Positions 1-64,000 are shown, counted from the stretch's first letter. The stretch is DNA of 64,000 nt from an uncultured Gammaproteobacteria bacterium (GCA_964465375.1 CAYXIJ010000001.1:60060-124059); one strand, 5' to 3'. The notes: generated from the letters alone by a model not told the origin. Program-made: numbers and translations.

Positions 1-1059
1 AGTCACATCTGCTTTCATGGGAAAACCACCCTGACCCAATACCAGCCGGGACCCATCCGCCTTATACACACCGTACCGATGTACGGTCCTTTGTGCATCC
101 TCTAATGCCATGGAATAACAGGCTGAGTCGGTGGTCAGGCCATCGCTCCCCGTAGGGGTATAGTCCGTCCTGGCGGGCGCGCCATCTGAGTCCATATTTT
201 CAAAATCAAGCTTGTAGGCTTTAATAAAATCCGTGCAGTACACCTTGTCGGTATCATTGAGGGCAAACTTCTGTACCAGCTGGATGGGACTTCCCGTCTG
301 TGTACTCTCATCCCAAATTCCAGTCATTTGGTTGTAAACGCCCGAGATGGTATTTCCACTAAAGCTCGCCTTGAGTCCTGAAGATGGGGCCATCATCATC
401 TCTTCCCTAAACACCACCTCATTTGCTGTGGCACTAAGGTAAGCGCCCCCAATGCTTGTTCCGGCAGGCATTGATGGTCCACCGGGCGGTGCGAAGGCCT
501 CCGCTAACGTGTAGCTCATTAGCATTTCAAATTCGCCAAACCGAGCCGTGGCCGATGGGGCCGCACTCTGGCTTCCCTTGACATAAATCAACATCGGTGG
601 AAAAGCCGAAGACATCTCGTCTTCGGGATCAGCTTCTTCGCCTGGAATATCAACCCAAACCTTTGCGATCATGGGGGAATTTTCATCCGCACGCGTCACC
701 TCAATGACAGATGATGTGACTTCCCTCTCTTCTCTATTAGCGCCCGATCCGCTCGAAGAGCCTGCATTGCTCGCCGTTTGTGCGGATGTTGGTTTAGCCG
801 CCGCCTGATCTGAAGCCGACATATCATCTTCGTCACATTCATCTTCATATATATTAGCTACGTACGCGCCCCGGTTGACCATTTTGTCTGGTGCCATCGC
901 ATTCATGTAGCAGATGAACCTATTGACCTGCGCGAGCGCGTCATTTGTTCCATTATCTGAAACATAAAAATTCACTGGATCGTCTTGGAATGCTGTTTGT
1001 GCGCATACTGACCCCGCTAAGAGGGAGAGCACGAACAGAAGTTGTCTGAAAGTTCTCAT
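1..1059 (-). CDS. secreted protein of unknown function (first 353 codons; gene continues past the left edge)
   Basis: Absent from the ORF track because no stop lies inside the window. My reverse-strand translation from ATG 1059..1057 (AGGAGA about 7 nt upstream) gives MRTFRQLLFVLSLLAGSVCAQTAFQDDP..., a Sec-type signal peptide followed by an Asp/Glu/Ser-rich segment. The frame stays open to position 1. It starts 17 nt after the stop of the upstream lipoprotein gene. Confidence 0.6.
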   Translation of the reverse strand, partial: MRTFRQLLFVLSLLAGSVCAQTAFQDDPVNFYVSDNGTNDALAQVNRFICYMNAMAPDKMVNRGAYVANIYEDECDEDDMSASDQAAAKPTSAQTASNAGSSSGSGANREEREVTSSVIEVTRADENSPMIAKVWVDIPGEEADPEDEMSSAFPPMLIYVKGSQSAAPSATARFGEFEMLMSYTLAEAFAPPGGPSMPAGTSIGGAYLSATANEVVFREEMMMAPSSGLKASFSGNTISGVYNQMTGIWDESTQTGSPIQLVQKFALNDTDKVYCTDFIKAYKLDFENMDSDGAPARTDYTPTGSDGLTTDSACYSMALEDAQRTVHRYGVYKADGSRLVLGQGGFPMKADVT

Positions 1060-1076
1060 AGTTGCTCTCCTATTCA

Positions 1077-1337
1077 TTATTGTGTCTCCACAAGATCAAT
1101 TTCGTTCGGCAGCGCAAGACCCGAAATTGAAGTATCAGGCGTAGGTGTAGGCGTAGGTGTAGGTGTAGGTGTAGGTGTAGGTACCGGTGTGGGTGTGGGT
1201 GTAGAACCACCACCGCCTCCGCCTCCGCCTCCGCCTCCGCAGGCACTGATCGCAAAAACGGCCAGCACTAATAGCAAGGCCCTCCCTTTTGAGAGCAAAG
1301 GTATCCCACCTACACTCAGTTGCACTCGTTTTAACAT
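1077..1337 (-). CDS. small lipoprotein with Gly11 and (Thr-Pro)n linker
   Basis: Track ORF 1077..1379. The best start is ATG 1337, with GGGAGA upstream. The product MLKRVQLSVGGIPLLSKGRALLLVLAVFAISAC has a lipobox (AISA|C). It continues with G11, S, (TP)3-VP-(TP)7 and a 19-aa tail DTSISGLALPNEIDLVETQ. Confidence 0.6.
   Translation of the reverse strand: MLKRVQLSVGGIPLLSKGRALLLVLAVFAISACGGGGGGGGGGGSTPTPTPVPTPTPTPTPTPTPTPDTSISGLALPNEIDLVETQ
1137..1238. repeat. in-frame hexanucleotide microsatellites inside the lipoprotein gene
   Basis: Plus strand shows ggcgta/ggtgta units repeated about 11 times (1137..1205, encoding the TP/VP repeats on the minus strand). This is followed by accaccaccg + (cctccg)x4 (1206..1238, encoding Gly11). 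Confidence 0.9.
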
Positions 1338-1634
1338 TTGATCCATCTCCCACCTCATAACTGATATTCTGCCTTTCAAAGCGACCAGCCAATCAAACAG
1401 ACTAATGTGAACTTAACCTCATGTGATAAGCGTACGCCATACTCGTGCTCTTTTTCCTAGGTCAATAAACTCGCCTACCCGGAAGGTATTCTATCTCGAG
1501 ATTGAAGGCTCTACAACGCGGAGAAAAAAAATATTTAATTCTTATAAATTAATCACTTAAATATAAATTATTTGTAGTTCACCGCGCCTTACTTATGGCT
1601 CGGTCACATGATTCCGCCGCTACGAAAATACTCC

Positions 1635-2552
1635 CTAAAAAAATCTAACCAAAAAATCGGCCATCCTTTTTATTGCTTGGGTCGCTTCAGGAAACATCTC
1701 TTCAAAATGCAAAAAACCGTGGGGCATACCTTCATAGTAGGACTCTTCGCACACTATGTTGGACTCCCTCAATTTCTGGGCCAAAGCCTTTGAGCTTGCC
1801 ATGAGTCCATCGTTGGTTCCGCAAAGTATATGGGTAGGTGGAAACTTCTCTGCCACGTGGATAGGGCTTACCCAAGGATGATGAAGGAGATCTCTGTTTC
1901 GGTCCGGTCCTAGATAGGAGCCAATCATCATTTCCGATATTAAATCAACGCCTCGAAATTCGGCCTGATCTCCTTCGGCGTCCGTTAGGCTGGCAAAGTC
2001 AACCACCGCATAAATCAGTAATATGCTTTGTATAGTCACCTTATCATCATCGGTCAGGGCTGCTGCTGCTGCTGCTGCCAAATTTCCACCGGCCGAATCT
2101 CCCCCCACAGACAACCTAGTAGGGTCTCCACCAAATTCATTGCAGTGCCCAAAAACCCATCGGATGGCTTCCATACAATCGTTAAAGCCTTCAGGAAAAG
2201 GGTTTTCCGGGGCCAGAGCATAATCTACATTAAAGACAAGATAACCAGCCTCTGCGAACCGGTGGCATATTTTTCTATGACTCTTGGGGCTACCGGCAAA
2301 CCACCCCCCACCATGGAAATAGATTAAAACGGGAAAAGGCCCCTCCCCTTGCGGGCTATGAATATCCGTACTTAGTACCCTGTTTCCTTTTTTTGCAATT
2401 TCTATCCCGCTACGGAAACCACCTATTACTGGAAGGTCATCATTTGCGCCCGCCGTATCCATACCCTCTTCCAGCATAGTCCTAAATTCATTGATATCTT
2501 TAGGTGACTTTCCCTCAAGGATGCTGGCCAGGGGGTCCCTTTTTTTATTCAT
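1635..2552 (-). CDS. alpha/beta hydrolase, family IV (hormone-sensitive-lipase-like) esterase/lipase
   Basis: 305 aa. Oxyanion-hole motif HGGGW (YFHGGGWFAG), nucleophile elbow GDSAGG, and a C-terminal catalytic-His context (GMPHGF). Confidence 0.85.
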   Translation of the reverse strand: MNKKRDPLASILEGKSPKDINEFRTMLEEGMDTAGANDDLPVIGGFRSGIEIAKKGNRVLSTDIHSPQGEGPFPVLIYFHGGGWFAGSPKSHRKICHRFAEAGYLVFNVDYALAPENPFPEGFNDCMEAIRWVFGHCNEFGGDPTRLSVGGDSAGGNLAAAAAAALTDDDKVTIQSILLIYAVVDFASLTDAEGDQAEFRGVDLISEMMIGSYLGPDRNRDLLHHPWVSPIHVAEKFPPTHILCGTNDGLMASSKALAQKLRESNIVCEESYYEGMPHGFLHFEEMFPEATQAIKRMADFLVRFF

Positions 2553-2555
2553 AAT

Positions 2556-3065
2556 TCAACCTAACTCGATTTGATGAATGATTTTCCACAGCTCAACCTC
2601 CTCATCAACCTTTACAAGCGAAACTTTTTTTAGGTAAGCCTTTCTTGGTACTTTAGGAAGCTGAGAGATAACAGAATTCTTCCTTGACTCCTGCTCTTCC
2701 CCATAAAACAAACTGATATGCGGAAAAAAATATCTCGACTCTAATGCAAACGTTTTTTCTAATGAACTTTTTAGTTCGGTGAGCTTTTCAGATTTTAATA
2801 CTTCTACAAACAACGACTGATAATATTTTTCCCTATAACCATAACTCATACACTGCACTTCTACCTCATAGAGTTGTTCTTTCAGGCTGAAAAAAAGATC
2901 CACTATGTTGCTGTCTATATTCTCCATTGGGCCTGCCAGGGTCAAATGAATATCGAAAGTCGGGCCTTGAAGAAAACGTCCCACCTGGGTTTTAAGTTCA
3001 GTCAGTTCCTGTGTCGAGGATTCGTCAAATTGACCCCAGAACCAATACCCTTTTGAGACTCTCAT
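2556..3065 (-). CDS. 2H phosphoesterase superfamily protein (LigT / cyclic phosphodiesterase-like)
   Basis: Two H-x-T/S motifs typical of the 2H fold (DIHLTLAG and PHISLFYG). The start is uncertain: the track ORF extends to 3101, and I prefer MRVSKGYWF at 3065. Its stop lies 3 nt from the esterase start. Confidence 0.6.
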   Translation of the reverse strand: MRVSKGYWFWGQFDESSTQELTELKTQVGRFLQGPTFDIHLTLAGPMENIDSNIVDLFFSLKEQLYEVEVQCMSYGYREKYYQSLFVEVLKSEKLTELKSSLEKTFALESRYFFPHISLFYGEEQESRKNSVISQLPKVPRKAYLKKVSLVKVDEEVELWKIIHQIELG

Positions 3066-3216
3066 TGCAGGCCTATATAAAACTTGCGGATAAACGACCA
3101 ACCCATTATGCGACGTCTCTGCAGTATGGGCTCGCGCTGTCGCAATCTTCGATGACTAGAGTGTATCCATAATGTAACCATCTCATCTAATAATTTTTTT
3201 AGTTCGATCGAATAAA

Positions 3217-4086
3217 TTATGGTTGCGCAGAAATTACCCAAGTCGCACAGGGACCCATTACGCCCTCAGGAGTATCAAATTCGCTAAGAGCTTTGCGGAT
3301 TGCTGTATCGATGGCTGCACGCTGGGCTTCACTGGCGCTTGCTATCTCTGCAACAGCCGGCCCCATTCGCATCATATAGGCCACGGCATCGTCCATTTTA
3401 CCGAGTGGCATTTTTTGGTCCACGCCCTCCAGTGAGATATTCTTAAACCCAGCTGATTTAAGTACCTCGTGAATCCAGTCAGGGTCTGCAAACGAGAAAG
3501 GCCCGGGTGCCCTGGGATCAGGTTTTTCGCCGGAACCCGACAGCAAAATCTCCTTAGCAGCAGCAACAGGTTGTGCTATCCAGGGGTTTTCAGGTGGTGC
3601 CCTCCAGCATAGTGCAACCAGACGCCCATCACTTTTTAGTGCCCGGTGAAAGTTTTTGAACGCTGATTTAGGTTCTTCAAAAAACATGACCCCAAAACAT
3701 GAAAAACAGAGGTCATATATATTTTCACCGAGATCCGCCGTGCCAGCATCCAATAAATCGAATCGCAAATTCTTCGGGGCAGGGCTAAGCTGCTCAGCTA
3801 AATCCAAAATCATTTTGGAAACATCTACACCTACGACACGGCCGGTTGCGCCGACTCTTTTTGTAACTTCTAGGGTGGTTTCGCCGGTACCACACCCAAT
3901 GTCGAGTACTGTTTCGCCCGCAGCCGGCGCAGCCCTCTGTATAAGTACCTCGCTTAGCGGGGCAAGTAGCGAGCGAGTACGCTCAACGTTCTCCGTCCAC
4001 ATCTTACCGCCCTCATTGTTCCAGAATTCTGCCTCCTGGGAGGGTAGGCTCTTGTTGTTGTTTTCTATTATTATTTTCTGGGTCAT
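3217..4086 (-). CDS. class I SAM-dependent methyltransferase
   Basis: SAM-binding motif I VLDIGCGTGE, followed by an acidic loop (GVDVS). The preferred start MTQKIII lies inside track ORF 3217..4140. Confidence 0.8.
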   Translation of the reverse strand: MTQKIIIENNNKSLPSQEAEFWNNEGGKMWTENVERTRSLLAPLSEVLIQRAAPAAGETVLDIGCGTGETTLEVTKRVGATGRVVGVDVSKMILDLAEQLSPAPKNLRFDLLDAGTADLGENIYDLCFSCFGVMFFEEPKSAFKNFHRALKSDGRLVALCWRAPPENPWIAQPVAAAKEILLSGSGEKPDPRAPGPFSFADPDWIHEVLKSAGFKNISLEGVDQKMPLGKMDDAVAYMMRMGPAVAEIASASEAQRAAIDTAIRKALSEFDTPEGVMGPCATWVISAQP

Positions 4087-4203
4087 AAAGGACTCCTGTG
4101 AGTTACCTGGAATTTTGCATGGAAAATAACAAGCTCCCAACTAACCGAAACACAAAAACTTTCGTACAAAAAAATTCAAACTGCACGTTCTGACCTGATT
4201 TAG

Positions 4204-5220
4204 TTATTTGTAGACGGGGCTGATGGTATCCCGCAGCGTGCACTCGAACGGTCTGACTTCGACGCCTGGCCTGTAGACCCAGGTGCCTTCCCAGATCGCG
4301 GGTTCCACCATGTTCTCTGAGTCCGTGACAACGATTTCATAATCGAGGCGGTTTTCATTCTTGCTCAATGTGTACCGCTCAACCATCGAGACGTTTTCGC
4401 TCATGGGTGTACCGTCAGCGTCGAGGAATGGGAAGGCGACCTGTGCCGTCTCGACGACAAGCGTATTCTCATCCCAACGACCGATCGAGTATCCAAGATA
4501 GCTCGGTGCTTGGGTCTGGATGCGCGCGTCTTCGCTCATGTGAAACACGCGCCGCGCATCCCACTCTTCAATCCGCTGAATAATTCGGTCGCCCTCGTCG
4601 ATGAACTCCATGGGATAGGGATTCAGAATGGCGTTGGGCATACCAGGCGGTATACATTTAAGGCTCGGGTCGTCGGTTCTCGGGTCAAAGGCGTCCCTCG
4701 ACGCCAGAGCCGCGGGTGTGAGCACGAGCGAACCGCGGGCCCGGTACAAATCGCGACTCCACACCTTGAAGATTCCGTTCCCGGCCACACCGGTCGTGCT
4801 GGCTAGTGTCATTTCATCGGCCGAGGGCAAAGTCCACCGCAGCGGAAGGTCGCGATCCGACAAGATCGCCTCCTCGCCGCTGGGTAAGAGCAAATGGGAG
4901 ACGAAGATGGCGGGTTCGCCTCGCCGGGATGCAGCCCCGGCCGCCTTCACTCGCTCGCCGATGGCTACGGATCCCGCGGTGAATCCCCGTCGTATCAGAG
5001 TGTTCGTCGTACCGCCCTCCAAGTCCCACTCTTCGGTCATGCCTGTATCATTTACCACCGCGAGCGTGAAGCTGACATGGGGATTTCTCCAGAAGATGTC
5101 GGTGATAGTTCCCTCAATCTCCACCGTGGTATTTCGATCGAAGAATGCCGTGACGGAATGGTGCGCTAGTGCCGGAGGAGAAAACACCAGAAATACCAAC
5201 GAAACGGCAATTAATCTCAT
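4204..5220 (-). CDS. secreted two-domain protein of unknown function (DUF6152-like N-domain fused to an uncharacterised C-domain), copy A
   Basis: Signal peptide MRLIAVSLVFLVFSPPALA|HH. N-domain: HHSVTAFFD...ITDIFWRNPHVSFTL. C-domain: LKCIPPGMPNAILNPYPMEF...GYSIGRWDENTLVVET...RPFECT. It is a paralog of 25692..26747 and of the split pair at 24432..25515. Confidence 0.75.
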   Translation of the reverse strand: MRLIAVSLVFLVFSPPALAHHSVTAFFDRNTTVEIEGTITDIFWRNPHVSFTLAVVNDTGMTEEWDLEGGTTNTLIRRGFTAGSVAIGERVKAAGAASRRGEPAIFVSHLLLPSGEEAILSDRDLPLRWTLPSADEMTLASTTGVAGNGIFKVWSRDLYRARGSLVLTPAALASRDAFDPRTDDPSLKCIPPGMPNAILNPYPMEFIDEGDRIIQRIEEWDARRVFHMSEDARIQTQAPSYLGYSIGRWDENTLVVETAQVAFPFLDADGTPMSENVSMVERYTLSKNENRLDYEIVVTDSENMVEPAIWEGTWVYRPGVEVRPFECTLRDTISPVYK

Positions 5221-5244
5221 GACTTCCTCTAATGGCTTGGTGCT

Positions 5245-6324
5245 TTACTCGCGATCCCAGTGCCGCATAATGGGTTGTTCGTTCGCTCGCATAGTGTTCA
5301 TATAGGCTTGTAGAAGTTCTCTACCGGGTAATCCTCTTCGTTCAATATCCGCCACCCAGGTGCTAGCCAGATCGGGCACGGAGGCGGCCCACTCACTCCG
5401 CTGTTCGTCAGACAGCGAAACTATTATTCCACCCAGAGCTTCAAAGGACTCTATTGATCTCGTACTTCTTCGGACGGTCTCCAGCGCCAACTCGTCCCGA
5501 TACACTTCCGCTGCCGTAAGTAATGCCCTGCGTACCTCATCGGGTAGCCGATCCCAGGTGTGTTCGTTTGCACTTATTGCAACGGAACTCACGGCACCAA
5601 GTCGTGCGTCGATAAGGTAGGGGGCGATCTCGTACAGCTTGAATGAGACAATAGCTTCGGGCCAGACGATCGCTCCATCGGTCAGACCTGTAGCGATATT
5701 GTTGTAGAAATCAGCCAAACTACTGCTTACTCCAACGGCACCCAGGCCTACGAAATACAACAGATTCATGCCCACTCCAGACATTCTGAGTCCACGAAAA
5801 TCTTCCAGAACTGTGATAGGTTGATTCATCAGAGCCTGGTACGTGTCCACTAGCCCAGCTGTGATGAGATAGACTTGACGGTAGTCGCTCCATAGCTTCT
5901 TCAGGTCCGGATATTGTTCATGCAGCTCGCTCACCGTACGCACCACAAGTCCCATGTCCGTCGTCACGAATGGAGTGACGTAGCTGAGATTGTAAAATGG
6001 AATTTTGTCCGAGTGGAATGATGTTGTGATGATTCCGATGTCCGCCAGACCATACTGAATAGCCTCAAAAGCACCGCCGGGCTTCGCCACGCTACCAAAT
6101 GGAGTATTCCAGTCGATCGCATAGATGCCCGTGACGGCAAGCTGACGATCCGTCTCAGGGATAAAGTGGGCAAGGAACGTCTCTATCCATAACGCAGTAG
6201 GCGGATAACCACTAACCACCGTTATCGGAATAATTTGCTGAGCCGTCGTGCCGGTGTTGCATAGTATCAATAGCAAGCACAGATTAGCCAAAGAGCGTGG
6301 GCAGCAACTGAGTTTCGATACCAT
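5245..6324 (-). CDS. DctP-family (TRAP-type) periplasmic solute-binding protein, orphan
   Basis: 359 aa with a hydrophobic N-terminus. The pattern resembles DctP proteins (AFEAIQYGLADIG, EDFRGLRMSG, ATGLTDGA, WDRLPDEVRRAL). No DctQ/DctM membrane genes are present in the window. Confidence 0.55.
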   Translation of the reverse strand: MVSKLSCCPRSLANLCLLLILCNTGTTAQQIIPITVVSGYPPTALWIETFLAHFIPETDRQLAVTGIYAIDWNTPFGSVAKPGGAFEAIQYGLADIGIITTSFHSDKIPFYNLSYVTPFVTTDMGLVVRTVSELHEQYPDLKKLWSDYRQVYLITAGLVDTYQALMNQPITVLEDFRGLRMSGVGMNLLYFVGLGAVGVSSSLADFYNNIATGLTDGAIVWPEAIVSFKLYEIAPYLIDARLGAVSSVAISANEHTWDRLPDEVRRALLTAAEVYRDELALETVRRSTRSIESFEALGGIIVSLSDEQRSEWAASVPDLASTWVADIERRGLPGRELLQAYMNTMRANEQPIMRHWDRE

Positions 6325-6344
6325 GCCTTAAGCATAGTACCCTA

Positions 6345-7526
6345 TTACTCCGTCGGTACGAGAGAGTAACGACCGTCGGCAGCCAGACATTCAGCTTCGG
6401 GCAGACCAAGCTCTCGCTTCACCATGTTCGCGCCCTGTACGAGCGATGCCATTTTGTAGCGGGCATGTCGACGGCTCATGCCCTCTCGTCCCATCCCACA
6501 GTCTGAGCAGAGAATTAGGCGCTCGGCCGGGATGTGCTGCAGTGTTTCTCGGATTCGCTCAGCAATCTCTGCTGGGCTCTCGATTTGCAGGGAATGATGA
6601 TCGATCATTCCGATAGCAATTTTCTTCTCGGTAATGATTTTACCGATAGCGGGGACGTCCCTCATGCCCGAACTGCACGATTCGAACGTAACAACATCCG
6701 CATCGACCTGATTGTAGAATTCCAGTGCTGGCTCGTAACTCTGGGCTTCTTTAAACATACGCTGTTGTGAGGGATTACCCCAGCATGTGTGACACCAGAC
6801 TTCGGTCTTATCGCGCAAACCTTTAGTCGTGTTATCAAAGACTTTTACCATATCGCCCATGTCGTGCTTACCGAAAACCTTCCCTCGCACAGGGATCATA
6901 TGAATTGAAGGCTCTTCGAGTTGGATGACCGGACAGCCGGCATCGGCGAGCTCATTTAACTCTTCGTTGAGCGCGTTACTTAGTGCCATGATTCGCTCAA
7001 AAGGGTCCTTATAGTGGGCGTCGTCTACGGCAGCAGCCAGGATATCCGGGGTCACTGTTCCAAATTTGACCGGTTTCGCCGTCAATCGCTGGGCTGTCTT
7101 CCACATCGCCGTGTACTGCAGGTCGCCCCGGCCGATGGGCCCGATGACCCTAGGCATAACTCGAGCTTCCAGATAATCATGGAGTATGTGACCCGGGGGA
7201 AAAGCAACGCCACCGGTCCGCATAATGGCAGGCTGAGGATTGTTCTTTTCAAAACCCTCCATGTGAAACAGTGGATAGCTTGTCCAACTCTGACCACCTA
7301 CCTCCTCGTCGTAATGGGCATCACCGTCCGTACAGATATCGAGGCCCGCAATTTCCTGATCCCGCAGGTGTACGGCGACCGCATCTGTGTATTGCTCACG
7401 ATAACGTGAGTTCATCATGGAACGAAGGAAAGTGTTCGAGCCGAGGTTTTCCGTAAACCAGCTTGGCCTAGGTAGCGAACCAATGATTGTCGTTGGAAGT
7501 GCAAGATTGGCGGTTGCTTTGAGCAT
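6345..7526 (-). CDS. cobalamin-independent methionine synthase (MetE C-terminal domain)-like Zn methyltransferase
   Basis: 393 aa. N-terminus LPTTIIGSLPRP. Putative Zn ligands are retained: H-x-C (CHTCWGNP), Glu (TFESCS) and Cys (LCSDCGMG). This is single-domain size, not full-length two-domain MetE. Confidence 0.75.
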   Translation of the reverse strand: MLKATANLALPTTIIGSLPRPSWFTENLGSNTFLRSMMNSRYREQYTDAVAVHLRDQEIAGLDICTDGDAHYDEEVGGQSWTSYPLFHMEGFEKNNPQPAIMRTGGVAFPPGHILHDYLEARVMPRVIGPIGRGDLQYTAMWKTAQRLTAKPVKFGTVTPDILAAAVDDAHYKDPFERIMALSNALNEELNELADAGCPVIQLEEPSIHMIPVRGKVFGKHDMGDMVKVFDNTTKGLRDKTEVWCHTCWGNPSQQRMFKEAQSYEPALEFYNQVDADVVTFESCSSGMRDVPAIGKIITEKKIAIGMIDHHSLQIESPAEIAERIRETLQHIPAERLILCSDCGMGREGMSRRHARYKMASLVQGANMVKRELGLPEAECLAADGRYSLVPTE

Positions 7527-7578
7527 CTTTTGAGGTCCTTACTTAAATTTTTAAAGATAATTTCTTATAACTTTACTT

Positions 7579-7625
7579 AGTTGCTTTGCGAATGATGGCA
7601 GATAAATTCTAAAGGACAAGCAACT
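7579..7625 (-). promoter_or_regulatory. stem-loop in the roughly 110-nt leader of the MetE-like operon (unclassified)
   Basis: The minus-strand leader contains AGUUGCUU ... AAGCAACU, an 8-bp stem with a loop of about 31 nt. A possible promoter lies upstream: TAGACT (7669..7664), 17 nt, then TGCAAT (7646..7641). No riboswitch class could be assigned by eye. Confidence 0.25.
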
Positions 7626-7777
7626 GACATTAAAACCACCATTGCATTTCCTAAATATAGTCAAGTCTACCGGCGCTTTGCTTTGTCCGGCCGATCTGTT
7701 GGTGCAGTGCATGCGGGCTGGGGAATGCGTGAACTCGATGAAGGCGGTCACATTTTCTCGGGAATACTGAGGAGTGC

Positions 7778-7868
7778 TGGCGGAGAGGGAGGGATTCGAA
7801 CCCCCGGACGGGAATTACCCGCCAACGGTTTTCAAGACCGCCGCATTCGACCACTCTGCCACCTCTCC
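7778..7868 (-). tRNA. tRNA-Ser (anticodon UGA)
   Basis: Reverse complement reads GGAGAGGTGGCAGAGTGGTCGAATGCGGCGGTCTTGAAAACCGTTGGCGGGTAATTCCCGTCCGGGGGTTCGAATCCCTCCCTCTCCGCCA. It has a 7-bp acceptor stem GGAGAGG/CCTCTCC, anticodon loop CT-TGA-AA, a long variable arm, a GGTTCGAATCC T-arm and an encoded CCA. Confidence 0.95.
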
Positions 7869-8103
7869 GGCGCCTGCATTCTCTCGAGGCCTCTCGCTCA
7901 GCGCAAGACCCTAGGACCAAAGACACCGAGGAACCCAAACTCATTATGACATTTCTCTACATAAAGGTAGGTGACGGGAGCAAAGGAAAATCAATATAGC
8001 GCACAGGCACAGCATTACTCGTCTAGGCATGTTGCTGATAAGTCGCTGATAGTAAACTCTGAAAGTACCAACATCTAACCACTAGCACGGTGCTATAAAT
8101 ATC

Positions 8104-8838
8104 ATGATTGATCTTAGTAATGAGACCGCTTTGGTAACCGGTGGGACTCGCAATATTGGATTATCCATTGCAAAAAACCTCAAAGCCGCCGGGGCCAAAG
8201 TAGGCATTATCGGAGGCTCTGATCCAGAGGTATTAGAAAAGGCAATAGAAACATTAAAAAGGGGGAATGGCGATGTTATGGGGATGCTAGCTAATGTCGC
8301 TGATGAGAAAGCTGTTATAGAGGCATACGACAAAATCGAGGCTGGACTTGGTCCCGTCTCAATTCTCGTCAATGGGGCAGCTAAACGCCCACATGAACCA
8401 CTAAAGGAGATTAGCCGTGAATCCTGGAATGCGGTTCTTGACGTCATACTCACGGGGGCTTTTTTTGCATCCCGAGAACTCTTCACTAGGCTGCCGCAGG
8501 AACGACAGGGGTCTGTTATCAATGTAGGTGGTCTCAGTGCTCACCGTCCCGCCAAAGATCGTGCTCACGTGATCTCGGCCAAAGCCGGACTGATTGGCCT
8601 AACACGGGCATTGGCTGAAGAGGGGTTAGGAAGGATTCGTGTCAACTGTGTCGTGCCTGGAGTGATCGACACGCAGCGCCTGCCAGACCAAAACCCACCC
8701 CAGTTCGACGAAGACTCAAAGTACGCTTCGGGTACACCCGAAGATGTAGCGCGCGCAGTGGTAACCTTTGCTGACCCGCGAGACGTCTATATCACAGGCC
8801 AAATACTGCATGTCAATGGCGGACGGTTGATGTCCTAG
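8104..8838 (+). CDS. short-chain dehydrogenase/reductase family protein (atypical active site)
   Basis: 244 aa with a Rossmann N-terminus (ALVTGGTRNIG) and FabG-like core (NGAA, SAKAGLIGLTRALA, VNCVVPG). The positions I align to the catalytic Ser and Tyr carry Gly and Val. Confidence 0.75.
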   Translation: MIDLSNETALVTGGTRNIGLSIAKNLKAAGAKVGIIGGSDPEVLEKAIETLKRGNGDVMGMLANVADEKAVIEAYDKIEAGLGPVSILVNGAAKRPHEPLKEISRESWNAVLDVILTGAFFASRELFTRLPQERQGSVINVGGLSAHRPAKDRAHVISAKAGLIGLTRALAEEGLGRIRVNCVVPGVIDTQRLPDQNPPQFDEDSKYASGTPEDVARAVVTFADPRDVYITGQILHVNGGRLMS

Positions 8839-8881
8839 ATCAAGCAAAAAAGATGGGCCAAGAATAAGGGTTACCTAAGAA

Positions 8882-10183
<1,302 letters not shown>

Positions 10184-10230
10184 CTAGAGGAACAAACTTA
10201 AGTTCGCAGATGGGTTATAAAAATATTTAG

Positions 10231-10623
10231 TCAAGAGCTGGAATTTGCCTCTAGAAAAAATCTCTCAAAACGCTGGCACCAAGCAATAAATACACTTCGT
10301 GCAAGTATCAGGCCCAAGAGAATTCCCACTGCATTGGCCAGCAAATCAAAGGAATCAAAGCCCCGATAAGGCAACTGGCCCTGTATCACCTCCAGAACTA
10401 AGCCCATGGCAAACAACGCTAGCGCAATAAAGATATGATACTGACGCTGATAAAGACCCGAAAACCAAGTTATCAGGATTAAATATGAACCTCCGTGTAC
10501 CAATTTATCGGCCGCTGAAAAACCTTTAACCACGATAACGGGTATTACACTACCCGCCATAACTAAAATCAGTAGTAGCCAGCCTAAGCCCAACCAAATC
10601 CGAGGATACTTAAGTGGCAACAA
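10231..10623 (-). CDS. VanZ-like family membrane protein
   Basis: 130 aa with about 4 TM segments. It carries DKLVHGGSY and EVIQ...R.FD..DLLANAVG patterns typical of VanZ-like proteins. Confidence 0.6.
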   Translation of the reverse strand: MLPLKYPRIWLGLGWLLLILVMAGSVIPVIVVKGFSAADKLVHGGSYLILITWFSGLYQRQYHIFIALALFAMGLVLEVIQGQLPYRGFDSFDLLANAVGILLGLILARSVFIAWCQRFERFFLEANSSS

Positions 10624-10628
10624 TGGAA

Positions 10629-11339
10629 CTACTCGATACTGCCAATGACGTCCACACCATCAGGAGCAGTAAATTCAAACGCACTATCTTCTATCCCTGG
10701 GTTTAGCTCCACATTGGAAAACTCAATTTGCGTAATTTGACTGAGCCCATCAATTAGCTCTAACCGCTCGGGGATGCTATCACGGAATCCAATTAGCAAA
10801 GCATTAAAATCTGCGTCCTCCGTGACGGGCCCAAGCCTTGCCCAATTCACCCCGCTCGCCTCAAAATAATCCAGCACCTCAAAGCTCTCTCGTGCTGCAC
10901 TATCCCCACTCAACAACATAGCGGGAGTCGCTGAAATCGCATTACCCAAAGGGGTAACAGTCGCCTGCGCTAACTCAATGTCATAAATCCACAAGCTTTG
11001 CCCGTCTGACAAAATTAATTGCTCAATCGGTGAAGAATAGCTCCAAAGAAAACGATTGGGTCTCCTTATCAAAACCTTGCCAGTGGCAGTCTCCACAAGC
11101 TGATTGTCTACATTCCAAAGCTGCTGACTAAAGTCGGCCGTCATGCTTTCCATGTTCCTTAAAAAAAAATCAAGCGGATGATCTTCAGTACCTGCGCTCC
11201 CGTCTAATAACTCTTGAGCAACAGCGAAACTGAGGAAATCAACTACCTCAATACACAGAAATAGCCCCGAAAAAGACAGCGCCAAGCTGGCCGAAAAACC
11301 TCCACGTCTAATCTTATTCTCATTGGCACGAAGAAACAT
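10629..11339 (-). CDS. lolA: outer-membrane lipoprotein carrier protein LolA
   Basis: LolA-like sequence (FSQQLWNVDNQLVETATGKVLIRRPNRFLWSYSSP...QSLWIYD) in the conserved position downstream of ftsK. The start is trimmed to MFLRAN inside track ORF 10629..11390. Confidence 0.85.
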   Translation of the reverse strand: MFLRANENKIRRGGFSASLALSFSGLFLCIEVVDFLSFAVAQELLDGSAGTEDHPLDFFLRNMESMTADFSQQLWNVDNQLVETATGKVLIRRPNRFLWSYSSPIEQLILSDGQSLWIYDIELAQATVTPLGNAISATPAMLLSGDSAARESFEVLDYFEASGVNWARLGPVTEDADFNALLIGFRDSIPERLELIDGLSQITQIEFSNVELNPGIEDSAFEFTAPDGVDVIGSIE

Positions 11340-11343
11340 TCGC

Positions 11344-13641
11344 CTAATCATTATCCGGCGGTGGTGGCGCAAGTACTTCCCTGGAGCCATTAGGTTGCAA
11401 GCTACTCACGATTCCGGCGCTTTCCATGGTTTCCACCATTCTCGCAGCTCGGTTGTAGCCAATCTTTAAGCGACGTTGAACACCAGAAATAGAAGCCCTT
11501 CGGGTCTCCGTCACCACTTGAACCGCCTGGTCATAAAGTGGGTCCTGCTCTCCATCGACCCCATCAGTGCTAATCGATTCAAGACCAGGGGTCTCACCTG
11601 GAGGGCCCTCCAGTACTTCAGGTATGAATGAGGGTGTACCGACGGCCTTCAGAGATTTGACCACTGCATGCACTTCGTTATCCGACACAAACGCTCCATG
11701 AATGCGTGTAGGCATTGCGGTACCAGGAGGAAGGAACAACATATCGCCATGGCCCAGTAATTGTTCCGCGCCCATCTGATCTAGAATCGTTCGAGAATCC
11801 ACCTTAGCAGATACCTGAAAAGCAATACGGCAAGGTATATTCGCCTTAATTAGGCCTGTAATTACATCAACCGACGGACGTTGAGTGGCAATGATCATAT
11901 GGATCCCTGAGGCTCGGGCCTTTTGCGCAAGTCGAGCAATCAATTCCTCCACTTTTTTTCCTACCATCATCATCATATCGGCAAGCTCATCTATGATTAC
12001 AACCACATAGGGTAATGGCTGCAGAGAGGGTGCCGCTTCTTCCGAATCATCATCAGCTTGGAATATAGGATCTGGAATTGGCCGACCCTTTGCAATCGCG
12101 TCATTGACCTTTCGGTTATAGCTTGAAATATGTCTTACGCCCATCGCGGCCATAAGAGAGTAACGTCGCTCCATCTCGGCCACACACCAGCGCAAAGAGT
12201 TGGCTGCTTGCTTCATATCTGTAACCACAGGCGCCAAGAGGTGAGGAATGCCTTCGTAGACAGAAAGCTCCAGCATCTTCGGATCAATCATAATAAGTCT
12301 TATGTGCTCTGGTGAGGATTTGTAGAGCAAACTTAAAACCATGGCATTGAGTGCTACAGATTTACCTGAGCCGGTGGTACCAGCAATCAAAAGATGTGGC
12401 ATTCTGGCAAGATCAGCAACCATTGGTTGGCCGCCAATATCCTTACCTAAGGCTAGAGTAAGCGGCGAACTTAGATCATCATAGACACGAGACTTGATTA
12501 TCTCGCCCAGGGCTACCAATTCGCGTACTTCATTGGGTATCTCAAGGCCCACGAAGGGCTTGCCAGCAATAACCTCTACAACCCGGACGCTCACAGTGGA
12601 AAGTGAGCGCGCCAAATCTTTAGACAGATTACTGATCTGACTAACCTTAACACCAGCAGCGGGCTTGATCTCGAAGCGAGTGACTACAGGACCCGGATGC
12701 ACAGCGACAACCTCCGCTTCAATTCCAAAATCCCCTAACTTTAGCTCCACCAATCGGGACATTGCTTGCAGAGCGTCATCAGAATATCCACCCTCTGCCG
12801 GTGGTGGGTCATCCAGTAATGATAAGGGGGGCAGCTCTGAAGATTTCGGTGGCTCGAACAATGGTACCTGTCGCTCGCGCTCCAGCCGGACACTGGATTC
12901 TACTTTTTCAAATAGTGGCTCGATCCGCGGTGAGGTAACTTTAGTTCTAGAAAGTTTTTTACTTATTACTGTTTGTCGCTGTTGCTTTGCGCGGCGTCCC
13001 TCAATCCAAGCTAGAAATCGACTAAACCACGTCTGCCCGAAACTGAAAGCAACAAATACTGCGTGACCAATGCGATCCATTGCTGAGATCCACGAGATGC
13101 CAGTAGTTAAGGAAACCGAAACTAACCAGCAGACAACCAAAAGAACCGTCGCGCCCAATAGTCCAAGCACACGCTCAAGCCCTTCTCCCACCCATTGCCC
13201 AACAATACCTCCTGAGGTTTCATACATTTCTGGAGAAATAAAATGCAAAGTTGCTAAACCACAGCTAGTTGCCATGATAAGAACAAACCCAGAAATCTTT
13301 ACTGCAATGCCTACCCAGTTAAATTTGGGGTCCTGCTTATTACGATCACGGAAAAGTAAAATACCAAAAAGAAAAGAGAGGGCAGGAAAAAGATATGCAG
13401 GCCGACCAAAAAATAAATAAGCCAAATCTGCGAACCAAGCACCCGCGGGCCCCATGCGATTGGCAACCTCATCACTGCCCCCAGCAACACTGAATGCTGA
13501 ATCCGAGACGTTATAGCTGGCGAGCGCTACAAATAACATAATGCTCAGACCCACAAGTAACCATAGCGCAGACTCCCTCAGCCCCCGAATTCGGGGCACA
13601 AAAAAGGCTCTGGCCATACTACTGGGCTTCACAATGCTCAC
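11344..13641 (-). CDS. ftsK: DNA translocase FtsK
   Basis: 765 aa. N-terminal TM segments, a Pro-rich linker, the motor domain with Walker A GTTGSGKS, and a gamma winged-helix domain ([20 protein letters not shown]). Confidence 0.95.
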
Positions 13642-13758
13642 ATTTTACGATAATAAATATGGTTAAGATACTGATTAAATAGAAAACCCAATTCCCAAAA
13701 ACTCAGAAACCCTGATAGCACTCTAGTGGCTGGGGTACGATCTTGGCATAGTATAGGC

Positions 13759-14928
13759 ATGATCCCAGGACTTCGACTGAATCAGCATAATAGCATTCTT
13801 GAATTGGATGCTCTGTCCTGGAATCAGCTGGCGGGAGATTCACCCTTTTTACGCCATGAGTTCCTTGCGGCCCTAGAAAAAACAGGTTGCGTAGACGGAG
13901 AAACCGCTTGGCAATCTAGACATCTAACGGTTACAGACCACACGAATAAACTTCTGGGGGCATTACCTTTATACATAAAATACAATTCACTCGGAGAATA
14001 TGTATTTGATTGGAGCTGGGCTGATTCTTATGACGCTACAGGCCTACCCTATTATCCGAAACTGGTATCTGCAGTTCCTTTTACGCCGGCGACTGGGCGC
14101 CGGTTTTTGGTCGCGCCTGAATTAGATTTCTCAGGTGTGGTGCCAGTACTTTTAAGTGGTGCGCGTGAACTTGCAGATGAATTGAGCGCCTCCTCCCTTC
14201 ACATTCTTTTTCCTACTGAGCACGAACAGTCCTACCTAGATAGCAAAGGTATAATGACCCGCAAAGGCTGCCAATTTCACTGGCATAACCACAATTACAG
14301 TCATTTTGATGATTTTCTCAGCTGTTTCACTTCATCAAAAAGAAAAAAAGTTAAGAGAGAGCGCAAAAGAATAACTGAAGCGGGCATCCAATTTGAGCAC
14401 ATGTACGGTAACCAGATCAGCGCAGGTGACTGGGAGACAATTTTCAGTTTTTACGCCAGAACATTTTATCGTAGAGGGCACGCTCCATACCTTAATCATG
14501 CTTTTTTTGCCGAAATAGCGAGAACAATGCCAGAAAACCTTCTAATCATTCTCGCGCGCTATGGCGGGCATCCAATTGCAGCGGCAATCTGTTTCCGTAA
14601 TCAGCACACTCTTTACGGGAGATATTGGGGATGCCTAGCTGATTTCCATAGCCTTCACTTCGAGTGTTGCTACTACCAAGGCATCAAGTATTGTATTGAA
14701 GAAAAAATTCAGATATTTGAACCTGGAACCCAAGGTGAACACAAAATAAGCCGTGGCTTCATACCTACCGCTACTTGGTCTAATCACTGGATCACAAACC
14801 AAGAGTTTGGTGATGCAGTTGCAGATTTTTTACGTCGTGAGCGTCTACACATAGATGCCTACATGGAGGAAACCGCTAACCACACACCCTATCGGAATGA
14901 TCTATCCCCTTCCTTGTCACCTCGATGA
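13759..14928 (+). CDS. FemAB-like/GNAT-fold protein (DUF482 family)
   Basis: About 390 aa. N-terminus ...WNQLAGDSPFLRHEFLAALEKTGC and ...FEPGTQGEHKISRGF match my memory of the DUF482 'peptidoglycan biosynthesis/recognition' family. It overlaps aat by 4 nt. The start is uncertain (13726 or 13759). Confidence 0.6.
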   Translation: MIPGLRLNQHNSILELDALSWNQLAGDSPFLRHEFLAALEKTGCVDGETAWQSRHLTVTDHTNKLLGALPLYIKYNSLGEYVFDWSWADSYDATGLPYYPKLVSAVPFTPATGRRFLVAPELDFSGVVPVLLSGARELADELSASSLHILFPTEHEQSYLDSKGIMTRKGCQFHWHNHNYSHFDDFLSCFTSSKRKKVKRERKRITEAGIQFEHMYGNQISAGDWETIFSFYARTFYRRGHAPYLNHAFFAEIARTMPENLLIILARYGGHPIAAAICFRNQHTLYGRYWGCLADFHSLHFECCYYQGIKYCIEEKIQIFEPGTQGEHKISRGFIPTATWSNHWITNQEFGDAVADFLRRERLHIDAYMEETANHTPYRNDLSPSLSPR

Positions 14929-15650
14929 ATACTCTACAGTGGCTATCAGCTGATGATTCTCCGGGGATTTTTCCTTGCCCCAACGAGGCACTAACAGATC
15001 CTAATGGGTTACTAGCTGCGGGCGGAGACCTTAGCAGCGAGCGTTTACTGTTGGCTTACTCACAGGGAATCTTTCCTTGGTATGAAGAAGGTCAGCCCAT
15101 TTTATGGTGGTCACCCGAACCACGTGCAGTGCTTTGGCCAAAAGAGATTAGGGTCTCAAGAACACTTCATCGAAAAATACGGCGTAAAGCATTCTCTGTG
15201 AGTGCCGACCGAGCTTTCAGTGATGTACTTCGCGGTTGTACAAAAGAACGTGGTGATGGAAATAGAACCTGGATTACCAAGGAAATGGGGCATGCTTATC
15301 AAAATCTTCATGAACTTGGATGGGCGCATTCCTTTGAGGCGTGGCAAGATGAAGTACTCGTTGGCGGTCTTTACGGAGTTGGGATTGGTCAAGTTTTTTT
15401 TGGGGAGTCCATGTTCTCTAAAAAAAATGATGCGTCAAAAGTAGCATTAGTTAAAGCAAATGAGTACTTACAGTGTCGTGGATACAAATTAATAGACTGC
15501 CAAGTATGGTCGACACACCTTGGAAGTCTTGGGGCAAGACTCATGCCACGACAAAAATTTCTCGACATACTTGCACAACTTTGCGAACCTCCTGGTAATC
15601 CCGAGCTTTGGGTAAAAGGGTTTGACGCGTTCGCCAAAGAATCAAAATAA
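14925..15650 (+). CDS. aat: leucyl/phenylalanyl-tRNA--protein transferase
   Basis: 241 aa. Contains GLLAAGGDLS..RLL.AY.QGIFPWY and PILWWSPEPR motifs. Lies in aat-infA-clpA synteny. Confidence 0.9.
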   Translation: MNTLQWLSADDSPGIFPCPNEALTDPNGLLAAGGDLSSERLLLAYSQGIFPWYEEGQPILWWSPEPRAVLWPKEIRVSRTLHRKIRRKAFSVSADRAFSDVLRGCTKERGDGNRTWITKEMGHAYQNLHELGWAHSFEAWQDEVLVGGLYGVGIGQVFFGESMFSKKNDASKVALVKANEYLQCRGYKLIDCQVWSTHLGSLGARLMPRQKFLDILAQLCEPPGNPELWVKGFDAFAKESK

Positions 15651-15755
15651 ACACAACTACCGATTTCAAAGATAACCCTAAGTTAACCCCTGCCATTGCT
15701 TGGCTCGCAGGAGGTGTGCAACAATCCCCAGCTATATTAAGAAGATTTTAGCCGT

Positions 15756-15974
15756 ATGCCCAAAGAAGAAGCATTACAGATGGAAGGCTTGGTGGTGGAA
15801 ACACTACCGAACACTACTTTTCGTGTAGAACTAGAAAACGGGCATGTTGTTACTGCGCATATCTCTGGAAAAATGCGGAAAAATTATATACGAATTCTTA
15901 AAGGCGACGAAGTGACCGTGGAACTTACGCCATATGATTTAAGTAAAGGTCGTATTATTTACCGAGCCCGATGA
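15756..15974 (+). CDS. infA: translation initiation factor IF-1
   Basis: 72 aa: [66 protein letters not shown]. Confidence 0.97.
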
Positions 15975-16042
15975 AAGCCGTGGGGTAAGGTGAACTATTA
16001 ATTTCTAGATAAAGTTCACACATTTTAAAAATCTAATTTAGT

Positions 16043-18325
16043 CTACGATTCAGCCAGATCCTCAGGTGCCATTGTGGTTGCCTCAGCAGTAAGCATCAAG
16101 CCCTTACCATCTTTCGCTAGAGCTACATACACATGACCACCTTTGGAAAGTTTTCCGAATAGAAGCTCCTCGGCCAACGGCCGCTTGATATGTTTCTGGA
16201 TTACGCGAGCCATTGGCCGCGCGCCCATTTTCTTGTCATAACCCCTTGACGCAATCCAATTTCGTGCTGTCGGCTCTAACTCGATAGTTACACCATTTTT
16301 ATCGAGCTGGGCCTCCAACTCAACGATAAGTTTATCAACTACCCTAAGAATGGACTTTCTTTCTAGCACATCAAATTGGATGATCGCGTCCAATCGATTT
16401 CGAAATTCGGGAGAAAAGATTTTCTTAATAGCTTCCGCTGAATCTCCAGAATGATCCTGTACGGTAAAACCAACCGAAGCACGGCTCATCTCATGAGCGC
16501 CAGCATTAGTAGTCATTACTATTATGACATTATGAAAATCTGCTTTTCGACCATTGTTATCGGTTAAGGTGCCGTGATCCATAACCTGCAAAAGCAAATT
16601 GAATACCTCAGGATGCGCCTTCTCTATTTCATCCAACAATAAAACACAGTGGGGATTCTTAGTAATTGCCTCCGTCAATAGTCCACCTTGATCAAAGCCT
16701 ACGTACCCGGGTGGAGCACCAATCAAGCGCGACACTGTATGACGCTCCAGATACTCAGACATATCAAAACGTACCAACTCAACCCCCATGGTCATTGCAA
16801 GCTGCCGAGTAACCTCAGTTTTTCCGACACCCGTAGGGCCCGAAAAAAGAAAAGCGCCAACCGGCCTCTGATCATCACCCAAGCCCGAGCGCGACATCCT
16901 GATAGAACCGACTAGCGCTGAAATAGCGCGATCTTGGCCAAAAATGACTAGCTTCAGGTCCCGCTCCAAATTACGTAGCACGTCTCGGTCCGACGTAGAA
17001 ACACTTTTTGGTGGTATTCTGGCTATCTTCGCTACGATGCTTTGAATAAGCTCCACATCTACCAACTCTTCTCTCTCTTCCTTAGGTTGCAAACGACGAT
17101 TAGCGCCTGCCTCATCGATCACATCGATAGCTTTATCAGGCAACTGACGGTCCCCAATATGCTTACTGGATAGCTCAGCGGCAGCCATAAGTGCCTCATC
17201 TTCGTAGCGCACGCCATGATGTTCCTCAAAGCGGCTTTTGAGTCCGCGTAATATCTCTACAGTCTCAAAAACAGTTGGCTCTGCAATCTCAATTTTCTGG
17301 AACCGCCTCGCAAGCGCATGATCTTTTTCAAAAATTCCACGAAACTCTGAGTAGGTCGTAGAGCCAATACAGCGTATCTCACCGTTGGCAAGTACAGGCT
17401 TGATTAGATTAGAAGCATCCATTACACCCCCTGATGTCGCGCCAGCGCCAATAAGGGTGTGAATCTCATCAATAAACAAAATAGCTCCGATTTCCTTCTT
17501 CAGCTCAGACACCACACCCTTTAGCCGCTGCTCAAAATCACCTCGATACTTGGTACCTGCAATAAGAGAGCCCATATCTAATGCATAGATTGTGCAGTCG
17601 CTCAGCACTTCTGGTACCTGATCCTCAACTATTAATCGAGCGAGACCCTCGGCTAAAGCCGTCTTCCCAACACCTGCCTCTCCAACAAACAGTGGGTTAT
17701 TCTTTTGGCGCCGACAAAGAATTTGAACGGTACGCTCAATTTCTACTTCGCGGCTTATGAGTGGATCGATCCGCCCCGCTTTAGCTTGAGCATTTAGATT
17801 TGTAGTAAAAAGCTCCAATGCTGTCGCACGCGAATTTTTCTGATCAGATTCGGTAACTTGATCTCCATCAACACGATCCGACTTGTCCCCCGAAACCTTT
17901 GAAATGCCATGAGAAATATAATTAACAACATCTAGACGAGCCACGTCGTGCAAACCAAGGAAATACACTGCTTGAGATTGCTTTTCATTAAACAGAGAAA
18001 CAAGCACATTAGTCGGTGTCACTTCCTTCTTACCACTGGATTGCACATGAAATACAGCACGCTGCAAAACTCTTTGAAATCCAAGTGTCGGCTGTACGTC
18101 CACCTCATCGTCTTGCTTTAAACGCGGCGTGGACTCTCCAATAAATTGCTTGAGCTCTACTTGCAAGGGCCCAATCTCTGCGCCACAAGCCTCGAGAATT
18201 TCTACCACCCGGGGGACATCCATTAAGGCCAAAAGAAGATGTTCCGCCGTTATAAATTCGTGGGACTCATCACGCGCCTCTTGAAAAGCGCTATTAAGAC
18301 AATATTCTAACTCCATCGACAGCAT
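16043..18325 (-). CDS. clpA: ATP-dependent Clp protease ATP-binding subunit ClpA
   Basis: Two AAA+ modules (Walker A GEAGVGKTA and GPTGVGKTE). The start is trimmed to [11 protein letters not shown], which overlaps the clpS stop (TGATG). The track ORF extends to 18430. Confidence 0.95.
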   Translation of the reverse strand: MLSMELEYCLNSAFQEARDESHEFITAEHLLLALMDVPRVVEILEACGAEIGPLQVELKQFIGESTPRLKQDDEVDVQPTLGFQRVLQRAVFHVQSSGKKEVTPTNVLVSLFNEKQSQAVYFLGLHDVARLDVVNYISHGISKVSGDKSDRVDGDQVTESDQKNSRATALELFTTNLNAQAKAGRIDPLISREVEIERTVQILCRRQKNNPLFVGEAGVGKTALAEGLARLIVEDQVPEVLSDCTIYALDMGSLIAGTKYRGDFEQRLKGVVSELKKEIGAILFIDEIHTLIGAGATSGGVMDASNLIKPVLANGEIRCIGSTTYSEFRGIFEKDHALARRFQKIEIAEPTVFETVEILRGLKSRFEEHHGVRYEDEALMAAAELSSKHIGDRQLPDKAIDVIDEAGANRRLQPKEEREELVDVELIQSIVAKIARIPPKSVSTSDRDVLRNLERDLKLVIFGQDRAISALVGSIRMSRSGLGDDQRPVGAFLFSGPTGVGKTEVTRQLAMTMGVELVRFDMSEYLERHTVSRLIGAPPGYVGFDQGGLLTEAITKNPHCVLLLDEIEKAHPEVFNLLLQVMDHGTLTDNNGRKADFHNVIIVMTTNAGAHEMSRASVGFTVQDHSGDSAEAIKKIFSPEFRNRLDAIIQFDVLERKSILRVVDKLIVELEAQLDKNGVTIELEPTARNWIASRGYDKKMGARPMARVIQKHIKRPLAEELLFGKLSKGGHVYVALAKDGKGLMLTAEATTMAPEDLAES

Positions 18326-18654
18326 CAATTCTCCTCCATAGTACAAAACAAGGGATGCTGATGCTGCTGCGCTAGGCCTGCAACCTGAGCAACTTTCGTT
18401 TCGGCAATTTCGTAGGTGAAAGTGCCGCAAACACCCTTACCCTTGGTGTGGACTTCAAGCATGATGCGTGTTGCTGCGTTACGATCCAGTAAAAAAATGT
18501 CCTGCAATATCTGTACCACAAACTCCATCGGAGTGTAATCATCATTGAGTAAAATAACACGGTAAAGGGGTGGTTTTTTGAGTTGAGGACGCGCGTCCTC
18601 TACTGCCAAACCTGGATCCTGGTCGATATCAGTTTTGGGGTATTCGCTGCTCAT
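18325..18654 (-). CDS. clpS: ATP-dependent Clp protease adaptor ClpS
   Basis: 109 aa with the conserved core [20 protein letters not shown]. Confidence 0.95.
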
Positions 18655-18834
18655 AATAGGTAATTTTATAGGCCGTTACCCAAATTTACAGCCTGCTGAC
18701 TGGTAAAAATTTGAGTCAAAACTACATACACTAAATCTGCACAACGACAGTTTGGGCTTAAAATCCTCTGGTTCACTTGTCCCAGATGCTCCTGCTACCT
18801 ATCATGGCTCCTAAGAGCGGCTTGTTGGTACACA

Positions 18835-19752
18835 ATGAATCTAGCAATACACTTCCCTAAGCTCAAGGGGAAAGCCTTAGGATGGCAGTCTAGAGCTGTG
18901 AGCCGCTGGGGGAGACTCTGGGTAAGTGGCGTACTAATTATCGCTGCGACCTACAAACTGGCAGAGCTGACATGGATGTTACTACCGGAAGGGCTGCCAC
19001 CTCCTCAGCAGACCCTTGTTCCCGTACCTCCCTTATCCCAACCTTTGAGCAATTTGGGCCCAAGTGTGGATATTGACAACCAGATAATTGAGGCACACCT
19101 TTTTGGCATTGCACCCTCAGAATCTCTCGATTTAATGACTGAGGCAATAATAGAAGCTCCAGAGACCACTTTAAATCTGAAACTAGCTGGCATGGTTCAT
19201 GTATCGGGCGAAGAGAGTCAACACAGTAGCGCAATTATAGCTAGTGGTAGCGGGAAGCAAAAAACTTATCAAGTAGGTCAAGCTATCGACGGTGGTGGTG
19301 GCGCTAAGCTGCATTCTGTGCTCGATAACCGTGTGTTAGTTATTCGTGCTGGTCAACTAGAAAGTCTAAGTTTGCCCAGAAAGGAATCTGGAAACTCCCT
19401 TACAGTTACCCCAAGAGTTGCAAGAGTCGCCACAACCATACCAGTTCGCGAAATGATCAGTCCCAATGCATCCAAGATTACCGATATCATTCGGGTCGCA
19501 CCACACATTGAGCAGGGGCAAATGGTCGGCTTTCGGGTCACTTCGGGCAAAGAACAGCAACAATTTACCTCGGCCGGCGATGTAGTAACAGATATCAATG
19601 GAACGCCCATGAATGATCCCAGCAGAGGGATTCAAGTATTTGAGTCCTTAGGAGAGGGCGCTACTGCGAATGTTACCGTTATACGAGAGGGAGAAACTCA
19701 AGTCTTAGCGGTCGATACAAGCCAGTTAGGCAACTTATTAGATAACCGCTAG
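18835..19752 (+). CDS. gspC: type II secretion system protein C
   Basis: 305 aa with an N-terminal TM anchor and a C-terminal PDZ-like segment (GDVVTDINGTPMNDP). It sits immediately upstream of gspD. Confidence 0.75.
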   Translation: MNLAIHFPKLKGKALGWQSRAVSRWGRLWVSGVLIIAATYKLAELTWMLLPEGLPPPQQTLVPVPPLSQPLSNLGPSVDIDNQIIEAHLFGIAPSESLDLMTEAIIEAPETTLNLKLAGMVHVSGEESQHSSAIIASGSGKQKTYQVGQAIDGGGGAKLHSVLDNRVLVIRAGQLESLSLPRKESGNSLTVTPRVARVATTIPVREMISPNASKITDIIRVAPHIEQGQMVGFRVTSGKEQQQFTSAGDVVTDINGTPMNDPSRGIQVFESLGEGATANVTVIREGETQVLAVDTSQLGNLLDNR

Positions 19753-19772
19753 CAGCTTATGGAATATCACTT

Positions 19773-21716
19773 ATGAATACACCACAAAGCCAAAACCTAA
19801 AGGCACTCTGGTCCTTTATTGTTGTGCTATTGCTGCACGGATTACCCAAAATTTCACTGGCCCAACAAACGGATAACCTACAAATAATGCCTAACTATAG
19901 ACAGGCAGACATTCAACAAATAATCGAAGCAGTTGGTGAGGTTACTGGGAGAAATTTTGTAGTTGACCCTAGGGTACAAGCCCAAGTTACCTTGCTGTCC
20001 TTCTCGCCCATGACTCCAGATGCTTTCTATGACACTTTTTTAGCAGCACTCCAAGTGCATGGATATGTAGCACTGGACTCAGGTGATGTAGTAAAAATTG
20101 TCCCTGATGCAAATGCAAGACAACTGCCGGGCGCTCCTCCTGGCTCTACCGGAGACCAGCTCGTCACTCAAACGGTAAGGCTAGAAAATGTTGGGGCTGC
20201 GCAGTTGGTACCCATTCTCCGGCCGTTAGTTCCTCAATACGGGCACCTAGCAGCACACACAACTTCTAATATGCTAATAATCGCTGACCGTGCCGCAAAT
20301 GTAGTCCGAATGCTTAACATCGTGGCAAGAATCGACCAAGCAGGAAATGATGAGATCGAAATCATTCCACTTGAAAATGCCTCTGCCAGTCAGATTGTTC
20401 GCATGCTCAGTACGCTCAACCAAGCATCGACAGCAGCCGGTAGCGCCCCTGGTGTCCAGCTAGCTGCTGACGAAAGGACGAACAGCTTACTTCTGAGCGG
20501 AGCCCAGTCCGGCCGGTTGCGATATAGGGCCTTAATTGCCCACTTGGATACTCCAACAGAGGGTGGTGGAGATACCCGCGTTCGTTATCTCAACTACGCT
20601 AACTCTGAGGACTTAGCAGCTAATCTCCAGGCACAATTTGGGGCTCTAGGCGAAGGAGGAACAGGTGGTACATCTCAAGCAATCACTATCTGGTCTGACG
20701 CTCCGACAAACGCACTTGTAATTAATGCTCCTGCCAACATCCTCCAGGACATGAATTCAGTTATTGACCGGCTTGATATCCCGCGTGCTCAGGTAAAAGT
20801 TGACGCAATTATCGTAGAGGTTACAGAAGACAAGGCTGCCGAATTTGGTGTAACTTGGGCCACCGAGGCTGCGCAAGATAATATCGGTATTGGTCTCACT
20901 AATTTCCCCGCAACAAGCACTGGTGTTGCCCAGGTAGCAGCAGCCACTCAGGGCGACATACCAAACACTTCTTTGATACCCCAAGGAATCAGTTTCGGTG
21001 TGGGTAGAATCAATAGGGCTGAAACAAGTTGGGCAGCTATCTTGACCGCGCTACAGGGAGATGCCACTACTAATATCATCTCAACGCCGTCTATCGTAAC
21101 TATGGATAACGAACAGGCAGAAATTTCAGTTGGCCAAGAAGTACCTTTCCTGACCGGCCAATTTACTGCTACAGGGGCAGCGCAGGGAGCAATTAATCCT
21201 TTTCAGACTATCCAGCGCCAAGAAATTGGTACCAGCCTGACAATCACGCCCCAGATTAACGAAGGAACAGGCGTTAAACTTAATATTGAGCAAGAAACCT
21301 CAAGCATTAGTGCAGGTGCAGCCGGGGCGGTAGATATTATTACCAATAATCGAACCATCACAACCTCGGTATTCGTAGAAGATGGGGAAATATTAGTTCT
21401 AGGTGGATTAATTGATGATCAGCTTCTAGAAACCGAACAACGGGTACCAGTACTAGGACGAATGCCGCTCCTTGGTTGGCTTTTCCGGTCTAGTTCAACA
21501 GAGAAAGTGAAAACTAACCTGATGGTTTTTATTCGACCAACAATCCTCAGAGATAACATACAAGCACGCTTCGAGACTGATGCTAAATATCAATACATCA
21601 GAGACTTACAATTAGAGCAAACAGAAGAGCCTGTCCAGCTTATGAAGAATGCGAGTCGTCCGATTCTTCCTGAATTACCACCGATGCCGGAAGAGGTCGA
21701 TGAGGATGGAAACTAG
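19773..21716 (+). CDS. gspD: type II secretion system secretin GspD
   Basis: 647 aa with a signal peptide, N0-N3 repeats and a secretin domain (VPVLGRMPLLGWLFRS...TNLMVFIRPTIL). Confidence 0.93.
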   Translation: MNTPQSQNLKALWSFIVVLLLHGLPKISLAQQTDNLQIMPNYRQADIQQIIEAVGEVTGRNFVVDPRVQAQVTLLSFSPMTPDAFYDTFLAALQVHGYVALDSGDVVKIVPDANARQLPGAPPGSTGDQLVTQTVRLENVGAAQLVPILRPLVPQYGHLAAHTTSNMLIIADRAANVVRMLNIVARIDQAGNDEIEIIPLENASASQIVRMLSTLNQASTAAGSAPGVQLAADERTNSLLLSGAQSGRLRYRALIAHLDTPTEGGGDTRVRYLNYANSEDLAANLQAQFGALGEGGTGGTSQAITIWSDAPTNALVINAPANILQDMNSVIDRLDIPRAQVKVDAIIVEVTEDKAAEFGVTWATEAAQDNIGIGLTNFPATSTGVAQVAAATQGDIPNTSLIPQGISFGVGRINRAETSWAAILTALQGDATTNIISTPSIVTMDNEQAEISVGQEVPFLTGQFTATGAAQGAINPFQTIQRQEIGTSLTITPQINEGTGVKLNIEQETSSISAGAAGAVDIITNNRTITTSVFVEDGEILVLGGLIDDQLLETEQRVPVLGRMPLLGWLFRSSSTEKVKTNLMVFIRPTILRDNIQARFETDAKYQYIRDLQLEQTEEPVQLMKNASRPILPELPPMPEEVDEDGN

Positions 21717-23205
21717 CGACAAAGCTGTAGAAGAAAGAAATCGACCAACTGACGGAAAGTTAAGTCTTCCGTTTGCGTTTGCTAAACGCCACGGTGTACT
21801 TGTAGAGAAAATGAATGGTGACAGTGCCTCAGTAATTTATCGCGAAGGATCCTCTTACTTAAGTCTTACTGAAGTACGGCGGTATGCTAAAGGTCCCGTA
21901 CACTTTTCTGTTGTAGATCCAGACACCTTTGATGCCCGACTTCAGGCTGCTTATGAAAGTGGGGCCACTAGAACTATGATGGAAGGTATAGATGACGAAA
22001 CGGATCTCTTTGAAGCAGCCCAACAACTCCCAGAGCCATCGGATCTACTGGAAAGCGAAGATGAGGCCCCGATTATTCGACTCATCAATGCTGTACTTAC
22101 TGAGGCAGTGAAGAAAAATGCCTCTGATATACACATTGAACCCTATGAAACACGTTTAGTCTTAAGATTTCGTATCGATGGTGCACTCCAAGAAGTCCTT
22201 CAATCTCGTCGTGCAGTAGCGCCCCTAGTAGTATCCAGAATAAAAGTGATGTCAAAGCTGGATATCGCTGAAAAGCGACTGCCTCAGGATGGACGGATGT
22301 CACTTCGCGTTGCAGGCAGGGCCGTGGATGTGCGGGTCTCCACGATTCCATCGGGACACGGGGAAAGAGTCGTGCTTCGACTGCTAGACAAACAGGCCGG
22401 TCGATTGGATCTTGAGCATTTAGGAATGTCGAAAAATAACCAAAGAATCATGGATAAACTTATACACCGGCCTCATGGCATTCTGCTGGTGACGGGCCCC
22501 ACGGGATCAGGAAAAACCACAACACTCTACGCGGCGCTCGAGCGTATCAACGATCTCAGTCGAAATATTTTGACAGTGGAAGACCCCATTGAATACTTCA
22601 TGGATGGTATTGGGCAAACCCAAGTTAATAGGAAGGTGGAAATGACTTTTGCGCGGGGCCTACGGGCAATTCTGCGCCAAGACCCTGATGTAGTTATGGT
22701 TGGTGAAATCCGGGACCTAGAAACAGCAGAAATCGCTATACGAGCAAGTCTTACAGGTCACCTTGTTCTTTCAACCTTACATACCAATACTGCGGTAGGA
22801 GCAATCACTCGCTTGAGAGATATGGGCGTGGAGCCATTTCTTCTCTCTTCGAGCCTCATTGGAGTGCTAGCACAACGCCTTATCAGGGTCTTAAATCCAC
22901 ACAGCCGACGACCCTATCAAGCTACAGAATATGAGTGCGGCATACTTAAAGCCAATCCTTCTGAGCCTCCAACCCTTTATCGATCCTCTTCTGATGAAAC
23001 TAGCTACCAGGGACGTAGCGGAATTTACGAGTTGGTTTGTATTGACGATCAGATCCGCACTATGATTCACGATGCTGCTAGTGAGCATGAACTCGAAAGC
23101 TATGCACGCAGCCAAGGCCCGAGTATTCTTGAAGACGGACTGAAAAAGGTAATTGAGGGAAAGACTACGCTAGAGGAAGTCCTTCGGGTAACCCGGACCG
23201 ATTAA
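21706..23205 (+). CDS. gspE: type II secretion system ATPase GspE
   Basis: Walker A GPTGSGKTTT, Asp box and His box (LSTLHTN). The start (ATG 21700 or 21706) overlaps the end of gspD. The track ORF begins at 21649. Confidence 0.92.
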   Translation: METSDKAVEERNRPTDGKLSLPFAFAKRHGVLVEKMNGDSASVIYREGSSYLSLTEVRRYAKGPVHFSVVDPDTFDARLQAAYESGATRTMMEGIDDETDLFEAAQQLPEPSDLLESEDEAPIIRLINAVLTEAVKKNASDIHIEPYETRLVLRFRIDGALQEVLQSRRAVAPLVVSRIKVMSKLDIAEKRLPQDGRMSLRVAGRAVDVRVSTIPSGHGERVVLRLLDKQAGRLDLEHLGMSKNNQRIMDKLIHRPHGILLVTGPTGSGKTTTLYAALERINDLSRNILTVEDPIEYFMDGIGQTQVNRKVEMTFARGLRAILRQDPDVVMVGEIRDLETAEIAIRASLTGHLVLSTLHTNTAVGAITRLRDMGVEPFLLSSSLIGVLAQRLIRVLNPHSRRPYQATEYECGILKANPSEPPTLYRSSSDETSYQGRSGIYELVCIDDQIRTMIHDAASEHELESYARSQGPSILEDGLKKVIEGKTTLEEVLRVTRTD

Positions 23206-24419
23206 TGGGCGCATATCAGTACGTTGCCCTTGATGAAGTTGGCAAAGAACATAAAGGCACTCTTGAAGGCGAGACCCCGAGAGCAGTCCGCCAAGTACTT
23301 CGCGAACGAAAGCTATTTCCCGTGGAGGTAGTGGAGACAAGAACAAAGGAAAATATTACCCGTCAAAAACTCGTCGTTAGGAAATCTTTTTCAGCGTTAG
23401 ATCTGGCACTATTCACACGCCAGTTGGCTACCTTAGTTCGAGCAGGCCTGCCTCTAGATGAAGCACTTCAAGCTGTCAGCGAACAGTCAGAGAAAGCTCG
23501 CATTAAAAGTATCGTGCTGGGAGTTAAAGCTAAAGTCCTAAGTGGTCACACTTTAGCCGAAAGCCTGAATGATTTTCGCAAAATCTTTCCTCCTGTCTAC
23601 CGAGCCACAGTAGCGGCAGGTGAGCAATCAGGACGCTTGGATACAATCCTTGACCGTCTAGCGGAGTACACTGAATCTCGTCATAACTTAAGCCAGAAAG
23701 TTAATCACGCGCTGATTTATCCGGTGGTACTTACGGGCTTATCTTTAACTATTATTGTTCTCATGCTTGTGTACGTAGTACCAAAAGTGGTTGGCGTATT
23801 TCAAACTAGTGGACAAAGCCTACCAATATTGACGCGGAGTCTAATTTGGTTTTCTGATTTTCTTCAAAACTGGTGGCTTGGCATCCTTGGAGTCCTAGGG
23901 ATACTTATTTTTATCATCCGTCGCTCTCTCGAAAACGAAGAAACAAAAAAACGTGCCCACAGATGGATATTGAAAATACCTGTATTAGGTAAAGTAAACC
24001 GGGGGCTAAATACTGCTCGATTTACGAGAACATTTAGCATTCTAAATTCCAGCGGGGTACCAGTTCTAGAATCACTACGCATCAGTGCGTCTGTAGTTTC
24101 CAGTCTACCTATGCGAGATGCTGTCGAAGAGGCAACAATGCGTGTACGTGAAGGTAGCGCTATTGGTCACGCACTGAATAAATCTGGGATATTCCCAGCA
24201 ATGAGTATTCATCTAATCTCAAGTGGCGAGGCAAGTGGGGAATTAGACAGCATGCTTGAAAAGGCGGCTACCCATCAAGAAAAAGAAATGGATAGCACCC
24301 TGACTACCATGCTTAGCCTACTCGAACCCACTCTTATTATTTTTATGGGACTTATAGTCCTGGCTATTGTGATGGCAGTGCTGCTGCCTATTTTCCAAAT
24401 TAACCAGCTGATCCTCTAG
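23205..24419 (+). CDS. gspF: type II secretion system inner-membrane platform protein GspF
   Basis: 404 aa with the duplicated GspF domain and 3 TM segments. Its start overlaps the gspE stop. Confidence 0.92.
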   Translation: MGAYQYVALDEVGKEHKGTLEGETPRAVRQVLRERKLFPVEVVETRTKENITRQKLVVRKSFSALDLALFTRQLATLVRAGLPLDEALQAVSEQSEKARIKSIVLGVKAKVLSGHTLAESLNDFRKIFPPVYRATVAAGEQSGRLDTILDRLAEYTESRHNLSQKVNHALIYPVVLTGLSLTIIVLMLVYVVPKVVGVFQTSGQSLPILTRSLIWFSDFLQNWWLGILGVLGILIFIIRRSLENEETKKRAHRWILKIPVLGKVNRGLNTARFTRTFSILNSSGVPVLESLRISASVVSSLPMRDAVEEATMRVREGSAIGHALNKSGIFPAMSIHLISSGEASGELDSMLEKAATHQEKEMDSTLTTMLSLLEPTLIIFMGLIVLAIVMAVLLPIFQINQLIL

Positions 24420-24431
24420 AGCAAGAAAACT

Positions 24432-24848
24432 CTACTCACCCGCTCGCCTAAATCCAGCACCTCCACCCGAAAATATAGCAATGTCTCCGTTGTGAAATTC
24501 GACTCGCGACAAACGCATAAAGTTTGGCTCAGTTAGACCGGGTGCTCCTACAACTAGTTTTAATTTGTCTCCGGGGCGGAGCACCTCATTCCCTACACCC
24601 GAACGCCTCAAGTTGTTGGCACTTGCAAGTTCCGCACTCCATTCCACTTCGCTACCACCATCATCTGTAACGAGGTAGGTGAGCCTCCCATGAGGATTAA
24701 ACAATTTATAATCCACAACCGTAACGTTTTCATGTTGCAACTCAACATTGAGGTCGAAATAAACACCTCCATTATGATGTGCTGTTGCGGAAAAACCAGC
24801 AAGCGATATTAAAATCACTAAAGATAGGTATGCACCAAGATATCTCAT
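24432..24848 (-). CDS. secreted DUF6152-like protein (stand-alone N-domain), copy C
   Basis: The start is trimmed to MRYLGAYLSLVILISLAGFSATA|HHNGGVYFD inside track ORF 24432..24944. The pattern ..LFNPHGRLTYL..EW..RRSG..GDKLKLV.. matches the N-domains of 4204..5220 and 25692..26747. Confidence 0.7.
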   Translation of the reverse strand: MRYLGAYLSLVILISLAGFSATAHHNGGVYFDLNVELQHENVTVVDYKLFNPHGRLTYLVTDDGGSEVEWSAELASANNLRRSGVGNEVLRPGDKLKLVVGAPGLTEPNFMRLSRVEFHNGDIAIFSGGGAGFRRAGE

Positions 24849-24867
24849 AGCTTTCGTGTCTCCATTC

Positions 24868-25515
24868 TTAACCGAGACCTCCAAATTCCGGGATACACTC
24901 ATACTCCCAAATTTCACCATCCGGCGCAAAAACCCAACGCCCATTTACGACATACGGCTCCTCGTAATAACGCGAGTCATGCACTTCCCCCGTAAAGGTT
25001 AGTATGTCCCCGTCACGGTTATACCGTTCCAGTACATAGGCCGACTCATCACCTGAAAAAGGAAAGCCGGCTGTCCAGACATAATTATCCGGTGACATAT
25101 GAGTAGTTTTAATTACTAAAGTTTCGCCTTCCCAATGACCCGTCGAGTAACCAATAAGCGATGGCAACCAATGATCGGGCGCTTGTCGACCATCCATAAA
25201 AATACGACGTACCTGATGAAAATGCTCATAGAGAATCAAAATTTGATGGTTCTGTTGTACAATTTCTATTGGGTATGGATCTACCAAACCCAAGGGGATT
25301 CCAGGCATCAGACACCGTAGAGTGGGATCCTTGTCCGCACCAAAATCCTCAAATTCAGCTTGCCCCTCCGGGGTAAGTTTGACATCGCTTGGCGAAGGCT
25401 GTCCCATACGCCGTGGATGTTGCGCGTTCCAAATTCCTTGAAAATCAGCCTGAGCAAAAGCCGTTCCGGCAATCGATATCGCCAGAAAAGCCATGTAGAT
25501 TCTATTGATGCGCAT
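24868..25515 (-). CDS. secreted protein of unknown function (stand-alone C-domain), copy D
   Basis: Start MRINRIYMAFLAISIAGTAFAQ|ADFQGIW, with GGGAG 5-6 nt upstream. The segments LRCLMPGIPLGLVDPYPIEI...GYSTGHWEGETLVIKT...EYECIP align to the C-terminal halves of the fused paralogs. It lies 19 nt upstream of copy C. Confidence 0.7.
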   Translation of the reverse strand: MRINRIYMAFLAISIAGTAFAQADFQGIWNAQHPRRMGQPSPSDVKLTPEGQAEFEDFGADKDPTLRCLMPGIPLGLVDPYPIEIVQQNHQILILYEHFHQVRRIFMDGRQAPDHWLPSLIGYSTGHWEGETLVIKTTHMSPDNYVWTAGFPFSGDESAYVLERYNRDGDILTFTGEVHDSRYYEEPYVVNGRWVFAPDGEIWEYECIPEFGGLG

Positions 25516-25691
25516 TTTTTCTCCCATAACTGCAAGGACCGCAATCCCTCATCTTGCATCTTAACGATAATTCAAGCATAGAAACCAGAGCTAGAGAGAA
25601 TATATATAATATATCTATGCTGTGATTCTTTGGGGTGTGGCTACAAGAAATAATGAGCACCCGCGAACGCTTGAGCAATGAGGTGAATAAT

Positions 25692-26747
25692 ATGCGCGCC
25701 CAAAAAATAAGTGTATTAGCAATACTGGGGATTCTACCGACGATGTTGTCAGCCCACCATAACGTTGGAGCAAACTTTGATCCGAGCATTACAAAGGAAC
25801 TCGAAGGTGAAATCACTGACATACTCTGGCGAAACCCACATATAGCCTTCACTCTCGGGGTTACAGGCAGCACTGGCGAGCAAACCGAGTGGAATATAGA
25901 AACCCACTCTCTGAGCATTATGCGCCGGATGGACGTCACCGAACCGTTTGTTGAAATTGGGGATACGGTAAAGGTAGCTGGCTGGCTGGCACGACGTGGC
26001 CAAGGAATGTTTGCCAACAATATGCTTCTTCCTGGTGGAGAGGAATTCGTCTTTACTTTCTCCCCAAAACCTGCAGATCTTCGTTGGTCGGATCGGTTAT
26101 GGGGAACCAACGAACGGTGGTTTGCAGAAAATGGCAATACATCGGCATCGGAGCGTGGCATTTACCGGGTCTGGAGTACCACATTTTCTGCCGAAGCACA
26201 GGCCGTACCTAGTGAGGCTGAACGCACTGGATTCTTGCTCCTGCGAGACTACCCGCTCACGACTGAAGCGCGCGCAGTACAAAAAGCGTTTAACCCAGTA
26301 ATAGATGATCCGCTCCTTAACTGCGGACTGAAGGGTATGCCTGGGATTATGAATAATCCATATCCCATGGAATTTGTGGATCGCGGGGACACAATTGAGC
26401 TGCGCATGGAAGAGTACGACACCGTCCGAATAATCCATATGAATGACCAATCCGCTCCAGAGCCGGAACCCTCGATCTATGGCTATTCTACGGGATACTG
26501 GAATGATGAAACCTTAGTTGTACAAACATCACATAACAACTGGGGGCATTTTCAAGGCAGAGGCATACGAACCAGTAGTGCTATCAGCTTCGTAGAGCAA
26601 TTTACACCTACACAAGATGGAAGCAGGCTTGAGTATCAATTAATAGTTACTGATCCAGCTACATTTACCGAACCGGTGGAACTTAAAAAGGCCTGGGTCT
26701 GGCTACCCGATGTTACGGTTGAGCCGTACAACTGTATAGCAGATTAA
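25692..26747 (+). CDS. secreted two-domain protein of unknown function (DUF6152-like N-domain fused to an uncharacterised C-domain), copy B
   Basis: Start MRAQKISVLAILGILPTMLSA|HHNVGANFD, with GAGGTG 8 nt upstream. It aligns with copy A along its whole length by eye (ITDILWRNPHIAFTL; LNCGLKGMPGIMNNPYPMEF; GYSTGYWNDETLVVQT; EPYNC). Confidence 0.75.
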   Translation: MRAQKISVLAILGILPTMLSAHHNVGANFDPSITKELEGEITDILWRNPHIAFTLGVTGSTGEQTEWNIETHSLSIMRRMDVTEPFVEIGDTVKVAGWLARRGQGMFANNMLLPGGEEFVFTFSPKPADLRWSDRLWGTNERWFAENGNTSASERGIYRVWSTTFSAEAQAVPSEAERTGFLLLRDYPLTTEARAVQKAFNPVIDDPLLNCGLKGMPGIMNNPYPMEFVDRGDTIELRMEEYDTVRIIHMNDQSAPEPEPSIYGYSTGYWNDETLVVQTSHNNWGHFQGRGIRTSSAISFVEQFTPTQDGSRLEYQLIVTDPATFTEPVELKKAWVWLPDVTVEPYNCIAD

Positions 26748-26860
26748 TAATTTTTAGCCTAATCTGTGGGACTCTAAACACCCTCTTCACCGCTAAATCC
26801 TTGGATGTTGATAAGATTTCTTAAAATCACAACAGTTTTTTCTAATTTTTTGCTTTTAAT

Positions 26861-27472
26861 CTATTTCATGGTATCTCGAACAACACCTACAACTACACCC
26901 TCGATAGTCATGGCTTTCTCTCGAAGATCGATATGAATAGGACTGAATTCGGGGTTTTCCGGCAAAAGCCAAACTTGATGGCCTTCTTGACGATAACGCT
27001 TGACGGTTACCTCTTCTTCTAGACGAGCCACCACGATCTGTCGATTTCTTACCTCTGGTGAGCGATGAACTGCCACTAGATCTCCGTCCAATATGCCCGC
27101 ATCCCGCATGCTCATACCATGCACACGAAGCAAAAAATGAGGATCTGACGTAAATAATTGGGAATCAATTTGATAGTAATCTTCAATATGCTGTTCCGCC
27201 AATAACGGTTCGCCTGCAGCAACTCTCCCTATTAATGGCAATCCCAGTTGATCCCTTAGTGAATCCTTGAGTCGGATACCCCGAGAAGTGCCAGGGAGAA
27301 GCTCAATCACCCCCTTGCGCTCTAAAGCTCGCAAATGTTCTTCAGCTGCGTTCGCCGAACGGAAGCCTAACTGCTCAGCAATCTCGGCACGCGTAGGTGG
27401 CATACCAGTTTCACGAATAAAACTTTGAATTAAAAAAAGAATCTCCTCTTGCCGAGAAGTTAAGCTACGCAT
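26861..27472 (-). CDS. lexA: SOS repressor LexA
   Basis: 203 aa with an N-terminal wHTH ([17 protein letters not shown]) and the Ser-Lys dyad context ([11 protein letters not shown]; EVTVKRY). Confidence 0.97.
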
Positions 27473-27481
27473 TTTAATTAC

Positions 27482-27516
27482 CTGTATATATAGACATATA
27501 CTGTTATTATATACAG
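27482..27516. promoter_or_regulatory. two tandem SOS (LexA) boxes upstream of lexA
   Basis: CTGTATATATAGACAT (27482..27497, one mismatch in the ACAG arm) and CTGTTATTATATACAG (27501..27516, a perfect CTGT-N8-ACAG). They begin 10 nt upstream of the lexA start codon. Confidence 0.85.
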
Positions 27517-27774
27517 TTATTTGTACAAGTTAAAGCAAAGTTGCGCTACTTTCTGTAACAGGGCTCAGGATTATAAAGCGGGCTTCCTAGCCGCAACCTT
27601 CGGTCTTGCATCACGAATTTATTGCCAAACTTAATTAAATGTCATTTGTCTTAAAAAAACTTTAAAAGCAATTAGGTCGCACAGAATAAGGTCTTCGTTT
27701 TTCTTTTGATTGCAGTAGCGTGCGCTTTAGGAAATAATTGCCCCTGTTCTGTTATTCAGTCAGAGGAAAAACTA

Positions 27775-28059
27775 ATGACCACAAAACTTCGGCTAAGCGC
27801 ATTCTTCGCCGTTTTAGTTACTGCTGCCGGTTGTGCAACCATTACTGCGGATGATCTCAATGCAGTACGAACGATGGCACAAAACGCCCAAAGCGCGGCA
27901 AGTGATGCTCAGCGCCAAGCAGGTGAGGCTCGCCAGATGGCCTCAGGAGCTCAAAGTACTGCAAACCAAGCGCTATCTGCAGCTAATGCTGCTCAAGCCT
28001 GTTGTGATGCGACTAACGAGAAAGTTGATCGCATGTTCGAGCAATCCCTGTCTAAGTAA
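27775..28059 (+). CDS. OprI/Lpp-like alanine-zipper outer-membrane lipoprotein with C-terminal Lys
   Basis: Start MTTKLRLSAFFAVLVTAAG|C, a lipobox, with GAGGA upstream. The mature part is Ala/Gln-rich heptad coil (AQNAQSAASDAQRQAGEARQMASGAQSTANQALSAANAAQ) and ends ...EQSLSK. The start is trimmed from track ORF 27706. Confidence 0.75.
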   Translation: MTTKLRLSAFFAVLVTAAGCATITADDLNAVRTMAQNAQSAASDAQRQAGEARQMASGAQSTANQALSAANAAQACCDATNEKVDRMFEQSLSK

Positions 28060-28078
28060 AGGGTTGAATAATATATGG

Positions 28079-28110
28079 CGCCGATGCCGTTGGTGTCGGC
28101 GGCTTTTTTT
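28079..28110 (+). terminator. rho-independent terminator after the lipoprotein gene
   Basis: CGCCGATGCC-GTT-GGTGTCGGCG forms a 10-bp stem including 2 G-U pairs, followed by GC and T7. It lies between the convergent lipoprotein and ldt genes. Confidence 0.75.
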
Positions 28111-28118
28111 ATTCCTTA

Positions 28119-29042
28119 CTAAAAAGTAGTTGCCTCCAGAGATACAAACTCAGGTGTCCCGAGGCCGCGCTCAGCTACTAGCTCTGCTAAAGGCCAACTG
28201 AACACTCCTGCTTTGCGTTCCTCAGTAGCTAGAACGTAAGCGCGGGTTAATGCCGTCATTGTCCGGCCGTCACTCAATTCCTCACCTAGCGGTGGGTGCG
28301 CCTCCAAATAGAAACCATCCTCTACCCATCCGATTTTGTATGGCTGATTTACGATATAAACCGGTGTTCCAATCTCTACACGCCCAAACAAGGCCTCAAT
28401 ATCTTCAGGGAACATCCGGATACATCCGTGGGTAACTCGCATACCAACCCCAGAGGGCTTATTAGTTCCATGTATTAAATAACCCGGTAACGAAAGTCTT
28501 AACGCATGATTACCTAGGGGATTGTCAGGACCCGGCGGTACAACTCTAGCCAAGGGACGGCCATCCAATGCATATTCCTTGCGAATGGATTCTGGGGGGT
28601 ACCAAGTGGGTTTCAGCGCCTTACTTTGAATGTGACTAACTCCTAAGGGGGTCCCCCAATCCATGCGGCCAATGCTGATTGGGTGCGTTATCACTGAACC
28701 AGGACTATCTTCCGGAAAATAATAGAGTCTAAGCTCAGGCAAGTTAATCACGATGCCACGCCGAGGTGCGTAGGGAAGCACAAAACGCGTGGGGAGAACA
28801 ATATCAGTGCCCTCTCCTGGCAACCAAGGATTAACGCCTGGGTTAGCCTGAACTAACTCTTGATAGCCGAGATTGTAATGACGAGCAATCTTTATGAAGG
28901 TGTCTTCGTGTCGAGCCTTAATAACCTGAATTTCACCAACCAACTCACTTACTCCCATAACCTCCAGTTCCCTACCCAGAACAGAGGTGACTAGGCTCAA
29001 TGCTGAGATAACCAATAAGACTTTAAGTCTCGCAAACCTCAT
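28119..29042 (-). CDS. L,D-transpeptidase with N-terminal LysM domain (ErfK/YbiS/YcfS-like)
   Basis: 307 aa with a signal peptide, a LysM-like segment (IKARHEDTFIKIARHYNLGYQELVQANP) and the YkuD catalytic motif HGTNKPSGVGMRVTHGCIRM. Confidence 0.88.
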   Translation of the reverse strand: MRFARLKVLLVISALSLVTSVLGRELEVMGVSELVGEIQVIKARHEDTFIKIARHYNLGYQELVQANPGVNPWLPGEGTDIVLPTRFVLPYAPRRGIVINLPELRLYYFPEDSPGSVITHPISIGRMDWGTPLGVSHIQSKALKPTWYPPESIRKEYALDGRPLARVVPPGPDNPLGNHALRLSLPGYLIHGTNKPSGVGMRVTHGCIRMFPEDIEALFGRVEIGTPVYIVNQPYKIGWVEDGFYLEAHPPLGEELSDGRTMTALTRAYVLATEERKAGVFSWPLAELVAERGLGTPEFVSLEATTF

Positions 29043-29085
29043 ATCTTCAAACTACTATCATTTCTAATCAATCATCCCCTAGACT

Positions 29086-30045
29086 CTAAAATCGCACCAG
29101 ATTGGCGCCCCACGTAAAACCTCCGCCAAAAGCTTCAAGTAACAATAAATGTCCACGTTGGATCCTACCGTCCCTAACCGCCGTATCCAGCGCCATAGGC
29201 ACCGAAGCAGCTGAAGTATTACCATGATTCTGAACCGTCAGAACAACTCGCTCCATCGGCATATCCAAGCGCCTAGCAGTGGCTTGAATAATTCGAAAAT
29301 TAGCTTGATGAGGAACTAGCCAATCAATTTCATCTTTCTTTAGCTGATTTTCCTCGAGTACCTCATCCACAATATTCCCTAAAGTCTTGACTGCAAGTTT
29401 GAATACCTCATTACCTTTCATCTGAATAGTTGGAGACTCATCTTTGTTTTCAGTATCTGTAATCCCAGTCGATGCGCGTAGTAGGTCACAACGACTGCCG
29501 TCTGCGGCAAGCTTCGAACCGATAATACCTGGCTCATCCCCGCCCTCTAAAACCACTGCTCCTGCACCATCACCAAAAAGTACGCACGTTTCCCGATCAG
29601 TCCAATCGACTATGCGAGACATACACTCCGCACCTATAACAAGAGCGCGGCTCGCTTGTCCACTTCGAATAAAATGATCGGCAGTGGTTAACGCATACAC
29701 AAAGCCCGAGCAAGCAGCCTCAAGAGAAAAAGCGGCTGCGCCCCTGATACCTAATTTTTTCTGAACGAGGCAAGCCACATTAGGGAAAATTAAATCAGGA
29801 GTTGCAGTACCAACAAGAATTAAATCTATATCGTGAGGAGACAAACCAGCATCATCGATTGCTATACATGATGCTTCATAGGCCAGATCGCTAGTAGATT
29901 GATTTTCTGCTGCTATATGGCGTTGCTCTATGCCTGTACGAGACCGAATCCACTCATCTGAAGTATCCAGTGTTTTTTCCAAATCGAGATTACTCAAAAT
30001 CCGGTCGGGAAGATACTTTCCTGTGCCAATTATGCGGGAATACAT
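29086..30045 (-). CDS. fabH: 3-oxoacyl-ACP synthase III
   Basis: 319 aa. The Cys-His-Asn triad contexts are present (EAACSGF, VPHQAN, GNTSAAS). Confidence 0.95.
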   Translation of the reverse strand: MYSRIIGTGKYLPDRILSNLDLEKTLDTSDEWIRSRTGIEQRHIAAENQSTSDLAYEASCIAIDDAGLSPHDIDLILVGTATPDLIFPNVACLVQKKLGIRGAAAFSLEAACSGFVYALTTADHFIRSGQASRALVIGAECMSRIVDWTDRETCVLFGDGAGAVVLEGGDEPGIIGSKLAADGSRCDLLRASTGITDTENKDESPTIQMKGNEVFKLAVKTLGNIVDEVLEENQLKKDEIDWLVPHQANFRIIQATARRLDMPMERVVLTVQNHGNTSAASVPMALDTAVRDGRIQRGHLLLLEAFGGGFTWGANLVRF

Positions 30046-30047
30046 AC

Positions 30048-31076
30048 TTAGATCATGCCCTCGATCAACTTTCCTATTTGTCCCGGCACACCCTTGCGTG
30101 CTTCTACAATTGCTGTGTTGACGGCAGTTTCAAATGCAAATTTATCTGCACTTCCATGGCTCTTAATAACCACACCGGTTAAACCAACGAGGCTTCCTCC
30201 ATTGTATCGCCTTGTGTCAAGTCTCGCACGAATGGCCCCAAGGGCATTATGCGCAAAAATTCCCTCGAACTTCCGTACCATATTCTTCCGAAACTCTTCT
30301 CGCAGAAAAGTTGCAAACACATTCGCAACCCCCTCCATGGTCTTGATTGCAACATTACCCGCAAAGCCATCAGTAACTACAACATCAGCCTTGCCATAAA
30401 AAACGTCATCGCCCTCTACGAACCCTACATAATTAAGGTTACTTTCGGATAGCAAGTCACCCGCCTCTCTGATTATTTCGTTTCCTTTGATATCTTCCTC
30501 ACCGATATTTAGCAAACCAACGCTGGGTTGCTCTATATCAAGCACATACCCCGCTACCACTGACCCCATGAGAGCAAACTGAAATAGCTGTAACGGCGTA
30601 CACCCTACGTTTGCACCAAGATCCAACATGAACACAGGGCCACGCAATCCCGGTACCGCAGATATAAGAGCTGGGCGATCAATCCCCGGCAATGTTTTGA
30701 GTACATACCTTGCGGTCGCCATTAATGCTCCTGTATTACCAGAACTCACGCAGGCGTCTGCAAGGCCATCCTTGACTAACTCCAGGGATATCCGGAGGGA
30801 AGAATCTTTTTTCTTCCTTAAGGCCTCTGCGGGATGCTCATCCATCTCGACTACTTCCCCAGCTACTTGAAAACTCAATCTACCCCCAACTTTATCGCCG
30901 GCTTGGTGACGCGCACTTTCAAGAACATCCGGCAAGCCGACTAAGATAAAATTGACCGAATCGTCCTTCTCCAAAATTGCTCTAGCAGCTGGAATCACGG
31001 CCTTGGGACCTAAGTCACCTCCCATAGCGTCCAAGGCAATTGTGACCTTGTGGTTCATTGAAATAATCTTGGGCAA
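30048..31076 (-). CDS. plsX: phosphate acyltransferase PlsX
   Basis: 342 aa with VTIALDAMGGDLGP. Lies in rpmF-plsX-fabH synteny. An alternative start is MNHKV at 31058. Confidence 0.93.
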   Translation of the reverse strand: MPKIISMNHKVTIALDAMGGDLGPKAVIPAARAILEKDDSVNFILVGLPDVLESARHQAGDKVGGRLSFQVAGEVVEMDEHPAEALRKKKDSSLRISLELVKDGLADACVSSGNTGALMATARYVLKTLPGIDRPALISAVPGLRGPVFMLDLGANVGCTPLQLFQFALMGSVVAGYVLDIEQPSVGLLNIGEEDIKGNEIIREAGDLLSESNLNYVGFVEGDDVFYGKADVVVTDGFAGNVAIKTMEGVANVFATFLREEFRKNMVRKFEGIFAHNALGAIRARLDTRRYNGGSLVGLTGVVIKSHGSADKFAFETAVNTAIVEARKGVPGQIGKLIEGMI

Positions 31077-31123
31077 AGGAAGCCGGGCTTATGGTGTATC
31101 CCACGGCTTAAAAGGCCAGCGCC

Positions 31124-31333
31124 TTAACCCTGCTGCTCCTGTTCTTGATCCTGATCTTGATCTGGGACATCAAAAACTTTTTTTCCCCGATAATAGCCAT
31201 CAGCAGATACATGGTGACGAAGATGGGTCGTACCTGTAGTTGGATCTTCTGACAAAGTCGGGTGCTTAAGCGAATCATGCGAGCGACGCATATCTCTCCT
31301 AGAAGGTGTCTTACGCCTTTTCTGAACGGCCAT
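31124..31333 (-). CDS. rpmF: 50S ribosomal protein L32 (with acidic DQ/EQ C-terminal tail)
   Basis: [22 protein letters not shown]. The C-terminus is ...[14 protein letters not shown]. Confidence 0.93.
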
Positions 31334-31379
31334 TACCTAGTTACTCCTGATTATTTTCTGAGACAAGCAAAGTCTGGGG

Positions 31380-31862
31380 TTAGATAGTTGCACAATCCAC
31401 AGAACCCTTCAGACGTTTTATTAAACTTCCACACTTATTTTCCGGAAAATGCACCGGAGCAAGTGGCACCGATAAGATCAATTCGTCCTCTATTAGTGCG
31501 GATGGGCTAAAGCGGTCGCCTGATAGTATTGGTAACTCACGGTTATTGTCTCTAATAGACCATGAAGAACTAGATAACTCTAGAGCTATCGAAGTGTGCT
31601 CGAAAATCTCTTGAGCAAATGGCTCCAAACACCTTTGGCACACTAATTCAAGCTCTGCTTTGTAGTCTAAATCAAGGGTCACGCAACTATCTCCCTGTTG
31701 GCTAAACGCTATACTTGCTTTTACACTCCCGCTATACGTACGCAGAAGTTCGCGAAGACGAGTCAATTGACTCAACGCGATCTCGCCAGTGAGTCGTGCT
31801 TTGCGCTCGCCGAGCGCGCTCAAATCGCTGGCACTGTAACAATTATGCAACGAAATGGGCAT
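31380..31862 (-). CDS. yceD: YceD family (DUF177) 23S rRNA accumulation protein
   Basis: 160 aa, directly upstream of rpmF, with the CQRCLEP motif. Confidence 0.85.
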   Translation of the reverse strand: MPISLHNCYSASDLSALGERKARLTGEIALSQLTRLRELLRTYSGSVKASIAFSQQGDSCVTLDLDYKAELELVCQRCLEPFAQEIFEHTSIALELSSSSWSIRDNNRELPILSGDRFSPSALIEDELILSVPLAPVHFPENKCGSLIKRLKGSVDCATI

Positions 31863-31915
31863 GGGCGACGAATGATAGAGGTAAGAATTTCAGCTGTCAA
31901 AACGGGAGGTTACGG

Positions 31916-32500
31916 ATGCGTCGTCTAATTTTGGCCTCTGCCTCGCCGTATCGGCAAGCATTATTACAGCGACTCGAGCTAGACTTTGAGGTACGACCGT
32001 CTAATCTAGACGAAACTGCTAAGCAAGGCGAGCAAGCAAAAGCTCTTGCTAAACGCCTAGCAAGCGAAAAAGCTCAACATATCCCTAGACTTGATGCGCT
32101 AATCATTGGGGCCGACCAAGTAGCAACCCTTGGAGAGGAAATACTGCGCAAACCCAGGAATCACCTCACAGCGCTCCAACAATTAGTGAGGTGCCAGGGC
32201 AAAATGATTATGTTTTATACAGCGACTGTTGTAATAGATCAGTCCTCAGGTCAACATTGGGAGACAATAGATCAAACCGAAGTACATCTTCAAAGTCTTG
32301 AGCGAGCACAACTAGATCAGTATTTAAAATTAGAAAAGCCTTATGATTGCGCTGGGGGCTTCAAGGCAGAGGGATTGGGAATCTCTCTTTTAAAAACTAT
32401 TAAATCCGCAGATCCTACCGCACTGCTCGGCCTACCACTGATATGGCTTGTTGGTGTTCTAAGAAAGGTAGGCTTAGATCCCTTAGAGCCGATGCCTTAA
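31916..32500 (+). CDS. Maf-like nucleoside triphosphate pyrophosphatase (YceF type)
   Basis: The start is trimmed to MRRLILASASPYRQALL inside track ORF 31796..32500. Transcribed divergently from yceD, as in E. coli. Confidence 0.88.
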   Translation: MRRLILASASPYRQALLQRLELDFEVRPSNLDETAKQGEQAKALAKRLASEKAQHIPRLDALIIGADQVATLGEEILRKPRNHLTALQQLVRCQGKMIMFYTATVVIDQSSGQHWETIDQTEVHLQSLERAQLDQYLKLEKPYDCAGGFKAEGLGISLLKTIKSADPTALLGLPLIWLVGVLRKVGLDPLEPMP

Positions 32501-32513
32501 ATACAAACCAATA

Positions 32514-33476
32514 TCATCTTGAAGTACTCACTCTATCTAACACTTGACCTAATTCGCTTGGCAATGAAGTACTGACAAAAAACTCCTCTTCAGTTTGTGG
32601 CCACACAAAGCTGATTGAGAGTGCATGAAGAAATAGGCGGCGCAATCCCTTATTTTTCATAATTGAATTAAATTCCTGATTCCCATAACGCTCATCACCA
32701 GCCACTGCGTGCCCCATATGAGCTGCATGAACCCTAACCTGATGCGTTCGCCCTGTAGTGGTAGAAACCTCCACCAAGGTCACGCCTGACTCATAATGCT
32801 CTATGACACGGAAATGGCTATGCGCAGGCCTCCCCTCTGGATCTACCCTTACGAAAGTTTCACCTCTTTTCTGGCGACTTGCAGTCAAGTTAAAATCTGC
32901 ATCTGTCTCTGCGCCCTGCCATACTCCCTCTACTAAGGCCAAGTAACGTTTATGAACTTTCCCTTCACGCAGCAATTGGTGAACCCTTCTCAGCGCGCTA
33001 CGACGCTTAGCAATAAGAAGACAGCCCGATGTACCGCGATCCAAGCGATGGATGAGCTCTAGCGACGGTAAGTTAGGCCTAAGGCAACGAAGTGCCTCAA
33101 TGCAGCCAAGAAAAATACCGCTTCCTCCATGAACCGCAAGCCCAGACGGCTTATCTAGTACCAAAATTCGAGAGTCCTCATAAATAACTCGCTCAACTAA
33201 CCAATCCGTGTCTTTTTTCTTAAATATATGCTCGGCGGGAGGGCGCTGACTTACAGGTGGGACTCTTATTAAATCATCCAATTTTAAGCGATAGCTAGGA
33301 CGTACCCTTCCACTGTTCACTCTAACCTGCCCTGATCTAATCAACCTGTAAACGCGGCTACGCGGGACTCCCTTCAGAGATCGTAAAAGAAAATTATCTA
33401 ATCTCTGTCCCTCGAATTCGGGGCCCACCTCAATGCGGTAAGCACCCTGTCGATATTGTTCTGCTAATGATTTCAA
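32514..33476 (-). CDS. rluC: 23S rRNA pseudouridine synthase RluC
   Basis: 320 aa with an S4-like N-domain and the RluA-family catalytic motif HRLDRGTSG. Transcribed divergently from rne, as in E. coli. Confidence 0.88.
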   Translation of the reverse strand: MKSLAEQYRQGAYRIEVGPEFEGQRLDNFLLRSLKGVPRSRVYRLIRSGQVRVNSGRVRPSYRLKLDDLIRVPPVSQRPPAEHIFKKKDTDWLVERVIYEDSRILVLDKPSGLAVHGGSGIFLGCIEALRCLRPNLPSLELIHRLDRGTSGCLLIAKRRSALRRVHQLLREGKVHKRYLALVEGVWQGAETDADFNLTASRQKRGETFVRVDPEGRPAHSHFRVIEHYESGVTLVEVSTTTGRTHQVRVHAAHMGHAVAGDERYGNQEFNSIMKNKGLRRLFLHALSISFVWPQTEEEFFVSTSLPSELGQVLDRVSTSR

Positions 33477-33835
33477 TGAGTTTCGAGAGTGTGGCTAATC
33501 AGCTGTGCTATAATACTCCCACAGAGTCCTTTGCTGAAATCAGTAAATGAATTCTTACTGACTGGCTCAGCGTTAATTTATGTGCTGGCCTTGAGATTCT
33601 TAATCGGCAACCCTACGGGATTGCCGAGCGGACCTTGGATACATGTTACCCAGGGGATATATCACTAAGTAATAGCTCTCCGTCGGTGCGAGTCACGGAT
33701 TGAGCAGACACTACAGAAAGGTATTGATGAAAAAAATGCCGTCACACCTTCAACTCTGCTATAACTCCTTAGACATCATGGCAATTCATGCCCGACCTAA
33801 GCTCGCCCTCCACGGATCAGTTAAACCGAGGAATT
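33477..33835 (+). promoter_or_regulatory. rne promoter and long structured 5' leader
   Basis: The 359-bp rluC-rne intergenic region contains TATAAT (about 33511). It also has a clear hairpin CGGCAACCC-TACG-GGATTGCCG (about 33605..33626) and GAGGA before the ATG. Confidence 0.4.
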
Positions 33836-36151
33836 ATGAAACGAATGCTAGTAAATGCAACTCAGCAAGAAGAGTTGCGAGTGGCCATGGTCGATGGCCA
33901 AAAACTTTACGATCTTGATATTGAGGTACCTTCTCGACAGCAACGAAAAGCAAATATATACAAAGGGCGCATAACCCATATAGAGCCGAGTTTAGAGGCT
34001 GCTTTTATAGACTACGGGGGGCAGCGACATGGGTTTTTGCCGCTGAAAGAAATTTCCCGGGAGTACTTTGTTCGCGAACCCGAAGACGGGGGGCGCTTGC
34101 AAATCAAAGATGTCCTCAAAGAAGGCCAAGAGATCGTTGTTCAGGTAGAGAAAGAAGAACGCGGGACCAAAGGTGCCGCACTTACTACCTTTATCAGTCT
34201 TGCTGGGCGATTCCTGGTGCTTATGCCAAATAATTCACGAGTCGGTGGCGTCTCGCGACGAATCGTCGGTGAGGACAGGGAAATTGTCCGCCAGTCACTC
34301 GCGGAATTAGATCTACCAAATGAAATGGGCTGTATTGTGCGAACTGCCGGGGTAGGTAGAAGTAATGAAGAACTTAAGTGGGATCTAGATTACCTACTTA
34401 GCGTATGGGAAGCGATCAAGCAAGCAGTTGTGAAGCGCGCTTCTCCATTTCTTGTTTACCAAGAGGGTAGTGCGGTTGTACGAGCAATTAGAGATCATTT
34501 CTCCAATGAAGTGGGAGAAATTCTAATTGATGACACAGATATACATAAAGAAGCCCGTGACTTCGTTGGACATGTGATGCCCCACAATCTTAACAAGATT
34601 AAGTATTACGAAGATGCCACTGTTCCACTTTTTACACGCTTTCAAATTGAAAACCAAATTGAATCAGCATTCAGGCACAGCGTGTCTTTGCCTTCTGGTG
34701 GTAGCATAGTTATTGATCCTACAGAAGCTATGACAGCTATTGACATAAACTCAGGTAAAGCAACAAAAGGCGACGATATTGAGGAAACAGCACTGAATAC
34801 GAACTTAGAGTCAGCTGACGAAATAGCTCGGCAATTAAGAATTCGAGATCTGGGTGGCCTGATAGTTGTGGACTTTATTGATATGGGACCACAACGGAAT
34901 CAGCGCGATGTTGAAAACAGGCTGCGCGAAGCGGTACGCAGGGATAGAGCTCGAATTCAAATTGGCCGAATATCCCGATTCGGGCTACTAGAAATGTCCC
35001 GCCAAAGATTAAGACCTTCATTGGAAGAAGCAACCCAGCCAGTTTGTCCGCGCTGCAATGGCATTGGAAATGTACGCAGCGTTGAGTCGCTTGCGCTAGC
35101 AATTCTACGTCTGGTTGGTGAGGAAGCTCGAAAAGAACGCACGGCCAGAGTTGTTGTCCAGGTACCTATAAACGTGAGCAATTACATCTTAAATGAAAAG
35201 CGTGACTGGGTTGGCGCCATCGAAACACGCAATGGAATATCAATAATCTTAGTTGGCAATCCAGACTTAGAAACGCCAAATTATTCTATCAAGCGTGTCC
35301 GTGACGATGAGAAAAAACTACAGGAAAGTACCCCCAGAAGCTACCAAATCGTTGAGCCCAAAGAAGATCCAAGCGAGGTCTTTAGTGATGCACAACACGA
35401 GCCAAAACAAAATTTGGAAGAGGCGGCGGTTCCAAACTTAATTCCCAAGACCCCAGCGCCAAGGCCCCATAAGAAAAAAAAGCAATCCAGGCAACAAAAT
35501 CGCCAGTCATTTTGGCGTCGTTTATTTGGGTGGATCCTACCAGAAACAAAGCCTGCACAAAAATCATCTGGTCAGCGGTCACGACGTGGTCCTAATAGGC
35601 ACCCACACAGACGTTCTCAAAACGAGCGGCGTAGACAAGGACAAAAAAACCGCACTCAAGGGCGAAACCAAGGCCGCGGTCGAAGCAAAGATCAAGGCCA
35701 AAATCAACATCAGGGACAAAAACAGAATAATCGCCCGAACCAAGCACAGCCAGATGCCAGCGAACGAGGGTCAAAGCAAGGTAAGGAACGCGGAAATCAA
35801 AGAGAACCAAACCGTAGTCGGAAAGCCAACCAACGGCAAGCATCCAACACACAAGCTAAAGAAACAACGAGCCCCAAGAAACCCTCCGAAAACCTAAAAA
35901 CCCAAGATAATTCAGAAAAAAGGGGTTCAGTGACCGATAAAAATTTTGGCGGTAAAGACAACCGCAAACACGAGGCAGAAAACAAGCCTTCGCCAAAAGA
36001 AGCTGCCACTGAATCATTACTACAAACAGCTGTTACTACTGAACCGACTCAGTCCACCAAGAATGAACACATACCACATGAGCCAAAGCCTGAAATCGAA
36101 ACTACCCAAGAAAATATTGGAGATACCCATAAGGGTCAAAATGATTCCTAA
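33836..36151 (+). CDS. rne: ribonuclease E
   Basis: The N-terminus [30 protein letters not shown] is near-identical in pattern to E. coli RNase E. It has an S1 domain, the Zn-link CPRCNG, then an Arg/Gln/Asn/Lys-rich low-complexity C-terminal half. The start is trimmed from track ORF 33788. Confidence 0.95.
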
Positions 36152-36186
36152 AAAAACCACTTAGCGCCAACAATCCGCTTATAAAC

Positions 36187-36678
36187 TTATATACTTGAAT
36201 CAAGGTGCTTAAGAAAACCTATGGATGCCTCTTCAATCAGATCAAGCACACACTCAAAACCATTGCCATTTCCATAGTATGGGTCTGGAACATTCTTTTT
36301 ATTTAACTTCGGAGCATAATCCAAAAAAAGATGAATGCGTGATTGATATTTTGCCGGGCTCAGTTTATACAGGAAAGAAAAATTCTCCTGATCCATTGCG
36401 AGTATAAACTGAAAGCGTAAAAAATCTTTTTCACTGACTCTTCGTGCAGTCAGTTGGCTAATATCAACACCACGATTCCTAGCAGCCTCTTGTGCGCGAA
36501 TATCTGGAGTCTCACCTACGTGGTATGAATGGGTACCTGCCGAATCAACATAGACCTCTAGTTTAGGGGCGTGTTGCCGTAAGATCATTTTGAACATTCC
36601 TTCCGCTGTTGGCGATCTACAAATATTACCCATACAGACAAACAGAACAGACACTTTTTTATTATTTTCTTGTTGCAT
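36187..36678 (-). CDS. low-molecular-weight protein-tyrosine phosphatase
   Basis: P-loop VLFVCMGNICRSP (CX5R-S) and Asp loop VPDPYYG. The start is trimmed to MQQENNKK. Confidence 0.9.
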   Translation of the reverse strand: MQQENNKKVSVLFVCMGNICRSPTAEGMFKMILRQHAPKLEVYVDSAGTHSYHVGETPDIRAQEAARNRGVDISQLTARRVSEKDFLRFQFILAMDQENFSFLYKLSPAKYQSRIHLFLDYAPKLNKKNVPDPYYGNGNGFECVLDLIEEASIGFLKHLDSSI

Positions 36679-36831
36679 AAAAAACTTTAATAAATAAAAA
36701 AACAGAGCCACGAGTATCTATTGTATTAACCTAATTTTGATTATCTGCGCCCCGTTACCGTAAAACTAGTGCAGCTTGATATTGATATATTTAGCTCATA
36801 CGGCGTGGCTCACTACGCTTGTCTTTATGGC

Positions 36832-37839
36832 TCAAGCAGGCATCCAGCCCGTGCCAGCGCGGCAGTTTATATATTCCGCGAGGCAGTCCCTGGCAGGCAG
36901 AACCGAAACCTCATGCCACAGCTGCAATTGTAGGTTCGGGCCGTATCTCGGTGCAATCGAAAGGAATGTGTTAAAGATCTTCAGATGAGTTGGATGGCGC
37001 TCTGACCAATTCTCTAGGTCCTTCATTGTCCGAAAATATGCTAACCCACAAGAGCGTCTTAGGTCGCTTCCATCCAGCGCGATATCCTTCATGTAGCGGC
37101 AAGAATAACAATTCACCTCATCACCCTGATCGCGCAGGAAGGCCATGCCAGCTTTTAATGTTGGCTCAATTGTATCTATATATTCACCCAACTGCTCATC
37201 ATCGCAATTACTCCAGTCTTGCCCCGAGCGAATGATGCATAGGTTTTCATGTGCTTCAACCACTACGCGATTTCCATTTTGTTCGACTATGCACACGGGC
37301 CTATTCGCCCCCAAAATATCATGTGCTGACAGCGGAATGCGATCGCGCATGCCACCCCAATACTGGTGGTGCGGAATAGGGCCAATAGTCCCTTTGCGCA
37401 TCTGGCTATAGCCATGGTCATGCACCGGACCAGAAAAGAGTGTCTCTGTCCGACTGAATGGGATATTCACACATTCCTTCATTACGCCGTAACCACTGGC
37501 ATCTGTGTGCTTGCCCCAAAAAGAGATATATGCGTCAGAGGACATTGTTGCCTTAGCTGCATCTTGATCACGCCAATAGGCAATGCAAGCCGTCTCATGC
37601 AGCCCTCCACCAGCATCGGAGGTTAGCAGATCACAGATCTCAGCACTTTCTAGTGCGGTATGCAGTTCTATCATATGCGGCATCACATCCATATCTTCAG
37701 GATGCTGAAAGCCAACCAAGGCCATCGACACACTGGTCTGAGTATCCACAAAGGTCGAAGACCACGCAGGCACTGGCGACTCCCACCCTTTTGGCATGCG
37801 CAAGGGATATCGACGATCTGTTGGGATCACCCTATTCAT
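36832..37839 (-). CDS. heme-dependent aldoxime dehydratase (Oxd family)
   Basis: Strong resemblance to OxdA-type proteins as I remember them: HHQYWGGMRDRIP, IIRSGQDWS, proximal-His context ERHPTHLKIF, distal-His context LQLWHEVSV, and EYINC. The start ATG 37839 overlaps the nitrilase stop by 8 nt. The track ORF extends to 37905. Confidence 0.85.
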   Translation of the reverse strand: MNRVIPTDRRYPLRMPKGWESPVPAWSSTFVDTQTSVSMALVGFQHPEDMDVMPHMIELHTALESAEICDLLTSDAGGGLHETACIAYWRDQDAAKATMSSDAYISFWGKHTDASGYGVMKECVNIPFSRTETLFSGPVHDHGYSQMRKGTIGPIPHHQYWGGMRDRIPLSAHDILGANRPVCIVEQNGNRVVVEAHENLCIIRSGQDWSNCDDEQLGEYIDTIEPTLKAGMAFLRDQGDEVNCYSCRYMKDIALDGSDLRRSCGLAYFRTMKDLENWSERHPTHLKIFNTFLSIAPRYGPNLQLQLWHEVSVLPARDCLAEYINCRAGTGWMPA

Positions 37840-38851
37840 CTGTATGATCCTCAATCTCAAACTCGGGCACGTCTTCTGGAACGACGGCCCTACTAGTATC
37901 ATCAAAATTCACTACCGGGCGTTGGCATCTTTCGTTGAAAAGTAGGCGCGTCACATCAGGTCGAGAATAATGTCCAGCTGGGTCTGCTGCTGCCTTTGCA
38001 AAGGCGATCATACTCAAATCAATATCAGCCACCACGAGACCTTCTTCAGTGTGAGGTAGATCCGATCCGATAGACTGGCCATCCGGCGCATAAATCCGAG
38101 TGTAGCCACCGCCAATAGGACACAATGCCTCTTTCTCTGGGTCGCCCTGACATAGCATGTCCTGTTGTTCCTTGCTGACTAGCGCGCAAGCCGCCACTAC
38201 AAAGCAACTTCCTTCTACTGCGTAAATCATGCTCGCACCATTATTCACTTGATAGCCAAGTGCATAGGCCCCACCTTCGTAAAGCGCGAGGTTTGGCCAA
38301 GCCGCACAATGGATCTGTTCGTTCTGAGCATACATCGCGTATTTCGACAGGGGCTGCAGATGTTCCCAGCAGCTCAGCTGTCCAATCCGGCCTAATGAAG
38401 TCTCGTTAACGACAATGTCAGAACCATCACCCTCACCAAATACCGTGCGTTCTACATGAGTGGGCTTCAACTTACGGCGACGTTTGATAATGTTGCCACT
38501 CTCATCATAGTGCCACTGCGCAATATAGAGTGAACCACCTTCGCGTTCGCTCAGGCCCATCGAAATCTGAATGTTACTCTTGCGCGCGGCCTCGGCGATA
38601 ACCTTGTCTTCGGCAGACCCAACTTCAACCGAATTCTCAAAATAACGGCCGACGAATTGCATTCCCCATGCTACTGGTCCTAGCCAAATATGATTGGGGT
38701 AACCCGGTAGCCAGGTTTCCGGGAATACGACCAACTTGGCACCAGCAGCAGCAGCCTGTTCAATGTACTTCACTGCTTTTTTGATACCCGCCTGCAGATC
38801 AAGAAAACAGGGTGCAGCCTGTACAGCAGCAACTTTAAACTGTTGTGACAT
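37832..38851 (-). CDS. nitrilase (carbon-nitrogen hydrolase superfamily, branch 1)
   Basis: 339 aa. The Glu-Lys-Cys triad contexts are present: VVFPETWLPGYP, RRRKLKPTHVER, LSCWEHLQP. Confidence 0.88.
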   Translation of the reverse strand: MSQQFKVAAVQAAPCFLDLQAGIKKAVKYIEQAAAAGAKLVVFPETWLPGYPNHIWLGPVAWGMQFVGRYFENSVEVGSAEDKVIAEAARKSNIQISMGLSEREGGSLYIAQWHYDESGNIIKRRRKLKPTHVERTVFGEGDGSDIVVNETSLGRIGQLSCWEHLQPLSKYAMYAQNEQIHCAAWPNLALYEGGAYALGYQVNNGASMIYAVEGSCFVVAACALVSKEQQDMLCQGDPEKEALCPIGGGYTRIYAPDGQSIGSDLPHTEEGLVVADIDLSMIAFAKAAADPAGHYSRPDVTRLLFNERCQRPVVNFDDTSRAVVPEDVPEFEIEDHTDE

Positions 38852-38951
38852 AATTTTTCTTTTCCTTTAAGTAATTTAAATAATATGCAACATACCGCAC
38901 GGCTTTATTAATAACTGCACTGAACGACCGTACCCATTAACTATAAATTAA

Positions 38952-39692
38952 CTACCGTACTTCAAAGATTTTACGGACAGCCTCAAGATCCTCTGGGGTG
39001 TCCACACCCCTAGGTGGCTCCTCTACCGCTTCAGCAATCAAAATGTTGAATCCCAGCCAGAGTGCCCTAAGCTGCTCCAGATTCTCGATTCTCTCTAACT
39101 CACATGACTCAGAAGCAGCAAGCTCCTTAAGAATGCGCACACGGTAAGCATAAAGCCCAATGTGACGTTTCGGCGTGCCCACCATCCCATCCTCGCGAGG
39201 ATACGGTATGGGTGCACGACTGAAATATAAGGCATTATTTTTATTATCTGCAACTACCTTGACCGCATTAGGATCAAGCCATTCCTCCTTCGAAGTAATC
39301 GGGGCAAACAACGTGGAAATGGACACATCGGGTTTAGCGACTAATAACTCAGCTGCCTGGGAAATAACAGCTTGGGGTAACATTGGCTCGTCACCTTGAA
39401 CATTTACCACGATTTGCTCATCAGACCAACCCAGTCGCTGGGCTACCTCAGCTATCCTATCGGTTCCGGTTCTATGGATTCCAGTAAGTTCCACATGCGC
39501 ACCATAACTGGTGCAAACATCCTTTATTCTCGTATCATCGGTAGCAATTATTACCTCGGACGCACCAGCTCGGCAGGCTAATTCATGCACCCACGCGATC
39601 ATAGGGCGGCCACAGATATCTGCCAAAGGTTTGCCGGGCAGTCGGGTTGAAGCATATCTAGCGGGAATGACAATAATGAAATCGGCCGACAT
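38952..39692 (-). CDS. kdsB: 3-deoxy-manno-octulosonate cytidylyltransferase
   Basis: 246 aa: IIVIPARYASTRLPGKPLADICGRPMI. Confidence 0.95.
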   Translation of the reverse strand: MSADFIIVIPARYASTRLPGKPLADICGRPMIAWVHELACRAGASEVIIATDDTRIKDVCTSYGAHVELTGIHRTGTDRIAEVAQRLGWSDEQIVVNVQGDEPMLPQAVISQAAELLVAKPDVSISTLFAPITSKEEWLDPNAVKVVADNKNNALYFSRAPIPYPREDGMVGTPKRHIGLYAYRVRILKELAASESCELERIENLEQLRALWLGFNILIAEAVEEPPRGVDTPEDLEAVRKIFEVR

Positions 39693-39765
39693 AATCAGTA
39701 TTACTCAATTTTGGATTGATATTCCGCCCAATTAACAAACCGTACAAATGGGAGCCAAACTCGGT

Positions 39766-41517
39766 TCATTGTTCCGAGAATTGCATCCGATAAAGGGCCT
39801 TATAGTACCCGTCATAGGCCATCAACTCAGTGTGATTCCCCGTCTCAACTATTTTTCCGTCCCTAAGAACCATAATGCAATCGGCTGTTTCCACGGTGGA
39901 CAGGCGATGGGCGATAACTAACGTTGTGCGCCCCTTCATGAGTTTCCCAAGAGCATACTGAATCCGACGCTCGGATTCAGTGTCAAGTGACGAAGTAGCT
40001 TCATCTAGGATTAGTACCGGCGCATCTTTTAATAAGGCGCGTGCAATGGCTATGCGTTGCCGCTGACCGCCTGACAATAGCAGACCCCGGTCACCAACCT
40101 GAGTTTCCAGGCCGTCTGGTAATTCATTAGTAAACTCCGTTACGTAAGCTGCCTCTGCAGCTTCTTCTAGCTGCTCTCGAGAAGAGCTCGCAAGGGACCC
40201 ATAAGCAATATTGTTAGCGATACTATCGTTAAACAGTATAACGTCTTGACTCACCAAACTAATCTGGCGACGCAAATCTCGTAGCTGATACTGGCGTATA
40301 TCCTCCCCGTCCAACAAAATGCTCCCAGCCTCAACGTCATAGAAGCGCGGCAATAGGCTTACGAGAGTCGATTTACCACTCCCTGAGCGGCCTACAATAG
40401 CCAGACTCCGGCCAGAAGATATCGAAAAAGAAAGATCTTTTAATACCCGGCCTTTGGAGTAATCATAGGTAAAAGAAACTTTCCGAAACTCCAAAACACC
40501 TCGGGCCCGAACAAGAGACTCTTTGCCAGTATCATTTTCAATAGGCTCATCTAAAGTCTCAAATAAACTATGCCCCGCAGCAATCCCACGCTGAAGCACA
40601 ACATTGATATTAATCAACCGCTTTAGTGGAGCTAGCAACATCCCCATGGCAGTGAGAAATGCCATGAATAGTGCTGCATTTAATGACTGTAGCATTTCTT
40701 CCGAAAAAGCAATCCAAATGATTGCTGCGACACCTAACGCAAGAACGTATTGGGTGAGCGAATCCCCAACAGCACGTGTCGCGATTAACTTGAGATTTAG
40801 GCCAAAGTTACGCTTATTCACTTCATCAAATTGACGCTGCTCATATAACTGGCCTTCAAATATTTTTACAATGTGTTGGCCTCGCAAAGCCTCTTCCGTC
40901 ACGCGCGTCGCATCGCCCATAGATGCTTGAATACGAATACTATATCGCCTGAATGCCCTGCTCATCAGAAGAACCAGAAATGCAACAACGGGGGCTACAA
41001 TAAATACTAGCAGAGATAGCGATGGGCTCAGGTACACCATAACGCCTATTAATACAAGAATAGTAATACTGTCTCTAAAAACCGTGACAATTACGCTCGA
41101 TAAGGCCTCGGCGAGTTGCTCCGTGTTATAGGTCAATTTAGAGATTAATTCGCCTGACGAAATACGATCAAAAAACTGTGCCGGAAGTTCTGTGTAGTGT
41201 CTAAATATTTCTGAGCGCACCTCCCGCACTACCGAGCGGCCTACCCAGCTAAGACCAAATACAGCAACAAAATCTGTTGTGCCACGCACAAGAAAGGCAC
41301 CTGCCAGCATTAACGGCACAATAACTCTTGAGCCACTCCTCCCTGATTCCTCGAGCGTTCCAATGACCTCTCTCATAATTAAGGGAACGCATGCGTTTGC
41401 CGCAGAATAAATCAACATGGAAACTACTGCTGCTGCTATAACTGGTACGTAAGGACTAACATAGCGCAAAAGTCTTCTGTAAATTGCAATGAGCTGAGAA
41501 TCTAACCAAAAAGACAT
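39766..41517 (-). CDS. msbA: lipid A export ABC transporter permease/ATPase MsbA
   Basis: 583 aa with 6 TM segments plus an NBD (Walker A GRSGSGKST, signature LSGGQRQR, Walker B LILDEATS). Confidence 0.9.
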   Translation of the reverse strand: MSFWLDSQLIAIYRRLLRYVSPYVPVIAAAVVSMLIYSAANACVPLIMREVIGTLEESGRSGSRVIVPLMLAGAFLVRGTTDFVAVFGLSWVGRSVVREVRSEIFRHYTELPAQFFDRISSGELISKLTYNTEQLAEALSSVIVTVFRDSITILVLIGVMVYLSPSLSLLVFIVAPVVAFLVLLMSRAFRRYSIRIQASMGDATRVTEEALRGQHIVKIFEGQLYEQRQFDEVNKRNFGLNLKLIATRAVGDSLTQYVLALGVAAIIWIAFSEEMLQSLNAALFMAFLTAMGMLLAPLKRLININVVLQRGIAAGHSLFETLDEPIENDTGKESLVRARGVLEFRKVSFTYDYSKGRVLKDLSFSISSGRSLAIVGRSGSGKSTLVSLLPRFYDVEAGSILLDGEDIRQYQLRDLRRQISLVSQDVILFNDSIANNIAYGSLASSSREQLEEAAEAAYVTEFTNELPDGLETQVGDRGLLLSGGQRQRIAIARALLKDAPVLILDEATSSLDTESERRIQYALGKLMKGRTTLVIAHRLSTVETADCIMVLRDGKIVETGNHTELMAYDGYYKALYRMQFSEQ

Positions 41518-41522
41518 AAAAC

Positions 41523-41945
41523 TTAAGGCCCCGGAACAATTATCGTACTGATGTTAATTTCTGTAAATCCCAACTGCCCCACCACATCCATTGCGGTAAC
41601 CACAGATTGATGTTTTGTATCAGCATCCGCTTTGATGGACACTGGCCCTTCAGTTACTTTGATATCCAACCTATCAATTGCTGCGCGTAAAGTATCTTTT
41701 TGGTTATTTAGAAGTAGATCTCCATTGATTAAATAGTCACCTTCACTAGTAACAATTATTTCAAGAGTATTAGCCAAAATATCTGATTCCACAGCATTAT
41801 CAACCTGAGGAAGACGCAAGAGAATTTCAGTCTCCCGGACAAAATTGGTCGATACCATAAAAAATACCAAAAGTAACAACACAACATCGATCAGAGATGT
41901 CAGATTGACTTCAGGATCTTCTTTTAGACGGTTCTGAAAATTCAC
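41523..41945 (-). CDS. exbD: ExbD/TolR family biopolymer transport protein
   Basis: 140 aa: EVNLTSLIDVVLLLLVFFMV followed by a periplasmic domain. Confidence 0.88.
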   Translation of the reverse strand: MNFQNRLKEDPEVNLTSLIDVVLLLLVFFMVSTNFVRETEILLRLPQVDNAVESDILANTLEIIVTSEGDYLINGDLLLNNQKDTLRAAIDRLDIKVTEGPVSIKADADTKHQSVVTAMDVVGQLGFTEINISTIIVPGP

Positions 41946-42567
41946 TATCTAAGTTATCCTTACTCTGGTGGTGTGATAATGCCTCTAGAAATTTCATTAC
42001 TTCTTTTTCCATCCGTATAACCAGACTATCTACGCGTCCACGAAGATAGCGGTACCCAATCAAAGAAGGGATGGCAACACACAGGCCTGCCGCTGTTGTA
42101 ACCAAAGCTTCTGAGATTCCACCCGCCAGAACCGCAGGGTCTCCAACCCCGCGGGTCGTAATGGCAGCAAATACTTTAACCATACCTATCACAGTACCCA
42201 GAAGGCCGAGTAATGGCGAGATAGCTGCAATAGTTCCCAGCAAGTTTAGGTAACGCTCAAGCTCATGAACTACGTGTCGACCCCTGTCCTCTATTGTGTC
42301 CTTGATCGTATCCCGAGCGGCGGAACGCTTTTCGAGTCCAGCCGCTAAAATCTGACCGAGTGGAGAGCCCTGATGAAGAATTTGAATATGCCCGCGGCTA
42401 AGCTGGCCCTGCCGTACCCACTGCCACGCCTGAGACGTAAGATTCGTTGGGGCGACCCGTTTCGGCTGCAAAGTCCAAAGTCTTTCTAAAATTATGGCAG
42501 CAGCCAGAATGGAGCACGCGATTATGGGCAGCATCAACCAACCACCCGTCTGCGCAATCTCAAGCAT
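41911..42567 (-). CDS. exbB: MotA/TolQ/ExbB proton-channel family protein
   Basis: 218 aa with 3 TM segments and LLGLLGTVIGM...ALVTTAAGL. Confidence 0.88.
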   Translation of the reverse strand: MLEIAQTGGWLMLPIIACSILAAAIILERLWTLQPKRVAPTNLTSQAWQWVRQGQLSRGHIQILHQGSPLGQILAAGLEKRSAARDTIKDTIEDRGRHVVHELERYLNLLGTIAAISPLLGLLGTVIGMVKVFAAITTRGVGDPAVLAGGISEALVTTAAGLCVAIPSLIGYRYLRGRVDSLVIRMEKEVMKFLEALSHHQSKDNLDSEFSEPSKRRS

Positions 42568-42778
42568 TAAAAATCCATAAACCGAGATAGTTAGCTAAAC
42601 TATAACGTGCTACCACTGAGTACTAAAAGGGGTAAAGGGACTAGGTTATATAAAATTGTCATAAAAAATTGATTTTAATAGGAAAAATTCAAAAAAAGTA
42701 CCGGCCAATTAGGGGGCATAGGCACAATCTTTGAGTTATTGGCGTTGCTCATCACCAAATCCCAAGGTGCGAAGATAA

Positions 42779-43462
42779 CTAAGAAGTAGGCTTGAGCAAA
42801 CCATCCTCGAGTTTCAAAGTTCGATCCATTCTTGCTGCTAAGGCTGAATCATGGGTTACAACTACCAAACTAGTACCCAAGTCTGAATTGAGCTCTAGCA
42901 TTAGATCAAAGAGGCGAACGCCTGTTGGTCGATCCAAGTTGCCAGTAGGCTCATCTGCTAATACGATGGATGGGCCTGTAATTAAGGCTCTTGCTACAGC
43001 CACGCGTTGTCGCTCTCCACCCGAAAGCTTTGATGGGCGATGATGCAACCGCTCCAAAAGTCCAATCCGCACTAAAAGTTTCTCAGCTTTTCCCATCGCT
43101 TCTGTCGGTCCCACGCCGCGTATCAACAAAGGCATCGCTACATTTTCTAACGCAGAAAACTCAGGTAACAAGTAATGAAACTGATAAACAAAACCCAGCT
43201 TTTGGTTTCTTAACTTCCCTCGTTCGCTGTCACTCAATGCACCTATAGACTGGCTACAAACCATTACTTCTCCAGCAGTAGGCTGATCAAGCCCACCAAG
43301 CAACTGTAAAAGTGTTGTCTTGCCTGAACCCGACGCGCCAATGATCGCAAGTCTGTCCTTTTTTGTAACAGTCAATTCAACGCCACGTAAAACTTCCAGT
43401 GTCCTGCCTCCCTCCTGGAAGACCTTTGTTAAGCCACGCGCTTCGAGTACAGACTTAGTCAT
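42779..43462 (-). CDS. lolD: lipoprotein-releasing system ATP-binding protein LolD
   Basis: 227 aa with Walker A GASGSGKTT, LSGGERQR and VLADEPTGNLD. Confidence 0.92.
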   Translation of the reverse strand: MTKSVLEARGLTKVFQEGGRTLEVLRGVELTVTKKDRLAIIGASGSGKTTLLQLLGGLDQPTAGEVMVCSQSIGALSDSERGKLRNQKLGFVYQFHYLLPEFSALENVAMPLLIRGVGPTEAMGKAEKLLVRIGLLERLHHRPSKLSGGERQRVAVARALITGPSIVLADEPTGNLDRPTGVRLFDLMLELNSDLGTSLVVVTHDSALAARMDRTLKLEDGLLKPTS

Positions 43463-44702
43463 AACGTAATACTTCGCTAGGTTGTTGTCGTGCCGCAGTA
43501 ATTGCAGGATATATAGTCGCTAAAATAGCAAGAATAAATGCGATCAGACAAATCCCGAATACCTCTTTTATTCGAATTTGAGTAGGCAAATCACCGATGA
43601 GGTAAACCTCAGCGGACAATAAATCAATACCAAACCAACCTTCCATTACACTAACCAGTACCTCAACCTGACCAGCAACAAAAAGACCAAGAACTAAACC
43701 CAACCCGGCGCCCACCAATCCGATGAACGCGCCTTGGCTTGCAAATATCATCATAATACTCAAAGATCTTGCACCCATGCTTCGCAGAATTGCTACATCG
43801 CCGCGCTTATCCCTAACCACCATCACCAGTGTTGAAACAATATTAAAAGTTGCCACTAAAATCACTAGAGATAGGAGTACAAACATAATGTTCTTAGTGA
43901 GCTGGATGGATCTAAAAAAATTGCTGTATTGCCGAGTCCAATCAGTTACATAAACATCCCCCCCAGTCTCTACCGCAAATTCCCGAACAATTTGGCTTGC
44001 AAAATAAATGTCTTTCACTGCTAACCGCAATCCAGTTGCCCTTCCTCCGGTACGAAAAAGTTTTGTGGCATCCTCCATGCTAATAAACGCTAATCCCCTA
44101 TCGTATTCGTAAATGCCCGCCTCAAAAATATCCCCCACAGTGAAAGTGCGCATTCTGGGCAGAATTCCAATCGGTGTAACTGTCGCTTGAGCTATAAGTA
44201 GCACTACAGGATCTCCAATCCCAACATTCAACGAGTCTGCCAGACTGCTGCCGATCAGAATTCGATAACTCTCACTGCGAAGCACCTCAAGATCGCCCGC
44301 ACGGAGTAATCCCTCTATGCTGGACACTTGGGACTCAAGCGCTATATCTATTCCTCGAACATTAATGCCGGCAATTGACTCACCTGCTACTAACATCCCC
44401 TGCCCCTCCACAAACGGGGCAGCTGCAGATATATCATTTCGGGCAATAGCTTGCTCTCTTAAATCTTCCCAATCTTTCAGAGGCTCATCGATCCCAAAAA
44501 CCGACGCATGTGAAACCACCCCAAGAATTCTCCGCTGCAATTCGCTCTCGAAACCATTCATTACCGACAAAACTACTATCAATACTGCAACAGCTAAACC
44601 GACCCCAGCTATTGAAGCCACAGAAATAAGAGAAATAAAACCGTTTCGATTACTTGAACGCAAGTAACGAGCTGCCAGTGCAATTTCGTATGGTTGTTTC
44701 AT
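43455..44702 (-). CDS. lolE: lipoprotein-releasing system permease (LolE-like)
   Basis: 415 aa with MacB/FtsX topology. It is a paralog of the upstream gene. The C versus E assignment is by position only. Confidence 0.75.
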   Translation of the reverse strand: MKQPYEIALAARYLRSSNRNGFISLISVASIAGVGLAVAVLIVVLSVMNGFESELQRRILGVVSHASVFGIDEPLKDWEDLREQAIARNDISAAAPFVEGQGMLVAGESIAGINVRGIDIALESQVSSIEGLLRAGDLEVLRSESYRILIGSSLADSLNVGIGDPVVLLIAQATVTPIGILPRMRTFTVGDIFEAGIYEYDRGLAFISMEDATKLFRTGGRATGLRLAVKDIYFASQIVREFAVETGGDVYVTDWTRQYSNFFRSIQLTKNIMFVLLSLVILVATFNIVSTLVMVVRDKRGDVAILRSMGARSLSIMMIFASQGAFIGLVGAGLGLVLGLFVAGQVEVLVSVMEGWFGIDLLSAEVYLIGDLPTQIRIKEVFGICLIAFILAILATIYPAITAARQQPSEVLRYD

Positions 44703-44705
44703 GTT

Positions 44706-45947
44706 TCACTCATAACGTAACGCCTCAGCAGGTTCCACTTGGGCCGCACGACGTGCAGGGTAAATAGTGGCTAACAGTGCTATAAAAAGTGCTGCCAACG
44801 GAATTAAAACAACATCTCTCAAATGTATCTCAGAGGGAATATCACTAACGTAATAGACGTCGCTCGGCATAATCTTGAAGTTAAGTGTTTGCTCAAACCA
44901 AGGAACGATAATTTCCACATTAAGCGCCAACATAACACCCAATATCAGTCCAACAGTAGTGCCGATCACCGCAATCAAGGAACCCTGGACCAAAAAAATT
45001 CTCCCAACCTGTTTCGGCTCAAGTCCATAGGTGCGTAAAATCGCAATATCCTTCTCTTTTTCCGTGACTACCATCATCAATGAAGCGACAATATTAAATG
45101 CCGCAACTGCAACGATAAGCATTAATATCAATGTCATCATTATCTTTTCTGTTCGGATAGCACGGAAATAATTAGTATTCTCAAGAGTCCAATCAGAATA
45201 AATAACCCCCTCATTGGCAACTATTTCCCTGAACCCCTCGAGTCGTGCCACAGTAAGTGGATCTCGAACCCGTATCGCTAGACCTTCCGCCTGGTTCGAT
45301 AACCCCTTAAGTTGACTAACCTCAGCAAGATGAGCGAAAGCAAGATTCGCGTCGTGATCTTGGATACCTGCTTCAAATATGCCACCTACGATAAAACGGT
45401 AAAGCTTGGGCCTGAGACGTCCCTCCTCTATTTGCGGCACCAGTAAATTAACTTGGTCCCCAAACCTAACACCCAAATTGAGCGCTAAAATGCGGCCGAG
45501 AATAATCTGGTAGGAGTCTGGCTCAAGATTTCTAAGGGTTCCTATCTGCATAAAACGATCAGGATTAGAAGCAATTAACTCCTCATCTGGCAAAACCCCA
45601 CGAACAACAACTGGACTCAGATTGGCTTCAGACCCGAGCATCCCCTCCAGTTGAGTGAAAGGGGTAGCGCTGACTACCTCGGCACCGACCAATACTTCTG
45701 CCTGAAGTTCATCCCAGCTAGATAATCCATCTTTATTATTGACCAGACTGGCATGGGCAGTCATGCTGAGCAAACGGCTCCTAAGTTCTGCCTCAAATCC
45801 ATTCATTACCGAAAGGATAATGATTAATGCCGCTACTCCTAATGCAATCCCCGCCAAAGATGCCAGACTAATAAAGGAAATAAAGCCACGACGCTTGTGC
45901 GTCCGCAGGTAACGCAGGCCAATAAGCCAAGGTAATGAATGAGGCAT
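44706..45947 (-). CDS. lolC: lipoprotein-releasing system permease (LolC-like)
   Basis: 413 aa with MacB/FtsX topology. It is the first gene of the lol operon. Confidence 0.75.
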   Translation of the reverse strand: MPHSLPWLIGLRYLRTHKRRGFISFISLASLAGIALGVAALIIILSVMNGFEAELRSRLLSMTAHASLVNNKDGLSSWDELQAEVLVGAEVVSATPFTQLEGMLGSEANLSPVVVRGVLPDEELIASNPDRFMQIGTLRNLEPDSYQIILGRILALNLGVRFGDQVNLLVPQIEEGRLRPKLYRFIVGGIFEAGIQDHDANLAFAHLAEVSQLKGLSNQAEGLAIRVRDPLTVARLEGFREIVANEGVIYSDWTLENTNYFRAIRTEKIMMTLILMLIVAVAAFNIVASLMMVVTEKEKDIAILRTYGLEPKQVGRIFLVQGSLIAVIGTTVGLILGVMLALNVEIIVPWFEQTLNFKIMPSDVYYVSDIPSEIHLRDVVLIPLAALFIALLATIYPARRAAQVEPAEALRYE

Positions 45948-45975
45948 AGAAATAGATTAAAGCATATCCGCCTAG

Positions 45976-46695
45976 CTAGTCGTTACCCAAAGAGACCTGG
46001 ATTTCGGTACTCAGTCTAATACTGTGTGGTGACATATCGGCCCGATAGGCGAAAATCTCAACACCGGCCATAAACGCCATCCTGAGAGCATGGCAATAAG
46101 CTGGATCAATTTCATCAGCTGGACGCACCTCATCTACATCTGCACGCTGAACACAATAAACCAATGCCGCTCTATAGCCTTGCTCTACTAAAACAGCTAA
46201 TTCTTCCAGATGGCGCGCGGCCCGAATGCTAACGGCATCTGGGAAAAATGCCCAGCCTCCCTCAGCTGCCGCTGTGACATTTTTTACCTCTAAGTAACAA
46301 TCTGGGGCTGTTGGGTGTTCTTGCAAGAGAAAATCAAGCCTTGTCCCCTTGTCAATCAGACTCACCTCACGCTTAAAACTCTCATATCCATCTAGAGAGC
46401 CAATCAATTTTTGATCCAAAGCTTCCGCTACCAGATGGTTACTGCGATGAGTATTGATGCCTACTATAACGCCAGAACTAACCTCTACCATCTCCCAACT
46501 CAGAGGATATTTGCGGGTGGAATTTTCCACTTGCATTAACCACACGCGTGAACCTGGCTCTTGGCAACCAAACATGGAACCGGTGTTCGGGCAATGCACG
46601 GTAGTTTGCTCCCCGCCTTTAAGCACCACATCAGCCAAAAAACGCTTATATCGGCGAACCAGTTTGGCCTCGACAAGAGGGGGCTCGAATTCCAT
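45976..46695 (-). CDS. sfsA: sugar fermentation stimulation protein A (SfsA nuclease-fold family)
   Basis: 239 aa: LVRRYKRFLADV...VHCPNTGSM...RLDFLL. Confidence 0.88.
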   Translation of the reverse strand: MEFEPPLVEAKLVRRYKRFLADVVLKGGEQTTVHCPNTGSMFGCQEPGSRVWLMQVENSTRKYPLSWEMVEVSSGVIVGINTHRSNHLVAEALDQKLIGSLDGYESFKREVSLIDKGTRLDFLLQEHPTAPDCYLEVKNVTAAAEGGWAFFPDAVSIRAARHLEELAVLVEQGYRAALVYCVQRADVDEVRPADEIDPAYCHALRMAFMAGVEIFAYRADMSPHSIRLSTEIQVSLGND

Positions 46696-46873
46696 TTGGT
46701 TTAATTGGCTCTACCTAGATCCGTGATCCAGTTTTATGGTGATCAAAAAATTTGCTTACCCTAAGGTCTTTCTCTGCCGAGTATAATCCGTTTTCTGTAC
46801 TCTCAGAACATACATCCCCAGAAACATGTCTACACACTTCCCAGTCTGGCCTATGGGATAATTCGTCTCTTTT

Positions 46874-49800
46874 TTGGGTAAAAAGAAAACTAACTTGCGT
46901 AACGATCTCCTTAAGCTCCCTCTACCAGAAATAGGTCACCCCAAGGTAACCTACAAAGGACTTTATGGTTCCGCCAAAGGCTTAGCTATTACTGAAGCTA
47001 TAGAAAATCACTCGGGGCCTGCGTGCATAGTCAGTGAGTCGGTCGGTGCAGCTGACAAGTTGCAGGGCGAACTCCAATTTTTCTGTCCTTCGAGATCTAT
47101 CCAAAAGTTCCCTGATTACGAGACACTACCTTATGACGCGTTCTCACCGCCCCAAAAACTTCTTGCCGAGCGCCTAGAGAGCCTTTATCAATTAGCAAAT
47201 GGAAAATGTGGAGTTGTAATTGCCGTAGGAGCGGCACTATTAAACCGCCTGCCACCGCGCGCCTTTCTTTTAAGTAAATCCATGATGCTAAGCGTTGGCG
47301 AGAAACTTAACTCCCAAGCCACTCGAGATACCTTAATTCAACAGGGCTATCTGCGTGTTGAGCAAGTGAAAGACCCAGGTGAATTTGCAGTGCGTGGTTC
47401 TTTATTAGATATCTATCCCACCGGAGCCCCAAGCCCAGTTCGGGTAGATTTATGCGATGAAGAAATTGAGAGTCTAAGAATCTTTGATCCCCATACCCAG
47501 CGAACAACCGGAAATGTAAAGCGTATTCGCATGCTGCCTGCGCGTGAGTTCCCATTCGATAAGAATGCCATTCAGTATTTTCGGCAAAACTTTAGAGATT
47601 ATTTTTCCGGAGAGCCAAGCCGGTCTTCCATTTACCGCGATATCTCAGAAGCTCATCTTCCCGCGGGCATCGAATACTACATCCCACTGTTCTTTAAGCG
47701 AACCCGCTCATTTCTCAATTATCTACCAAAAAAAACACTCATTATCTTGACAGAGGGAGCTATGGATGAACTGGAGGCTAGCTGGAACCTAATGCAAGAA
47801 CGCTACGAACGTCTGCATAAAAATCCGGAAAGGCCGATCCTAAGCCCAGAGGATGCTTTCTGGGAGCCTGGCCTAATAAAAAATCAAATCAAGAACCAAC
47901 TGACAATAGATATAAACCCAAGAAATCCGCCTACTGACCAAGGATTGGTATTTCCAGTCCATAGCACTCACCCAATGGGTGGAAGTGCAAACCTGGACCA
48001 AGACCCCATCTCTCGGTGGCTCACTCATGAACCGACAGAAAAAACCCTTGTTATTGCTTCCTCGGCAGGGCGCTGTGAAGTAACGCTCGCGTTACTTCTG
48101 GAGCGCGGACTCAAGCCCACTAAAGTGCAAAATTGGGCCGAGTTCACAGATGGGGTCTCGCCGCTAGCAATTGCTGTAGGGCAACTCACAGAAGGATTGC
48201 TCCTGCCAGAATCAAATCTGCGCATTGTGACGACGCAGCAACTGGGAATAGAAAAGCCCGAAAAACGCAGCCGGAGGCGAAGATCAGGTTGGCATGCAGG
48301 CGCCATCATTAGCGAACTCAGCGATTTACAAATAGGAGCGCCGGTTGTTCATGAAGAATATGGCATTGGTCGCTACCACGGCTTAGAGAATCTAGTAGTG
48401 GACGGCATGGTGACTGAGTTTTTACAGATAGAGTATGCAGGCGGAGATAAACTCTATGTTCCTGTTCATAGCCTGCACCTCGTATCTCGATACACTGGTA
48501 CAGCGCCGGATTTGGCACCACTGCACCGATTAGGATCTGATCAGTGGACCAAAGCGAAACGCAAAGCTGCATATCAGGCGAGAGATACAGCGGCGGAACT
48601 TCTCAATCTCTATGCGCAACGAGCCGCAAAAAAAGGTACTGCACTTCCCTTACTAGAAGATGCATACCAGCAGTTCTCTTCGCAGTTTTTGTTCGAGGAA
48701 ACAGATGATCAACTCGAGGCAATACAGCACGTTTTGAGTGACTTGCAGTCCGAGAAATCCATGGACAGAATTATTTGCGGGGACGTAGGCTTTGGTAAAA
48801 CTGAGGTCGCACTACGAGCAGCATTCGCTGTGGTTCACGCAGGGTATCAGGTTGCTGTTCTAGTACCTACAACGCTACTCGCCCAACAACACTACCGAAC
48901 ATTCACAGATAGATTTACTAATTGGGCAGCAAACGTAGAATTATTGTCACGATTCCGTAATAGAAAAGATACTAAAAAAGTTTTAAGCGGACTTGGTGAC
49001 GGTAGTATCGATATCGTTATTGGTACACACAAACTCCTGCAGGGCAAAGCACAATTTAAGCGTCTTGGTTTGGCAATCATTGATGAAGAGCATCGTTTTG
49101 GTGTCCAACACAAAGAGCAATTGAAAAAGCTTCGCGCTGAGGTTGATATCCTAACGATGACAGCGACCCCAATCCCCCGAACCCTCAACATGAGTTTAGG
49201 CGGACTTCGGGACCTTTCCCTAATTGCAACTCCGCCGGTCGACCGTATTTCTGTGAAAACTTTCGTCAGTGAATGGAGTGACCAAATAATTCAAGAGGCG
49301 GTGCTTCGGGAAATAAGGCGCGGAGGCCAAATATATTTTGTTCATAACCGAGTAGAAGATATTGAGCATGTCGCCGAAAAGGTGCGGAAACTGGTGCCTG
49401 AAGCCCAAATAAAGGTAGCTCATGGGCAGATGCCAGAGAAGGAACTAGAAAGAATCATGCTGGATTTCTACCATCAACGCTTCAATCTATTGCTATGCAG
49501 CACTATCATAGAAAGTGGCATAGATATACCCTCTGCGAATACAATTATTATTAATCGGGCCGACCGCCTAGGCCTTGCTCAACTACACCAGCTCCGAGGC
49601 CGTGTGGGGCGATCCTACCATCAGGCCTACGCGTATCTATTCGCACTATCACGCCGCACCTTAACTGCCGATGCAATCAAACGGCTAGAGGCCATCGAGG
49701 CACTCGAAGCACTAGGTTCCGGATTTACGCTAGCTACTCATGATCTTGAGATTCGCGGAGCTGGTGAGTTACTTGGTGAAGAGCAGAGCGGCCAAATACA

Positions 49801-50344
49801 GGCAATCGGTTTCACCCTGTACAACGAATTTTTAACGCGAGCAGTGAAATCTCTGCGGGCAGGCAAGGAGCCCGACCTTCTCGATCCCTACAGTCAGGTA
49901 CTGGAGCTTGATCTAGGGCTCACTGCCCTGATCCCCGATCATTACATACCAGATGTCCATATGCGCCTCGTACAGTATAAAAGAATCGCCAATGCAGACT
50001 CCCAAAAAGCCTTAAGGGAACTTCAGGTGGAATTTGTCGACCGCTTCGGACTCCTCCCGTCACCAACACGTACCTTATTTAAAATAACCCGACTCAAACT
50101 GCTAGCCCATCAACTCGGTGTGGCTAAAATACAGGCTGGTTTATCTGGAGGGCAAATACGTTTCGGAGAACATTCCACGATGGATCCGCTTGCACTTTTA
50201 AGCCTTGTAGAAGATCAATCCGAAGACTACCGTCTGAATGGGCCCTTTAAGCTACGTTTCAAGTGGGATCAAGTATTGGAAGAGGACCGTATCAGGGCAT
50301 TAGAAATGATACTGACCCGACTCGGTGCACATAAAACAAACTAG
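46874..50344 (+). CDS. mfd: transcription-repair coupling factor
   Basis: 1156 aa. The start codon is TTG in the track. Helicase motifs are present (DVGFGKTEVA, DEEHRFG), along with the TRG motif region and a C-terminal D7-like domain. Confidence 0.95.
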   Translation: MGKKKTNLRNDLLKLPLPEIGHPKVTYKGLYGSAKGLAITEAIENHSGPACIVSESVGAADKLQGELQFFCPSRSIQKFPDYETLPYDAFSPPQKLLAERLESLYQLANGKCGVVIAVGAALLNRLPPRAFLLSKSMMLSVGEKLNSQATRDTLIQQGYLRVEQVKDPGEFAVRGSLLDIYPTGAPSPVRVDLCDEEIESLRIFDPHTQRTTGNVKRIRMLPAREFPFDKNAIQYFRQNFRDYFSGEPSRSSIYRDISEAHLPAGIEYYIPLFFKRTRSFLNYLPKKTLIILTEGAMDELEASWNLMQERYERLHKNPERPILSPEDAFWEPGLIKNQIKNQLTIDINPRNPPTDQGLVFPVHSTHPMGGSANLDQDPISRWLTHEPTEKTLVIASSAGRCEVTLALLLERGLKPTKVQNWAEFTDGVSPLAIAVGQLTEGLLLPESNLRIVTTQQLGIEKPEKRSRRRRSGWHAGAIISELSDLQIGAPVVHEEYGIGRYHGLENLVVDGMVTEFLQIEYAGGDKLYVPVHSLHLVSRYTGTAPDLAPLHRLGSDQWTKAKRKAAYQARDTAAELLNLYAQRAAKKGTALPLLEDAYQQFSSQFLFEETDDQLEAIQHVLSDLQSEKSMDRIICGDVGFGKTEVALRAAFAVVHAGYQVAVLVPTTLLAQQHYRTFTDRFTNWAANVELLSRFRNRKDTKKVLSGLGDGSIDIVIGTHKLLQGKAQFKRLGLAIIDEEHRFGVQHKEQLKKLRAEVDILTMTATPIPRTLNMSLGGLRDLSLIATPPVDRISVKTFVSEWSDQIIQEAVLREIRRGGQIYFVHNRVEDIEHVAEKVRKLVPEAQIKVAHGQMPEKELERIMLDFYHQRFNLLLCSTIIESGIDIPSANTIIINRADRLGLAQLHQLRGRVGRSYHQAYAYLFALSRRTLTADAIKRLEAIEALEALGSGFTLATHDLEIRGAGELLGEEQSGQIQAIGFTLYNEFLTRAVKSLRAGKEPDLLDPYSQVLELDLGLTALIPDHYIPDVHMRLVQYKRIANADSQKALRELQVEFVDRFGLLPSPTRTLFKITRLKLLAHQLGVAKIQAGLSGGQIRFGEHSTMDPLALLSLVEDQSEDYRLNGPFKLRFKWDQVLEEDRIRALEMILTRLGAHKTN

Positions 50345-50363
50345 GCTCCGCTATAATAGCTCC

Positions 50364-51299
50364 ATGAGTGTATGTGTGCGCGTGTCCCTGTTATTTCTGG
50401 CTGTCGTAGCTCCCTGGGCGGCCGGGGTTGCACAACCGCCTACTTCTACCCAAGTGGGCCCACCTTTTGTTGAACCTTCAATAGAAGAATCTCAGCCGAG
50501 TTTGCCTATGTTTCAGGTGGAAATCATAGCGTTTGCCTATGGCCCCTTTGATCCGAGTGAGGAAGAGTTCCCAACTGGTCGCAAAGCGAATGCTAAAAAC
50601 ATTCTAAGCGAGAGTGTGCGTAGGGTCCCTTCGTTTGGCCTGAATGACCAAACGATGGAAAATTTGTTCGGCCCCACACCCCAGACTGCATCTGAAGAGT
50701 TGCTAGGTGAGTTTGAAATTCTTCTAAAAAATCAGCTTACTAGGACCGAAACAATAGAGCGAATCGAAGCGGAAGAGGCTGTAGAAACAACGGATAACGA
50801 TGCGCCCAAAGAGCTCAAGATTCAGCTGACCGAGTTTTCGATGGAGCCACGCCAGAATACTAAAAAGCTGCCTCGGTTCCGGCTATTGCAACCCGATGAA
50901 TTAGAGTTGACAGGTTCATACGCAAGACTCAGAGCAATTGACGCTTATACGCCGTTATTCCACAGCGGGTGGGTACAGGAAGGACCGCCAGAAGAAGAAG
51001 CGCAACCCGTCGATGTTACTCTTCTGGGCTCTACTAACCCGAAGGGAACAATAACGCTTTACCTTAGTCGATTCCTGCACCTGATCATCGATCTCAGGTA
51101 TTACGTCGAAACATGGCGGCCGCCGAGCACGCTTCCTACCCAGACAGAGCTTAAAGAGCTGGAGCTGGTACCGCGTTATGAGCTTGTTCTTGAGCGGCGC
51201 ATTCGAAGTGGCCAATTAAACTATTTTGACCATCCGGCGTTTGGTGTTCTGGTGGTCATCCGGCCTCATCCGGAGGAACTGGAAGAGCCGGCAGCTTAG
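50364..51299 (+). CDS. CsiV-like (DUF2803) periplasmic peptidoglycan-binding protein
   Basis: Signal peptide MSVCVRVSLLFLAVVAPWAAGVAQ. Contains FQVEIIAF and the C-terminal LNYFDHPAFGVLVVIRP. It sits directly downstream of mfd, as I recall for Vibrio csiV. Assigned from memory only. Confidence 0.5.
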   Translation: MSVCVRVSLLFLAVVAPWAAGVAQPPTSTQVGPPFVEPSIEESQPSLPMFQVEIIAFAYGPFDPSEEEFPTGRKANAKNILSESVRRVPSFGLNDQTMENLFGPTPQTASEELLGEFEILLKNQLTRTETIERIEAEEAVETTDNDAPKELKIQLTEFSMEPRQNTKKLPRFRLLQPDELELTGSYARLRAIDAYTPLFHSGWVQEGPPEEEAQPVDVTLLGSTNPKGTITLYLSRFLHLIIDLRYYVETWRPPSTLPTQTELKELELVPRYELVLERRIRSGQLNYFDHPAFGVLVVIRPHPEELEEPAA

Positions 51300-51527
51300 G
51301 GATTCGCGTCAAACTGGAAAAGGAACCTCTTCGGTGTAATCCCCCACCTTCATTATTGAATGTTCGCGAGTAGACCATACTTTTCATATAGTCTCTTATG
51401 ACACTCTTGTTGTTTCTCGGCATCGGCATTGCATTGAGTATGATCTATACCACCGAAACAGCTTATCTTTTTTTGGCGGCAAGGATATAACTTCACTATT
51501 CCCCATCTCACATTTCAACATGTAAGC

Positions 51528-52544
51528 TTATTCATTCTTCAAGATACCAATACGTTTATTTGCTTCTCGCCAGAAATCAGATGCACGCAATGCATTCCAT
51601 GACCTACAGTCACGCCCCCTAAGGTTCGTCATGATTTCACAGTCACTTTCATAGTAAGCCAGATGATCAATAACCCCGGAGATCTCGTCCGGTGAATTAC
51701 AGAGTAAGACCATGTCAGCACCTGCATTGAGCGTGGCCTCGGCCCTTTGCCCAAAAGAACCAGAACCGGCAGCGCCCGCCATAGCAATATCATCGGAAAT
51801 CACTACACCCCCAAAACCCATCTGGACTTTTAAGTGCCCCTTAATCCAGTAACTGGAGCAGCTGGCAGGCCGGGCATCAATCTCCGGGAACTGAACGTGG
51901 CCCAACATAACACCCTCAATGCCTGCTTTAATTAAATGCTGGTAGGGAACCAGGTCATCAGATAGTCCATCCAAAGACCGGTGGTCTATTGGAAGTTGCT
52001 CATGGGAATCCGCAGCAACACCAGCGTGACTCGGAAAATGCTTTGCAATTACACACATCCCAGCGCGATGCATGCCTGTAGCGACTTGTAGGGCGAGTTT
52101 GCTCACGGCCTCTGTTTCACGGTGCAGTGCCCGATCGCCGATCACTTCTGCTAAACCACGATCAAGATCAACAACCGGAGCAAAGCTGATGTCTACCCCC
52201 ATGGCCCTCAACTCTGAAGCCATTATCCAGCCAAATAAATGGGCCACTTCCAGTGCCTGACTAGTATCTTTGTTATAAAGGCGACCCAGACTCGCCATGG
52301 GTGGCAACACTGTGAAAGGTTCGCGGAAGCGCTGGACACGGCCACCCTCCTGATCGACAGCGATAAGTAGCGCCGGGTCACGAATATTATGAATCTCATC
52401 TACCAGGTAACGAAGTTGTTTTAAGTCAACGAAATTGCGACCGAACAGGATCACCCCACCTACCATGGGCTCCTGTAGCCACACCTGCTCCTGCTTAGAA
52501 AGCGAAGTGCCCTTGAGATCAATCATTAGCGGACCTAGCGACAT
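51528..52544 (-). CDS. nagZ: beta-N-acetylhexosaminidase NagZ (GH3)
   Basis: MSLGPLMIDLKGTSL, VDQEGGRVQRF and KHFPSHAG. An alternative start at 52568 would overlap the upstream ldt gene. Confidence 0.92.
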   Translation of the reverse strand: MSLGPLMIDLKGTSLSKQEQVWLQEPMVGGVILFGRNFVDLKQLRYLVDEIHNIRDPALLIAVDQEGGRVQRFREPFTVLPPMASLGRLYNKDTSQALEVAHLFGWIMASELRAMGVDISFAPVVDLDRGLAEVIGDRALHRETEAVSKLALQVATGMHRAGMCVIAKHFPSHAGVAADSHEQLPIDHRSLDGLSDDLVPYQHLIKAGIEGVMLGHVQFPEIDARPASCSSYWIKGHLKVQMGFGGVVISDDIAMAGAAGSGSFGQRAEATLNAGADMVLLCNSPDEISGVIDHLAYYESDCEIMTNLRGRDCRSWNALRASDFWREANKRIGILKNE

Positions 52545-52554
52545 GGCATCCCTG

Positions 52555-53073
52555 TCAGCTGATTTCAACGCTCATGCCGACTTCAACCCAATCAAAAAGT
52601 TTAAGTATTTCTTGGTTACTCATCCGGATACAGCCAATCGAACGCGGCTCGCCCAGAAATTTAGATGACGGGGTGCCATGGATGTAGATATAACGCCTCA
52701 TGGTGTCTACATTACCCAGTCGATTCCACCCCACCTCGGTTCCTGATAGCCATAATATTCTGGTTAGAATCCAGTCCTGATCGGGCTCGGATCGGGCCAG
52801 CTCATCAGAGTAAAGCTCACCGGTAGGCCGTCGCCCCCTGAATACAGTACCAAGGGGCTGACCTGAGCCGATTTTGGCGCGAATGATATGTTGCCCGCGT
52901 GGTGTTTTTAGGCTGCCAGAAATCTCGCCAGGCCCGTACTTCGATGTAGACACTGGAAAGCGCTCAATGACCTGCCCCTCACTTACGAGCTCCAAGCGCT
53001 GACTTGCAAGATCAACATGAATATTACGATTGTCCTGAATCACGGACAATATCATAGCAGTGCCATATATCAC
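52555..53073 (-). CDS. L,D-transpeptidase (YkuD) family protein, small, with no obvious signal peptide
   Basis: 172 aa with the catalytic motif IHGTPSSKFLGEPRSIGCIRM. Confidence 0.8.
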   Translation of the reverse strand: MIYGTAMILSVIQDNRNIHVDLASQRLELVSEGQVIERFPVSTSKYGPGEISGSLKTPRGQHIIRAKIGSGQPLGTVFRGRRPTGELYSDELARSEPDQDWILTRILWLSGTEVGWNRLGNVDTMRRYIYIHGTPSSKFLGEPRSIGCIRMSNQEILKLFDWVEVGMSVEIS

Positions 53074-53139
53074 TCGGGCGCATTGCCCTAATTCTTTTCT
53101 GCCTAGAAAATTAATCCATCAGTCAGGTCGCGAGCTAAA

Positions 53140-54438
53140 TCAACGCTCAAAGAAGGCCATAGCCTCTACGTGGTGAGTATGCGGAAACATGTCTACTACG
53201 ACTGCTGTACGCATCCGGTAACCTTGTGAGGTAACTAATTTTTCTGCATCCCGTGCCAGCGTTGCAGGGTGGCACGAAATATAAAGAATACCTCGTGGAT
53301 TCATTTGGCCTATCTGTTCCACGACTACCTGAGCCCCAGAGCGCGGGGGATCCAACACCACCAAATCCCAGTGCTCCCTCATAAAGCTCCACTCTGACTG
53401 ATTTAAATCTCCACTCAAAAAACGGGTATTCCCTAAACCATTCAGTTGAGCATTGCGCACCGCCCGGGCTACCAGGCCGGCCTCCGCTTCTACACCTGTT
53501 ACCTGGCTTGCGCGCTGCGCTAAAGGCAAGCTTAAGTTACCGAGACCACTGTATAGATCAAGTACTCGATCCGAAGGTCCGACATTAAGTAGACCCAGAG
53601 CCTGCTCCACCATAGTTGCATTGACTGCAGCGTTTACTTGAATGAAATCCGTAGGCGCAAACTCGAACCGCAGATCCAGCGCCTCAAGACAGTAATCAAG
53701 GATTCTCACCTGATCAGGCTCCAAGGCCCTAACTGTACCCGGTCCCCCACTTTGGATGTAAACATCTACATTGTTCCTTCTGCCAAATTCGCAAAATGCA
53801 TTCTTGTCAGCCTCGGTTGGTGGATCCAATGCGCGAAGCACCATGGCTGCAGCACTATCCCCAACCGCAATCTCCACCTGGGGCAAACGGCGCTTTACAG
53901 TAGAAGTCCCGATGAGTGTAGCCAGCCCACCTAAAAGCTTGTCAAACGGAACAGCCAAAACACTACAATGGGCCATATCCGTCAAAAGACGGGTGGCACG
54001 CTCTTTAAACCCCACCAGAACACGCCCCTTGCCTTCGACATACCGGACTCCCAGGCGGGCTTTGCGGCGGTAATTCCATTGCGGGCCTTGTATGGGAGTA
54101 AGCCATTCCTCGGGCTCCATGCCACCTATCCTGAGAAAAGCCTCCCGGACGCTAGCCTCCTTAAGGCGTAGTTGGGCAAGCGGATCCAGATGCTGTAACA
54201 CGCATCCACCACATCGACCAAAATACTCACAAGGGGGAACGACTCTCTCCGCAGCAGGCTCGAGAATCTCCACAAGATCTGCTTGCTGATATTGACGTCG
54301 CCTCTTTCGCGGCGCAAGAAGAACTCGCTCGGTTGGAAGGCAGCCCGGGACAAAATACCGCCTTCCATCCAGATCCGCGATACCAAGACCATCATGGGTC
54401 AGATCAATAATTCTAGCTTCCAGGGTAGTAGAGCTCAT
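53140..54438 (-). CDS. rlmD: 23S rRNA (uracil1939-C5)-methyltransferase RlmD
   Basis: TRAM domain, 4Fe-4S Cys cluster (CEYFGRCGGCVLQH), SAM motif (LDLYSGLGN) and a C-terminal nucleophile region. The start is trimmed to MSSTTLEARI. Confidence 0.9.
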   Translation of the reverse strand: MSSTTLEARIIDLTHDGLGIADLDGRRYFVPGCLPTERVLLAPRKRRRQYQQADLVEILEPAAERVVPPCEYFGRCGGCVLQHLDPLAQLRLKEASVREAFLRIGGMEPEEWLTPIQGPQWNYRRKARLGVRYVEGKGRVLVGFKERATRLLTDMAHCSVLAVPFDKLLGGLATLIGTSTVKRRLPQVEIAVGDSAAAMVLRALDPPTEADKNAFCEFGRRNNVDVYIQSGGPGTVRALEPDQVRILDYCLEALDLRFEFAPTDFIQVNAAVNATMVEQALGLLNVGPSDRVLDLYSGLGNLSLPLAQRASQVTGVEAEAGLVARAVRNAQLNGLGNTRFLSGDLNQSEWSFMREHWDLVVLDPPRSGAQVVVEQIGQMNPRGILYISCHPATLARDAEKLVTSQGYRMRTAVVVDMFPHTHHVEAMAFFER

Positions 54439-54487
54439 ATCACATATTATTCTTAGAGGAGAGTTGCTTACAAAGAGCAACGGATCT

Positions 54488-55267
54488 TTACTTGCACCCA
54501 GAATGCCAAGCCGAAAGAAATATACTGATATGCGAGCCCTTCATCTCGGATAGTTTCGTGTTGAGTAGCTTGACTTCCGATTGATACCGGGACTGATCTA
54601 ATAAGCCACGCATGAGCTGAAAACGAAGATAAATTAAATAGGTGTTTAGGACATCAATCTCACAGTAGTCACGAATGGCAGCTACCTTGCCACTCTGATA
54701 GGTATCCCACACTTGATCTCCACTCATTCCAAGTTTTCCCGGCAACCCAAGAAGCATCGCGACCTGCTCGAGAGAACTACGGCCACCGAAATTATATCCA
54801 GACAGTACATCCATGAGATCTAGATGGCGCCAGTGAAACCGATTCAGATAATTGTTAAAACGAAACTCACGATCCTTATCACCGATTTCCCAGTAGTACT
54901 CAGCTGTAACGCCATACTTGAGCGCCCGATAGTGCAAAACAGGGAGATCAAAGCCAGTACCATTCCACGATACCAATTCAGGGCTATAGCGCTCAAGACC
55001 TTCAAAAAAACGCTCTACGATCTGCTTCTCTGTTTCCTGGCCCTCAGTCAAGCTAAAAAGACGGAGTCCCTCCTTGGTCCTCAGTAAGGCTGAAACCACT
55101 ACGATCCGGTGCTGAACCAAAGGTAAAAAATTAGTTTTTCGCGCTTGGCGTTGCTTGAAGTACATGACCTTCGCGACCGAATCATCATCCAAGCCCTCTA
55201 GGTTATAGTGGCGTCTCCCAAACTCTATGTCAGGGACAGTTTCAATATCGAATATTAGGGTATTCAG
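54488..55267 (-). CDS. PolB-exonuclease-like 3'-5' exonuclease (RNase H-like fold) with a probable CTG start
   Basis: The track ORF starts at TTG 55192. The same frame stays open 25 codons further upstream and encodes [25 protein letters not shown], which carries the Exo I D-x-E motif. AGGGAG lies 6 nt before CTG 55267. The later segment WNGTGFDLPVLHYRALKYG fits the family. Confidence 0.7.
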   Translation of the reverse strand: MNTLIFDIETVPDIEFGRRHYNLEGLDDDSVAKVMYFKQRQARKTNFLPLVQHRIVVVSALLRTKEGLRLFSLTEGQETEKQIVERFFEGLERYSPELVSWNGTGFDLPVLHYRALKYGVTAEYYWEIGDKDREFRFNNYLNRFHWRHLDLMDVLSGYNFGGRSSLEQVAMLLGLPGKLGMSGDQVWDTYQSGKVAAIRDYCEIDVLNTYLIYLRFQLMRGLLDQSRYQSEVKLLNTKLSEMKGSHISIFLSAWHSGCK

Positions 55268-55662
55268 ATTGAACTCCCTTTTTCATTTCCCAGCAACACA
55301 GCAACCGCCACAACCAACCCAGCTTCATCGGCAAGAGTCAGGTGCCCTCCAGTAACTCCCAGTTGCTCACACATAGCCTCACCTCTAGGTGAATAGACAA
55401 TCTGGGGTTGCCCCCAATCATTAGGCACCATGCCGACATCACGAATCCACATTCCATGAGAGAAACCAGTCCCCATTGCCTTTACTACTGCCTCCTTTGC
55501 GGCAAAACGCATCGCCAAAAAACGTGCTGGTTTTTTACTTTTTTTAAAATGCTCAACCTCTTTGCTTAACAATAAGCGATTCGCAAAATGAAATCCGAAG
55601 CGCTCCCAGATTCTTTCCACACGGGTGACCTGCACAACATCGGTCCCGATTCCTAATATCAC
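55264..55662 (-). CDS. acpS: holo-[acyl-carrier-protein] synthase
   Basis: 132 aa: [10 protein letters not shown]...RFAAKEA..KA.G. Confidence 0.93.
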
Positions 55663-56402
55663 GATCGGCCTGCTTCTAACATGAGGGCCTTCATTCTAGC
55701 AACTGCTCGCGCCAGTCCTTCAAAGACAGCCTCAGCAATAATAGAGTGCCCGATATTGAGCTCTATAATTTGTGGGATAGAAGCAACCGGCTGGACGTTC
55801 TCATAATGAAGTCCATGTCCGGCATGTACAGCCATACCTAATTTATCCGCATAAGCTGCTCCCAACCTGATGCGCTCCAATTCTGCAGCCCGGACCTCCT
55901 CCCCAATCGCATCTGCATATTTTCCCGTATGCAACTCTATAGCCCCCGCACCACATTCCAGGCTCGCATCTAGCTGTTCTGGCTCTGGGTCAACAAACAA
56001 AGATACCCTGATTCCACTTTTCTGTAGTCGTTGGCAGGCAACAGCAATTTTTGAGCGCTGTGAAATAACATCCAGTCCACCCTCAGTGGTTAGTTCTGCG
56101 CGCCGTTCAGGAACAAGACAGCAATCTGAAGGTTTTATCTCGCAAGCAATCGAAAGCATTTCATCTGTTACCGCCATTTCCAAATTAACACGGCTCTGGA
56201 TATTCTTAACCATAAGCTCAATATCTTGATCGACAATGTGGCGACGATCTTCCCGCAAGTGAACAGTAATACTGTCAGCACCCGATTGTTCGGCTAATAA
56301 AGCTGCGCTCAGAGGATCTGGGTAACTTGTGCCGCGTGCCTGCCTAAGTGTGGCAACATGATCCACATTCACGCCTAACAGGATAGGCTCGGCTATACTC
56401 AC
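55659..56402 (-). CDS. pdxJ: pyridoxine 5'-phosphate synthase
   Basis: 247 aa: [16 protein letters not shown]...[12 protein letters not shown]...IELHTG. Confidence 0.95.
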
Positions 56403-57133
56403 AGCTCTAGTCCTTTTCCAAAGAGCTCACTCAGAACCATTCGGGTTCTAAGTGGTCGCTCACCCAAGTATAGTTGTAACACTCTTTGCAGTAATCGCTT
56501 TGCTGCTTTAAGGCTTTTCTTGTCATCTAGCATCTCTTCACGAAGCGCGATTAAATCCCTTCCAAAAAAAACGTCCGCTCCCTCTGTCCTCTCCTGGCAA
56601 ATCACTGGCCCCCTCTCCAACTCAAAAAAATAATAAGTCTCTGGCTGAATCGATAATCCATTATCAACCTCATGATCCAAATTAAGTTCATACCCCAAGG
56701 CCTTCAAGAGTTGAAACTCAAAAAGTCTGAGAGGCCTTTCCACATCATGACCTACCGCTAATTCAGCTAAGCATCGACTATAGCAAGAAAAGGCCTCAGG
56801 ATTGGGATCTCCGCGAGCTAGGAGCCTTAGTAAAAGTTCATTAAGGTAAAAACCGGCCATCAGTTGTTTGCCAGCAAAATCGAATGCTTGGGCCCGACCT
56901 TCCAAGTGAGTCAATTTTCCAAGCTCGCTACGTCTGATCCAAGAAAGCACTAAAGGTACAAAAGGTTGCAATATGGCGCGATGTGCAGCTTTGGGGCGCC
57001 TAACTCCTTGGGCAACCAGTGAAATTAAACCATGATTTTCTGTCAAAAAATCAATTATTCGGCTGGTATTTTGATAGGCTCGGTGGTGAAGTACATAACC
57101 TGACTCCAGCTCAACAATCTCCCTTTGACTCAT
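56399..57133 (-). CDS. recO: DNA repair protein RecO
   Basis: 244 aa in era-recO-pdxJ synteny, with 4-nt overlaps on both sides. Confidence 0.88.
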
Positions 57134-58035
57134 AATGAATCAAAGCCAAATCGCTTGAGTTCACGTTCGCTATCAGCCCATCGACGCCTGACCTTGACCC
57201 AAAGCTCCAGATGGATACGTTTCTTCATCAGCAATTTCAGTTCTCGTCTTGAAGATTTGCCCACTTCTTTAAGTACTTGCCCCTGCTTGCCAATAACGAT
57301 CGCTTTTTGACTATCTCTCTCTAACCAGATCAGCGCATGCACAACAACTTGACCTTTCTCGTTTTCTTTCATGTGCTCGACTTCTACCGTTAGGCCATAA
57401 GGTACCTCTTGATGGAGTATTTCTGTAAGTTTTTCACGAACAATCTCAGCTGCTCGAAACTGGATATCACGATCGGTATAGACACCTTGAGGATAAATTT
57501 TCTCACCCTGCGGTAATCCCCCAAAGATTTCATCAACAAGATCGTCCAGATTCTCACCAGTTAAAGCTGATAAGGGAACAAGAGCTTTAAATGGAAATTC
57601 TTTAGATAGACTCTCAAGAAATGGAAGGAGTTTAGCTTTATCCCTGAAGGTATCTATCTTATTCACCACTAGCAATGTACGCGCCAGTCGGTGACCTAGC
57701 ATTTCTGTAAGCCTCCTATCTTCCTGGGTAAATCGATTTCTAGCTACAACCATTAACGCTAAATCCGAACTATCTAATGCATCACGGATTGCGCGACCCA
57801 TAAAACGATGCAGTAGACGTTTTCGATCACGCTGAATTCCAGGAGTATCTACAAAAACCGCCTGATCCGAATCCCGATTCAATACACCAAGAATACCGTG
57901 GCGGGTCGTTTGGGGCTTTGAGCTTACTATGCTGATCTTCTGCCCAACCAACGCATTTAGAAGTGTCGATTTACCTACATTGGGCCTGCCAACGATAGCT
58001 ACGCGGCCACAATGGCTATTGTTTTTCTGAATCAT
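57130..58035 (-). CDS. era: GTPase Era
   Basis: G1 motif GRPNVGKSTLLN, DTPG, NKID and a C-terminal KH domain. The start is trimmed to MIQKNNSHCGRVAIVG and overlaps the end of rnc. Confidence 0.93.
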   Translation of the reverse strand: MIQKNNSHCGRVAIVGRPNVGKSTLLNALVGQKISIVSSKPQTTRHGILGVLNRDSDQAVFVDTPGIQRDRKRLLHRFMGRAIRDALDSSDLALMVVARNRFTQEDRRLTEMLGHRLARTLLVVNKIDTFRDKAKLLPFLESLSKEFPFKALVPLSALTGENLDDLVDEIFGGLPQGEKIYPQGVYTDRDIQFRAAEIVREKLTEILHQEVPYGLTVEVEHMKENEKGQVVVHALIWLERDSQKAIVIGKQGQVLKEVGKSSRRELKLLMKKRIHLELWVKVRRRWADSERELKRFGFDSL

Positions 58036-58708
58036 TAGAAAGCTTGAGAAACATTTTAGCCGCAGCATTTTGCTCTGCACTTCGACGGCTTTTCCCCACA
58101 CCGACACTCTCAATCTCCTTTTCTGGTACGAAGCAAGAGATAGTGAAACTTTGTTGATGTGAAGGACCCGATGCTGATTTAACTGAGTAGTCCGGTAATG
58201 GTAAACCGCGATGCTGAAGCCATTCCTGCAGCCTAGTTTTGGAGTCCTTTAGGCTTTCTGGATCAGGGAGTCGCTGTATACGTTCAGTAAAAAGGTGGAA
58301 TACAGAAAGATTGACTGCCTCCACACCCCCATCAAGAAGCACAGCTCCAATCACAGCCTCTAGGGTATTCGCTAGTATTGAATCTCTTTGGTTTCCGCCG
58401 TCACGAAGCTCTCCCTCACCTAAAATTATATGTTTTTCTAGCTCTAATTCTCGACCAATTTCTGATAGTGTCTCACCCTTAACTAGGGCCGCACGAAATC
58501 TACTGAGATCCCCTTCGCTACAGTTGGGGTGCATCTCGTACAGACGCTTTGCAATGGAATAGTTCAAGAATGCGTCGCCTAGAAACTCAAGGCGCTCATT
58601 GTTCTCTTTCGAGGCACTACGATGAGTCAGCGCCCTCAGCAGTAAATCTGGATTACCAAAAATATAACCGAAGTGCTGTTCGGCCCATCGGGCTCGACTA
58701 TCAACCAC
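58016..58708 (-). CDS. rnc: ribonuclease III
   Basis: 230 aa with the signature NERLEFLGDAFLN and a C-terminal dsRBD. Confidence 0.95.
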   Translation of the reverse strand: MVDSRARWAEQHFGYIFGNPDLLLRALTHRSASKENNERLEFLGDAFLNYSIAKRLYEMHPNCSEGDLSRFRAALVKGETLSEIGRELELEKHIILGEGELRDGGNQRDSILANTLEAVIGAVLLDGGVEAVNLSVFHLFTERIQRLPDPESLKDSKTRLQEWLQHRGLPLPDYSVKSASGPSHQQSFTISCFVPEKEIESVGVGKSRRSAEQNAAAKMFLKLSNDSEKQ

Positions 58709-58783
58709 AGAATCTCTTCCTATCTATCTAGGGTAATCTAAAGCCAAGTGCTATAAAGCTCAGGCGGTTCCACCACTCGATCA

Positions 58784-59548
58784 TTAATGGATCCCTTTTC
58801 CAATACGGCCCCACACTGGGCCCCCTTGCCAGCTCATCCAAATTCTTACTGCTTTCCCCACCAACCGGTTCTCAGGAATAAAACTAACTCCTGGAAACCG
58901 GCTATCTCGGCTGTTGTCTCGATTATCACCCATCATAAAATAATGCCCTTCTGGAACTACATAAGTTCCGCCAGGGCTCAGCCTGGCTAAGTTGTGCAAC
59001 ATTAGATGCTCCGCCTCACCCAGGTCTTCGTGAACTAGATAAATCGATCCATCCCGTCGGTAAGGCTCAATAACCTCCAGTACGATATCACTTCCGTTTA
59101 TATTCAATTGCTTATCCCTGGAATCATAAACCACTGTGTCGCCTGGCAAACCAATGACTCGCTTAATGTAGTTTGTGCTTGGGTCTGAGGGAAGCTTAAA
59201 AACTAGCACATCGCCCCGCTCAGGCCTCCCAATTTCTAGAATCTTGGTATTTACCACCGGAAGTCGCAAACCGTATGCAAACTTATTTACAAAAATAAAG
59301 TCACCTGCTAATAAGGTTGGCATCATGGATCCAGAGGGAATCCGAAAGGGTTCAAATAAAAAAGATCTAAGAACAAGAACCAATAATAAAATCGGAAAAA
59401 AAGACTTCGCGTATTCGACCAAAATGGGATCTCGTGCATCACCTTTTTCAACACCTTCCAAGCGATTTCGTTTAAAAAATAGGCTGTCAATGGCCCAGAT
59501 AAAGCCAGCAAAAAAAGTAACTACGACCAATATCAACGCGAAATCCAA
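58784..59548 (-). CDS. lepB: signal peptidase I
   Basis: 254 aa. The start codon is TTG, with AAAGGAG 5 nt upstream. Catalytic Ser box SGSMMPTL, Lys box YIKRVIGLPGD, and GDNRDNSRDSR. Confidence 0.93.
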   Translation of the reverse strand: MDFALILVVVTFFAGFIWAIDSLFFKRNRLEGVEKGDARDPILVEYAKSFFPILLLVLVLRSFLFEPFRIPSGSMMPTLLAGDFIFVNKFAYGLRLPVVNTKILEIGRPERGDVLVFKLPSDPSTNYIKRVIGLPGDTVVYDSRDKQLNINGSDIVLEVIEPYRRDGSIYLVHEDLGEAEHLMLHNLARLSPGGTYVVPEGHYFMMGDNRDNSRDSRFPGVSFIPENRLVGKAVRIWMSWQGGPVWGRIGKGIH

Positions 59549-59646
59549 ATCGACTCCTTTATAACTTAGCGTGTGCGTCTCTAGGTAACGGGTATTATAA
59601 CTAGCTCAAAAAAATAATGATGTTACCTAGAATACGCTGTAGCATA

Positions 59647-59892
59647 TTAACTATCAGTATGCGAAAGAACGAGATTAACTGCTAACTTTGTCTCATGATT
59701 TTTTGGCTCATCCCTCCTGAGAAGGTAAGCACAAAGATCTGGATCCGGAAGCTCCAAAAGCAACTCAAAGCGCGCCTGATCATCAACACTTAACGATGAA
59801 AAACTTGAGCTAAGAAAGCTCTGTAAGACCAGATCCAGCTCAAGCATGCCCCTGCGGCACCGCCAACGCAACCTAGAAGTGTCATCTTTCAC
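59647..59892 (-). CDS. sdhE: FAD assembly factor SdhE (SDHAF2/YgfY family)
   Basis: 81 aa: [17 protein letters not shown] (RGxxE motif). Its start overlaps the sdhB stop by 4 nt. Confidence 0.88.
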
Positions 59893-60686
59893 TTAGGGCT
59901 CGATGATGACGGGCGTTCAGCTAAAAGTTTCTTTATCTCTGCTATTGCTTTACCTGGATTTAACTCCTTTGGGCAAGTCTGGGTACAGTTCAGGATTGTA
60001 TGACAGCGATATAAGCTAAAAGGATCCCTAAGCGCATCGAGGCGTTGGTCCGTCGATTCATCACGCGAGTCAACAATCCATCGATATGCTTGCAGCAAAA
60101 CAGCAGGGCCAAGGTAGCGATCCTCATTCCACCAATAACTTGGGCATGCTGCGGAGCAGCAACCGCATAAAATACAAGCGGAGGGTTGGTCAATTAATTC
60201 TTGGTCTTCCTTTGATTGTAGCCGCTCCCTTTTTGGGGGCGCCGGCGCTTGAGTCTCAAGCCACGGCTTAATCGAGGCATACTGTGCATAAAAATTTGTC
60301 ATATCTGGTACAAGATCCTTCACTACTGACATATGCGGTAAAGGATAAACCTTTACGTCTCCTCTAATTTCATCAATAGATTTAGTGCAAGCGAGTGTAT
60401 TAGTGCCATCAATATTCATAGCACAGGAGCCGCAAATACCCTCGCGGCAAGACCGGCGGAATGCAAGCGTAGCGTCAATCTCATTTTTAATTTTAATCAA
60501 AGCATCTAAAACCATAGGTCCACAGGTGCTCAAATCTACTTGGTAGCTATCAATACGTGGATTCTTTCCTGAATCTGGATCATACCGATACACCAAAAAC
60601 GACTTAGTAACTCCAACGTCCTTGGGTGCCGGATGACAAATCCCCTGCTTAATTCTTGAGTCGGCTGGAAGGCGGAATTGCGCCAT
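59889..60686 (-). CDS. sdhB: succinate dehydrogenase iron-sulfur subunit
   Basis: 265 aa with three Cys clusters ([11 protein letters not shown]; [11 protein letters not shown]; [12 protein letters not shown]). Confidence 0.96.
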
Positions 60687-60705
60687 TAATCAGTTCCCCC
60701 TAGTT

Positions 60706-62493
60706 TTAATAAGTCCTTGCTTTTGGCGGAATGGATTCTATTTCGTCAGTTAATGTATCCATTGTGACCGATCGATAATCAAAACGAACCATGCCTTTGT
60801 CATCCACCCAAGCAAGCGTATGTCTAAACCAATGATCATCATCACGCTCGGGAAAATCCTCTCGTGCCTGAGCACCTCGACTTTCGGTACGGTGAGCCGC
60901 GGACTTAATTGTACCCATTGCCTGCAGAAGCAAATTTTCTAACTCGATGGTTTCAACAAGATCTGTATTCCAAACCAAAGATCGATCAGCAACAGACACC
61001 TCCTGAAAAGAATCAAATACTTGTTCCAATTTTTCAATCCCTTCTTGCAGGTATTCACCTGTCCTAAACACAGCGGCATGAGCCTGCATTACGCGTTGCA
61101 TATCTAGTCGAATTTGAGCTGTAGGTAAGCTACCTTTGGTGTTGCGCAACCGGTCAACCCGCTCTACTGCTTCCTTGCCGGCGTCTTTCCCCAACAGAGG
61201 CAATTTTATATCTGACTTTAGGAGCATGCCACAACGTTGTGCTGCGGCCCGCCCAAAAACCACAAGATCAATGAGCGAGTTAGAGCCAAGTCGATTGGCA
61301 CCATGAACGGAAACGCAACCTGCCTCCCCTACTGCCATAAGCCCAGGCACAACATATTCGTTTCCCTGAGCATTCAGGGAAACGACTTCGCCATGGTAAT
61401 TGGTTGGCACACCTCCCATGTTGTAATGCACAGTAGGCAACACTGGAATAGGGCTCTTGGCAATATCAACACCAGCAAAAATTTTAGCTGTCTCCGCAAT
61501 TCCCGGAAGTCGCTCCTCAATCACGTCGGTACCTAGATGCTCTAAGTGCAAATACACATGGTCCCCATCTGGGCCCACGCCCCTTCCCTCGCGAATCTCT
61601 ATGGTAATAGATCGACTTACTACATCTCTAGATGCGAGATCTTTGGCATTAGGTGCATAGCGCTCCATAAAACGTTCGCCACCTACATTTGTTAGGTAAC
61701 CACCTTCGCCCCTTGCGCCCTCGGTAATGAGCATACCTGCGCCATAAATACCTGTTGGATGGAATTGCACAAATTCAAGGTCTTCCAGTGGCAAGCCAGC
61801 TCTAAGCGCCATAGCATTTCCATCGCCAGTACATGTATGTGCAGAGGTGCAGGAAAAGTAAGCGCGCCCATATCCACCCGTCGCTAAAATTACTGTTTGG
61901 CAGCGAAAACGATGTAGACTACCTTCTGCCAAATTCAATGCTACTACACCCCGGCACACGCCTTCTTCCATAATAAGATCAATAGCAAAATATTCGATAA
62001 AGAATTCTGCCTTATGCTTTAATGATTGTTGGTATAAGGCGTGTAGCATCGCATGACCAGTCCGATCGGCCGCCGCACAAGTACGCTGTGCGATTCCTTC
62101 ACCGTAGTGCGTAGTCATGCCACCAAACGGTCTCTGGTAAATGCGGCCATCGTCGGTGCGGGAAAATGGAACACCGTAATGCTCTAATTCAAGTACTGCT
62201 GCAGGTGCCTCTTTGCACATGTATTCGATGGCATCTTGGTCGCCTAACCAGTCCGATCCTTTAACTGTGTCATACATGTGCCAGCGCCAATCATCTGTCC
62301 CCATGTTTCCTAGGGCTGCACTTATGCCACCTTGAGCGGCCACTGTGTGGCTACGCGTAGGAAATACTTTTGTTACACAGGCTGTTGAAAGTCCCTGCTC
62401 TACTAAGCCCAGTGTCGCTCTCAAGCCGGCTCCTCCGGCCCCTATGACTACCACATCATAAGTGTGATCAATGAATTCATAAGCATTGGTCAT
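60706..62493 (-). CDS. sdhA: succinate dehydrogenase flavoprotein subunit
   Basis: 595 aa: [13 protein letters not shown], the covalent-FAD His context [11 protein letters not shown], and HGANRLG. Confidence 0.97.
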
Positions 62494-62876
62494 AGGGGCA
62501 CCGAAAAGGCCACCTTAGCAATTGAGTACATCCCCATTGCAACTAACCCTACATGTAAAAAATTTGAAAAAACCAAACTAGCTTTTTTCAGAGAAGTTAT
62601 ATGCATGTAATCTTCGATAATGACTTTCAAGCCGAGTTGAGAGTGATAACCAATCATAATCACCACAAAGATCAGCAATATGTTATTGATGGGCAACCGA
62701 GCCCAACTCGTCACTGTCAAATAATCAAAGTTATCCAATCTGGCAAAAGAAAAGATCAACCAAAAACCCAAAGGAATAAGCGCAATGGCAGTTAAACGCT
62801 GAGCCCACCAGTGCCCAACTCCTCCTTTTCCGGAAATCAGCTCTAAAACCCGATTAAGCGCTGTCCCAACGCTCAT
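62490..62876 (-). CDS. sdhD: succinate dehydrogenase membrane anchor subunit
   Basis: 128 aa with 3 TM segments, positioned between sdhC and sdhA. Overlaps sdhA by 4 nt. Confidence 0.85.
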
Positions 62877-62890
62877 AACCTACGCTCCCT

Positions 62891-63271
62891 CTAAAAAATT
62901 ACTAATATCCCGTATCCCATTGTTGCAATGAGTGTTACAACAATAACCGCCCAACCTGAAGCATGATATTGCTGAATCTCTAAGCCTCTTCCGGCATCCC
63001 AAGCTAAATGCCGAATACCGTTACACAGGTGGAAAAAGAAACAAAATGTCCATCCCACGAGTGGTAACTTGAACCAATCACTTCCTAAAAATGCTCGGGC
63101 CTGCTCATAACGATCTAAACCCCCAGCGATAGCCAAGAGCCAGTACACCAAAATCAATAGCCCGAGTGATAGCATCACTCCCGTCCCACGATGAACCGTC
63201 GACAAAATCATCGTAATCTGCCATCGATAGACCTGCAGATGCGGGGACAAAGGCCGCTGGGCCTTAGTCAT
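62891..63271 (-). CDS. sdhC: succinate dehydrogenase cytochrome b556 subunit
   Basis: 126 aa: RPLSPHLQVYRWQITMILSTVHRGTG. Confidence 0.9.
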   Translation of the reverse strand: MTKAQRPLSPHLQVYRWQITMILSTVHRGTGVMLSLGLLILVYWLLAIAGGLDRYEQARAFLGSDWFKLPLVGWTFCFFFHLCNGIRHLAWDAGRGLEIQQYHASGWAVIVVTLIATMGYGILVIF

Positions 63272-63317
63272 TCATTTTTCCTTTCATTGATTGTCAGGTG
63301 GCCTGAGGTTGACAGAA

Positions 63318-63536
63318 TTAAAAATCAATGCACCGACCGCCCCTCTCCCAATCACCAAAACGAGTCGGCTCTGGGCCCTTCGGGCCGCCAATCTCATGAA
63401 CACAACCCTTCCTGCTAACTTGATTTCGATCGCAGGTTTGTACTTTTTCAGCTGGAAGAGCACTTTCCGGAGGAGAAGGCGTCTCTAAAACAACTCCTCC
63501 CTCACACAAAGACTCCGGTTCTTTCTGCTCAGGCAC
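63318..63536 (-). CDS. DUF1674 domain protein (SDHAF4-like)
   Basis: 72 aa. The C-terminus EIGGPKGPEPTRFGDWERGGRCIDF matches the DUF1674/SDHAF4 signature as I recall it. It lies 46 nt upstream of sdhC on the same strand. Confidence 0.7.
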   Translation of the reverse strand: MPEQKEPESLCEGGVVLETPSPPESALPAEKVQTCDRNQVSRKGCVHEIGGPKGPEPTRFGDWERGGRCIDF

Positions 63537-63642
63537 AGGCTTATTTTGCCAGAAATAGCCTGCCCACGCACCTTAACGTTGACATCAGCACACTCTCAAA
63601 GAAGACTGTGGGATTGCACAAACTATATGTATCCGGACTGTC

Positions 63643-64000
63643 ATGAAAAATGTCAAAGAAACGCCTTATTTGTGCGCCCTATCAGAGACAGGCCTAATCC
63701 ACGTAGCTGGGAAAGACGCGGAGCGTTTCCTGCATAACCAGCTGAGCTATAAAATTGAGGGGCTACAAGCTATGGAAGCCCCGCTCGCAGCCTGGCACGA
63801 CTCAAAGGGCAGGGTACGAGCACTTTTAAGAGTACTAGTACTACACGACGGCTGGCTACTACTTGTTCATAAATCACAAACAGAAACGCTAATCACTCAG
63901 ATGGGTGGGTTTATTCTGAGGGGAGATGTAGTTTTGCAGAATGTTACTGGTGAGTGGTATGCAGCAGCCCTAGTCGCCAAAACCTCTAATGCGCTGGAAA
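63643..64000 (+). CDS. ygfZ: folate-binding protein YgfZ (GcvT-like), N-terminal part; gene runs off the right edge
   Basis: Absent from the ORF track because no stop lies in the window. My translation from ATG 63643 gives MKNVKETPYLCALSETGLIHVAGKDAERFLHNQLSYKIEGL...WHDSKGRVRALLRVL.., which is YgfZ/CAF17-like (G.DA..FL..Q.T). Confidence 0.7.
   Translation, partial: MKNVKETPYLCALSETGLIHVAGKDAERFLHNQLSYKIEGLQAMEAPLAAWHDSKGRVRALLRVLVLHDGWLLLVHKSQTETLITQMGGFILRGDVVLQNVTGEWYAAALVAKTSNALE

Follow-up and report, generated by a model that had tools for sequence, protein, structure and literature searches.

The window analysed here, a 64,000-nt (64-kb) stretch of DNA from an uncultured Gammaproteobacteria bacterium, contains a string of three minus-strand genes that encode, in order, a MetE-like enzyme, a DctP-like solute-binding protein and a fused DUF6152 protein (copy A; DUF-A) (Table 1). 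The ORF calls agree with the short gaps given in an earlier note on this DNA, with spacers of 20 nt (6325–6344) and 24 nt (5221–5244), and no terminator-like site was predicted within 4204–7526. At the sequence level, the three genes thus show the usual marks of an operon, namely a common strand, short gaps and no internal terminator. A tRNA-Ser(UGA) gene, which the earlier note had overlooked, was identified by ARAGORN and Rfam 250 nt upstream of the MetE-like gene. Comparison with the fetched loci by blastn and tblastx gave no counterpart of the spacer between this tRNA and the string, which contains no Rfam riboswitch and lies in a region with no strong sigma-70 consensus match; a promoter for the three genes, if there is one, would be located in this spacer or in the 60 conserved nt that follow it. 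Beyond the string, the next genes in the same direction include a SAM-dependent methyltransferase gene with a probable start at 4086. This block is syntenic with positions 1–3680 of the related locus L007 (87–92% nucleotide identity) and has a host-like composition (GC3 0.40–0.46).

Table 1 Features of the three-gene string, its surroundings and the DUF6152 paralogs of the window.
Feature	Coordinates	Strand	Description
tRNA-Ser(UGA)	7778..7868	minus	ARAGORN and Rfam
Spacer, tRNA-Ser 3' end to cassette	7589..7777	minus	189 nt; unique to the window
MetE-like gene	6345..7526	minus	ORF call; single-barrel Zn enzyme, 393 aa; first in string
DctP-like gene	5245..6324	minus	ORF call; solute-binding protein, 359 aa; second in string
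DUF6152 fusion gene, copy A (DUF-A)	4204..5220	minus	ORF call; 338 aa; third in string
metE-like/dctP-like cassette homology block	5232..7588	minus	Starts ~60 nt upstream, ends 13 nt beyond the dctP stop; 2.36 kb
DUF-A homology block	4210..5231	minus	ORF plus 11–17 nt with its own ribosome-binding site
Downstream block, same direction	1635..4140	minus	SAM-dependent methyltransferase, LigT-like 2H phosphoesterase, HSL-family esterase (Pfam, NCBIfam)
DUF6152 fused copy	25692..26747	plus	38% identical to copy A; PF19649 in N-domain
DUF6152 split pair	C-domain 24868..25527; N-domain 24432..24848	minus	PF19649 in N-domain

The MetE-like protein matches PF01717 (Meth_synt_2; 97.5 bits, Pfam) and has no signal peptide. 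The putative zinc motifs reported earlier are all present, as CHTC (C245-H246-T247-C248), FES (E282) and DCG (C343). Residues H246, C248, E282 and C343 align with the zinc ligands of MesD (3RPD) and MetE and show no variation among 25 family members, which gives the protein the His-x-Cys, Glu and Cys ligand set of the MetE superfamily. Ser17, which in relatives binds the carboxylate of homocysteine, is invariant in the family, and acidic residues are retained, though swapped (D69 and E204), at both sites that hold the amino group of homocysteine; this Glu-to-Asp and Asp-to-Glu exchange could mean that the substrate is other than homocysteine. The AF2 model of the protein is poor (pLDDT 51.6). 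Homologs with 67–97% identity were found at 80 genome loci that extend from Gammaproteobacteria to Alphaproteobacteria and include Betaproteobacteria and one Terriglobia metagenome-assembled genome (MAG). Judged by these comparisons, the protein belongs to an uncharacterised, very conserved clade of the MetE superfamily.

Comparison with characterised families separates this clade from the known methionine synthases. Canonical MetE consists of two tandem barrels, with ~750 aa and an N-terminal folate-binding domain. The 393-aa protein of the window reaches 85 of the 930 bits required by the model of canonical MetE (EC 2.1.1.14, TIGR01371) and only 16.9 bits, below the cutoff of 27, for the N-terminal folate barrel (Meth_synt_1), which supports the conclusion that it falls outside the canonical methionine synthases. 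With 30% identity to MesD of Acinetobacter and Agrobacterium and 32% to EtnE, an epoxyalkane:CoM transferase of the kind named in the earlier note, it is about equally distant from both, in keeping with the earlier proposal of an enzyme other than methionine synthase. MesD itself is a folate-independent core methionine synthase that works with MesX (DUF1852). With MesD of Shewanella (3RPD) and Acinetobacter (ACIAD3523), the MetE-like protein shares a single (beta-alpha)8 barrel, the same four zinc ligands, the carboxylate-binding Ser and the lack of a folate-binding barrel, whereas it differs in the swapped amino-binding residues Asp69/Glu204, in the missing insertion and in its partner, which is a periplasmic binding protein and not an oxygenase. 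A MesD identity was rejected on the score of 136.6 bits against the cutoff of 392 for the MesD model NF006589, on the lack of the MesD-specific insertion and on the absence of MesX, for which tblastn against the window gave no match at E ≤ 1; DUF1852 is likewise absent from the 25 commonest of the 103 neighbour families listed (128 neighbours, 81 loci). The published limit for the MesD family is at least 390 bits to ACIAD3523 (PMC7857596). All NCBIfam methionine-synthase equivalogs fall far below their cutoffs, the best being NF003317 with 146.6 bits against 406. MesA, MesB and MesC use a corrinoid protein as methyl donor in an anaerobic Wood–Ljungdahl or methanogen setting. Membership of these families was rejected on the NF003317 score and on the lack of a corrinoid context, as no corrinoid/B12-binding family was found among the 25 commonest neighbour families listed or in the genes flanking the string; a Meth_synt_1 partner was also absent from those 25 families.

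The DctP-like protein matches PF03480 (DctP; 89.4 bits against a cutoff of 23.4, Pfam) and has an N-terminal signal peptide with a hydrophobic leader ending ...TTA/QQ, the two features that define a DctP-type TRAP solute-binding protein. It resembles SiaP, TarP (7NRR/7NSW) and TeaA (2VPN) in these features and in length (~330–360 aa), and distant members of its subfamily are encoded with DctQ/DctM. It differs from them at the selectivity filter and in gene context. Ser183 aligns with the Arg of the K-x-R motif in 7NRR, 2PFY, 4MCO and 4P56, and the carboxylate-clamping Arg (Arg147 in SiaP) is missing in all 34 aligned subfamily members, which have S, C, A, G or Y at this position. This Arg is kept by 96.8% of DctP solute-binding proteins, and the known exceptions bind non-carboxylates; the Arg-less minority of ~3% includes Csal_0678, a binder of ethanolamine, and Tp0957 (PMC4646407). 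The residue pattern suggests that the ligand of the DctP-like protein is probably a non-carboxylate. As the earlier note had stated, the gene is an orphan; no DctQ or DctM was found by tblastn anywhere in the 64 kb, and none is encoded beside DctP-like homologs of at least 70% identity. DctQ/DctM genes are present beside homologs with 27–32% and 58–61% identity, and the alphaproteobacterial versions in L025, L071 and L080 have the order MetE-like, Arg-less DctP and DctQM. The orphan protein might serve in sensing and not in transport. The pairing with a MetE-like enzyme gives a biological context to the rare Arg-less DctP proteins, whose ligands are mostly unknown.

The third gene product, DUF-A, matches PF19649 (DUF6152; 74.6 bits against a cutoff of 27) over residues 13–102 of 338, and its C-terminal 190 aa match no Pfam family. 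The protein consists of a signal peptide, an OB-fold N-domain that starts at His20-His21 and a lipocalin-like C-domain; its AF2 model has a pLDDT of 84, and the PDB fold matches are OB folds and FABP/lipocalin barrels. Residues H20, H21, H48, E68, C189 and C327 are invariant. Two further paralogs in the window, proposed earlier, were recovered as a fused copy and a split pair (Table 1). They are 31–38% identical to DUF-A (tblastn) and have host-like GC3 values of 0.37–0.46. With three such systems in the 64-kb window, two to four per 17-kb locus in relatives and DUF-A orthologs of 69–83% identity in unrelated contexts, DUF-A belongs to a family of exported proteins (DUF6152) that is very abundant and combines an OB fold with a lipocalin-like domain.

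The base composition of the string sets it apart from the rest of the window. Its GC content is 53.7% compared with 47.0% elsewhere, which ranks first of 607 same-size windows and makes it the GC-richest 3.3 kb; the three 60-nt lines quoted in the earlier note indeed have 60–67% GC. The GC3 values are 0.56 for the MetE-like gene, 0.54 for the DctP-like gene and 0.68 (0.684 to three places) for DUF-A, against a window mean of 0.44 (sd 0.06). These values support the view that the three-gene string is compositionally foreign and fit the horizontal acquisition suggested earlier. The GC3 of the metE-like/dctP-like pair holds at ~0.57 across hosts in which adjoining genes range from 0.30 (his genes in L099) to 0.58 (L020), and DUF-A orthologs have GC3 values of 0.71–0.77 on contigs of 57–61% GC. 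Comparison with relatives gave dN/dS values of 0.04–0.20, so that each of the three genes is under purifying selection; the values for the MetE-like gene are 0.04–0.06.

Alignment with related loci divided the string into two homology blocks. The metE-like/dctP-like cassette aligns with L099 (6730–9093; 90% nucleotide identity) and L007 (5506–7312; 91.5%), and in the window it is inverted relative to its flanks in comparison with both loci. The DUF-A block aligns with L091 (7990–9014; 85.7%), a GC-rich contig in which the ribosome-binding site TAGRGGRAGTC is identical, and with L107 (247–1274; 90.8%). The junction between the blocks is sharp and lies at 5231/5232 in the 24-nt spacer, where the L099 homology stops at 5232 and the L091 homology begins at 5231. 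The metE-like/dctP-like pair is conserved in at least eight contigs (L007, L020, L099, L100, L101, L103, L104 and L108) with differing flanks, whereas the order metE-like, dctP-like and DUF6152 occurs only in the window among ~100 related loci. These comparisons do not support the trio as a conserved operon or pathway. From the earlier picture of a cytoplasmic methyltransferase acting with two exported proteins, the pairing of the enzyme with the binding protein stands, but DUF-A is better seen as a juxtaposed member of an abundant family. As judged from these alignments, the MetE-like and DctP-like genes form a conserved cassette that has probably spread horizontally, with DUF-A as a probably separately acquired neighbour.

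The tRNA-Ser(UGA) gene beside the cassette is a hotspot of integration and recombination. At this tRNA, L099 carries an inserted 7.3-kb integrase island bounded by a 17-nt direct repeat, TAATGGCGGAGAGGGAG, and L108 represents the island-free state of the site; in both loci, the tRNA-Ser 3' end comes immediately after the same 13-nt flank of the cassette. The string resembles tRNA-linked islands (P4-type integrase islands) in its position at a tRNA 3' end and in its foreign base composition, but differs from them in that the window has no att direct repeat or mobility genes. No integrase was found in the genes flanking the string and no repeat of the tRNA within positions 1–9000. The idea that the string is itself a tRNA-integrated island was rejected since the integrase and direct repeats were not found, and those of L099 bound a different, 7.3-kb element. 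As the cassette lies outside the L099 island, it is best described as cargo beside the hotspot and not as a demonstrable island.

On balance, we favour a recent mosaic origin for the string, in which two modules, each gained by horizontal transfer, came to lie head-to-tail beside the tRNA-Ser hotspot. The first module would be a self-contained two-gene cassette that encodes a putative zinc-dependent thiol S-alkyl(methyl)transferase followed by a periplasmic binding protein. The binding protein may capture an exogenous small molecule, probably a non-carboxylate, and deliver it to a TRAP membrane unit that would be encoded elsewhere in this lineage and is adjacent in the alphaproteobacterial versions. 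In the cytoplasm, the imported compound could pass an alkyl or methyl group to the zinc-activated thiolate of a homocysteine-like aminothiol; alternatively, it may be the thiol itself. The enzyme would work in this scheme with no folate-binding barrel, MesX partner or corrinoid-protein partner. Uptake and zinc-dependent thiol alkylation of a probably non-carboxylate compound are the likely role of the cassette. Uptake components are enriched beside the MetE-like family (Peripla_BP_6 in 8, DctP in at least 4 and TctC in 2 of 81 loci, and EamA), and this repeated wiring suggests that the pairing reflects the source of the substrate. The second module, DUF-A, would have come from a GC-richer donor and be dispensable for the cassette. 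It is probably co-transcribed with the cassette simply because the rearrangement brought it, together with its ribosome-binding site, to within 13 nt of the stop codon of dctP. The string is also a cautionary case, since three closely spaced genes that look like an operon can be a fresh recombinant at a tRNA hotspot, so that spacing alone is insufficient to infer a pathway.

It is unlikely, in our estimate, that the three genes instead form a true functional unit, in which both periplasmic proteins act on one substrate, by capturing it, delivering metal or presenting it, and the pathway is completed in the cytoplasm by the MetE-like enzyme. If only linkage were selected, gene order would be free to permute, and DUF-A does adjoin the cassette in two arrangements, being placed upstream of it in L107. 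MetE-like genes also lie directly beside same-strand DUF6152 or C-domain genes in L010, L011, L012, L014 and the Terriglobia MAG (L082, with three C-domain genes upstream), and the orphan DctP homologs of L087 and L088 (79–83% identity) have DUF6152 genes 1–6 kb away. These arrangements could reflect a real functional link. However, L007 differs from L107 by the clean loss of 1087 nt in which DUF-A is the sole ORF, with the cassette kept at 98.6% nucleotide identity; no DUF gene follows dctP in L020, L099, L100 or L108, where the sequence past dctP is readable, and none precedes the MetE-like gene in L099. DUF-A orthologs in L091–L094 have no MetE-like or DctP neighbour, DUF-A and the cassette differ in composition and in closest relatives, and the density of DUF6152 genes in these genomes makes adjacency at the observed rate close to chance.

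How methionine is made without folate or B12 is under active study. The four core families date only from 2021, and it matters for marine B12 ecology which organisms are able to bypass MetH. The MetE-like clade, being highly conserved, mobile and tied to uptake proteins, is a candidate alternative route. A bolder version of the mosaic scheme, which we regard as speculative and rather improbable, is that the cassette is a mobile import-and-transfer module representing a fifth folate-independent methionine synthase family, with an imported non-carboxylate methyl donor such as a quaternary ammonium or sulfonium compound or some other small methylated molecule. Just as speculatively, the donor would replace folate, corrinoid proteins and MesX, and the DUF6152 proteins, which recur as neighbours and have an invariant N-terminal His-His/His/Glu site, could constitute a new class of periplasmic partners that handle metals or ligands.

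We doubt still more that the MetE-like gene encodes a housekeeping folate-independent methionine synthase of the core-MetE/MesD kind with irrelevant neighbours. The zinc site, the carboxylate-binding Ser, the acidic residues at the amino-binding positions and the low dN/dS are compatible with such a function, as are the presence of metK at a distance of 2 kb (L071 and L080) and of an MTHFR-like gene after dctP (L105). The scores of 137–147 bits are nevertheless far from the cutoffs of 392–406 of the closest equivalogs, the MesD-specific insertion with Tyr226 is missing, and neither MesX in the window nor DUF1852, corrinoid or Meth_synt_1 families among the 25 commonest neighbour families listed were found. 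Nor does a core biosynthetic gene behave in this way, travelling in a cassette with a binding protein, with shifting flanks and foreign GC3, beside an integration hotspot.

Among 72,556 plasmids, EtnE of Nocardioides JS614 matches the MetE-like protein best (143 bits, the top pairwise score for an annotated plasmid protein); its identity was confirmed by the alkene monooxygenase genes that lie downstream of it. EtnE/XecA and the MetE-like protein have in common a single-barrel zinc thiol alkyltransferase architecture and, unlike MesD, an HTCWGN zinc motif and an insertion after the DG motif; an Arg-less binding protein and a lipocalin-like protein would in addition suit a non-polar, hydrophobic substrate. 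A detoxifying or catabolic thiol alkyltransferase of the epoxyalkane:CoM transferase kind, joining a small thiol to an epoxide or alkyl halide, is nonetheless very improbable, as alkene monooxygenase and CoM-biosynthesis genes are absent both from the window and from the 25 commonest neighbour families listed, the identity is only 32%, and the thiol-substrate positions differ, with Asn and Lys in EtnE where the family keeps Ser17 and Asp69.

The MetE-like gene, the DctP-like gene and the gene for DUF-A, a fused DUF6152 protein, form the string of three closely packed minus-strand genes described in the earlier note, with spacers of 20 and 24 nt. The block has a GC content of 53.7%, compared with 47.0% in the rest of the window, and is the richest among 607 equal-sized windows. 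The third-position GC content (GC3) is 0.56 for the MetE-like gene, 0.54 for the DctP-like gene and 0.68 for DUF-A, against a window mean of 0.44 (sd 0.06), so that both profiles agree with the impression from spot counts that the block is GC-richer than its surroundings. Values of dN/dS against relatives of 0.04–0.20 indicate that all three genes are functional. Promoter and terminator scans of the region gave no signal exceeding shuffled expectation. A co-oriented tRNA-Ser(UGA) gene (7778..7868), missed in the earlier note, lies 250 nt upstream of the MetE-like gene; a 97-aa ORF overlapping it (7651–7944) belongs to no family, has extreme codon usage and is spurious. At lower window coordinates, positions 1125–1234 carry a tandem array of 12-nt GGTGTA/GGCGTA units with a 6-nt sub-period, followed by CCGCCT repeats, within overlapping ORFs at 1042–1392.

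Genes of the three-gene string and homology blocks of the surrounding region (L numbers denote related contigs)
Feature	Position	Strand	Pfam family	Closest relative (DNA identity)
MetE-like gene	6345..7526	minus	Meth_synt_2 (PF01717)	
DctP-like gene	5245..6324	minus	DctP (PF03480)	
DUF-A gene	4204..5220	minus	DUF6152 (PF19649), N-terminal 100 residues only	
Block: esterase, LigT-like, SAM-methyltransferase	344–4129			L007 (87–92%)
Block: DUF6152 ORF and 11 nt upstream	4210–5231			L091, a contig of 58% GC (85.7%)
Block: MetE-like and DctP-like	5232–7588			L099 (90%), L007 (91.5%); both inverted relative to flanks
Block: tRNA-Ser and SDR gene	7778–8387			L099 (85%)

The proposal that the three genes constitute an operon or pathway was not supported as a conserved unit. 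Only the MetE-like and DctP-like genes recur together, in this order and 20–75 nt apart, in the related contigs L007, L020 (Woeseiaceae), L099, L100, L101, L103, L104 and L108, and no DUF gene follows dctP in any other cassette locus with readable sequence past dctP. The homology of this cassette begins 30–85 nt ahead of the metE-like ATG and stops just past the dctP stop codon, and its flanks vary in most of these contigs, with L107 and L108 sharing those of L007. In L108, the cassette flank directly joins the 3′ end of tRNA-Ser, representing an empty site, and in L099 a 7.3-kb element (9093–16441) with a P4-type integrase is integrated in tRNA-Ser(UGA) and bounded by the 17-nt repeat TAATGGCGGAGAGGGAG. 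The L099 element also encodes a MORN-repeat protein together with primase-like and other phage-like genes, and a second repeat, of 26 nt, lies nearby. No direct repeats of the tRNA-Ser 3′ end were found in window positions 1–9000. The cassette maintains a GC3 of ~0.57 whether the neighbouring host genes are at 0.30 (the his genes of L099), 0.44 (the window) or 0.58 (L020), and this constancy supports and sharpens the earlier suggestion of horizontal acquisition. Since its dS resembles that of the flanking genes, the comparison suggests that the cassette was already present before the window lineage and L007 diverged.

Block boundaries drawn from DNA comparison with related contigs placed a junction inside the string itself. 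Homology to L099 stops at 5232 and homology to L091 starts at 5231; therefore, the 24-nt ‘operon spacer’ joins two pieces of independent origin: 13 nt from the 3′ flank of the cassette and, after them, the DUF-A ribosome-binding site, a site that is identical in L091. The purine-rich sequence TTAGAGGAAGTC in this spacer resembles the att core of L099, and a remnant att site was considered and rejected because the same TAGRGGRAGTC precedes the DUF-A ortholog in L091, identifying it as DUF-A's own ribosome-binding site. The window breakpoint lies within 1–3 nt of the tRNA-Ser boundary seen in L108 and L099. In L107, a 91%-identical DUF-A ortholog precedes the MetE-like gene, so that the three genes are circularly permuted relative to the window; a single inversion of the L107-type order was thus rejected as the origin of the window arrangement, which requires two or more events, or else an intermediate that was circular or duplicated. 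Judged by these alignments, the string is a mosaic rather than a conserved operon.

L007, 98.6% identical to L107, lacks exactly the 1087 nt that hold only the DUF-A ORF. Other orthologs (69–83% identity) occur among PQQ/GSDH dehydrogenases, propeller proteins and further DUF6152 copies, with neither a MetE-like nor a DctP gene nearby. Their GC3 of 0.71–0.77, in GC-rich contigs, indicates that the donor of DUF-A differed from that of the cassette. On this sequence evidence, DUF-A is a separate, dispensable neighbour of the cassette. A genuine three-part system with a real functional link to DUF6152 nevertheless draws on the MetE-like genes that directly adjoin DUF6152 or C-domain (lipocalin-like C-terminal part) genes in L010, L011, L012, L014 and the Terriglobia contig L082. 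However, DUF6152 genes are so dense, with two to four per 17-kb locus and three systems in the window (two of them, at 24432..26747, being the further paralogs recognised earlier), that this adjacency may be no more frequent than chance, and we regard such a system as unlikely. In relatives, DUF-A is flanked by a palindromic, REP-like element (...GTTAACGGTTAAT...CCGTCGGTTAACGGTTAAT) that also recurs between genes of unrelated contigs and is absent from the window; it occurs in L107 (115–191) and L007 (5288–5351), and in four copies each in L091 and L100.

DUF-A gave a good AF2 model (pLDDT 84), in which an OB fold leads into a lipocalin/FABP-like barrel. The residues that do not vary are His20-His21, with which the mature protein begins, His48, Glu68 and the Cys189/Cys327 pair, and the conserved His-His, His48 and Glu68 suggest a putative metal site in DUF6152 proteins. 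A PDB sequence search with DUF-A gave no meaningful match, and a literature search for ‘DUF6152’ found no papers. In the window (4204–5220, 24432–26747) and loci L087–L094 and L009–L012, DUF6152 and a Pfam-less lipocalin-like partner (~190–290 aa), fused or paired, make up a very dense paralogous family of these marine Gammaproteobacteria, often adjoining PQQ/GSDH dehydrogenases, beta-propellers or esterases. In the split version, the gene order is C-domain then N-domain, opposite to the arrangement in the fusion.

The MetE-like protein belongs to a clade (67–97% identity) represented in MAGs of Gamma-, Alpha- and Betaproteobacteria and in one Terriglobia MAG. Its zinc ligands, recognised earlier from the motifs CHTC (H246/C248), FES (E282) and DCG (C343), align with those of MetE and the core methionine synthase MesD (PDB 3RPD) and do not vary within the family. 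The protein also keeps the Ser responsible for binding the carboxylate of homocysteine, and at the two amino-binding positions it has Asp69 and Glu204, where Glu and Asp occur in MetE and MesD. These features would suit an ordinary core methionine synthase, a reading we consider improbable: the protein scores far under every curated methionine-synthase model, shares 30% identity with MesD from genuine MesD–MesX pairs and does not have the insertion typical of MesD. The window contains no MesX, and the commonest neighbour families listed for 81 loci include neither MesX nor a corrinoid protein or folate-domain partner. Still less probable is an epoxide or alkyl transferase like the epoxyalkane:CoM transferase EtnE, with which it shares the HTCWGN motif at 32% identity (Nocardioides JS614 reference, verified from its alkene monooxygenase neighbours). 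The AF2 model (pLDDT 51.6) was too poor for a fold search. Literature searches on MetE-like proteins with TRAP and on PF01717 returned nothing on this clade; a Phaeocystis MetE fusion differs in architecture.

The DctP-like protein has Ser183 at the position of the carboxylate-clamping Arg, and its entire subfamily is Arg-less. This Arg is kept in 96.8% of the DctP family, and those members known to lack it either have ethanolamine as ligand or possess a hydrophobic pocket (PMC4646407). The 64-kb window encodes neither DctQ nor DctM. No DctQ/M gene lies beside homologs of at least 70% identity, and members at 58–61% identity have adjacent DctQ and DctM genes. At 27–32% identity, members follow MetE-like genes in the alphaproteobacterial contigs L025, L071 and L080, with a fused DctQM next in L025 and L080 and a separate DctM-like gene ~3.7 kb downstream in L071. 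More broadly, uptake components are over-represented among the immediate neighbours of MetE-like genes at the 81 loci, with Peripla_BP_6 in 8, DctP in at least 4 and TctC in 2, as well as EamA.

The best-supported reading is that the cassette would couple the capture in the periplasm of a compound that is probably not a carboxylate with a cytoplasmic step, presumably the Zn-thiolate transfer of an alkyl or methyl group to or from a homocysteine-like aminothiol. This chemistry would be independent of folate, MesX and corrinoid proteins, and the DUF6152 gene would share the transcript by accident of rearrangement at the tRNA-Ser hotspot. The pairing of a MetE-like enzyme with an Arg-less DctP is an undescribed variant of known families and deserves biochemical study.

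A permissive Rfam search for a riboswitch or other RNA element in front of the MetE-like gene gave only the tRNA and a spurious ‘Plastid-psbl-rps4’ match on the opposite strand (7781–7833; 40.5 bits, below the gathering score of 68), and conservation upstream of MetE-like genes at 10 loci was restricted to the three closest relatives, with no shared regulatory motif. In L020 (8039–12291), the pair comes immediately after a co-oriented gamma-glutamyltranspeptidase gene, with a TonB-dependent receptor upstream, which hints at thiol or glutathione-derived substrates. A second MetE-like paralog, 41% identical, lies beside a TonB-dependent receptor in Woeseiaceae (L005/L016, 4244–9185), and L082 (3761–4810) carries extra paralogs (25–40% identity) interleaved with C-domain-only genes; these suggest a wider family of MetE-like enzymes tied to exported binding proteins. 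A Pfam-less family of 470–490 aa, with the N-terminal motif ...AESTFG..A.NDGK...RLRNG..IT, also recurs beside MetE-like/DctP modules, between dctP and an MTHFR-like gene in L105 (983–3342) and between metK and the MetE-like gene in L071 (8083–9528) and L080 (1501–2976), and may represent a link to C1 or methionine metabolism.
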